In this document: positions 1 through 32,000 of the stretch, in pieces | Position numbering within the stretch: position 1 is the stretch's first letter | Layout of the letters: each line of letters begins with the position of its first letter | Assembly (NCBI RefSeq): GCF_000698145.1 | Contig: NZ_BAXB01000009.1 | Span: forward strand, 51,808 to 83,807 | Direction: 5' to 3' | Source: Geomicrobium sp. JCM 19039 | Lineage (GTDB): Bacteria > Bacillota > Bacilli > Bacillales > Marinococcaceae | DNA length: 32,000 nucleotides | Program-made: the position numbers and the translations under genes | The notes under the pieces: generated by a model | What the model saw: only the letters and a program-made list of their open reading frames with translations | Databases searched by the model: none | Told to the model about the DNA's origin: nothing

Positions 1-2
1 AA

Positions 3-185
3 GTTGCGATTCCTCTGCTACTCGGGCTTGGGCTTGATGAGTTTAGCATGAGTGCGTCGTCAGTGCTCCCGGCTCGAGAGCAACTCATGTCCCTTGACTA
101 TGAAGAAGCACGTAAGCTCTCAGCAGAAGCTTTGTTGTGTGGAACAGCTGATGAAGTGAAGTCCCTTGTTCAAGAGAACCGATGA
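3..185 (+). CDS. ptsI: PTS enzyme I (PEP-protein phosphotransferase), C-terminal end; 5' part lies outside the window
   Basis: Frame 3 reads [31 protein letters not shown]...[10 protein letters not shown]. The [21 protein letters not shown] motif is the conserved C-terminus of enzyme I. Stop TGA at 183-185. Confidence 0.8.
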
Positions 186-192
186 TCATCTT

Positions 193-226
193 AAGCCGCC
201 TGTGCTTGAAACCAGGCGGCTTTTTC
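193..226 (+). terminator. Rho-independent terminator after ptsI
   Basis: Stem aagccgcctg (193-202) pairs with caggcggctt (213-222), followed by a T-run. Confidence 0.75.
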
Positions 227-265
227 ATAAGTAACATCACTACATAGTGAGTGGAGGCTAATTGT

Positions 266-696
266 GTGAATACAGACCAGGTGGAACAAATTGAGCACTC
301 TTTAAGACGAATTTCTTTTACAGTGAAACAAAAAGGTAGAGAAATTCTAAACCAATTTCCAATCACTCCGCCCCAATTCATCGCGCTCCAATACCTCAAA
401 GACAAAGGCGACTTGACGATTGGCGAACTATCATCGAAGATGTACCTTGCATTTAGTACAACGACGGACTTGGTGGACCGTCTAGAGAAGAACAAACTTG
501 TTGAAAGAGTGAAAGATCAGAAGGACCGAAGAGTCGTGCGCGTGCATATATTATCCGAGGCCGTGAGATCATTGATGAGGTGATTCAAAAACGCCAGGAG
601 TATTTGTATGAGGTGCTGGAACATTTTTCCGATGAAAAAGTTGAACAGCTTCAAGTGACGTTACATGCACTGCATCATGAAATGTCGAAAGAGTAA
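266..696 (+). CDS. MarR-family transcriptional regulator (ysmB-like by position upstream of racE); frameshifted as assembled near 557-560
   Basis: Winged-helix text ITPPQFIALQYLKDKGDLTIGELSSKMYL...DLVDRLEKNKLVERVKDQKDRRVVRVHILSE. The rest continues in another frame as GREIIDEVIQKRQEYLYEVLEHFSDEKVEQLQVTLHALHHEMSKE* (stop 694-696). GTG at 266 lies 7-8 nt after GGAGG; the track start at 251 has no SD. The break sits at gagg, where gaggg would restore the frame. Confidence 0.75.
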
Positions 697-719
697 CAGA
701 TAAAAAGAGGCGAATATGC

Positions 720-1538
720 GTGAATTTACCTATTGGTGTTATTGATTCTGGGGTTGGTGGATTAACCGTTGCAAAAGAAATCGCTCGCCAACTTCCGAAG
801 GAACAGATGATTTATATCGGAGATACAGATCGTTGCCCGTATGGTCCGAGGCCTTACGAGGAAGTCCGTCGTTTCACGTGGCAAATGATCGAACGGCTGC
901 TCCAAAAAAGGATTAAGATGCTTGTCATTGCCTGCAACACCGCAACGGCTGTCATTCTCGAAGAAGCAAGACAGAAATTATCGATCCCCGTCGTCGGCGT
1001 CATTCACCCTGGGGCAATTGCAGCGCTAAATCATACCGTCAGCAAACGAGTCGCCGTAATTGGGACAGAAGGCACGATTTCTAGCGGGGCTTATCCTGAA
1101 GCAATACAGGCCATTCAAGGAAGCCAAGTTGAGGTAACAAGTCTAGCTTGTCCACCATTTGTGCCTCTTGTAGAACAAAACCGAACGTCCTATTCAGAGG
1201 CATACAACGTTGTAAAAGAAACGTTGAAACCTTTGGAGTCTGTAGATTTTGACACGCTAATCTTAGGCTGTACCCACTACCCTCTACTAAAAGAGGTAAT
1301 TCAATCAGCTGTAGGTGAGCATGTCAAAGTGATTTCTTCGGGTGCAGAAACGGCAAGAGAAGTGAGTATGATTTTACAACACGACCGGTTGTCTGCGACT
1401 TCAGAAGAAGAGCAGGAGAATCTCTATTACACGAGTGGATCCGTGGATGCATTTAGAAAAACGGTGAGTACGTGGTTAGAAGATTCAAGTGTGAACATAT
1501 CTCCGATCAGCTTTGCGTCATCCGCGATGAATCAATAA
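720..1538 (+). CDS. racE: Glutamate racemase
   Basis: 272 aa with IGVIDSGVGGLTVAKEI, DTDRCPYGPR, VIACNTA and LGCTHYPLL, the two catalytic Cys motifs of MurI/RacE. GTG start after an agagg SD. Confidence 0.93.
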   Translation: MNLPIGVIDSGVGGLTVAKEIARQLPKEQMIYIGDTDRCPYGPRPYEEVRRFTWQMIERLLQKRIKMLVIACNTATAVILEEARQKLSIPVVGVIHPGAIAALNHTVSKRVAVIGTEGTISSGAYPEAIQAIQGSQVEVTSLACPPFVPLVEQNRTSYSEAYNVVKETLKPLESVDFDTLILGCTHYPLLKEVIQSAVGEHVKVISSGAETAREVSMILQHDRLSATSEEEQENLYYTSGSVDAFRKTVSTWLEDSSVNISPISFASSAMNQ

Positions 1539-1554
1539 TTCTCGCGGATTTTTC
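1520..1554 (+). terminator. Terminator overlapping the racE stop
   Basis: atccgcga (1520-1527) pairs with tcgcggat (1542-1549), followed by tttt. Confidence 0.65.
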
Positions 1555-1632
1555 TTGTCCAAACCCGCTGGTCTATTTTCCGAATGGGGCTCGTATACTA
1601 TACGAGATTCGTGAATTTAGGAGGGAAGAGGC

Positions 1633-2691
1633 ATGAGAAGCTGGAGTATGAAAGCCATGTTATTGTTTGGGGCCGTGCTTGTCGTACAGGCGTGTGGTAG
1701 TGATGAGGAAGAAGTGGCAACAGACCTTGACCAAAGCCAAGTCGTTACAGAAATAGAGACCACAGATGAACAAGGTGAAGGGGAAGCGAGTAGTCAACCA
1801 GAAGAAGGGGAACGGTCAGGGGATGTAACGGAACGTGAGCTCTACTTAATGGATCAATACGGGTATGTTGTTCCTCGAACATTCCGGTTTCCTCCAAATG
1901 AAGAAGTTCTAAAGCAATCGCTCGAATTTATGGTCGCTGAAGGACCTGTAACCGAGCACCTTCCGAGTGGCTTTCAGGCAGTATTACCTGCAGATACTGA
2001 GATTCTAGGAGTGAATATTACGGAGGATGGCACAGCGGTCGTTGATTTTTCGCCATCATTTGAAGAATACCCGAGAGAACAAGAAGAAGCGATCTTACAA
2101 GCGCTCACGTGGACACTTACACAATTTGAGAATGTTGAGCAGATCGAATTGCAAATCAATGGCCATACTCAAGAGAACATGCCACAAGGCAATACACCTG
2201 TACAGTCTTTAACGAGAGATATTGGCATTAACCTTGAAGGGGATGCACCCGTTGATATTACAGCGAGCAGAGCGAATACGTTATACTTTATCCGTGAACA
2301 AGAGGAAGATGTTTATTTTGTACCTGTAACTAGACGAGCCGACAGGGATGACAATCAAGCATTAGCAGTCGTTGACCAACTCCTCGAAGGTCCGGCGATT
2401 CAATCGAACTTACTCACAGGCATCCGATCAGGTGTGCAGTTAATTGAAGAACCGACGCTAGAAGATGGAGTGTTGACGTTGAACTTTAATGAGGCATTAC
2501 TCACAGAGAATAGCGGAACAGCCGTATCAGAAGAAGCACTTACGATGCTAACGCTTTCGTTAACGGAACTAGAAGGTGTGAATGAGGTATCTTACCAAGT
2601 AAATGGGACTCAAGCGTTAAATCGGAGCAACGGAGAGACACTTACCGAACCTGTCACACGTCCGGTTATGCTAAATCGCGGTGAGTTTTAG
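1633..2691 (+). CDS. gerM: Germination lipoprotein GerM (two GerMN-type repeats) with an acidic N-terminal linker
   Basis: Signal peptide plus lipobox (LVVQAC), then a D/E-rich linker. Position between racE and rph matches B. subtilis. GGAGG lies 8 nt upstream of the ATG. Confidence 0.8.
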   Translation: MRSWSMKAMLLFGAVLVVQACGSDEEEVATDLDQSQVVTEIETTDEQGEGEASSQPEEGERSGDVTERELYLMDQYGYVVPRTFRFPPNEEVLKQSLEFMVAEGPVTEHLPSGFQAVLPADTEILGVNITEDGTAVVDFSPSFEEYPREQEEAILQALTWTLTQFENVEQIELQINGHTQENMPQGNTPVQSLTRDIGINLEGDAPVDITASRANTLYFIREQEEDVYFVPVTRRADRDDNQALAVVDQLLEGPAIQSNLLTGIRSGVQLIEEPTLEDGVLTLNFNEALLTENSGTAVSEEALTMLTLSLTELEGVNEVSYQVNGTQALNRSNGETLTEPVTRPVMLNRGEF

Positions 2692-2726
2692 CAGCATTTT
2701 TGGATTCATGATATACTAGTAGAAAA

Positions 2727-2751
2727 TGAGGCGGCATCTGCTGCCTTTTTC
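2727..2751 (+). terminator. Weak terminator after gerM
   Basis: ggcggc/gctgcc stem with one G-U pair, followed by ttttt. Confidence 0.45.
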
Positions 2752-2786
2752 TTATGCAATGATTAAAGAGGAAGTAGGGTATTCAG

Positions 2787-3524
2787 TTGAGGAACGACGG
2801 AAGAGAAACGAATGATATTCGTAAAACAACAATGGAAGCAAATTATATTAAACATCCAGAGGGATCGGTACTCATCTCAGTCGGTGATACACGAGTCATT
2901 TGTTCAGCGACAGTTGAAGAACGGGTTCCTCCTTTTTTAAGAGGTCAAGGAAAAGGATGGATTACAGCAGAGTATAGCATGTTGCCAAGAGCGACTGAAA
3001 AGCGAAATATTCGAGAATCATCTAAAGGGAAAGTGACAGGGCGCACGATGGAGATCCAACGATTAATTGGACGAGCGTTGCGAGCGGTCATTGACCTTGA
3101 CAAGCTTGGCGAACGAACGATTTGGGTGGACTGTGACGTAATACAAGCAGATGGTGGAACGCGAACGGCCTCGATCACAGGCGCTTATGTTGCTACAGCC
3201 CTTGCCTTGTCCAAACTACTAAAAGATGAAGTGATTCAAGAGCAGCCCCTCGTTGATCAACTCGCCGCAGTCTCTGTCGGGATTAGTCAAGAAGGCGAAG
3301 TGCTTCTTGACTTATGTTATGAAGAAGATGCGTCTGCTGCTGTCGACTTGAATGTCGTTATGACAGGCAAAGGTGAGTTCGTAGAGTTACAAGGTACAGG
3401 AGAAGAAGCGACATTTTCAGCGCGACAACTCACTCACATGTTAGAGTATGCAGAAGCGGGGATTTCAACTTTACTTCACATCCAACAAGACGTGCTCCAG
3501 TCTGCAGAAGCTAGAGAATCTTAA
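2787..3524 (+). CDS. rph: Ribonuclease PH
   Basis: 245 aa with [39 protein letters not shown] and [19 protein letters not shown], all canonical RNase PH motifs. TTG start. Confidence 0.95.
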
Positions 3525-3541
3525 AAATAGAGGTGAGACGG

Positions 3542-4132
3542 ATGAAAAAGATTGTGTTAGCTACCGGCAATGAAGGCAAAAGAAAAGAATTTGAGCGCAT
3601 GCTCGAAGGAAAGGCCGAAATTCAATCGTTAAAAGATTATCCGGACTGCCCAGAAGTTGAAGAAACAGGTACAACGTTTGCGGAAAACGCCAAACTCAAA
3701 GCCGCTTTTGTCGCACAGTACACGGGGTTACCCGCTCTCGCTGACGACTCCGGTCTCGAAGTTGATGCCCTTGATGGTGCTCCCGGTGTGTATTCTGCAA
3801 GGTTCGCGGGGCTTGAGAAAGACGATGAAAAAAACAATCAAAAACTACTCAATGAGCTTCGAGACGTCTCTGACGCGGAACGTACGGCGAGGTTCGTGTG
3901 TGCACTCGCTTATATCGACCTAAACAAAAAGACCGAAGAGATGATCCTTGGCCATTGTGAAGGAACAATCGGCCGAGAGCCAAAAGGGGAAAACGGCTTT
4001 GGCTACGATCCGCTTATGTATATCCCGTCCTTTGGAAAAACGTTGGCGGAGATGAGTGCTGATGAAAAGAACAAGATCAGTCACCGAGGACGTGCCCTCG
4101 AGCAATTACAGAACGTGTGGAACAAACTGTAA
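3542..4132 (+). CDS. rdgB: dITP/XTP pyrophosphatase (RdgB/HAM1 family; B. subtilis ysnA equivalent)
   Basis: Contains KIVLATGNEGKRKEF, DDSGLEVDALDGAPGVYSARF, FGYDP and SHRGRA. The ATG at 3542 has the agaggtgag SD; the track start at 3533 lies inside that SD. Confidence 0.9.
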   Translation: MKKIVLATGNEGKRKEFERMLEGKAEIQSLKDYPDCPEVEETGTTFAENAKLKAAFVAQYTGLPALADDSGLEVDALDGAPGVYSARFAGLEKDDEKNNQKLLNELRDVSDAERTARFVCALAYIDLNKKTEEMILGHCEGTIGREPKGENGFGYDPLMYIPSFGKTLAEMSADEKNKISHRGRALEQLQNVWNKL

Positions 4133-4146
4133 CGGAGGTGACAGTT

Positions 4147-4665
4147 ATGACTAAACTTGTCGTACTGAGTGATACACACGGCGATCGTGAATGGCTTAAC
4201 CAAATCTATGAACGCCATGCCAAAGATGCGGATGGCTGGTTCCATTGTGGCGACGCGGAACTAAATGGAAATGATCCACTAGTACAACCGTTTCGGATTG
4301 TAAATGGGAATACCGATATGGATATGCCGTTTCAAGACGTTCTTGAAACAACGGTTCAAGGTGTGAAAATATGGCAAACACATGGGCATTTGCTCCGTGT
4401 AGCCCGAGGCAATCACGAAGCGCTTCATAGCATTGCCAAAGAAAAGGGTGCACACGTCGTCCTATACGGTCATACACATGTCGCTGAAGCACATGAAAAT
4501 GAAGGCACGTTATTTCTAAACCCTGGTAGCCTCGTGCAACCTCGCACAGATCGACCACCAACGTATAGTATCGTGACAATCGCTGAAGGTCAGGTGACGT
4601 CAATACGATTTTTAGAACGTGATAGCGGAAAAGAAATTGAAGATTTAACGTGGCAAGCGAAGTAA
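4147..4665 (+). CDS. ysnB: YfcE/MJ0936-type metallophosphoesterase (ysnB equivalent)
   Basis: Contains LVVLSDTHGD, GDAE, GNTD and GHTH. The ATG at 4147 lies 6 nt after GGAGGTG. Confidence 0.85.
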   Translation: MTKLVVLSDTHGDREWLNQIYERHAKDADGWFHCGDAELNGNDPLVQPFRIVNGNTDMDMPFQDVLETTVQGVKIWQTHGHLLRVARGNHEALHSIAKEKGAHVVLYGHTHVAEAHENEGTLFLNPGSLVQPRTDRPPTYSIVTIAEGQVTSIRFLERDSGKEIEDLTWQAK

Positions 4666-4668
4666 CCG

Positions 4669-4697
4669 TTGATTGCTGCTCATCAAGCAGCAATCAA
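4669..4697 (+). terminator. 12-bp hairpin after ysnB (no downstream U-tract)
   Basis: ttgattgctgct / agcagcaatcaa with a 5-nt loop. It is followed by tccc-A8 rather than Ts, so function as an intrinsic terminator is uncertain. Confidence 0.35.
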
Positions 4698-4722
4698 TCC
4701 CAAAAAAAATTACAAAAACCGA

Positions 4723-4751
4723 TTGACTCATTAGCAATTTTTAGGTACTAT
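4723..4751 (+). promoter_or_regulatory. SigA-type promoter for tRNA-Arg
   Basis: TTGACT (4723-4728), 17 nt spacer, TACTAT (4746-4751), about 33 nt upstream of the tRNA 5' end. Confidence 0.55.
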
Positions 4752-4784
4752 ATTAATTGTCGTCATTAACTCTTTTTCACCTTT

Positions 4785-4861
4785 GTCCCAGTAGCTCAGC
4801 TGGATAGAGCAACAGCCTTCTAAGCTGTGGGTCGGGAGTTCGAATCTCTCCTGGGACGCCA
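4785..4861 (+). tRNA. tRNA-Arg (anticodon UCU), CCA encoded
   Basis: Hand-folded cloverleaf: acceptor GTCCCAG/CTGGGAC, D arm GCTC..GAGC, anticodon stem ACAGC/GCTGT with loop CTTCTAA, T arm GGGAG-TTCGAAT-CTCTC, discriminator G, then CCA. Confidence 0.9.
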
Positions 4862-4884
4862 TTTTCATTTACTTAACCACGTTT

Positions 4885-4906
4885 TTGACGCAAGATTGAC
4901 GCAAGA
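4885..4906 (+). repeat. Perfect tandem duplication TTGACGCAAGA x2 between the tRNA and the integrase 3' end
   Basis: Positions 4885-4895 and 4896-4906 are identical. Confidence 0.8.
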
Positions 4907-4913
4907 TTTTATT

Positions 4914-5775
4914 TTACCCCTCTTTTTTGGAAAAGAATTGCTCGAAAAGTTGGGCTGCCTCACGATCAACTTCAACAATTGAATGACCATATATATCCAT
5001 CGTCGTTCCGATCTTTGAATGACGCGCTCGAGAGCTGATGGATTTCATTGGGAGATTTTGAGAAATTAAAAACGTAATGGATATATGACGTAAATCATGA
5101 AACCGCACCTTCGGGAGTTGGTTTTTTTTAATGAATCGAATCCACCACTGGCTGATTGAATCTGGTCGAATGGGACGGCCATGATCATTGCAAAATAGAA
5201 ATACATTATCTGGATACTCCCACTTATCCCTCATGAGCATCTTCCACTTCTTTTTATCAAGAAGTAGTTTCTCGACCATCACCATAAGAGTCTCCGGTAT
5301 GGCTGCTACCCCCTCTAAATGATTCTTGGTAGGTATGATTTCTACCCCGCCTCCTGACAACTCACCTAGAGATTTATCAATTCGAATAGCACATTCGTCG
5401 ATTAATATACTGTTGTCGTCCAATGCCGCAATTTCTGCTTCCCTTGCTGATGTTATAAAAGCAATCCAAAAGAGAACTTGCTTATCTAATGGCTCTGTTT
5501 TTATCGCATCAATTAATGCCCAAATTTGCTCTTTGTTGTAGTTAATCTGAGCCTTGCTTGATCGTTTTGATGGCAACTTGATTTGCTATGTCCTCTTAAT
5601 TTAACTTGTAGGTATGGGCACATTCGAGCAAGCAGTTATAAGCTATGTACACAAGGTGGATGGATGACGGTGATAGAGCGCACGGTTTCTTATCTAAGCG
5701 CGCACTGTCTTTTTGTAAGTCAGCGATGTAGTTTACAAGGTGTCTCGTTTTGATGTCCTTGATATTTTTTGTGAC
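4914..5775 (-). pseudogene. Tyrosine recombinase / phage integrase, decayed (N-terminus missing, internal stop plus frameshift)
   Basis: The C-terminal catalytic domain is intact in one frame (4914-5576): TSAREAEIAAL (Arg), HDLRH (H-x-x-R), DIYGH (Tyr). The core-binding segment KDIKTRHLVNYIADLQKDSARLDKKPCALSPSSIHLVYIAYNCLLECAHTYKLN* lies in another frame (5599-5775) and ends in TAA. Nothing integrase-like is seen upstream of 5776. Confidence 0.8.
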
Positions 5776-6109
5776 TCAATCAAGGGAACAAAACAATCTT
5801 GGGGCCTTACACTGGATGAAAAACAACCGTGCTCCTCTTAGCGAAACAGCCACTCATTTTGGACGTAACCGTTCATTCACGATTGCGAATTGGAGGGGAA
5901 TCGTGGAGCGTGAGGGTGTTGTGGGCCTAGATCCAAAACCGAAAAACCCCCTTTCCATGTCGTATCGCTCAAGGGCAAAGAGAAAACTTTCTCCTTCACG
6001 TGAAGAACAATTGGAGCGGGGGAATAAACGTCTTCGATTGCAAAAACCGTGTATCGGACAGCGTCAAAGATTAAAAACCAGAGTAACACGAATCGCCTCT
6101 CCTTTTTGA
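5776..6109 (+). mobile_element. IS3-family OrfA (HTH) remnant, no OrfB; abuts or truncates the integrase 5' end
   Basis: LGALHWMKNNRAPLSETATHFGRNRSFTIANWRGIVEREGVVGLDPKPK...REEQLERGNKRLR resembles the IS3 OrfA pattern (HTH, then W..Y..EG..GL, then a leucine-zipper EE.L...N..L). No transposase catalytic ORF follows. Confidence 0.55.
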
Positions 6110-6176
6110 TAGGGGGTTTTCCTTTTAGAAAGGAGGGAACTATATTTTAAAAACGTTATAATTTGAGGGGTAATTT

Positions 6177-6385
6177 ATGAGTAGATTAGGACTAAGAAAC
6201 TTTGTTATTTTTATTTTATTAGGTGTTTTTTCATGACTGTCTTAAACATTATCTTGAATATTAGTCAAAATGAATCCATTAATATTCAATCAATAATGCC
6301 ATTTACTCTAATAGGATTAGGAATTGGATTTGCGTTAGCACTGCTTAGGTTTATTATTAAAGGTGATTTATGGGAGAAGAACTAA
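6177..6385 (+). CDS. Small 2-TM membrane peptide, split at a T6 run (20-aa and 50-aa pieces)
   Basis: The ATG at 6177 follows a gagggg SD and reads MSRLGLRNFVIFILLGVFS*. The overlapping ATG at 6233 reads MTVLNIILNISQNESINIQSIMPFTLIGLGIGFALALLRFIIKGDLWEKN*. No homologue recognised. Confidence 0.3.
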
Positions 6386-6540
6386 AAGGTATGGCGGAAT
6401 GACTATATTTCGACTTATTCCTGCCACATATACAGATCAATACGAGCCCCTTCTTCTTTGCGGAACGGGAGTTATTTTCTTTGATAAATAAGAACGAATG
6501 TTCTATATTAGAGTGAGATGAAAATATGGAGGCGGAGAGT

Positions 6541-7110
6541 ATGAGACCTAAATTAACAAAAACCCTTAATGTAGACGAGTTCAGTGACTTCTATTGGTTA
6601 AAAGAAGAATTACAATCTTTTTGTAGGAATAACGGAATTAGTGCATCAGGTTCAAAAATTGAGCTCTCTGAAAGGATTGAAACGTTTCTTGATACAGGGG
6701 AGATTAAAAAGGCACTTAGAAAAGCAAAATCCATAAGCAAAAAGGGTACTCAAAAAACGTTAAGTTTAAATACGGTCATTACAGTTGATCATCGATGTAG
6801 TCAAGATGTTCGTGCTTTTTTCAAGTCAGTTATTCCGAATTTTCATTTTTCTACGTATATACAAGACTTCTTTAAAAACAATGTGGGTAGTACATACCAC
6901 GAGGTTGTAAACGCATGGCATAAAGAGCAGGAGAGAATGAAAAACCCCTCCTACAAAAAGAAAATTGCTCCTCAGTTTGAGTACAATCAATTTACAAGAG
7001 ACTTCTTTGCAGATAAGAATAATGAAGGGAAGAATCGCGAGGATGCTATAGAGGCTTGGAATGCTATAAAAATACTACCAGGAAGTAATAAATACAAACC
7101 AACCCAATGA
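6541..7110 (+). CDS. SAP-domain-containing hypothetical protein
   Basis: The N-terminal LKEELQSFCRNNGISASGSKIELSERIETFL fits the SAP helix-extended-loop-helix motif; the remainder is a basic, uncharacterised domain. The ATG at 6541 follows GGAGG. Confidence 0.6.
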   Translation: MRPKLTKTLNVDEFSDFYWLKEELQSFCRNNGISASGSKIELSERIETFLDTGEIKKALRKAKSISKKGTQKTLSLNTVITVDHRCSQDVRAFFKSVIPNFHFSTYIQDFFKNNVGSTYHEVVNAWHKEQERMKNPSYKKKIAPQFEYNQFTRDFFADKNNEGKNREDAIEAWNAIKILPGSNKYKPTQ

Positions 7111-7148
7111 TCTATACATATCTATATATGAGAATCATTCTTATTAAG

Positions 7149-7184
7149 CCACAGCGAGGTTGGTCGTTGTGGTTTTCGGTTTTG
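7149..7184 (+). terminator. Terminator after the SAP-domain gene
   Basis: ccacagcg / cgttgtgg (one G-U pair), followed by ttttcggtttt. Confidence 0.6.
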
Positions 7185-7359
7185 CATTTTTTATGAACAA
7201 AGATATTGCAGGTGCTCGAGCCATGCTTTACCAAGTTTCTACTACTCGTTTTTAGATTTTCCATATGTATACGTTGCCTCTCTAAGTGGTGAATTAGTGT
7301 CGCCCCCCAAAAAAGTGATAGCTAAAACTAACGTTTGGGGTGTTTTTATTTTTAAAGCC

Positions 7360-7389
7360 CAAAAACCACGGTCTGCTAAGAGACCGTGG
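7360..7389 (-). terminator. Terminator of the membrane-protein gene
   Basis: ccacggtct / agaccgtgg with a 6-nt loop. The plus-strand A5 gives a U-tract on the minus strand. Confidence 0.75.
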
Positions 7390-7398
7390 AGTAATCCA

Positions 7399-7953
7399 CT
7401 AAATAATGAAGAGGGTACCGGTGATTAGCATCGATATACCTGTAACTGCACAAACGAAACTCGCTCCCCGTTCACTCATGAGTTGTCCAGCAGGCTTGTC
7501 TTTGTCCATTGCATAAAGTAGCGTTAGTGCTATCGCTATAATGATTGGCATGGCGATATATCCAATGTTTTGGTACAACCATGCATACGGGACAAAATGA
7601 ATCGTTACAGCTGTCGAGAATATTATAGGTATTGCCGTAAAGTTGCCTTTAATACTAAATAAAATTAATATAGGTAGCACCAACATTTGGGACAGTGACA
7701 GCATAATCGTTAATTGATTAATTAATTCTCCCCCTGGTTGATTGGTAAGCATTCCGAGACTAGCTGACACACCAAGGGCGATAGGTAAAGCAACCATACC
7801 TTGAAATAAGGTAGCGAGTGACGCTGTATATAAACTTACTTTTCTCCATAGTACTGCGCACACTACCCAAGTTACTCCGTATGCTCCTAAAAATGGAGCC
7901 CCACTATAGGTATGATTTGCAAGGTCAATTAAAGTACTCCTTAGCTCATCCAT
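7399..7953 (-). CDS. Polytopic membrane protein of unknown function (about 5-6 TM)
   Basis: 184-aa ORF that is almost entirely hydrophobic helices, with its own terminator. No motif recognised. Confidence 0.6.
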   Translation of the reverse strand: MDELRSTLIDLANHTYSGAPFLGAYGVTWVVCAVLWRKVSLYTASLATLFQGMVALPIALGVSASLGMLTNQPGGELINQLTIMLSLSQMLVLPILILFSIKGNFTAIPIIFSTAVTIHFVPYAWLYQNIGYIAMPIIIAIALTLLYAMDKDKPAGQLMSERGASFVCAVTGISMLITGTLFII

Positions 7954-8322
7954 GTAAAAATTATAGCATGTCGTCGAAATAAAATCTATAATTTGGTTAA
8001 ATTTTCTGAATATATCAGGTGCAATAATTAACAGAGAGGTCGGATATGAAAGAAGATTGGGTGCTGGTAGAGGTACGGGAATGACTATTTAAGATTGAAA
8101 CAAAGCAGGAAAATATCCTTCAGTTCTAAGAGGTCACAGCTGAAGAAGCATTGAGGGTCGTCAAGCGATATGTAAAGGCATATAAAATAGACACAAAAAA
8201 GCTCGGAAGATCGTAGTCTTTGAATTAAAACAGGTGTCGGGATAGCAGGAATTTTGGTTACAATGCTACTTTTTCGATGCCAATTTTAATCGCTGATTAC
8301 ACACCATAAGGAAGAAAGTTGC

Positions 8323-8630
8323 ATGATTAAGACATTACAGGGGTCGGCATTAGAGTTTTTGCTTAGCGTACTAAGTGTATTTCTGGCTGCACTAGTCGCT
8401 TATTTAACGACAAAAATCAAAAGGTATTTATATCTCGCGGCAGACCGTGCCAAACTTGGCATCATTGGCGCAATCACCATTGGAGCTGTGGAGCGTATAG
8501 AGGAGCAATTTTTCTGTAAATCCCGCGCTTTACATTTAAAGAGGCAACACAATCTGCATTGAATATTTTAAACCACTACGATATCGCGATTTCCGAAGAT
8601 CTCATCCGTACGTAGATTCGAGATAAATAA
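8323..8630 (+). pseudogene. LL-H-family phage holin remnant (frameshift near 8515-8525 and an in-frame TAG)
   Basis: N-terminal TM segment EFLLSVLSVFLAALVAYLTTKIKRYL...AVERIEEQFF. A second frame then reads FKEATQSALNILNHYDIAISEDLIRT*IRDK*, which matches the C-terminal pattern of LL-H holins as I recall it. Confidence 0.45.
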
Positions 8631-9015
8631 GACCGTATATAGAAGTGAAATGAACAAGTGGTGTAACTATGGTCCACAGTACATTTGTTGCAATTCCTTG
8701 GCCAGCAAATAATAGGCCGGGCACTGACAAAAGCGAGGCGAGGTGATAGTTTATGCTACTTTCAGCACGTTACAATGCGATCCTTCAGATCCATTTCACT
8801 ACGAGCCCCAACTATTGAATTTAGGGTATCAAATAAAGATTCGATGGATATACATAGCAAATAAATTCTGTAAAATTTAGTGCTTATGATAAAGTGAGTA
8901 TATCCATGATTTGTTCGTTTTCTGGGCTTTTATTTCTGTACCCCATAGCTGGGGTCTTATTTATGTAATAAGGAGGCACATGAGTGCATCCCCATTTATT
9001 TCCTTTTAGTATTTA

Positions 9016-9930
9016 TTAAAGAATTTTTCTGAACTTAGAGGACGCACCTCGCAGATTATCTGTGGTTTTGTTGATATTTTCAAACTCTGTAATCGCTTGT
9101 GAAATATGTTCTAAAGTTAGATAAAATTGATCTTTAGATAAATTTGTGGAATTTATTACTCTAGAAACTTCTTTTTTATTGGAGTACACAAGCTCTTCTA
9201 CATCTTGAATTGATCTTTTAGAATTATTCGCTAGTGTACGGATTTCATCCGCAATTACTGCAAACCCCTGGCCTTCATTTCCTGCTCTTGCAGCTTCAAT
9301 TGCTGCATTGAGCGCTAGGATGTCGGTCCTTATAGAAATTTCGCTTATCGTATTCACTATTCCCTCAATTTCATTAGAACTTTTCTGCAGGTTGTTGAGT
9401 ATTTCGCTATTCTTGTTCGATTGTTCGATTAACTCGCCAGTCAGTTCTATAATTTCTGAGGCTTTATCATGTCCTCTCTGAGCAATAGATAACACCGTAT
9501 TAGCCTCATTCACAATATTGGTTGTAATATCATTCACTGCATTTTCTCTGTAGGTTATGTCGGTTGCTATCTTTATTATTGATGTAACCACGCCAATCTC
9601 ATCTTTCACAGGTATATACGTTGCCTCTAATATAATTATTTTCCCATCTTTTTTGACACGTTTAATTTTGTCTTGAAATCGTTCTCCAGAACGAAGTCTA
9701 GTCCAAAATTCTTCATAGCTATCACTGAGTGTAAATTCTTTTTGACAAAGCTGCTCATGATGATTGTTTATTAATTCTTCAGGCGTATAACCTATGGTTT
9801 TGGAGAATATTGAATTGATCCAAGTGATCGTTCCTTCAGGTTGAAACTGAATCATAGCTAAAGAATTTTCCATTGCGGTTAACAAGTGTGCTTGTTCATG
9901 ACTTTGCATAGTGGCTAATTTTATTTGCAT
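9016..9930 (-). CDS. Soluble PAS-domain methyl-accepting chemotaxis (signalling-domain) protein
   Basis: 304 aa. The N-terminal PAS domain reads [31 protein letters not shown]...[14 protein letters not shown]. The MCP hairpin core reads [34 protein letters not shown]. No TM or HAMP segment. aagggag SD. Confidence 0.85.
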
Positions 9931-10023
9931 TCGTTACTCCCTTTTATAAAATAAATGAACAACAAAAATCTTACGGTAATAAATACCCATTCGGAGAAGT
10001 TTGCAAACAAATTATTCGTAAAT

Positions 10024-10049
10024 AAAAAACACGCCCTCGACAGGACGTG
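10024..10049 (-). terminator. Minus-strand terminator-like hairpin
   Basis: cacgtcc/ggacgtg-type stem with one mismatch. The plus-strand A6 gives a U-tract on the minus strand. Confidence 0.45.
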
Positions 10050-10118
10050 CCAAAAAAAGGAATTGGAGTGGACGTTACTAGGTTGGTCTATGCTTGTCCT
10101 TTATTCAGTAATGAACGA

Positions 10119-10144
10119 CAAAAACACGAGCAAATTCCCGTGTT
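10119..10144 (-). terminator. Minus-strand terminator-like hairpin
   Basis: aacacg / cgtgtt, followed on the minus strand by ttttt. Confidence 0.45.
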
Positions 10145-10203
10145 AAGTCGCCTCATATCGCAATGATATTAACGGCAATGATTGATCACTTCAAAAAATA
10201 GCC

Positions 10204-10263
10204 CTAACGCCAGTACGTGAACGAAATCAACTGATTACACTCCATACACTCATTTTTAATCAT
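10204..10263 (-). CDS. 19-aa CxxC mini-ORF (possible truncated zinc-ribbon or CXXC-20-CXXC-like gene)
   Basis: GAAGGAG, 5 nt spacer, ATG, then MIKNECMECNQLISFTYWR*. A shifted continuation reads GLFFEVINHC. Two terminator hairpins lie downstream. Confidence 0.25.
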   Translation of the reverse strand: MIKNECMECNQLISFTYWR

Positions 10264-10604
10264 CCAAACTCCTTCAAGTGCTACTTATTGATTTCAGATT
10301 TGGTTTTTTTGTGATTAAGGTTGTGCTCGAGACACCCTACACGATGCTGCGGGAATATCATCGGCAGTAAATACTAGCACATATTTGTACGAGGTGTTAG
10401 TTTGTTATCTCCTAAGGTGCACCCTCTTAATAATAAGAATGTGCGTTCTCATTACGTGCAATTGAGTACTTTTATACAAATTGAGCAACTCTAGTTCAAC
10501 TATGTCTTCTATTCAGTACTTTTGATTGGAACGAAAGGCGGTGACGCCTGCGGAAGAAGGACCGAAACTATGCCTGGCAAGTCATAAGACCGAAGAGCCT
10601 AGGC

Positions 10605-10790
10605 GGTTCATCGGTGGCAAATGTTTCGCCACTGATGTCGCCCTTGTGCTCCGGAGTATAAAGAAAACACGGTGGACATCTTTTGGCCACCGATGTTGCC
10701 CTTATAGGCTGGACTACAAGCATCCGCCTGTAGTGGGAAGCAACAACCAATAGCGCAAATTAGAAAACTAAGGTTCATCCTATATAATCC
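10605..10790 (-). repeat. Partial copy, on the minus strand, of the repeat element seen at 22332-23620 (terminus + header + 2 hairpin modules)
   Basis: The reverse complement of 10718-10790 aligns with 22332-22408: GAT(C)TATATAGGrTGAwC ... ATTTGCG ... CTACAGGCG. Modules at 10659-10717 and 10605-10658 match the 58-nt unit. Confidence 0.8.
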
Positions 10791-10983
10791 ATAAATCAGT
10801 AAGAAATTCAACAGAATTTTGTTTGTTCAATTTATATGCACTTTTTCTATACGATGTAAAAAGAGGAACATTTCAGTTTGCCCAGTACCTTACAACATCG
10901 TAAGCTGACGTAAGATCAATCAATTCAGCACAGTTCATCTAGGATGTAAAATGTGTGATAAAGGTATAGGTTAAGGAGGCAGT

Positions 10984-11325
10984 ATGATGAGAAAAGCAGT
11001 GATTGGCATTAGTGTAGCAGTGATTCTAGGAATTGCTGCATTTATTGGGATGTATTACTCGTTGAGTGATATGACTAGAGCGAACATCAATCCGTTTATT
11101 CAAGAAGAATATTGGTATGTTCAAGTTGATGAAGATGGCATAGTTGCTGAAGATGAGCAAGGAACTGTCTATTATGAGCTACCTGCAATGAATGAAAATG
11201 GAGACGAAAAGGATATTGAGTTTACAGCACTCAGCGAATTAAGAGAAGGTGCGTTTATTCAATTAACGATGAAAGAAGGCTTTGTGATGACGTATGAAGA
11301 GGTAGGGGAAGAGGACGTTCCTTAA
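10984..11325 (+). CDS. YxeA-family (DUF1093) small exported protein
   Basis: N-terminal TM anchor, then NPF..EEYWYVQV...YYELPAMNENGDEKDIEF...L..GAFIQL, the pattern typical of YxeA. GGAGG SD; the second ATG at 10987 has better spacing. Confidence 0.65.
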   Translation: MMRKAVIGISVAVILGIAAFIGMYYSLSDMTRANINPFIQEEYWYVQVDEDGIVAEDEQGTVYYELPAMNENGDEKDIEFTALSELREGAFIQLTMKEGFVMTYEEVGEEDVP

Positions 11326-11401
11326 GCGAGTAGTTAAACGTGAAGTATGGATGTATTGCACCATAAAGGTTCTCTCAAACATGTTTTAGGGGAGGATCTT
11401 G

Positions 11402-11875
11402 ATGAGTGAGATTTTAAAAGGCAAAGGGACGAATGGCCAACTAGAGTTGCACGAACATAAATTGGTCATTAAGCGAAAAGGACTAACGAATAAGATGTTA
11501 CATGGGCTCAAAGGGGATAAAGAAATATCCATTAGAGAGATTACCTGGATTCAATATAAAAAGCCAGGACTCGTTGCCGGCTATATTCAGTTCTCGTTTA
11601 GAGGGGGAACTGAGGCACAAGGGGGTGTGTGGCAAGCGGTGAGTGATGAGAAACCGATTACGTTTAACCCCGGTCAAAACAAGAATTTCCTAAAAATAAA
11701 AGAAGAGATTGAAAAGAGGATCAATGATCTTTATGCCACCCCAACCGTCACTCAGCCTACGAACCAGAACTTGAATGATTATGATGAGATTGAAAGGCTC
11801 GCCTCATTGATGGAAAAAGGCTACATTACAGATGAAGAGTTTCAGGTAAAAAAGAAACAAATCTTAGGCCTTTAA
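11402..11875 (+). CDS. DUF4429 (PH-like) / SHOCT-domain protein
   Basis: The C-terminal DEIERLASLMEKGYITDEEFQVKKKQILGL is a clear SHOCT motif. The N-terminal L.LHEHKLVIKRKG......I.IREITWIQYKKPGLVAGYIQF resembles DUF4429. GGGGAGG SD. Confidence 0.65.
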   Translation: MSEILKGKGTNGQLELHEHKLVIKRKGLTNKMLHGLKGDKEISIREITWIQYKKPGLVAGYIQFSFRGGTEAQGGVWQAVSDEKPITFNPGQNKNFLKIKEEIEKRINDLYATPTVTQPTNQNLNDYDEIERLASLMEKGYITDEEFQVKKKQILGL

Positions 11876-11882
11876 CAATACG

Positions 11883-11920
11883 AATGAAATGAATCCACCA
11901 TATGGTGGATTCATTTCATT
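11883..11920. terminator. Perfect 38-nt palindrome between convergent genes (bidirectional terminator candidate)
   Basis: aatgaaatgaatccaccata | tatggtggattcatttcatt. The 3' arm overlaps the stop codon of the minus-strand lipoprotein gene. Confidence 0.6.
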
Positions 11921-12653
11921 AAAGGCTTTGTGTGTCTTCAATAAAGTCTTCAAGGTCACGAAGCTCTCTGAGGTCCACAAGATCGTATTCTTCTGCAATC
12001 AAGATGAGTTGTTCGTAAGCGTTAGCAAGATGCTCGTTACCGGCTACAACTTGATCTACGAATGCTTCCTCTACCTCTTGAGCATTGTCGTTGTGGATCT
12101 CATCGAAATTGCCGTCTAATGACTCGACTGCTTCGGTATGAAGCTCCATTGCGAGTAAAAATTCATCAGCATAATACGTCATTTCTGGTGTGCTAAATTC
12201 AGCTCGTTCCAGGTTGCGAATTTGGTATGGCACATTTTCCATGTAGCGGTTGTAGTGAACGTCGACTGTTGTTCTTGCCTCCATGGCAGTGAAAACGGCG
12301 CTTAAGTAGTACGGGTGTTCACGCATGTTTTGCGGATTGTCGGGATCGACAATTTGGGACTCAAGTAATGTAATCATATCTTCCTCTAAGTCATCTTCTG
12401 ATGAGGTGACTTCTATTGCTTCAGGCGAGTCCGTTTGCTCTTCTTCTTCGGGTTCTACATCCTCTTCTTCCGTTGCGGGTTCTACCGCGACGGGTTCATC
12501 TTCAGTCGTTTCTTGGTTCTCTTGTTCGTCTACCCCTGTATTTTCACTTTCTTCTTCCTCAATCGTGCTAGATAGGATTCCGCACGCAGAACTAAGCATG
12601 AGAATGGAGAATAATCCAACAAATTTCAACGTATGATGCATCTTTATTTTCAT
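11919..12653 (-). CDS. Acidic lipoprotein of unknown function
   Basis: MKIKMHHTLKFVGLFSILMLSSAC (lipobox LSSAC), then an ~80-aa D/E-rich linker and a ~150-aa globular C-terminus. The ATG at 12653 lies 7 nt after GGAGGG; the longer track ORF start has no SD. Confidence 0.7.
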   Translation of the reverse strand: MKIKMHHTLKFVGLFSILMLSSACGILSSTIEEEESENTGVDEQENQETTEDEPVAVEPATEEEDVEPEEEEQTDSPEAIEVTSSEDDLEEDMITLLESQIVDPDNPQNMREHPYYLSAVFTAMEARTTVDVHYNRYMENVPYQIRNLERAEFSTPEMTYYADEFLLAMELHTEAVESLDGNFDEIHNDNAQEVEEAFVDQVVAGNEHLANAYEQLILIAEEYDLVDLRELRDLEDFIEDTQSL

Positions 12654-12950
12654 CCAGTCACCCTCCTTTTTTCTTAACGATACGCAAAAGAAAAACACCG
12701 TCAAATCGAGAAAGAGGGGGAAGGCCATGCATAATATAGTTATAAAGCATTAGCAAATAAATGGAAAAAGGATAAGTACTCTGTTTGGCAATCGTTGTTT
12801 CACTCCATAGCACTGGGTCGTAGGACATGAAACATTCACTAATAAATATATTTAGGTATCACGGCTTAATTTTTCGTATGTGTGCCTCACTTCATTGATA
12901 GCGGATATGGTACAATGCCAACTAGATCTGGAATAAATGAGGTGCGAGAC

Positions 12951-13121
12951 ATGAAATGGTTGGACGTATTGTTTCCGCTAGCCGCTGTGTTCTATTTGAT
13001 TGCGTTTGACTGGCAAGAAACAACGCTTGGCATATTAGCAGCGATCGCCATCCTCCTTGTGGCGTCGCTAGCTGTTACAAATATGATTCTACGAATCACA
13101 CAGAAAAGGAAAAAAACGTAA
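12951..13121 (+). CDS. 56-aa two-TM membrane peptide
   Basis: MKWLDVLFPLAAVFYLIAF...ILLVASLAVTNMILRITQKRKKT. gaggtg SD, and an extended -10 TGgTACAAT at 12908-12916. Confidence 0.45.
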   Translation: MKWLDVLFPLAAVFYLIAFDWQETTLGILAAIAILLVASLAVTNMILRITQKRKKT

Positions 13122-13149
13122 AAAAAGCAGACCACACCCTGCTTTTTTT
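13121..13149. terminator. Bidirectional A/T-flanked hairpin shared by convergent genes
   Basis: aaaaaagcag ... ctgctttttt. Confidence 0.55.
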
Positions 13150-13930
13150 AGTGTCCCGTAAATGTCGGGGTTCGTTTTTCCTTAAAAGCGTTCAGCCCTT
13201 CAACGTGATCGGCGGATTGCCCGGCAATCGTTTGTGCAGCCGCTTCTTTTTCTAGCAACACGTCGTAAGGTTGATCCATACCATCGTACATATACCGTTT
13301 GATGAGTCCCATTGCTCGTGCTGGTGAATCGGCCAGTCGGCGGGTGAACTGCTCGATCTGTTCCTCCCATTCCGCTTCATCAATACACAATGATGCCAGG
13401 TGCAGTCCAACGGCTTCAGTGCCTGCAATGGGGTCGCCAAGAACGGAAATCTCCATCGCTTTTGCATAACCAACGATTCGTGGCAAGACGGAAAGAAAGC
13501 CTGCATCTGGAATGAGGCCGATGTTGACAAATGCACTAACGAACTTCGTGCGTGGCTGTACGAGTCGGAAATCAGCGGCTAAAGCTATACTCATTCCAGC
13601 ACCAGCAGCGGTTCCATTGACAGCTGCAACAATCGGCTTTTCGACGGAGCGCATCATTTTCAGCAATGGGTGATAGCTAGACTTGAGAAAATCACCGTAC
13701 CGTGTCACCTCCCCAACGCTGTGAAGGTCTTGACCGGCAGAAAATGCTCGACCACTGCCGGTCATCATGATCGCCCGGATTTCGGGATCTTTGTTTGCGT
13801 GTTTCAAGGACTTTGTGATTTCTTTTAGCATGATCGGTGTTAATGCATTATAGGCATCCGGTCGGTTTAGACGAATGGTCGCAATGTTCTTCTGTTTCGT
13901 ATAAATAATTTCTTGATAAGCATCGGTCAC
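13148..13930 (-). CDS. paaG: Enoyl-CoA hydratase/isomerase, PaaG-like (ring 1,2-epoxyphenylacetyl-CoA isomerase type)
   Basis: Crotonase fold with GSGRAFSAGQDL, VNGTAAGAGMSIALAADFR, NIGLIPDAG and the C-terminal SADHVEGLNAFKEKRTPTFTG, which parallels E. coli PaaG. Located in the paa cluster. Confidence 0.7.
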   Translation of the reverse strand: MTDAYQEIIYTKQKNIATIRLNRPDAYNALTPIMLKEITKSLKHANKDPEIRAIMMTGSGRAFSAGQDLHSVGEVTRYGDFLKSSYHPLLKMMRSVEKPIVAAVNGTAAGAGMSIALAADFRLVQPRTKFVSAFVNIGLIPDAGFLSVLPRIVGYAKAMEISVLGDPIAGTEAVGLHLASLCIDEAEWEEQIEQFTRRLADSPARAMGLIKRYMYDGMDQPYDVLLEKEAAAQTIAGQSADHVEGLNAFKEKRTPTFTGH

Positions 13931-13934
13931 GTCA

Positions 13935-14711
13935 CTACACTCCTTTAAACCGTGGCTGGCGTTTTTCTTTGAAGGCGTTCATGCCTTCTTTTTGGTCATC
14001 TGTAGCGAACGTGAGGTAAAAGTTCTTTCTTTCAAAAAGCATTCCATCATGAATGGATTGGTGCTCCGCAGCGAGAACCGACTCCTTTATCGCACGAAGC
14101 GCAACAGCAGGCCGTTTTGCAAATGTACGTGCGAATTGAAGCGTTTCTTCATGTAGAATTTCTGAGGCACATACCACATTTACAACACCGTTCTCATACA
14201 AGTATCGGGCAGAAATTGGTATCCCTACACCGATGATCTCCAACGCTTTTCTTCTACCTAGCGCATGGGTGAGGAGCTGTGTGCCACCAGCACCAGGGAG
14301 AACGCCGAGGGTGACTTCAGGAAAACCGAACTGGCTGTTCTCCGCAGCAATAATACAGTCACAATGAAGTGCTAATTCAAAGCCTCCACCAAGAGCTGAA
14401 CCGTGGACGGACGCAATCATTGGTTTCTTGATTCGCATGATCCGTTCCCAATCCCGAAATGGATCCGCATATTCCAATGATACCGGTGATTCGTCTTTCA
14501 TCTCACTAATATCAGCACCTGCGGCAAACATCCGCCCACTTCCATTTACAATGATGACCGATATTTGTCGGTCCTGATCAAACGCTTCCAGTTGATTGGC
14601 GATTTCTTTGACCATTTGCCAGTTGAGGGCATTAAAGACCTCTGGTCGGTCGAGCGTAACGATCCCGAACGACTCCGTTTTTGAAACACGAATATATTCG
14701 TTATTGCTCAT
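13935..14711 (-). CDS. Enoyl-CoA hydratase, PaaF-like
   Basis: Contains GSGRMFAAGADI, GSALGGGFELALHCD, FGFPEVTLGVLPGAGGTQ and EGMNAFKEKRQPRFKG. The ATG at 14711 overlaps the ethD stop (ATGAGCAATAA) and follows ggtgagga. Confidence 0.8.
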   Translation of the reverse strand: MSNNEYIRVSKTESFGIVTLDRPEVFNALNWQMVKEIANQLEAFDQDRQISVIIVNGSGRMFAAGADISEMKDESPVSLEYADPFRDWERIMRIKKPMIASVHGSALGGGFELALHCDCIIAAENSQFGFPEVTLGVLPGAGGTQLLTHALGRRKALEIIGVGIPISARYLYENGVVNVVCASEILHEETLQFARTFAKRPAVALRAIKESVLAAEHQSIHDGMLFERKNFYLTFATDDQKEGMNAFKEKRQPRFKGV

Positions 14712-15012
14712 CGACGTCCTCACCGATCATTAGCGTCACGAGTTTACCGGCGAACCCCATTAAATCTTTGCCTGAAGCTTTGCCTTCGTCACTTTTTAAG
14801 CCAGCTTTTAATGAGTCGTGAGAATCATAATACATCTCACAAAGCAAATAAAAATCACTTTCTCCTCCCATCGGGGAGCCGACAATTTTCGTCACTTTCA
14901 TGTCGAGAAGTCCAGGTATTTCCTTTGTGATCGGTGCATGAGTATTGAAATAATAATCATCAAAGGCTGCTCGGTCTTCGGGCTGTTTATAAAGAGCGAT
15001 AAGTTTTACCAA
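14701..15012 (-). CDS. EthD-family protein
   Basis: 103 aa: VKLIALYKQPEDRAAFDDYYFNTHAPI...CEMYYDSHDSLKAGL, which resembles the EthD-domain family as I recall it. TTG start 8 nt after AAGGAG. Confidence 0.7.
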   Translation of the reverse strand: MVKLIALYKQPEDRAAFDDYYFNTHAPITKEIPGLLDMKVTKIVGSPMGGESDFYLLCEMYYDSHDSLKAGLKSDEGKASGKDLMGFAGKLVTLMIGEDVDEQ

Positions 15013-15024
15013 GTGATCATCTCC

Positions 15025-15513
15025 TTAAGAATGGATAGGTTTCATAGCTTCAAACGGATTTTTACAGTGATGGCAATAGAGGATACTACGACAGGCGGTT
15101 GGACCGAACAAATTATCTACGGACGTAAATAAAGACTCGCAATACGGACAATTCACCTCCCAATTAAAGTCTTCATCAGGAGTGGTGGGTACAGCAATTC
15201 CGTTTTGTCTCAACGATGCGATCCCTTTTTTCGTAATACGTGTTGTTGACCACGGAATATCGAATGAAAAAGCAACATCAATGCGAGTGAACCCTTGTTG
15301 CTTTAGAACTTGAACCACTTGACGTTCAATGAAATCAAGTGCTGGGCAACCGGTAAAAGTAGGAATCAAACGAACAAAGATTTCACCTGATGATGTAACG
15401 TCTACTTGGTCAATCATCCCTAAATCAACAATGCTGACACCAGCGAGTTCTGGGTCATCAACGGCCATTAAGATCTGGTGGGCAGTTTCCTTATTCAAAC
15501 GATTACCTACCAT
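15025..15513 (-). CDS. paaD: 1,2-phenylacetyl-CoA epoxidase subunit PaaD (PaaJ)
   Basis: Contains DPELAGVSIVDLGMI, TFTGCPAL and the C-terminal CPYC...CHHC zinc cluster. The start overlaps the paaC stop (ATGGTAG). Confidence 0.85.
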   Translation of the reverse strand: MVGNRLNKETAHQILMAVDDPELAGVSIVDLGMIDQVDVTSSGEIFVRLIPTFTGCPALDFIERQVVQVLKQQGFTRIDVAFSFDIPWSTTRITKKGIASLRQNGIAVPTTPDEDFNWEVNCPYCESLFTSVDNLFGPTACRSILYCHHCKNPFEAMKPIHS

Positions 15514-16319
15514 ACCGCATGCTCTTCCAATCGATACACTTCTGAAAGCGTATCGATTGCTTGTTCAAGGTCTTTTGTATGCTCGCCTTTTCTGCCGCTG
15601 AACACTTTCTGCAGCGGTCTGTCGGGCACTTGAACGAGTGTTTTACTTAATTCGTGAATCCATTGCTTTTCAATGAGACTTTCTTCGGGCATTAATTGAT
15701 AGACGATCATCTTCTCTTGTTGGTCACCGAGTTGCAATAGATCGAGGCATTCGTTCCACGCTTCTTGAATGCGAGTATCGAGCTTTTGTTTTGCTGTAGC
15801 GCTTGATGATTGCAGTTGATTGACCCACATCTTCCAATAGGCAAGATGATACGTTTGCTCGGCTAACATGCGATTTGCCGCATGGGTGAGTGGTACGTAT
15901 GAGCAATTTTTGAGCATCTGCAAACGCACTCGTTTAAATGTTTCATAGAAAAATCCGCGAATGACAGCAAGCGCCCAATCATAATAAGGATCTTGATCGT
16001 ATTCCCCGTCACCGTTTTTTATCTCCAAATAAGTAGCATTTCGCCGCTCATTTGCCGATCTTTCATGGGCAAGTTTGTTCTTCGGCCCTTGGCCGAGTTC
16101 TTCTAATAATTGATAGAAATAAGCGGCATGGCCCATCGTGTTTTGGGTGATCGAAGAATACGCAACGTCAGCTTCAATATGCGGCGCAAGCCCAAGCCAT
16201 TCAGATCCACGAAAAGCAACAATGAAATCATCATCGGCAAGTTGATACAACAATTGAGTAACAACGTTCTTATACTCCGCGTTTTTAGCGGCTTCTTCAG
16301 CGGTGTGAATGATCGTCAT
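15507..16319 (-). CDS. paaC: 1,2-phenylacetyl-CoA epoxidase subunit PaaC (PaaI in older nomenclature)
   Basis: 270-aa ferritin-like protein (LLYQLADDDFIVAFRGSEWLGLAPHIE...) lying between paaB and paaD. Confidence 0.85.
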   Translation of the reverse strand: MTIIHTAEEAAKNAEYKNVVTQLLYQLADDDFIVAFRGSEWLGLAPHIEADVAYSSITQNTMGHAAYFYQLLEELGQGPKNKLAHERSANERRNATYLEIKNGDGEYDQDPYYDWALAVIRGFFYETFKRVRLQMLKNCSYVPLTHAANRMLAEQTYHLAYWKMWVNQLQSSSATAKQKLDTRIQEAWNECLDLLQLGDQQEKMIVYQLMPEESLIEKQWIHELSKTLVQVPDRPLQKVFSGRKGEHTKDLEQAIDTLSEVYRLEEHAVW

Positions 16320-16665
16320 GTGAATTCACCTCTTTCCATGACATAATTTCTTTTTCATCAAGCATTCCTTGTTCTTTCGCTTGCCATTTCTTACGTAAAT
16401 AACCGTATGCTTTTGTTGTTCGATAATCTTTATTATCGATGCGGGCAGTCAACTGCTCACGTTCTTCACTTTCTAAACCGTAGATATGTTGTTTTGGTAT
16501 GACCCAAATGTCAATTACATCTTCGCGTCGCATAAAGTTCTCTTGAGCAAGCAATAGTGCCATTTCAGCATTTGGTGCGACGAGACTAAACTGATGTTGA
16601 AAAGACTGTTTGTTGTTCTTTTTGCTGAATACTTCGAATTCTTGGTAGAAAGAAGATTCATCCAT
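16297..16665 (-). CDS. paaB: 1,2-phenylacetyl-CoA epoxidase subunit PaaB
   Basis: FEVFSKKNNKQSFQHQFSLVAPNAEMALLLAQENFMRREDVIDIWVIP. The ATG overlaps the paaA TAA by 1 nt. Confidence 0.85.
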   Translation of the reverse strand: MDESSFYQEFEVFSKKNNKQSFQHQFSLVAPNAEMALLLAQENFMRREDVIDIWVIPKQHIYGLESEEREQLTARIDNKDYRTTKAYGYLRKKWQAKEQGMLDEKEIMSWKEVNSHDDHSHR

Positions 16666-17645
16666 TACGACACCTCATCTCGATGGGATAGTGCTTCTCG
16701 AACCCAGCGATTATTCTCATAGGCAATTTCTCGCAATGCGAGTCGTTCCTTTGAGCGAGGGCCGTTGTTTGAGATGATTTGTTTAAACTCATTCCAGTCG
16801 GGTTGTGCATACATCCATCGTTGCTGCTGTTCATCGTAACGGACAGTCGGGTCAGGGACGGTTAAGCCTAATGAAAATACACGTGGCAAATATTTGTCCA
16901 GAAACGCCTGACGTAATTCTTCATTTGAACTTTTGCGAATCCGGTATTTCTTTGTAATTTCTTGCTTAGATGATCCTGTCGTCGCAGCACTTTCTGGGCC
17001 AAAAAACATTAGCAAGGACGGCCACCAACGGTTTAGTGAGTCTTGTAACATTTGTTTTTGGTCGTCAGTACCTTCGGCGAGTGCATAATAATTGATTCTC
17101 CGTGTTGAGCATGAAATACTTCTTCTTTGCAAATGCGAAGCAAAGCGCGTTGATAAGGTCCATATGAGGCATCAAGCATGTTTGTTTGCGAAATAATTGC
17201 CGCTCCGTCCACGAGCCAGCCAACAATGCCCGCATCTGCATGTGTACGTTGGCATATGAAAAACGTTATGAAACTTTAACCGTCCGCTAAGCAAATCTTC
17301 CATAAGATGTTGTCGGTTTCTTGCGTAAGGTTTCATGAGATCTTCGGTTACGCGCAACAATAACTGCCCATGCCCCATTTCATCTTGAACTTTTGCCATA
17401 ATGGCGAGCTTTCGTTCCAAGCTCGGGGCTTTTGGAACCCATTCTTTTTCTGGAAGTGCGCCCATAATCTCACTAATCCCATGCATGGAAATTAGCTTAA
17501 TCAGTGTTGTTCTGTATTCTTCGGGCATCCAGTCGTCAGCTTCAATTTTATCTCCTCGTTCAATCTTCTTCATGAACTGTTCGTATAGAGCCGGGTCGTC
17601 GTTTGAAGAATCGGCGATTTGATGTTCCAGAAAATGATACATCAC
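16665..17645 (-). CDS. paaA: 1,2-phenylacetyl-CoA epoxidase catalytic subunit PaaA; two frameshifts as assembled (near 17240 and 17085)
   Basis: Three frames join into one PaaA: ...EDLLSGRLKFHNVFHMPTYT | (W)ADAGIVGWLVDGAAIISQTNMLDASYGPYQRALLRICKEEVFHAQHGESIIM | ALAEGTDDQKQMLQDSLNRWWP.... The breaks fall at acatg-cagat (tgggca expected) and atg-cactc (atggca expected). Confidence 0.85.
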
Positions 17646-17677
17646 GCACGCTCCTTTTATTACGTTATTTTAACGTT

Positions 17678-17706
17678 ATAATATCATTCTGTTATACGAA
17701 TCGCAA
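17678..17706 (-). promoter_or_regulatory. SigA-type promoter of the paaA operon, with a PaaX-box-like GATTCG at the -35
   Basis: Minus strand: TTGCGA (17706-17701), 17 nt spacer, TATTAT (17683-17678). The -35 is embedded in ttGCGATTCGTAT, which resembles the core of the E. coli PaaX operator consensus (TGATTCGYG, recalled from the literature). Confidence 0.5.
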
Positions 17707-17771
17707 TATCGAAAGTTAGGAAAATTATATCTATTCTCGCGTTTATTTGTAAGATTATTCAAAAAATATGA

Positions 17772-17800
17772 TTGACAGCGAACGAATATCGATGTAATTT
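17772..17800 (+). promoter_or_regulatory. SigA-type promoter upstream of the ABC transporter leader
   Basis: TTGACA (17772-17777), 17 nt spacer, TAATTT (17795-17800). The spacer contains ACGAATATCGA, related to the ACGAATcgcaATATCGA at the paaA promoter. Confidence 0.45.
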
Positions 17801-17911
17801 ATGTATAACAAAATAAGATCAGCCGTAAAGAAAAAGAAAGACATCAGGTAATTTTAGCAAGTTAAAGTGTTAATTTGTTGAAGGTTGTGCGATAATACGA
17901 TAAAAGAAATG

Positions 17912-17940
17912 AAGAACAGTCTTATATCCTGTTCTTTTTT
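17912..17940 (+). terminator. Intrinsic terminator inside the 5' leader, 29 nt before the SBP start (attenuator candidate)
   Basis: aagaacag / ctgttctt with a 9-nt loop, followed by a T-tract (17935-17940). Confidence 0.6.
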
Positions 17941-17968
17941 CGAATATTTTGTTTAAGGGGGATTTCAG

Positions 17969-19031
17969 TTGAAAAAGTATCTACTAGGGTCGGGGTCGAT
18001 CGTTTTTTGCTGCTGCATTATTCATGGCGTGTGATGCAGGGGAGGAGAATGGTGAAACTGAAGAGGCGTCGGGAGATGCTGCCGGTGATGAAGAAGTAGA
18101 AGATGATGATGCGGACGAAGGAGAGACATCAGCGAATGGTGAGGCGTTTGATATTGGTGTCGTTCAATATGCTGACCACCCATCTCTTGACGCTGCCACA
18201 GATGGATTTAAAGACGCCCTTGATGATGCCGGGTTAGACATTACGTATGATGACCAGAACCCAAATGGGGATATGAATGTGTTGCAAACGATCGCGGATA
18301 CGTTTATCGGCAATGATGTGGATCTTATTTTTGCAAATGCAACACCGGCTGCACAAATTATGTCTAGCTCAACTGCGGATATTCCAATTTTATTTACCTC
18401 GGTTACCGACCCAGAAGGAGCGCAACTTGTGGATAGTTTGGATTCACCAGGAGGGAACGTTACAGGCACGATGGACTTGCATCCAGATGCCATCTCACAA
18501 ACGGTCGAACTGATGAGTGAAGAGTTTGATATTGAAACGATTGGAATGATTTACAATGCAGGCGAGCAAAATTCAGAATATCAAGTGAGTATTGCTGAAG
18601 AGACTGCCGATGAATTAGGAATGAATGTACAAACGGCAACCGTTCAAACATCAGCAGATGTTCAAAGTGCAACTGAAAGCCTGATTGGCAATATTGATGC
18701 CATTTATATTATTACAGATAATGAAGTCGTTTCTGGACTTGACGCGGTCATTGGTGTGGCAGAGAGCGAAGGATTACCACTTTTTGTTGGGGAATTAGAC
18801 TCTGTTGAGGCTGGAGGTTTAGCAGGTTTCGGGTTTTCATATTATGATATTGGCTACAAAACTGGAGAAATGGCGGCAGACGTACTCGTAAATGGGGAAG
18901 ACCCAGCCACATTATCTGTAGAATTCCCTCCAGAGCTAGAGCTCGTCTTTAACGAAGGCGCTGCTGAACGAATGGGTCTGGATTGGGATGATGAATGGGA
19001 AACCATCGCTGACAACATAATCAACGAGTAA
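17969..19031 (+). CDS. ABC transporter substrate-binding lipoprotein (PF04392 / ABC_sub_bind type); frameshift in T6 run 18003-18008
   Basis: TTG at 17969 follows aaggggga and reads LKKYLLGSGSIVF. The next frame reads AAALFMAC (lipobox), then a D/E linker, then FDIGVVQYADHPSLDAATDGFKDAL...LIFANATPAAQ...LPLFVGE. Confidence 0.8.
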
Positions 19032-19050
19032 AAAGGTGAGGTGAAACGGC

Positions 19051-20066
19051 ATGTTTACGGCCATTTTTGGCTCACTTGAACTCGGGCTATTATATGGAAT
19101 TATGGCATTAGGTGTCTATCTATCGTTTCGGGTGTTAAACTTTCCCGATTTGACGGTTGACGGTAGTTTTGTCACGGGAGGTGCGGTAGCTGCCATTCTG
19201 ATTACGAGTGGGTACTCTCCGGTTCTCGCGACTGTGGCGGCTGTCGCCGCCGGATTTCTTGCCGGGACAATTACGGGGACGCTTCATGCCAAAGGCAAGA
19301 TTAACCCGTTGTTATCCGGCATTCTCATGATGATCGCTTTGTATTCCATCAACTTGCGAATTATGGGGAACAGCCCAAACATTCCGTTGATGCGAGAAGA
19401 TACGATCATGACGATGTTTGGCAATGCTTGGGCTTCACTTCCGTTTGATGGGTGGATGGCAAGCTTGTTTGGTGCATTGAATGTTGGTTTCCAGCCGAGC
19501 ACGTGGGGGATTTTATTGCTCGCGTTCGTGATCGTCATCTGTGTGAAGCTCTTTACGGATTTCTTTTTAAAGACGGAAGTTGGTCTTGCTGTTAGAGCGA
19601 CGGGTGATAACCCGAGAATGATTAGCTCTTTATCAGCGAATACAGACCGTTTAAAAATCATCGGGCTTGGGATATCGAATGGATTTGTTGCATTGTCAGG
19701 TGCAGTGATTACCCAGTATAGTAGTTTTGTTGATGTGAACATGGGTATTGGGATGATCATTATTGGTCTTGCTTCAGTAATTATTGGAGAATCAATTTTT
19801 GGTAAAGGTTCAATTTTCAAAATTACGCTTGCGGTCATCGTTGGTGCGGTTATTTACCGTATTGTCGTGGCACTCGCGCTTAGGTTGGTTTTTTGGAAAC
19901 CGGTGATATGAAACTCATTACTGCTGTCATTGTAATCGGAGCGCTCGTTATTCCGAAAATGATCGATGATGGGAAAGAGCGAAGGCGTAAATATAATAAA
20001 GCAAGAAAGATTAAACGAGAATACGAAGGGGAGGAGAGCGTTGCTTCAACTAAGTCAGATTTATAA
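19051..20066 (+). CDS. ABC transporter permease; frameshift near 19887-19894
   Basis: 286-aa polytopic ORF. After the ttgg/T6 break it continues as GFLETGDMKLITAVIVIGALVIPKMIDDGKERRRKYNKARK...*, with stop at 20064-20066. Confidence 0.8.
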
Positions 20067-20841
20067 AGTGTTTAATGAAGGCACGATTGATGAAAAAGCA
20101 GCGCTGGAACGCGTCTACCTTACACTAGAACCAGGGGATTTTGTGACCGTAATTGGCAGTAACGGTGCGGGGAAATCAACAATGATGAATCTAATAGCCG
20201 GTAATTTGACTCCTGATGTAGGCACTGTCAAAATTGATGGCAAAGATGTGACCCGTCAAAAAGAACATGAACGATCAAGATTAATTGGTCGAGTGTTTCA
20301 AGATCCCATGGCAGGGACCGCTCCGTCAATGACCATTGAGGAGAATATGGGAATGGCGTATAGCCGGACGCATAAACGTTCATTTTTCTCAATGGGCGTG
20401 ACGAAGAAAAGAAAACTTTTATTTCGAGAGCAACTTGCGACACTAGGTCTCGGGCTAGAAGATCGACTGAACGCGAAAGTTGGGTTTTTGTCAGGGGGAG
20501 AGCGTCAAGCGTTATCGCTCCTCATGGCCACGTTTACGAACCCATCGATCTTGCTGCTGGATGAACATACCGCCGCACTCGACCCGTCTCGCGCCAAGCT
20601 GATTACAGAGAAGACGAAAGAGATCGTTGCAGGGACAGAGCTGACAACGCTTATGGTCACCCACAATATGCAGCAAGCGTTAGATCTAGGCAATCGGCTA
20701 ATTATGATGGATAAAGGTCAGATTATATTTGAAGCTTCAGGCGACCAGAAGAAAGAGCTCACGGTGGAACAGTTGTTACATGAGTTTCAAAAGATTCGTG
20801 GCGATCATCTCGCAAATGACCGTGCGGTACTCAGTTCATAA
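20041..20841 (+). CDS. ABC transporter ATP-binding protein
   Basis: TTG at 20041 follows GGGGAGGAG. Walker A GSNGAGKST, signature LSGGERQ, Walker B LLLDEHTAALD. The upstream part of the track ORF overlaps the permease tail. Confidence 0.88.
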   Translation: MLQLSQIYKVFNEGTIDEKAALERVYLTLEPGDFVTVIGSNGAGKSTMMNLIAGNLTPDVGTVKIDGKDVTRQKEHERSRLIGRVFQDPMAGTAPSMTIEENMGMAYSRTHKRSFFSMGVTKKRKLLFREQLATLGLGLEDRLNAKVGFLSGGERQALSLLMATFTNPSILLLDEHTAALDPSRAKLITEKTKEIVAGTELTTLMVTHNMQQALDLGNRLIMMDKGQIIFEASGDQKKELTVEQLLHEFQKIRGDHLANDRAVLSS

Positions 20842-20887
20842 GATAGAATAAGAGAAACGTACTTTCAAAGAAGGGAACGGCGATACT

Positions 20888-21777
20888 TTGTCTCAAAAAG
20901 TCAATGCACGCTCCATGATCTTTACAATCTATGGGGATTACATTCATCACTATGGAGGAAAAGTTTGGGTTGGGACACTCATTCGCCTTTTAGAAGCCTT
21001 CGGACATAATGCACAGGCAGTGCGAGCTGCGATATCTAGAATGCAAAAACAAGGGTGGGTGCAAGCTGAAAAAAGAGGCAATCGCAGTTTTTATTCACTA
21101 ACCGCCCAAGGTCAAAAACGGATGCGAGAAGCAGGGAAGCGTATTTTCAATGATGTGGACAAAGAATGGGACGGAAAATGGCGTATGCTTATTTATTCGA
21201 TTCCAGAAGATCAACGCAAGCTCCGAGATGAATTACGAAAGGAATTAGGGTGGAGTGGTTTTGGCTCACTGACGCATAGTTGTTGGCTCACACCCCATCG
21301 ATTAGAAGATCAAGTTCAGCAGCTTTCCAAGCGCTATGGAATTGCAGAATATATCCATTTTTTTACAGGTGATCATCAAACGCCAGAACGCAACGACGAG
21401 CTCGTTGAAAAATGTTGGGACCTTGCCGCAGTGAACGAACGTTATCGACAGTTTATTGATGAATACAGTAAGCGGTTCATCATTACGCGAAACGAAATTA
21501 AGAACCAAAAGATGAACCGAGAACAATGCTTTGTAGAGCGCACGAAACTTGTCCACGAGTATCGGAAGTTTCTTTTTATAGACCCAGAACTTCCTGAACC
21601 GCTGCTCCCAGATTACTGGTGGGTGATCATGCGTCTTCCCTATTTCATGAATACTATGAAGTGTTAGCCGAGCCAGCAAATGAGTTTTTTGAATCGGTGT
21701 ACAAAGAAGATAATGATGCAAAAGACAGTGTGAAGCGTGGCAAAGGATACCGGGAACCTTTGTCTATAAAGGAGTAA
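20888..21777 (+). CDS. paaX: Phenylacetic acid degradation operon repressor PaaX; frameshift at G-run 21621-21623
   Basis: SMIFTIYGDYIHHYGGKVWVGTLIRLLEAFGHNAQAVRAAISRMQKQGWV...RSFYSLTAQG parallels E. coli PaaX. The C-terminus continues in another frame as GDHASSLFHEYYEVLAEPANEFFESVYKED...SIKE* (stop 21775-21777). Confidence 0.85.
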
Positions 21778-21780
21778 TTC

Positions 21781-22206
21781 ATGGAGCCCTTTACTATTCG
21801 AGATTTCAAACAAGTCGCCAATCACAATCATCCGCCTCCTGCGTGTGATACGCATATGAATGTTACAGTACAACGTGCAGAACATGGGAAATCGACGGGC
21901 ATTTGGTCGCCAGATGAGCGGTTTGTAAACGGCAATGGGGTTGTTATGGGCGGTTTGTTGTCTGGCGCTACCGATATTCTGATGGCGTATGCACTTGCAT
22001 CAACACTTGAGGACAACCAAAGCTTTGCAAGTGTAGACCTTCATACAACATTTCACCGTCCTATTTTCCCAGGTAATGTAACTGTAAATGCTGAAGTCGA
22101 TAAACTGGGCAAGAAGATGGCTTACGTGACTGCGGAGTTATGGCAAAACGATAAAAAAGCGGCATCGACTGTGTCGTCTGTCTTCATCCAAACGAATCAA
22201 CAGTGA
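21781..22206 (+). CDS. paaI: PaaI-family hotdog-fold thioesterase
   Basis: 141 aa with NGNGVVMGGLLSGATDILMAYALAS and DLHTTFHRPIFPG. AAGGAG SD. Directly downstream of paaX. Confidence 0.75.
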   Translation: MEPFTIRDFKQVANHNHPPPACDTHMNVTVQRAEHGKSTGIWSPDERFVNGNGVVMGGLLSGATDILMAYALASTLEDNQSFASVDLHTTFHRPIFPGNVTVNAEVDKLGKKMAYVTAELWQNDKKAASTVSSVFIQTNQQ

Positions 22207-22408
22207 GGGCCATGAATGTACGAATCCCTCGCTGTTTTTCTGTGTGGGCAGGCAAGTATGATAAGTAAAGTGTTGTGGTGAATCTATAATGGGTATATAG
22301 CGGCTTTTATCAATTAAGACGACGTCCAAAACGATCTATATAGGGTGATCTTTAAATCTTCCTGATTTGCGTTGTTGGTTTTTGCTTTCCGCTACAGGCG
22401 AATTCTTG

Positions 22409-22636
22409 CACTCCAGAGCACAAGTGCAACATCGGCGGCCAAAAGACGCCCGCCGTGTTTTCTATGCACTCCAGAGCACAAGTGCAACATCGGCGGCTAA
22501 AAGACGCCCGCCGTGTTTTCTATGTACTCCAGAGCGCAACGGACATCGGTGGCTAAAAAACAGCCACCGTTTTTTCTTTATACTCCAGAGCAGAAGGCAG
22601 ACGCGGTTCACGTTTCTGCCTACTGGCTACGGTGTG
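22409..22636 (+). repeat. Tandem array of four 56-58-nt hairpin modules
   Basis: Units start at 22409, 22467, 22525 and 22581 with yACTCCAGAGC. Units 1 and 2 differ at one base (22440 vs 22498). Each unit carries a hairpin followed by a T-rich tract. Confidence 0.9.
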
Positions 22637-22924
22637 TGGAAAGATGTCCAAATGCCCCATATATTCATTTATGTGACACTTGGGAAAGAAAAATCATCAT
22701 TTTAAACGTGAATACGCCCATAAACGGAGTCAACGGTCACTAATCGTGATATATGTGACCGTTGGGTGCCGAAAGTGCCCGGTTTGAGGGCTGGATTGTC
22801 ACATAAGTAAGAGGTCATCACATGCTTTCGCCAGGTGGTGACCCTAGGTCACGACTTTTTAGCCTTCGGCATACGTTTCCGTGTTGACCGCAACCCTTAC
22901 AGTGACGAACAACGATCGGCAACG

Positions 22925-23000
22925 AAGGTAAGGGCAACATCGGCGGCCAAAAGACGCCCGCCGTGTTTTCTATAGTAGTCCAGACGATAAGGGCAACATC
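22925..23000 (+). repeat. Second, partial array of the same module inside the element
   Basis: 22934-22973 is identical over 40 nt to 22426-22465. It is followed by a truncated unit, TAGTCCAGACGATAAGGGCAACATC. Confidence 0.85.
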
Positions 23001-23646
23001 CCCTTTCACTGCGCTTCGGTGCTGCACCTAAAGACGTCGGATTTTGAACGTGAAACGAAAGAATGGGTTCCAAAGAGTATCGATTGGAATCAGATTCACT
23101 CATATGTGATCGGTTTGCCTCGTTCTGATTCCAATTGATCGACATCTCGTTCCAAACTTCCGTTTATGGAATCAGATTCAAAAGTTTTATAGAAAATAAC
23201 CAACAATCTAGCCCGAAAGTGATGTTCATTAGGATGTATGCCCTGTCCCAACCCCGAGTTGAAAAACCCAAAATTCTTATCGGCGCGAGTCGCGCTGAAT
23301 CGAGACCGATTTCGGTTCGGCCCCACTAGGCCGACAGATCGTATGGTGTTAGGTTTAATTTAGACTGAGCGTAAGTTTTACGAAATGAGTACTAAAATCG
23401 CTAAAAAGAGCAAACTTGATTGCAGAAAGTGAAAACTAGCGCGCACAATGCGAATGACGCTCCCTTTCCCTACTCGGGATAACACCATCGAAGTGATTCC
23501 ACTACGCAAAAGGGGTATGAAGACATTTTTGATCATAACGGTCAAATTGCATGAAATGACGATGTTATCTCTATATTGTGGCGTCTAACGAATTTCTTTC
23601 GTTCATCCTATATAGATCGCAGCCCTCTCCCTAAGTGTTATAAATC

Positions 23647-23686
23647 GAAAAAGCGAACCCTAGCATCGGATGGGGTTCGCTTTTTC
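23647..23686. terminator. Bidirectional terminator (ends the minus-strand E2 gene)
   Basis: aaaaa-gcgaaccc ... gggttcgc-ttttt. Confidence 0.8.
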
Positions 23687-23700
23687 TCATCGTCTCTCCC

Positions 23701-24883
23701 TCATTTGAGTGAAGTAAGGAGGCGATATGGCTTTTCAAGTAAGCTTTTCATCCGGTTCGTAAACATCACCGCTGTGTAGCCATCGGCAACACGGTGATCA
23801 AAAGAGAGTGACAGGTTAAGCATCGACCTTATGACGATTGTTTTGTTACGCACAACCGGTGTATCTTCGATCTGATGAAGAGCGAGAATGGCGACTTCGG
23901 GGTGGTTAATAATCGGTGTTGCATACACCCCTCCGATCGGACCGACATTGCTAATCGTAAAAGTGCCTCCTCGCAAGTCGCTCATTTCACACTCGTTGTT
24001 TTGCGCTTTTTCGGTGAGTTGTTTCATCTCTTCATGCAGATGTGGAATGCTCTTTTGTTGTGTATCCTTTATAACAGGAACAATGAGACCCTCATCGGTA
24101 TGTGTCGCGATTCCGCAGTTTACCGTCGGCTCTAGCGTAATTTCCTCGCGTTCTTCATCTAACTTTGAATTAAAGACAGGGAACTCTAATAGGGCAATTG
24201 ATACGGCTTTTAGAAAAAATGCCGTGAGAGAAAGATGAACTCCGTCTGCTTTTAACTCATCTTTTACTTCAATTAACGCGCTTACATCAATTCGGTCAAA
24301 GTGAGTAACGTGTGGAATCGTGTAAGCGGAAGTTGTCATTTTTTTTGCAATTTGTTTTCTGCGTCCTTTGAAGGGCAGGCTTTCTTTATTCGTGTGCGTA
24401 TCCAATAGTGTGCGATTGGTTGTTGGATTGTTGCTACTTTGACGTGTACGTTCAATATCTTCATTCGTAATTCGTTTGTTCTTACCCGTTCCTTCGATCG
24501 TTTCAATCTCGATGCCATATGAACGAGCAAGTTTACGCGTGTACGGTGCTGCTTTTACATTCCTCATCCGAAAAAGACGTGAAGGTGTAGGGAGGAGGAG
24601 CCCTTCGCAGCATCTTGTGATGGTGAGGGAGAAGGTGTTGTCTTTTTGGAGTGATCCTCAATCACAATAATGGTGGTACCTGTTTTCACGACGTCTCCCT
24701 CTGCAACAGGATGGTAACGACTTTTCCGGCAACCGGTGAAGGCAGGTCAGCGGTCACTTTATCAGTCTGGACACTCAAAACCGGCTGGTCAGCTGAGACC
24801 GAGTCCCCGACTTTTACAAAGACGGTGTCCACAGTACCTTCAGTAATGCCCTCACCAATGTCGGTTAATTTCATTTCAAACAT
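23701..24883 (-). CDS. 2-oxo acid dehydrogenase E2 (dihydrolipoamide acyltransferase); two frameshifts as assembled (near 24706 and 24585-24600)
   Basis: The lipoyl domain reads MFEMKLTDIGEGITEGTV...VLSVQTDKVTADLPSPVAGKVVTIL. The next frame reads VAEGDVVKTGTTIIVIED followed by a Pro/Ser linker. The third frame holds the E3/E1-binding motif AAPYTRKLARSYGIEIETIEGTGKNKRIT and the catalytic LSLSFDHRVADG. Confidence 0.85.
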
Positions 24884-24891
24884 ACACACCC

Positions 24892-25908
24892 CTACCTTTC
24901 ATTCATGACATGTTCAATGGCTGCACCAATCCGCTTGGCACTTGGAATATACGCTTGTTCAATAGAAAAAAATGGTACGTGAACGTCAAACCCCGTCACT
25001 CGTTGAATCGGTGCGCGTAAAGAGTACAAAGCTTCATCATTAATTATCGCAATAATTTCCGCACCAAAGCCGCTCGTCTGGTGACCTTCATGGACGACAA
25101 CGACCCGACCTGTTTTTTCTACGGAAGCAATAATCGTTGGAACGTCTAGTGGGTCAAGCGTACGTAAGTCAATGACTTCGGATTGGATCCCCTTTTCTTC
25201 AAATGCGTCACGTGCCGCTTCCAACGCTGGACGTACCATGTTGCCCCAAGCAAGAACGGTTACATCCTCACCCGTTTGACGAACACTCGCTTCTCCAATG
25301 TTTACGATGTATTTCTCAACAGGAACGTCTTCACGATACGCACGGTACGTTTCATCGGCTCCATAAAAAGTACCGGATCAGGGTCAAGAATACTTGCGAT
25401 TAACAGCCCCTTAGCATCATAAGGTTGATGGAACGACGACTTTTAAACCCGGAATGTGGGTGAAAAGGGACTCCATACTGTCTGAGTGCAGTTCAGGAGC
25501 ATGAATTCCTGCACCATAAGGTGCGCGAATAACGAGAGGTACAGTGAAGCGGCTTAACGTTCGTGTACGCATACGGACGGCGTGGGACACGATCTGTTGA
25601 AAGGCAGGGTAGATAAAACCTTGGAATTGCATTTCAGCGACAGGTAAAAAACCGTTCATGGCAAGACCGATACTCGTGCCGATGATTCCTGATTCAGCAA
25701 GGGGGGTATCCACAACCCGTTGTTCCCCAAATTCTAATTGCAGTCCATCGGTGGCTCGGAACACACCCCCATTTGTTCCGATGTCTTCCCCAAGTAATAT
25801 GACGCGCTCATCTTCACGTAACATTACTTCTAATCCAGAAGTGATCGCACCAACAAGGGTCATTTCTTTCGTCTTTTTCTCCTCCAAAGCACTCGGTTGA
25901 CTCATCAT
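24892..25908 (-). CDS. 2-oxo acid dehydrogenase E1 beta subunit; two frameshifts (near 25423 and 25347) that together restore the original frame
   Basis: The N-terminal piece ends ...HIPGLKVVVPST. The middle frame reads PYDAKGLLIASILDPDPVLFMEPMKR. The C-terminal piece reads YRAYREDVPVEKYIVNIGEASVRQTGEDVTVLAWGNMVRPALEAA.... The order and text parallel Bacillus PdhB. Confidence 0.85.
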
Positions 25909-26999
25909 TGGTGGGCCTCCTTTTCATAACGTTCATGCTGCTTAATTAGTGAAGCACTTTTCGTTTGATATACGTGTTCAAACATGACGGTTGCATCTGG
26001 ATCTGGAAAGCGATCAACGGCTTCGGCTGCTTCGTCAATTTCAGATTGAATGATCGCCTGTTCACGTTTTAGCCAATCATCTCCGATGGCTCCTTTTAAT
26101 GATAGGTACGTATGTACCCTTGATAAGCAATCTTCAGTGCGGCGGGCCTCGCTTTCTTGTTGGTCGCGATACTTCGTCGGATCATCGGCGGTTGTATGCG
26201 CGCCGTACCGCCACGTTACGGCCTCAATAAGCGTAGGGCCACCACCGTTTCTAGCTTTATCTATCGCTTTTGACACGGTTGTATAAACAGCATAAACGTC
26301 ATTACCATCGACACGAATTCCTTCAATATCATAGGCATCGACTTTTTGAGCGATCGTTTTGGATTTCATTTGTTTATGTTGAGGAACACTGATCGCGTAA
26401 TGATTGTTCTGGCATAAGAAAATCGTAGGTGTATTGTAAACGCTTGCAAAATTGAGCCCTTCATGGAAGTCACCTTCAGATGTGGCGCCGTCACCGAAGT
26501 AAGCAATAGACACACGATCGGTTCCTTTTCGTTGTTCAGCCCAACCCGTACCTACGGCGTGTAGTAATTGTGTAGCAATTGGAACAGAAGGGGGAAGGAT
26601 GTTCATACCTTCAGGAGGAACACACCCTTCAATTCTACCTTTCCAATAAAGAAAAATGGTCAGAAGATCATGACCGTAAGTCATTGTCGCAGCATGGTCT
26701 CGGTACGTAGGAAATAACCAATCTCCATCGGAGAGTGCCATCGCACTTCCAATTTGAGCGGCTTCTTGGCCTTCGAAAGGCGCATATGTTCCAATTCTTC
26801 CTTGACGTTGCATCGTGATCGCTTTCTGATCAAAAAGACGTGCGCGAAGCATCTTTGTATACATCTTAATGAGTAAAGAAGTGTCTATGTCTCGCTCGTC
26901 GACGAGCGTGTCTCCGTCAGGCAAAATCATTTGAAAGAGCGGATAGCGTTCGGTAGAGTCTGCATCATTCGCACGTGTAGAATTCACAAATTGCGCCAA
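25905..26999 (-). CDS. 2-oxo acid dehydrogenase E1 alpha subunit (PdhA-like, TPP-binding)
   Basis: 364 aa and intact: RQGRIGTYAPFEGQEAAQ, YFGDGATSEGDFHEGLNFA, TWRYGAHTTADDP. TTG start after GGAGGG. The stop overlaps the E1beta ATG (ATGATGA). Confidence 0.88.
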   Translation of the reverse strand: MAQFVNSTRANDADSTERYPLFQMILPDGDTLVDERDIDTSLLIKMYTKMLRARLFDQKAITMQRQGRIGTYAPFEGQEAAQIGSAMALSDGDWLFPTYRDHAATMTYGHDLLTIFLYWKGRIEGCVPPEGMNILPPSVPIATQLLHAVGTGWAEQRKGTDRVSIAYFGDGATSEGDFHEGLNFASVYNTPTIFLCQNNHYAISVPQHKQMKSKTIAQKVDAYDIEGIRVDGNDVYAVYTTVSKAIDKARNGGGPTLIEAVTWRYGAHTTADDPTKYRDQQESEARRTEDCLSRVHTYLSLKGAIGDDWLKREQAIIQSEIDEAAEAVDRFPDPDATVMFEHVYQTKSASLIKQHERYEKEAHQ

Positions 27000-27261
27000 T
27001 CTGAACCCTCCTATAAATATAACAAAATATTCATGCTACGATATTATACTGTAATGATACCGGGCGATATGATGTGTTGTCAATAAAATTAAGAATATTC
27101 AGTCTGTAACTGAAATCCCTATGAATATTAGCATTTATTTAATTTTGCAATTTAAAACAGTAAAGCAAAACTGTAGTTATGTAAGGATGTGAAGTAGAAT
27201 AAATATATAACGTATAAAAAACGATAATAAAAAAAGTGTAACAAACCCGAAGGGGCCCATG

Positions 27262-27588
27262 CTACACTTCACTGATGGAATAAATAGAAGAAAATAAGAT
27301 AAAGAGGTAGCGATGAGTTGAGCGGAGGACGATTCTCTCGTTCTGCCAATCCATTTCGACACAGTGACCGCGGAGCCATTCCACATCACCCTGATTCCCG
27401 CTGCAAACGGCTATGCGCAATTCTTGATCGAAAGACTGTTGGATTACACGCACAAGTCGTTGCCATTCTCTTTGATTTGCGAGGGTATACGGTCGTTTAC
27501 GATATTCTATATGATGTAAGGTTTGGCGTTTTTCTAAATCATTCCAGTTAAGTGTCATCATTCGCTTCACTTGATCATTGTGATTCAT
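27262..27588 (-). CDS. YolD-like small protein (tentative)
   Basis: MNHNDQVKRMMTLNWNDLEKRQ...YRKRPYTLANQREWQRLVRVIQQSFDQELRIAV...G.CVEMDWQNERIVL loosely fits the YolD-like pattern. No convincing SD, and the C-terminal tail is odd. Confidence 0.4.
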   Translation of the reverse strand: MNHNDQVKRMMTLNWNDLEKRQTLHHIEYRKRPYTLANQREWQRLVRVIQQSFDQELRIAVCSGNQGDVEWLRGHCVEMDWQNERIVLRSTHRYLFILFSSIYSISEV

Positions 27589-27745
27589 GGTGTATGACGA
27601 ATAAATCCAGCACAAGTCGTACCAAGATTCCCTCGTCCAGCCCCCTTCCTAAACAGTGGCGATGTTGTAATAACTCCAATTTAAAACGAACACTAGTTCG
27701 CAGTCAACGTAAATTGACTTTGTGAAATTATGTGACAAAAAACGG

Positions 27746-27774
27746 TTGACCGCGAAGAGGTAACGATGTAACAT
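27746..27774 (+). promoter_or_regulatory. SigA-type promoter for ilvE
   Basis: TTGACC (27746-27751), 17 nt spacer, TAACAT (27769-27774). Confidence 0.45.
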
Positions 27775-27856
27775 TGTTTTCATATTGTTGGTGTTCATTT
27801 AGGGTGAACAAATGAACGTGTTGAGTGAACAAGAGTTTGGGATTGGGGTGAATACA

Positions 27857-28761
27857 ATGTCAGAAAAGCAGCAGTGGATCTTTATGAATGGAGATTTTGT
27901 AGAGAAACACAATGCGAAAGTATCTGTATATGATCACGGCTTTTTATATGGAGACGGCGTGTTTGAAGGGATACGTGCCTACGACAATAATGTGTATAAA
28001 TTAAAGGACCATATTGTTCGTCTGTATGAATCTGCCCGATCAATCATGATGGAGATCCCATACTCACAGCAAGAAATGGAAGACATTGTTGTAGAAACGA
28101 TTCGTAGAAATCAGCTTAAAGATTCTTACATTCGCGTCGTTGTCTCACGTGGTGTTGGTAATTTAGGACTTGACCCTAGATCATGTGGAGAGCCGCAAGT
28201 CATCGTCATTGCTGAGAAGCTTGCGTTATTTCCAGAGGAATTATATGAAACGGGAATTGAAATTGTAAGTGTTGCTACAAGAAGAAATCGTCCTGATGTA
28301 CTCAGTCCAAAAGTAAAATCATTAAATTACTTAAATAATATATTAGTAAAAATCGAAGCGAACCTTGCAGGCGTTCCTGAAGCGCTCATGCTAAACGACG
28401 AAGGTTATGTTGCAGAAGGCTCTGGGGACAACATTTTCTTAGTGAAGAATGGAACGATTTTCACGCCTCCAGGTTACGTTGGCGCCTTGGAAGGAATTAC
28501 CCGCCAAGCCATCATTGATATCGCGGATGAGTTTGGATATCCAATTAAAGAACAACCATTTACTCGCCACGACGTGTATACAGCTGATGAGATGTTTTTA
28601 CTGGTACGGCGGCAGAGGTTATTGCTGTTGTAAAGGTAGACGGTCGTACAATCGGCGACGGTATACCGGGCAAAGAAACGGTAAAACTTACCGAAGCATT
28701 TCGTGAGAAAGTCATCCATGACGGTACCCCTGTATACGAAAAGAGCATGGAAGCTGGATAA
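27857..28761 (+). CDS. ilvE: Branched-chain amino acid aminotransferase (class IV, short IlvE type); frameshift near 28599-28601
   Basis: MSEKQQWIFMNGDFV..AKVSVYDHGFLYGDGVFEGIRAY...VKSLNYLNNILVKIEA...EGSGDNIF. After ...YTADEMFL the frame shifts to TGTAAEVIAVVKVDGRTIGDGIPGKETVKLTEAFREKVIHDGTPVYEKSMEAG* (stop 28759-28761). Confidence 0.88.
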
Positions 28762-28861
28762 TTTTTAAAAGTTGTTGAATAACTCTGTTTTTCTAAGCAT
28801 AGGTGTGTTACTATATCAATCAATAACAAATTCGAAATTCGTACAATTTAATATTTAAAAC

Positions 28862-29138
28862 GTTGAAGAGGATCAGTAGTTATTCATACTTTCTTTACAG
28901 AGAGCCGTTCGTGCTGAGAGACGGTGAGAAAGCGAATAATGAACTCCCCTCGGAGTGTGATAGTGAATGTATATCAAGTAGCTATCGCCGGTCGGATTAT
29001 CATCTGACCGTTACTAACAGGCGCTTTTAGCGCAATGAGCCGGTTGCTATTTAGAACCGGGAAATTAGGGTGGTACCGCGGAATAACCTTTTCGCCCCTT
29101 TGGTTAAATGTCCAATGGGGAGAAAAGGTTATTTTTTT
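28862..29138 (+). promoter_or_regulatory. T-box leader (tRNA-sensing riboswitch) controlling ilvB-ilvN-ilvC; probable Leu (CUC) specifier
   Basis: Stem I elements are present: AGTA, CAGAGAG, GCTGAGAG, GGTGAGAA. GAA-CTC at 28941-28946 sits in the specifier-loop position. The T-box sequence AAATTAGGGTGGTACCGCG is at 29062-29080. The terminator is at 29082-29138. Confidence 0.85.
29082..29138 (+). terminator. T-box terminator hairpin
   Basis: aataaccttttcgcccc / ggggagaaaaggttatt (17 bp, 1 mismatch), followed by T7. Confidence 0.85.
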
Positions 29139-29196
29139 ATCGTAGACAGATGGATGCTTTGGAGGAAGAGAAATTGTATGAAGGAGGAAGATGGAG

Positions 29197-30925
29197 ATGG
29201 GCACGAATCTCGAAGTGCAAGATGATGAACGGAGAACTGACCGAAACAACGAAGAGATGAATGGCAGCCAAATGGTTCTCGAGTCACTGGCAGAAGAAGG
29301 TGTGGAAATCATTTTTGGTTATCCTGGCGGAGCCATCCTGCCGACGTATGACGAGATTTACAAAAAAGGGATCCGTCACATTTTAGCAAGACACGAGCAA
29401 GGCGCAATACACGCTGCTGAAGGTTATGCAAGAGTGTCAGGGAAACCAGGTGTTTGCATCGTTACGTCGGGTCCAGGGGCGACAAATGTTGTGACTGGCA
29501 TTGCCGATGCGATGATTGACTCATTGCCGCTTGTCGTCATTACCGGTCAAGTTGCAACGAATGTCATCGGTACGGATGCTTTTCAAGAGGCGGATATGAT
29601 CGGTATTACGATGCCAATCACGAAGCATAATTTTCAAATCCGAAATGTCGCAGATATCCCTGCGGTGATGAAAGAAGCTTTTCACATTGCGACAACTGGC
29701 CGTCCAGGTCCTGTACTCATTGATTTGCCCAAAGATGTATCCATCGATCGAGGAAATTTTACGTATCCAAAAAGGGTGCAACTACCCGGGTATCAACCAA
29801 CCGTTCAACCTAATCGACTGCAAATCAAGAAATTAAAAGCGGCGATTGAGAAAGCCAAACGTCCTGTCATACTTGCTGGTGCTGGCGTTCTCCATGCAGG
29901 CGGTGCAAAGGAACTTGAACGTTTTGCAAAAACACAAAACATTCCGGTATCATCAACGTTGCTCGGTCTGGGAGGATTTCCTGCTCGTGATGATTTGAGC
30001 CTTGGAATGGCAGGAATGCACGGCTTGTACGCATCTAACATGGCGTTGCATGAATCAGATTTACTCATCAACATTGGGGCACGCTTTGATGATCGTCTTA
30101 CGGGTAAACTGGAACACTTTGCTCCATACGCGACGGTTGCACATGTCGATGTAGACCCTGTTGAAATCGGAAAGAACATTACGACTGACATTCCGATTGT
30201 AGGGGATGCAAAACGAGCGTTACAGCTACTGAATGAAACAACTGATCCACTAGGTCGATTCGATGAATGGCACGAGCGGTTAGGTGAATACAAAAGCAAC
30301 TATCCACTCTGGTATGAAACGGATCACGAAACACTCAAGCCGCAAGCCCTCATGGAAATGGTTTACGAGGAAACAAATGGCGACGCGATCGTTACGACAG
30401 ACGTCGGTCAACATCAAATGTGGGCAGCCCAGTATTACAAATTCAATGAACCCAATCACTGGGTCACATCTGGGGGCTGGGAACGATGGGCTTTGGTTTT
30501 CCAGCAGCCATCGGCGCACAGTTTGCTGAACCCGACAAAACGGTTGTAGCCGTCGTAGGAGATGCAGGTTTTCAGATGACCCTCCAGGAGATGTCGATTC
30601 TTCAAGAACTGCATCTTCCTGTAAAGATTGTGATTGTAAACAATGCCTCGCTTGGATGGTAAGGCAATGGCAAGAATTGTTCCACGGAGAACGGTATTCT
30701 CATTCACTGTTTCCGATTCAACCCGATTTCACGAAACTATCGGAAGCGTATAACATTCCAGGATATCGTATCGACGACCCAAGTGAAGCAAGAACGGTTC
30801 TAAAAAAAGGGCTAGCGATTGACGGACCTGTATTGTTCGATTTCAGAGTGACAGGTCAAGAAAATGTGTACCCGATGATTGCACCTGGTAAAGGTCATCA
30901 GGAAATGGAGGGAATTGCGCCGTGA
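29197..30925 (+). CDS. ilvB: Acetolactate synthase large subunit; two frameshifts as assembled (G5 run 30472-30476 and near 30655-30656)
   Basis: MGTNLEV... (the ATG at 29197 lies 9 nt after GGAGG, like B. subtilis MGTN), then [37 protein letters not shown]. After WVTSGG the text continues in a second frame as [35 protein letters not shown]...NNASLG, then in a third frame as MVRQWQELF...[17 protein letters not shown]. Confidence 0.9.
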
Positions 30926-31440
30926 TTCGAACGATAACTGCAACGGTGAACAATTCGTCAGGTGTATTAAACCGGATTACAGGATTGTTCGCTAGGCGAC
31001 AGTTCAATATTGAGAGCATCACCGTTGGAACGACCGAGAATCCCGAAATATCAAGAATGACCTTCGTTGTGAATGTAGAAAGCGATGGCGCGCTTGACCA
31101 AGTTGTCAAACAGTTGAACAAACAAGTAGATGTACTAAAAGTAAGAGACATTTCAGGTGAATCGATCGTTCTTCGAGAGTTAGCGCTCATAAAAGTAGTC
31201 GCTTCCGCAGAAAACCGTGGAGAAATCGAAACACTCGCCCGTCCATTTCGAGCAACCATTGTTGATGTCGGTCGGGACACTGTCACACTTCAAGTTACTG
31301 GCGACCATAGTAAGGTTGAAGCATTGATTGACCTTCTCAAGCCTTACGGAATCAAGGAGTTAGCTCGAACGGGGGCAACAGCCTTGAAGCGAAGCTCAAC
31401 CACACAAGCTCAAGAATTGAAATACTCGCTTTTCCAATAA
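30922..31440 (+). CDS. ilvN: Acetolactate synthase small (regulatory) subunit
   Basis: ACT domain [37 protein letters not shown]....RMT. GTG start overlaps the ilvB stop (GTGA). Confidence 0.92.
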   Translation: MIRTITATVNNSSGVLNRITGLFARRQFNIESITVGTTENPEISRMTFVVNVESDGALDQVVKQLNKQVDVLKVRDISGESIVLRELALIKVVASAENRGEIETLARPFRATIVDVGRDTVTLQVTGDHSKVEALIDLLKPYGIKELARTGATALKRSSTTQAQELKYSLFQ

Positions 31441-31471
31441 TATATAACACAATTTAAAGGAGAGATTTAAG

Positions 31472-32000
31472 ATGGCTACAGTATTTTATAATAATGATAT
31501 TAATGAGAACGTACTTGGAGGAAAAACAATTGCCGTGATTGGATATGGCTCACAAGGACATGCGCACGCATTAAATATGAAAGAAAGCGGAGTAAATGTA
31601 ATTATCGGCATCCGCAAAGGACGCTCTTGGGAGAAAGCAGAAAAAGATGGGTTTGACGTATACGAAGTTTCCGTAGCTGCTGAGCGTGCAGATATTCTCA
31701 TGCTTGCTCTACCCGATGAAGCGCAGCCTGCAATCTATGAAAATGAAATCAAGCCGTATTTAACAAGTGGAAAATCACTCGTATTTGCACATGGATTTAA
31801 CATTCATTTTAGCCAAATTCAACCACCAGCAGATGTGAATGTGTTTATGGTCGCTCCAAAAGGTCCAGGTCATATCGTGCGTCGTACGTATGAAGCAGGT
31901 GCAGGTGTTCCAGCACTTTATGCGATCTACCAAGACCCTCATGGCGAGGCAAAAGATCTAGCACTTGCCTATGCGAAACAAATAGGGGCAGGTCGAGCAG
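31472..32000 (+). CDS. ilvC: Ketol-acid reductoisomerase, 5' part (runs off the window)
   Basis: The ATG at 31472 follows AAAGGAGAG. It reads [46 protein letters not shown]...FAHGFNIHF...MVAPKGPGH. The frame is open to the window end, so it is absent from the ORF track. Confidence 0.92.

What the first reader, a model, noticed from the sequence alone, without database searches (positions are those of the whole stretch)
22332..23620. 1.29-kb non-coding element bounded by ~19-bp inverted termini between the paa and PDH-like operons
The whole paaI-to-E2 gap contains no credible ORF. It is delimited by CGATCTATATAGGGTGATC (22332-22350) and, on the other strand, CGATCTATATAGGATGAAC (23620-23602); the first 13 nt are perfect and 17/19 match overall. 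The same terminus (TATATAGGATGAAC, 14/14) also starts the partial copy at 10773-10790. Inside are a conserved ~75-nt header, two arrays of 56-58-nt hairpin modules, iterated TATGTGAC motifs and further short direct and inverted repeats. This architecture (terminal inverted repeats, no transposase, internal structured repeats, more than one locus) fits a non-autonomous mobile element or a structured-RNA locus. I do not recognise it as a described family. Caveat: the TIR core CTATATAG is itself palindromic, and 13-mers can match by chance in 32 kb.
Basis: seen in the sequence. Interest (0 to 1): 0.72.

Follow-up and report, generated by a model that had tools for sequence, protein, structure and literature searches.

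The report
Mosaic non-coding repeat nest in Geomicrobium
The 1.5-kb gene-free gap is a patchwork of strain-variable, multi-copy non-coding repeats known so far only from Geomicrobium, built around a ~0.6-kb composite element with a variable number of terminator-like hairpin modules; it is not one 1.29-kb transposon with inverted ends.

Summary
The sequence features are real. The window comes from Geomicrobium sp. JCM 19039. The paaI-E2 gap has no credible ORF, no Pfam hit and no Rfam hit. The 19-nt inverted pair, the ~56-nt header, the 56-58-nt hairpin modules and the second partial copy near 10.7 kb are all present and far beyond chance.

The proposed 1.29-kb unit bounded by terminal inverted repeats does not hold. 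A full second copy (L021) shares only window 22325-22926 with this locus. Two related strains keep the left terminus, header and modules at this same locus, but lack the right-hand 19-mer. That 19-mer lies in a 155-bp strain-specific segment.

Module number at the locus is 1, 3 or more than 3 in the three strains, and one difference is exactly two modules. Four more copies of the module-plus-tail part lie on four other JCM 19039 contigs.

The real unit is a composite element of about 0.5-0.6 kb. It has a fixed 5' terminus, a header, n oriented terminator-like hairpin modules and a 320-nt tail. It has no inverted ends and no clear target duplication. The rest of the gap holds other short repeats that also occur at other loci.

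Best reading: a new, lineage-restricted family of mosaic interspersed repeats, like BOX or BIME elements in architecture. How it spreads is unknown. A functional RNA role is not excluded. Interest is modest.

The parts
22200..22242 (+). Context: paaI stop codon inside a 10-bp-stem hairpin followed by UUUUUCU. This is the paa operon's own terminator-like site, upstream of the repeat.
   Evidence: -15.4 kcal/mol. The sequence is conserved in JCM 19037 and JSM 1781026.
22325..22350 (+). Fixed 5' terminus of composite element A. GTCCAAAA precedes the 19-mer CGATCTATATAGGGTGATC (22332-22350).
   Evidence: Similarity with L021 begins at GTCCRAAACGATC. Similarity with the second window locus begins at TATATAGG. 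The 19-mer is 100% identical in JCM 19037.
22351..22406 (+). Header of about 56 nt, conserved in all copies that carry modules.
   Evidence: Identity to JCM 19037 is 96%.
22407..22580 (+). Three full 56-58-nt modules (U1 22407-22464, U2 22465-22522, U3 22523-22580). Each has ACTCCAGAGC, a short variable stretch, ACATC, a GC-rich hairpin and a U-rich run, so each looks like an intrinsic terminator on the + strand.
   Evidence: TRF. Covariance-model hits of 71-82 bits. U3 is called a terminator by the scan. Hairpins fold at -12 to -15 kcal/mol. Pair statistics.
22582..22606 (+). Half module U4 (ACTCCAGAGCAGAAGGCAGACGCGG). It is fused to the tail instead of to a hairpin.
   Evidence: L021 has the same junction.
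22607..22926 (+). Tail of element A. It is 82% identical to L021 and ends at ...CGGCAACGAAG.
   Evidence: The same tail is implied by four spurious ORFs of JCM 19039.
22637..22665 (+). Sigma-70-like hexamers TGGAAA-17-TATATT inside the tail. They are conserved in L021 and in the DNA implied by the spurious ORFs.
   Evidence: (9 of 12 matches). Promoter function is not shown.
22670..22805 (+). Nested inverted repeats. The outer pair is TATGTGAC (22670-22677) with GTCACATA (22798-22805). The inner pair is CAACGGTCAC (22731-22740) with GTGACCGTTG (22755-22764), a perfect 10-bp repeat with a 14-nt spacer.
   Evidence: The arms are conserved in L021 while the spacer differs.
22838..22862 (+). Terminator-like hairpin GTGACCCTAGGTCAC followed by a T run. 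It is present in this copy only.
   Evidence: It is not conserved in L021.
22927..23030 (+). A second short array. Module E lacks its 5' part and keeps a full hairpin (to 22974). Half module F (22975-23030) is of the AGTCCAG...ATAAGGGCAACATC type that also occurs at 10.7 kb.
   Evidence: In JCM 19037 and JSM 1781026 the half module at this end of the array has the same junction as F (GGTGCTGCAC and the sequence after it), though its 5' part is of the ACTCCAGAGC type.
22506..23027 (.). A block of about 520 bp that is present here and absent at the same locus in JCM 19037 and JSM 1781026. Both of its ends lie inside module sequence.
23079..23139 (.). Hairpin with a stem of about 17 bp (ATCGATTGGAATCAGA...TCTGATTCCAATTGAT).
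   Evidence: a chance miRNA-like hit. Conserved in JCM 19037 and JSM 1781026.
23150..23230 (.). Short repeat 'Y'. Another copy lies in an unrelated intergenic region of JCM 19037 and JSM 1781026.
   Evidence: L019 16169-16248, 69% over 81 nt, E=3e-6. Sequence read.
23291..23414 (.). Short repeat 'X'. Another copy lies beside element A in L021.
   Evidence: L021 12339-12479 against L016 10998-11135, E=1e-9. The Logan contig L002 breaks at 23425, next to its edge.
23467..23621 (.). A 155-bp segment absent from JCM 19037 and JSM 1781026. It is flanked by the CT-rich direct repeats CCCTTTCCCTA and CCCTCTCCCTA. This is either an insertion or a deletion in the other lineage.
23601..23619 (-). Solo copy of the 19-mer (CGATCTATATAGGATGAAC), identical to the L021 terminus. 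It is not followed by a header.
23647..23686 (.). Context: a 16-bp-stem bidirectional terminator of the E2 (2-oxoacid dehydrogenase) operon, just outside the repeats.
   Evidence: -26.2 kcal/mol.
10596..10790 (-). Second, partial copy. It has the 14-mer (10773-10786), the header, module G (10661-10718) and module H (10603-10660). It lies upstream of a decayed yolD-like gene and a chemotaxis receptor gene.
   Evidence: The Logan contig L017 breaks at 10551.

Best explanation
The paaI-E2 gap of Geomicrobium sp. JCM 19039 is a nest of non-coding interspersed repeats found so far only in Geomicrobium. It is not one element.

**Composition (shown).** The core is one copy of a composite element, here called A, at window 22325-22926.
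- It is about 0.6 kb here and about 0.49 kb in L021.
- It has a fixed 5' terminus that includes the 19-mer, then a ~56-nt header.
- A variable number of 56-58-nt modules follows. Each module is an oriented GC-rich hairpin followed by a U-rich run.
- A half module and a ~320-nt tail complete it. The tail carries promoter-like hexamers and nested GTGAC inverted repeats.
- To the right of A lie a second module stump, a long hairpin and two other short repeats that also occur at other loci (Y and X). A 155-bp strain-specific segment there happens to carry a solo 19-mer in inverted orientation.

**Behaviour (shown).**
- The family is multi-copy and dispersed.
- The arrays change length by whole modules between strains.
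- Blocks are gained or lost with their end points inside module sequence.
- The hairpin is maintained across copies.

**Mechanism (inferred).**
- The family is a selfish or neutral mosaic repeat of the BOX, BIME or NIME kind.
- It was dispersed by a trans-acting function that has not been identified.
- It is now reshuffled mainly by homologous recombination, slippage and gene conversion between modules.
- When transcribed in the + orientation, the modules would act as intrinsic terminators or 3'-end stabilisers.
For: **Identity of the genome.** Window proteins are exact matches to Geomicrobium sp. JCM 19039.

**Non-coding, and not a described RNA.**
- ORFs and Pfam give nothing.
- Rfam gives nothing at the gathering threshold or at E<=10, in three loci.

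**Multi-copy and dispersed.**
- A second locus lies in the window.
- L021 holds the 19-mer, header, one module, a half module and the tail, at 82-84% identity.
- Four spurious 'hypothetical proteins' read through the module-plus-tail part. They lie on four different JCM 19039 contigs, and two of them are 'partial' at contig ends.
- Logan contigs of the same strain break at 22435, 23425 and 10551, at or near repeat edges.

**Boundaries.** Similarity between the window and L021 runs from 22325 to 22926 only.

**Strain variation at the orthologous locus.**
- JSM 1781026 has 3 full modules. JCM 19037 has 1, differing by exactly 116 bp, which is 2 x 58. JCM 19039 has 3, then the half module U4, the tail, and modules E and F.
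- U1 is only 86% identical between orthologues, while the 19-mer is 100% and the header 96%. This fits conversion between modules.

**Hairpin kept.** 92% of cells are paired. Pair 30-46 is U-A in 7 copies and C-G in 4, and is never broken. U3 meets the terminator scan.

**Restricted distribution.**
- The covariance model finds modules only inside these loci, across about 140 kb of Geomicrobium DNA.
- The plasmid and phage collections give nothing. IMG/VR gives only L021. JGI metagenomes give nothing real.

**Precedent.** The composite A-Bn-C architecture and its strain-variable B number are those described for pneumococcal BOX elements (PMC3049150).
Against: - **No proof of mobility.** No empty site was recovered for element A itself, so past mobility is inferred from dispersal only.
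- **No known mechanism.** There are no inverted ends, no clear target duplication and no candidate transposase.
- **Few copies at DNA level.** Only four loci could be read as DNA, one of them in three strains. The other four are known only through ORF translations.
- **Signs that could mean function.** These include strict module orientation, hairpin maintenance, and promoter-like hexamers conserved in every copy seen. Two compensatory pairs also occur in a 6-bp helix at the 3' end of the tail.
- **Structure signal.** The header plus array folds better than shuffles, with z about -3.9. Tandem hairpins alone would produce this.
  - The genome-wide scan pattern was too strict and returned only chance hits.
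  - Copy number and distribution in other genera are therefore not properly known.
  - The metagenome and viral scans also needed exact matches, so they would miss diverged relatives.
Confidence: 0.55

Rival explanations
1. A functional RNA locus. One version has the 19-mer region starting a transcript whose header is followed by several attenuator or terminator modules, each preceded by a conserved single-stranded ACUCCAGAGC site for a trans-acting factor. Another version has the tail encoding a small RNA of about 190-260 nt, made from its own TGGAAA-17-TATATT promoter. The family would then be a set of paralogous RNA genes.
For: - All modules point the same way and have a U-rich run only on the + strand.
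- The ACTCCAGAGC motif sits at a fixed distance from each hairpin.
- The hairpin is maintained.
- Promoter-like hexamers are conserved in every copy for which this part is known.
- Two compensatory pairs occur in a tail helix.
- At two of three loci a gene follows in the same direction: the chemotaxis receptor gene in the window and a metallo-beta-lactamase/HHH gene in L021.
Against: - The 19-mer has no conserved -35 element, and its TATATA lacks the conserved final T. The scan does not call it a promoter.
- Tail folding is not better than shuffles, with z from -0.8 to -1.7.
- The tail's terminator hairpin is not conserved in L021.
- At this locus nothing lies downstream except a convergent operon.
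- Downstream genes at the other loci are 0.4-0.7 kb away and unrelated to each other.
- Module number and whole blocks differ between close strains, which is unusual for a tuned regulator.
- Orthologous conservation of the header (96%) and of U1 (86%) is no higher than the 95% of the flanking DNA.
- There is no Rfam match.
Confidence: 0.2
2. A single 1.29-kb non-autonomous transposon (a MITE-like element) spans 22332-23620, bounded by 19-bp terminal inverted repeats. The other copies and the orthologues in relatives are truncated or deleted derivatives.
For: - The inverted pair matches at 17 of 19 positions and is far beyond chance.
- The right 19-mer is identical to the L021 terminus.
- The two blocks missing from the relatives could both be deletions, one between direct repeats and one between modules.
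Against: - No second copy ends at an inverted 19-mer. L021 stops matching at 22926, and the copy at 10.7 kb stops after two modules.
- The sequence inside the right 19-mer is unrelated to the header.
- Two relatives lack the right terminus yet keep the left part in place.
- Parts of the interior (X and Y) occur on their own at other loci.
- No target duplication flanks 22332 and 23620.
Confidence: 0.07
3. An invertible DNA switch. The two inverted 19-mers would be crossover sites for a site-specific recombinase that flips the 1.25-kb segment, which carries promoters and terminators.
For: - The 19-bp sites are inverted and have an AT-rich TATATA core.
- The segment holds oriented terminator-like and promoter-like sites.
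- In L021 the 19-mer pairs with a degenerate inverted copy only 10 nt away.
Against: - Independent Logan contigs from the same strain's reads cross each 19-mer in the same configuration as the window, with no branch there.
- No recombinase gene lies nearby.
- The segment sits between the 3' ends of two convergent operons, so there is nothing for it to switch.
- The relatives lack one of the two sites.
Confidence: 0.03
4. Decayed coding sequence, or an assembly or sequencing artefact of a low-coverage Ion Torrent draft.
For: - The genome is a ~21x Ion Torrent assembly.
- Neighbouring genes such as E2 are split by frameshifts.
- Part of the second locus is a decayed yolD-like gene.
Against: - An independent assembly of the reads reproduces the flanks: 25352-23425 at 100% and 19889-22435 at 99.9%.
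- The same header and modules are present in the better JSM 1781026 assembly, where E2 is intact.
- No frame has a Pfam hit.
- Reading frames are not kept between copies.
Confidence: 0.03

Closest known systems
BOX elements of Streptococcus pneumoniae (boxA, a variable number of boxB, boxC)
   Same: - Both are non-coding composite interspersed repeats with a fixed head and a tandem array of ~45-58-nt modules.
- Module number varies between copies and strains, and the array is followed by a different tail.
- Both have extensive predicted secondary structure.
- Both are confined to one species group and are found between genes (PMC3049150).
   Different: - No sequence relationship was shown.
- Element A is larger (0.5-0.6 kb).
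- Its modules are oriented terminator-like hairpins.
- Head and tail are not inverted repeats of each other.
- No matching insertion sequence is known.
- Copy number appears much lower: at least 7 copies seen, against more than 100.
REP/BIME elements of enterobacteria and NIME or Correia elements of Neisseria
   Same: - All are mosaic intergenic repeats built from palindromic units.
- The units can attenuate or terminate transcription and stabilise 3' ends (background in PMC3049150).
- All cluster at operon ends.
   Different: - REP units are 20-40 nt and tagged by GTAG or CGTC directly beside the stem (PMC3733652 abstract). They often alternate in orientation.
- Here the units are 56-58 nt, all in direct orientation, and the tag is not conserved.
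- Correia elements have 26-bp inverted ends. Element A has none.
MITEs (miniature inverted-repeat transposable elements), including RUP and bcr1
   Same: Non-coding, multi-copy, structured and intergenic, with presence or absence varying between strains.
   Different: The defining inverted ends and target duplications were looked for and not found for element A or for the 155-bp segment.
Antitoxin RNA arrays of type III toxin-antitoxin systems (ToxI-like), and CRISPR leader-repeat arrays
   Same: A leader is followed by a short tandem array of structured units.
   Different: - No toxin or cas gene follows the array.
- The whole 58-nt unit is repeated, so there are no unique spacers.
- Each unit carries its own terminator-like hairpin.

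Membership tests
   The two 19-mers match at 17 of 19 positions. None of 100 shuffles gave two matches.
   L021 shares only 22325-22926. The 10.7-kb copy ends after two modules. Relatives lack the right end.
   The flanks read ...CGTCCAAAA|CGATC and GATCG|CAGCCC, with no direct repeat.
MITE (element A, 22325-22926) | Terminal inverted repeats | tested here: not met
   The best local alignment of the two ends scores 15, against 12.6 +/- 2.2 for shuffles. 81 of 500 shuffles scored as high.
MITE (element A, 22325-22926) | A transposase in the same genome with matching ends | not testable with these tools
Composite interspersed repeat of the BOX/BIME kind (architecture only) | Several distinct sub-sequences arranged in a regular order, with a tandemly repeated middle unit of variable number | tested here: met
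   The order is head, n modules, tail. n is 1 in L021, 2 in the copy read through by P0128 and 3 in the window. At the orthologous locus n is 1, 3 and more than 3 in three strains.
Composite interspersed repeat of the BOX/BIME kind (architecture only) | Many dispersed copies in intergenic DNA of one lineage | tested here: inconclusive
   At least 6 loci are seen in JCM 19039: two in the window and four on other contigs. One more is in L021, whose source strain is unknown. The total could not be counted. Metagenome and viral scans found none elsewhere.
Pneumococcal BOX family proper | Sequence homology to boxA, boxB and boxC | not tested
Homology is not claimed.
REP/BIME | Palindromic unit of 20-40 nt with a GTAG or CGTC tag beside the stem | tested here: not met
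   The units are 56-58 nt. GTAG occurs only in some modules, 22 nt from the stem. CGTC is not conserved (definition from the PMC3733652 abstract).
Intrinsic (Rho-independent) terminator, per module | GC-rich stem-loop directly followed by a U-rich run | tested here: met
   U3 passes the scan with 8 pairs and TTTTTTCTTT. U1, U2, E, G and the L021, JCM 19037 and JSM modules have 6-8-pair stems of -12 to -15 kcal/mol followed by GUGUUUUCU. Actual termination was not tested.
Any Rfam 15 family | Score at or above the gathering threshold | tested here: not met
   Only chance miRNA-like hits to palindromes appeared.
Type III toxin-antitoxin locus | Toxin ORF directly downstream of the repeat array | tested here: not met
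   There is no ORF with a Pfam hit downstream.
Invertible promoter switch | Both orientations present in reads, and a recombinase nearby | tested here: inconclusive
   Logan contigs cross both 19-mers in one orientation only. Raw reads could not be examined.

The most novel reading that the evidence does not exclude
Element A would be a mobile, self-contained transcription cassette of a kind not yet described. It would combine a fixed end, a stack of intrinsic terminators that insulates it from upstream transcription, and its own outward-reading promoter driving a GTGAC-hairpin RNA. It would spread without inverted ends or target duplication, by a one-ended or otherwise unconventional mechanism. 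Equivalently, it could be a new family of structured small RNAs specific to Geomicrobium.
Probability: 0.12. Interest if true: 0.6.

Novelty: new member of a known kind. Interest (0 to 1): 0.33.

Why it matters
**For this genome.**
- The result explains a 1.5-kb gene-free gap and several contig breaks in the draft assemblies.
- It flags at least four annotated 'hypothetical proteins' of JCM 19039 as translations of a repeat: GAK11735.1, GAK11165.1, WP_238545011.1 and WP_238545060.1.

**More generally.**
- It adds a lineage-restricted composite repeat, with variable-number terminator-like modules, from a poorly studied haloalkaliphilic Bacillales genus.
- Such arrays are handy strain-typing markers. 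They can also alter termination and the stability of neighbouring transcripts.

**Limits.** It does not open a long-standing question. It would become more interesting only if the tail or the modules proved to be functional RNAs, or if the way it spreads turned out to be new.

Tried and rejected
1. **Genome-collection scan** with ACATCGGYGGCN{8,12}CCRCCGTKTTT.
   - It returned 13 single hits in unrelated taxa, which I take to be chance.
   - It missed even JCM 19037, because one base in the stem differs.
2. **Six-frame concatenated pseudo-protein** of both loci against the 5.8-billion protein index. Nothing scored.
3. **The single spurious ORF** (window 22367-22702) against the 1.84-billion representatives. 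This did work.
4. **Fetching the DNA of the four JCM 19039 copies** through their spurious ORFs. None is on record.
5. **Metagenome scans** with a tail-core pattern and a two-module pattern. The first found nothing and the second gave one chance hit in GC-rich coding DNA.
6. **Plasmid and phage BLAST**. No hits.
7. **tRNA-derived origin.** MAFFT placed the header and modules opposite two tRNA genes of the paralogous locus. ARAGORN and Rfam find no tRNA-like signal. Rejected as a forced alignment.
8. **PyrR-binding site.** The modules share UCCAGAG with it. Only 7 nt match and Rfam gives no hit. Rejected.
9. **parS, dif, the LexA box and replication-terminator sites.** These were compared by eye with consensus sequences recalled from memory. 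None fits.
10. **Small peptide in the second locus** (MIKNECMECNQLISFTYWR). It is a fragment of a decayed yolD-like gene.
11. **An uninterrupted target site** (TCCRAAACGATCGGCARCGAAG) for element A. Not found.
12. **GC-skew switch at the locus**. None.
Full report
**Source and quality of the sequence**

- Exact protein look-ups place the window in Geomicrobium sp. JCM 19039, on a contig of 137,361 bp. PaaI is GAK12561.1.
- The strain's draft is a ~21x Ion Torrent/Newbler assembly (PMC4064037). This explains split genes such as E2 and calls for care with ORF arguments.
- Independent Logan contigs built from the same strain's reads (run DRR017903) reproduce the flanks of the region. Window 25352-23425 is matched at 100% and 19889-22435 at 99.9%.

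**Checking the observation**

- *No coding.* The gap 22207-23700 lies between paaI (+) and a 2-oxoacid dehydrogenase E2 gene (-). It has no ORF over 112 aa, and that ORF runs through the tandem repeat. Ten ORF translations have no Pfam match at E<=1.
- *No known RNA family.* Rfam finds nothing here at the gathering threshold or at E<=10.
They match at 17 of 19 positions, and no shuffle gave two matches.
- *14-mer.* TATATAGGRTGAWC occurs three times, against 0.00 expected.
- *Tandem array.* Tandem Repeats Finder reports a 58-nt unit in 3.4 copies at 22403-22596. Further modules lie at 22915-23030.
- *Second locus.* The header plus two modules recur on the other strand at 10624-10766, at 80% identity.

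**Anatomy of a module**

- Each module reads ACTCCAGAGC, then about 10 variable nt, then ACATC, then a GC-rich hairpin, then GUGUUUUCU.
- The hairpins fold at -12 to -15 kcal/mol. U3 passes the terminator scan.
- The U-rich run exists only on the + strand, and all modules point the same way.
- Over 11 copies from four loci and three strains, 92% of cells are paired. Pair 30-46 is U-A in seven copies and C-G in four, and is never broken.
- The copies are related by duplication. This therefore shows that the hairpin is maintained, not that many independent compensatory events occurred.
- A covariance model of the module finds no further copy in about 140 kb of Geomicrobium DNA outside these loci. 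The module is therefore not simply the local form of terminator.
- paaI has its own terminator-like hairpin at 22200-22242. The E2 operon has a strong bidirectional terminator at 23647-23686.

**Finding the real unit**

A scan of the viral contig collection with a two-module pattern found L021 (IMGVR_UViG_2609460133_000001). There the element lies beside, not within, prophage genes. Next to it are a metallo-beta-lactamase/HHH gene, a DUF3006 gene and a frameshifted alcohol dehydrogenase gene.

On its minus strand L021 carries, in order:
- GTCCGAAA followed by CGATCTATATAGGATGAAC;
- the header;
- one full module;
- a half module;
- a ~320-nt tail.

L021 matches window 22324-22493 at 84% and 22523-22927 at 82%. 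It matches nothing to the right of 22927, apart from module-to-module hits and the solo 19-mer at 23601-23619. The shared unit is therefore window 22325-22926, which I call element A.

The tail contains:
- sigma-70-like hexamers TGGAAA-17-TATATT at 22637-22665;
- nested inverted repeats: TATGTGAC with GTCACATA, and a perfect CAACGGTCAC-N14-GTGACCGTTG.

A's two ends are not inverted repeats of each other. I saw no target duplication.

**More copies in the same genome**

- The spurious 112-aa ORF was searched against 1.84 billion representative proteins. It hit four short 'hypothetical proteins'.
- All four are from JCM 19039 and lie on four different contigs. Two are marked 'partial', meaning they sit at contig ends.
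- Their sequences, and an 88-aa cluster member, are translations of modules, half module and tail; the 88-aa member also reads through the end of the header. Their frames differ from one another. This argues against coding.
- Logan contigs of the strain break at 22435 (inside the array), at 23425 and at 10551. All three are at or near repeat edges.
- JCM 19039 therefore holds at least six loci, with L021 as a further one whose source strain is unknown.

**The orthologous locus in relatives**

JCM 19037 (L016) and JSM 1781026 (L028) are about 95% identical to the window in the flanking genes.

| Feature at the paaI-E2 locus | JCM 19039 (window) | JCM 19037 | JSM 1781026 |
|---|---|---|---|
| Left 19-mer and header | present | present (19-mer 100%, header 96% identical) | present |
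| Full modules before the final half module | 3, then U4, tail, E | 1 | 3 |
| Window 22506-23027 (~520 bp) | present | absent | absent |
| Window 23467-23621 (155 bp, right 19-mer) | present | absent | absent |

- JCM 19037 differs from JSM 1781026 by exactly 116 bp, which is two modules.
- The 520-bp block present only in JCM 19039 has both end points inside module sequence.
- U1 is only 86% identical between orthologues, which points to exchange between module variants.
- The stretch 23028-23466 is only about 84% identical, against 95% for the flanks.
- Parts of that stretch recur at other loci. Y (23150-23230) recurs in L018 and L019. X (23291-23414) recurs beside element A in L021.
- The 155-bp segment is flanked by the CT-rich direct repeats CCCTTTCCCTA and CCCTCTCCCTA. 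This fits either an insertion or a deletion in the other lineage, and I cannot polarise the event.
- After the right 19-mer the sequence is unrelated to the header.

**The second locus in the window**

- The copy at 10596-10790 (-) has the 14-mer, the header and two modules. It then continues into unrelated sequence.
- Beyond that lie a decayed yolD-like gene (about 10130-10440) and a chemotaxis receptor gene.
- This stretch is a low-GC region beside tRNA-Arg and a short ORF (220 aa) with an integrase domain.

**Interpretation**

- *What is shown.* This is a dispersed, non-coding, composite repeat whose arrays expand and contract by whole modules. It is reshuffled by recombination between modules, and it sits in a gap that has collected several other short repeats.
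- *What is inferred.* In architecture and behaviour it resembles composite interspersed repeats such as pneumococcal BOX (boxA, n x boxB, boxC) and BIME or NIME elements (PMC3049150). I do not claim homology to any of them.
- *Not a MITE.* The defining inverted ends and target duplication were tested and not met.
- *Not REP.* Unit size, tag and orientation all differ.
- *Mode of dispersal.* It is unknown.
- *Likely effect on the host.* The modules probably cause termination or 3'-end stabilisation when they are transcribed in the + orientation. This is predicted, not shown.

**Rival readings**

- *Functional RNA (0.2).* It is kept alive by module orientation, hairpin maintenance and the conserved promoter-like hexamers. 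Two compensatory pairs in a tail helix also favour it.
  - Against it, the tail folds no better than shuffles.
  - The 19-mer is a poor promoter.
  - Nothing lies downstream at this locus.
  - Close strains differ by whole blocks.
- *Invertible switch (0.03).* It is unlikely because independent contigs cross both 19-mers in one configuration, and the relatives lack one of the two sites.
- *Artefact or decayed gene (0.03).* It is unlikely because the better JSM 1781026 assembly carries the same header and modules.

**Distribution**

- The plasmid and phage collections gave nothing.
- IMG/VR gave only L021.
- JGI metagenomes gave nothing real.
- My single scan of the genome collection used too strict a pattern and returned only chance hits. 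The family's full range and copy number therefore remain to be measured.

**Verdict**

It is wrong about the unit, which is not a 1.29-kb element with inverted ends.
- It is a new family of a known kind of element. Interest is modest.

Noticed in passing
window 23701-24883 (-); L016 11402-12455; L028 10159-11340: The E2 gene is split in JCM 19039 into a 65-aa lipoyl part and a 288-aa part. It is split differently in JCM 19037, and it is intact (393 aa) in JSM 1781026. These are most likely Ion Torrent homopolymer frameshifts rather than real pseudogenes.
   Followed up: partly
window 4785-5576 and about 5000-11000: tRNA-Arg (TCT) is directly followed by a short ORF (220 aa) with a phage-integrase domain and about 6 kb of low-GC DNA (0.37-0.39 against 0.45). 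This is probably an integrated island. No att repeat was found.
   Followed up: partly
window about 10130-10440 (-): This is a decayed yolD-like gene upstream of a PAS/MCP chemotaxis receptor gene. At the locus of the 61%-identical receptor homologue in JCM 19037 and JSM 1781026, a longer yolD-like reading frame is preceded by a GAAC-N4-GTTC (LexA-box-like) site and two tRNA genes.
   Followed up: partly
window 28854-29102 (+): A T-box leader (124 bits) lies upstream of the 452-aa ORF at 29191-30549.
   Followed up: no
window 11883-11920: A perfect 19-bp palindrome (AATGAAATGAATCCACCAT/ATGGTGGATTCATTTCATT) lies between two convergent ORFs. It is probably a bidirectional terminator.
   Followed up: no
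JCM 19039 proteins GAK11735.1, GAK11165.1, WP_238545011.1 and WP_238545060.1: These annotated 'hypothetical proteins' are translations of the repeat (modules plus tail) in shifting frames. They should not be treated as genes.
   Followed up: yes
L021 12116-12172: In L021 the 19-mer forms one arm of a palindrome of about 50 nt, paired with a degenerate inverted copy (15 of 19 positions) 10 nt away. The window's left terminus has at most a badly decayed counterpart.
   Followed up: partly
L021 11442-11462 and window 23587-23607: The stretch AACGAATTTCTTT(C/A)GT(T/G)CATC abuts the solo 19-mer in the window. It recurs in L021 about 200 nt downstream of element A, without the 19-mer. This is another sign of mosaic shuffling.
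   Followed up: no
L028 position 1 (roughly window 13000): The 598-kb contig of JSM 1781026 starts just upstream of the paa enoyl-CoA hydratase gene. A repeat may lie at that contig end.
   Followed up: no

What the first reader, a model, noticed from the sequence alone, without database searches (positions are those of the whole stretch)
22409..22636. Tandem 56-58-nt modules whose hairpins are preserved by compensatory substitutions and followed by U-tracts
The units begin with yACTCCAGAGC at 22409, 22467, 22525 and 22581. The stems differ between copies but stay paired. They are CGGCGG...CCGCCG (units 1 and 2, and 22941-22966), CGGTGGCT...AGCCACCG (unit 3), GGCAGA...TCTGCC (unit 4), CGGTGG...CCACCG and CATCAGTGGC...GCCACCGATG (the minus-strand copies at 10605-10717). 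Each stem is followed by TGTTTTCT or TTTTTTCT, so each unit looks like a small intrinsic terminator. Covariation argues for selection on structure (RNA or ssDNA) rather than on sequence. The 58-nt period is not a multiple of 3, so the overlapping track ORFs are spurious.
Basis: seen in the sequence. Interest (0 to 1): 0.65.

Follow-up and report, generated by a model that had tools for sequence, protein, structure and literature searches.

The report
Modular terminator-like intergenic repeat element
The tandem 58-base hairpin units after the paaI-like gene are real, but they are the variable-copy middle part of a small non-coding repeat element scattered around Geomicrobium genomes, an undescribed member of a familiar kind of bacterial repeat and not a terminator set built for that gene.

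Summary
The array is real: period 58, three full units, with further copies at 22937-22971 and 10600-10716(-). Each full unit has a conserved 5' box (yACTCCAGAGCAyAAGkGCAACATC), a GC-rich hairpin with a bulged T, and TGTTTTCT. Two stem versions (CGGCGG/CCGCCG and CGGTGG/CCACCG) never mix. But only 2 of 12 pairs covary, so the support is suggestive, not proven. Unit 4 is a half-unit fused to another conserved segment, and its hairpin is not homologous.

The units are not paaI's terminators. The paaI-like gene has its own terminator 90 nt upstream. The units always follow an ~85-nt leader. Leader plus units recur in unrelated contexts:
- inverted at 10575-10786 in the window;
- in an IMG/VR contig (L094);
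- on at least five other contigs of Geomicrobium sp. JCM 19039, seen through spurious ORFs;
- as a single-unit form in Pseudogracilibacillus.

Unit number differs between loci and strains (3, 1.5 and 1).

Best reading: an undescribed, low-copy, modular leader-(unit)n-tail repeat, built like pneumococcal BOX and P. gingivalis BrickBuilt, with SPRITE-like terminator units. Rfam, plasmid and phage searches found nothing. A sibling small-RNA family is not excluded.

The parts
22324..22408 (+). Leader ('head') of the element. It includes the terminal motif CGATCTATATAGGGTGATC.
   Evidence: Homology with the L094 copy starts at 22324. It aligns with the minus-strand copy 10717-10786, with L106, and more weakly with L001 and L078. 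The 14-mer TATATAGGRTGAWC matches 3 times exactly in the window (4 with up to 2 mismatches, against 0.66 expected).
22409..22466 (+). Unit A1: 5' box, hairpin CGGCGG/CCGCCG with bulged T, then TGTTTTCT.
   Evidence: -15.2 kcal/mol; 75 bits.
22467..22524 (+). Unit A2. It differs from A1 at one base, which makes the apical pair U.G.
   Evidence: (98% to A1).
22525..22580 (+). Unit A3 (56 nt): perfect 8-bp stem CGGTGGCT/AGCCACCG, then TTTTTTCT.
   Evidence: (flagged as terminator-like).
22581..22607 (+). Half-unit A4: the 5' box through ...CGG, fused to segment X. The local hairpin GGCAGA...TCTGCC lies at 22595-22621.
   Evidence: L094 has the less diverged form TACTCCAGAGCACAAGGCGACATCGG|TTCACG. 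The same junction appears in the translated copies P0124/P0128, P0126 and P0001.
22608..22927 (+). Segment X: about 320 nt, non-coding, with GTGAC/GTCAC inverted repeats. It follows the units in the 'long form' of the element.
   Evidence: 82% identical to L094 11656-11975 in unrelated flanks. Absent from the JCM 19037 orthologous locus. Translations of other copies lie on 5 contigs of JCM 19039. Fold z-score -3.0. No Rfam or Pfam match.
22928..22974 (+). Partial unit B1. Its 5' box is truncated. Its hairpin and T-tract are 100% identical to A1 over 40 nt.
   Evidence: (22934-22973 = 22426-22465, 100%).
22975..23035 (+). Degenerate terminal unit B2 (GTAGTCCAGACGATAAGGGCAACATC...) and tail (...CTTCGGTGCTGCAC).
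   Evidence: Matches 10692-10717(-) at 92% (I5). Aligns with the truncated second unit and tail of L106.
10575..10786 (-). Second, 'short form' copy: leader 10717-10786, unit C1 10659-10716 (CGGTGG/CCACCG, TGTTTTCT), degenerate terminal unit C2 10600-10658 (no T-tract), short tail.
   Evidence: 143-nt inverted match to 22359-22501 at 80% (I1).. An independent short-read contig of the same genome ends at about 10547, about 50 nt short of this copy (L110/L111).
23468..23622 (-). 155-nt segment absent from JCM 19037. Its minus-strand start carries the same 19-nt motif CGATCTATATAGGATGAAC as the leaders.
   Evidence: indel; exact 14-mer; 19 of 19 match to the L094 leader start.
22199..22245 (+). 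The paaI-like gene's own intrinsic terminator: 11-bp stem AACAGUGAGGG/CCCUCGCUGUU, then UUUCUGUG. This is context, not part of the element.
   Evidence: -20.7 kcal/mol. The gene 21781-22206 is a 4HBT thioesterase.

Best explanation
The 56-58-nt units are the internal, copy-number-variable block of a small non-coding dispersed repeat element. The element has the plan leader (~85 nt), then n units, then either a degenerate terminal unit plus short tail ('short form') or a half-unit plus a ~320-nt segment X ('long form').

Each unit has three parts: a conserved single-stranded box, a GC-rich hairpin with a bulged U near its base, and a U-tract. This is the anatomy of an intrinsic terminator of the kind this genome uses.

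Shown here:
- the element occurs at several unrelated loci and in more than one genus;
- unit number differs between loci and strains;
- units are homogenised (the B1 hairpin is identical to A1's);
- the stem stays paired in both of its versions.

Inferred:
- the array grows and shrinks by slippage or unequal recombination between units;
- pairing is kept either by selection on a folded transcript (terminator or 3'-end stabiliser) or by intra-palindrome templated correction and gene conversion;
- the element spreads or spread by an unidentified trans-acting recombinase or by recombination;
- when transcribed in the sense direction the units stop or attenuate read-through, as a by-product and not as a function dedicated to paaI.
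For: Architecture and dispersal.
- Leader plus units occur at 22324-22580(+) and 10575-10786(-) in the window.
- L094 (IMG/VR contig of an isolate genome) carries leader + 1 unit + half-unit + X at 82-84% identity in unrelated flanks.
- Spurious-ORF translations of unit(s) + half-unit + X lie on five different contigs of Geomicrobium sp. JCM 19039. These are P0001, P0003, P0124/P0128, P0126 and P0127. P0128 also includes the leader end.
- A single-unit form of about 150 nt sits in different flanks in Pseudogracilibacillus sp. (L001) and in a metagenome contig (L078).

Variable number and rapid turnover.
- The window has 3 full units, the orthologous JCM 19037 locus has 1 full and 1 truncated, and L094 has 1.
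- The flanks are 95% identical between the strains, but 22500-23622 is about 78% identical with large indels.
- Independent short-read contigs of the same genome stop inside (paaI locus) or about 50 nt short of (second locus) the repeats.

Not paaI's terminator.
- The gene has its own terminator at 22199-22245.
- The copy at 10575-10786 lies between divergent genes.
- L078 lies antisense between two co-oriented genes.

Hairpin maintenance: 87% of cells are paired, against 35-56% when the partners are slid. Pair 32-48 is UA in 5 copies and CG in 3, with none broken.

No coding potential or known RNA family.
Against: - No terminal inverted repeats of 12 nt or more were found, and no clean target-site duplication. 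No transposase or RAYT gene was seen in about 100 kb of related loci. Mobility is therefore inferred only from dispersal.
- Copy density is low. No further copy was found by the covariance model in about 50 kb of additional Geomicrobium DNA.
- The uneven conservation between genera (box and U-tract nearly identical, leader about 55%, stem interior replaced) fits a functional RNA or protein-binding site better than a neutrally decaying selfish repeat.
- No expression data exist.
Confidence: 0.6

Rival explanations
1. A family of sibling small regulatory RNAs. Each locus would be an independent small-RNA gene: the leader is the 5' body, the conserved box (CACUCCAGAGCA..., loosely anti-Shine-Dalgarno-like) is the seed, and the hairpin plus U-tract is its terminator. 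Extra units would give read-through isoforms or repeated seeds.
For: - The box is 96% identical, and ACAUC...GUGUUUUCUUUA is conserved, between Geomicrobium and Pseudogracilibacillus, while the stem interior changes.
- Copy number is low.
- The copy at 10575-10786 lies with no co-oriented gene upstream, as a stand-alone unit would.
- The homology starts at a TATATA/TATAAA box.
Against: - No conserved -35 element. Candidate spacings are 17, 19 and none, and the sigma-70 scan flags nothing upstream of either leader.
- Homology between the window and L094 begins only about 13 nt before TATATA.
- The leader has no conserved predicted structure.
- Units are too short (58 nt, no room for a promoter) to be separate genes.
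- No Rfam match.
Confidence: 0.2
2. Dedicated tandem terminators of the paa operon. The units would be selected to ensure complete termination after paaI, between convergent operons.
For: - The units are co-oriented with paaI and lie between convergent genes.
- Their hairpin and U-tract anatomy resembles the gene's own terminator, AACA...UGUU UUUCU.
- The JCM 19037 locus also has them.
Against: - paaI already ends in a strong terminator 90 nt upstream.
- An ~85-nt leader always precedes the units.
- The same leader plus units occur at loci with no upstream co-oriented gene, and in other genomes.
- Unit number is not conserved between strains.
Confidence: 0.08
3. Single-stranded-DNA hairpin sites for an HUH/Y1 or integrase-type recombinase (REP/RAYT-like, IS200/IS605-end-like or attC-like). 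The conserved box and the bulged T would be recognition features, and segment X would be a passenger inserted at a unit.
For: - The bulged T at the stem base is conserved in nearly all copies, including the other genus.
- The conserved box lies immediately 5' of the hairpin.
- X is joined to a unit exactly inside the 5' arm (...CATCGG|TTCACG) at several loci.
- The 155-nt indel 23468-23622 shares the leader's terminal 19 nt.
Against: - No Y1 transposase or RAYT gene appears in any fetched locus (gene tables; Pfam).
- The only integrase (4914-5576) sits next to a tRNA gene and is not adjacent to a copy.
- All units are in direct orientation, unlike BIMEs and REPINs.
- The strongly conserved T-tract has no role in such systems.
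- In L094, X does not sit inside a complete unit.
Confidence: 0.1

Closest known systems
BOX elements of Streptococcus pneumoniae (boxA-(boxB)n-boxC) (Croucher et al. 2011, PMC3049150)
   Same: Modular plan: a leader module, a variable number of tandem short internal modules (boxB is 45 nt; here 56-58 nt) and a terminal module. Non-coding and intergenic. Module number varies between loci and strains. Found in clusters with other repeats inserted into one another. Over-represented between convergent genes.
   Different: No sequence similarity. BOX has about 125 copies per genome and has TIRs and TSDs, with boxA pairing with boxC. Here no TIR or TSD was detected and copy number appears low. Here each internal module is itself a terminator-like hairpin with a U-tract.
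[quoted passage not shown]
   Same: An interspersed repeat whose fold is a stem followed by a U-rich tract. It is thought to act, or to have been co-opted, as a terminator. Low copy number (30 per genome).
   Different: SPRITE is a single AT-rich unit with an 18-bp duplex and a long U-rich tract, found close to 3' ends of genes. The Geomicrobium unit has a 6-8-bp GC-rich stem with a basal extension and a bulged U, a short U-tract, a conserved 25-nt 5' box, tandem amplification and a leader.
BrickBuilt MITE with internal minisatellite, Porphyromonas gingivalis (Klein et al. 2015, PMC4596501)
   Same: Leader, tandem repeat block without spacers, then tail. About 19 copies per genome. Always intergenic. 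Repeat number varies.
   Different: The BrickBuilt repeat is 23 nt and the element has small inverted-repeat ends and promoter activity. Here the unit is 58 nt and terminator-like, and inverted ends were not found.
REP/BIME elements of enterobacteria and pseudomonads
   Same: Extragenic imperfect palindromes, clustered in mosaics with other motifs, often after genes. They can stabilise or terminate transcripts.
   Different: REPs occur in hundreds of copies, alternate in orientation within BIMEs and are tied to RAYT transposases. Here all units are direct, copies are few and no RAYT was seen.

Membership tests
Intrinsic (Rho-independent) terminator | GC-rich stem of about 5-12 bp with a short loop, immediately followed by a U-rich tract | tested here: met
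   A1-A3, B1, C1, L106 M1 and L094 M1 have 6-8 GC-rich pairs plus an ACA/UGU basal extension and a 7-9-nt loop, then (U)UUUCU, at -15 to -18 kcal/mol. Only A3 passes the strict scan. A4 and C2 lack the U-tract.
Intrinsic (Rho-independent) terminator | Position at the 3' end of a co-oriented transcription unit that needs it | tested here: not met
   paaI has its own terminator at 22199-22245. The copy at 10575-10786 and L078 have no co-oriented upstream gene.
Intrinsic (Rho-independent) terminator | Transcript 3' ends map to the U-tract | not testable with these tools
   No transcriptome data for Geomicrobium were available.
MITE-type modular repeat (BOX / BrickBuilt kind) | Short, non-coding, multiple copies in unrelated genomic contexts | tested here: met
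   Two loci in the window, L094, at least 5 other contigs of JCM 19039, and L001/L078 in another genus. No Pfam or Rfam hits.
MITE-type modular repeat (BOX / BrickBuilt kind) | Leader, variable number of tandem internal modules, tail | tested here: met
   3, 1.5, 1, 2 (C1 plus degenerate C2) and 1 units follow a homologous leader at five loci.
MITE-type modular repeat (BOX / BrickBuilt kind) | Terminal inverted repeats | tested here: not met
   No inverted repeat of 12 nt or more joins the element ends in five copies. Only a 9-10-nt AT-rich complementarity was seen, TATATAGGG (22337) with CCCCATATA (22656), and it lies inside X.
MITE-type modular repeat (BOX / BrickBuilt kind) | Target-site duplication or a clean empty site | tested here: inconclusive
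   The only filled/empty comparison is the 155-nt indel 23468-23622. It is flanked by similar but non-identical CT-rich runs, CTCCCTTTCCCT and GCCCTCTCCCT. No empty site is available for the main element.
REP/BIME | Alternating orientation of palindromic units, very high copy number, associated RAYT gene | tested here: not met
   All units are direct. No extra copy was found in about 50 kb of further Geomicrobium DNA. No Y1_Tnp domain appears in the gene tables. A whole-genome RAYT search could not be run.
CRISPR array | Identical repeats separated by unique spacers of about 26-40 nt | tested here: not met
   The units abut without unique spacers. The variable part is about 21 nt, is itself a near-identical hairpin in all units, and no cas genes lie nearby.
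Type III toxin-antitoxin RNA repeats (ToxI-like) | Tandem RNA repeats directly upstream of a co-oriented toxin gene | tested here: not met
   No ORF with a Pfam hit lies between 22640 and 23700 on either strand. The next real gene is convergent (23701-24567, minus strand).
Known RNA families (Rfam 15) | Covariance-model match | tested here: not met
   Nothing at the gathering score in the window except a T-box and a tRNA. At E<=10 in 22100-23800 only two chance microRNA hits appeared.
Stand-alone small-RNA gene | Conserved promoter upstream of the conserved transcript body | tested here: inconclusive
   A TATATA/TATAAA box sits at the start of the homology, but there is no conserved -35 and no hit in the sigma-70 scans. 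Other sigma factors are not covered.

The most novel reading that the evidence does not exclude
The conserved box plus bulged-U hairpin plus U-tract is the working part of a previously unrecognised family of sibling regulatory RNAs. Alternatively it is the recognition site of an unknown recombinase that also moves segment X. Either would be shared by halo-alkaliphilic Bacillales of different genera, with tandem amplification tuning the dose. That would explain why the box is 96% conserved across genera while the stem interior is free to change.
Probability: 0.2. Interest if true: 0.6.

Novelty: new member of a known kind. Interest (0 to 1): 0.32.

Why it matters
It adds a described-in-outline repeat family to a little-studied group, Geomicrobium and its relatives. 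It shows that terminator-like hairpin units can be amplified as a minisatellite inside a dispersed element in Bacillales. There are practical consequences. The array breaks short-read assemblies and spawns spurious 'hypothetical proteins' in at least six JCM 19039/19037 annotations. It marks a fast-evolving intergenic hotspot that could serve for strain typing. If the small-RNA or recombinase reading were right, it would be a new regulatory or mobile system, but the present evidence does not require that.

Tried and rejected
- Genome-collection scan with TCCAG-N-CAACATC-N-GTKTTTTCT. 75 of 76 loci were chance matches and only L001 was real.
- Metagenome scan: one true hit only (L078).
- Six-frame concatenated pseudo-protein search: 8000 candidates, none scored. 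Wasted.
- Methyl-accepting chemotaxis protein homologue search to reach other Geomicrobium loci. It gave L107/L108 (about 21 kb of new sequence), which hold no copy.
- Look-ups of P0001, P0003, P0124, P0126, P0127 and the 452-aa window protein (29191-30549): not on record.
- Plasmid and phage BLAST: no match.
- Viral scans with the leader motif: five extra loci, all chance; no unit was found in them by the model.
- Terminal-inverted-repeat hunt: negative.
- Coding hypotheses. The reverse-strand peptide MLHLCSGVQ... is interrupted by a stop in copy C1 and lacks a usable ribosome-binding site. The 17-aa MPHIFIYVTLGKEKSSF in X has no convincing ribosome-binding site. Both rejected.
- The CRISPR, ToxI-like, attC-like and iteron readings were considered and rejected on anatomy.
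- The idea that 22640-23700 is a decayed E3 (lipoamide dehydrogenase) gene: no Pfam signal, and the E2 gene has its own terminator at about 23645-23690.

Full report
**The observation**

Tandem Repeats Finder reports one array at 22403-22596 with period 58, 3.4 copies and 86% matches. The motif yACTCCAGAGC begins at 22409, 22467, 22525 and 22581. A pattern that describes the hairpin and its T-tract (ACATCGGYGGC-N10-CCRCCGTKTTTTCT) matches five times: 22429, 22487, 22543, 22937 and 10662 on the minus strand. None of 100 shuffles gave a match.

Folding gives the same shape for each full unit. There is a four-pair base ACA/UGU, a bulged U, six to eight GC-rich pairs and a loop of 7-9 nt, followed by (U)UUUCU, at -15 to -18 kcal/mol.

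So the thing is real and at the stated coordinates. Two statements of the finding fail.
- Unit 4 (22581-) and the distal minus-strand copy (10600-10658) have no T-tract.
- The unit-4 hairpin GGCAGA/TCTGCC is not homologous to the others. Unit 4 is a half-unit (the 5' box through ...CGG) joined to a different conserved segment.

**Covariation**

I aligned the eight Geomicrobium units (A1, A2, A3, B1, C1, C2, L106 M1, L094 M1) and counted a 12-pair stem.
- 87% of cells pair, against 35-56% when the 3' partners are slid by 1-3 columns.
- Four pairs never vary.
- Only two pairs change on both sides. The fourth pair is U-A in five copies and C-G in three, never broken. The apical pair runs C-G (5), U.G (1), U-A (1), G.U (1).
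- Protein-level translations of further copies agree. P0124/P0128 read R-W...H-R, which is CGGTGG/CCACCG.
- One of 500 shuffles reaches the observed covariation score. The tool warns that related sequences do this without any structure.

The honest statement is two stem versions that never mix, plus one wobble series. This is suggestive of maintained pairing, is not statistically secure, and may reflect one or two events. Intra-palindrome templated correction or gene conversion could give the same picture without selection on RNA. The B1 hairpin is 100% identical to A1 over 40 nt although their 5' parts differ.

**The source genome**

Translating the spurious ORF across the array and searching the protein collection returned only Geomicrobium sp. 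JCM 19037 and JCM 19039 hypothetical proteins. A short-read contig from run DRR017903 is identical to the window and stops 27 nt into the first unit. These genomes are Ion Torrent drafts (PMC4064037). That probably explains the split E1-beta and E2 genes next door.

**The units are not paaI's terminators**

The 4HBT/PaaI-like gene (21781-22206) ends inside its own 11-pair hairpin with UUUCUGUG at 22199-22245. The repeat starts about 90 nt further on, and not with a unit. It starts with an ~85-nt leader.

The same leader plus units is present, inverted, at 10575-10786 (143 nt, 80% identical). That copy lies between a divergently oriented DUF1093 gene and a chemotaxis-receptor gene, so nothing co-oriented lies upstream.

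**Comparison with the orthologous locus of JCM 19037 (L106)**

- The flanks are 95% identical, but 22500-23622 is only about 78% identical with large indels.
- JCM 19037 has the leader, one full unit (CGGTGG/CCACCG) and a truncated unit fused to the tail.
- It lacks the window's unit 3, the half-unit, a ~320-nt segment X (22608-22927) and unit B1.
- It also lacks a 155-nt piece (23468-23622). The minus-strand start of that piece carries the same 19-nt motif CGATCTATATAGGATGAAC as the leaders.

**Copies elsewhere**

- A scan of viral contigs with the conserved box found L094, an IMG/VR provirus call from an isolate genome. It carries leader + one unit + half-unit + X at 82-84% identity to window 22324-22927, in flanks unrelated to the window. 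This fixes the ends of a 'long form' at about 22324 and 22927.
- HMMER against protein representatives found more translated copies. Cluster look-ups place P0001, P0003, P0124/P0128, P0126 and P0127 on five different contigs of JCM 19039. All show unit(s) + half-unit + start of X, and P0128 also shows the end of the leader.
- In another genus, Pseudogracilibacillus sp. SO30301A (L001) and a metagenome contig (L078) carry a ~150-nt single-unit form whose two flanks differ between the two loci.
- A covariance model of the unit found no further copy in about 50 kb of additional Geomicrobium DNA. The family is therefore low-copy, not REP-like in abundance.
- Another segment of the same intergenic region (23291-23414; L106 10373-10510) has a 68%-identical copy beside the L094 element in the opposite relative orientation. 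The 1.4-kb paaI/E2 spacer is a mosaic of dispersed pieces.

**What it most likely is**

It is a modular, non-coding, dispersed repeat with the plan leader-(unit)n-tail, or leader-(unit)n-X. The units look like terminators.

The closest described architectures are:
- pneumococcal BOX, with boxA-(boxB)n-boxC;
- the SPRITE terminator-like repeat from the same genome (PMC3049150);
- the BrickBuilt leader-minisatellite-tail MITE of P. gingivalis (PMC4596501).

Pneumococcal repeats also cluster and insert into each other, and are enriched between convergent genes.

Membership in the MITE class is not established. No terminal inverted repeats were found, no clean target duplication and no transposase. 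REP/BIME, CRISPR, ToxI-like and Rfam memberships were tested and not met.

**What argues for something more interesting**

Between genera the 25-29-nt box is 96% identical and GTGTTTTCTTTA is identical. The leader is only about 55% conserved. The stem interior is replaced by a weak hairpin that keeps the ACA/UGU base and the bulged U.

That uneven pattern and the low copy number would suit a sibling small-RNA family, or a recombinase recognition site. I give these about 0.2 and 0.1. The points against are:
- no conserved promoter;
- no conserved leader structure;
- no recombinase gene in the fetched loci.

**Limits**

Several copies are known only through amino-acid translations. No expression data exist. 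The unit count in the window rests on an Ion Torrent/Newbler assembly.

**Verdict**

This is a new member of a known kind of element. Interest is modest.

Noticed in passing
window 4785-12400: A tRNA gene (4785-4858) is followed by a phage-type integrase gene (4914-5576, minus strand). Synteny with the JCM 19037 contig only starts at 12400, and the chemotaxis-receptor gene here is only 62% identical to its best JCM 19037 relative, which lies in a different context. This looks like a tRNA-linked genomic island, and it contains the second copy of the repeat.
   Followed up: partly
window 23468-23622 (minus strand): A 155-nt segment absent from JCM 19037 and flanked by similar CT-rich runs. It begins with the same 19 nt as the element leaders but has an unrelated body. 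It may be a second small element that shares an end motif.
   Followed up: partly
window 22637-22665 and L094 about 11925-11955: Inside segment X, a promoter-like TGGAAA-17 nt-TATATT is conserved between the window, L094 and the translated JCM 19039 copies. In the window a GTGACC/GGTCAC hairpin plus TTTTT lies about 190 nt downstream (22838-22862), but this hairpin is not conserved in L094.
   Followed up: partly
window 23291-23414; L106 10373-10510; L094 12339-12470: Another non-coding segment of the paaI/E2 spacer has a 68%-identical copy next to the L094 element, in the opposite relative orientation.
   Followed up: partly
window 23079-23094 / 23124-23139, also about 23167-23181: Inverted repeat ATCGATTGGAATCAGA / TCTGATTCCAATTGAT (94% complementary) with a third GGAATCAGATTCA copy. 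It is conserved in JCM 19037. Function unknown.
   Followed up: no
window 23701-25908: The 2-oxoacid dehydrogenase genes look broken. E1-beta is split into 163-aa and 115-aa ORFs, and the E2 ORF lacks its lipoyl domain. JCM 19037 has an intact E1-beta but a split E2. These are probably Ion Torrent homopolymer errors and not real pseudogenes.
   Followed up: partly
window 28854-29102: A T-box leader (124 bits) lies upstream of the 452-aa ORF 29191-30549.
   Followed up: no
window 11883-11920: A perfect 19-nt palindrome (AATGAAATGAATCCACCAT / ATGGTGGATTCATTTCATT) with no spacer, between the convergent ORFs 11399-11875 (+) and 11919-12728 (-).
   Followed up: no
L001 598-728 (minus strand); L078 1212-1337: In the Pseudogracilibacillus-type single-unit form the 12-mer CATAAGTGCAAC occurs twice, once in the leader and once in the unit box. 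In L078 the element abuts the start of a divergent ABC-F ATPase gene.
   Followed up: partly
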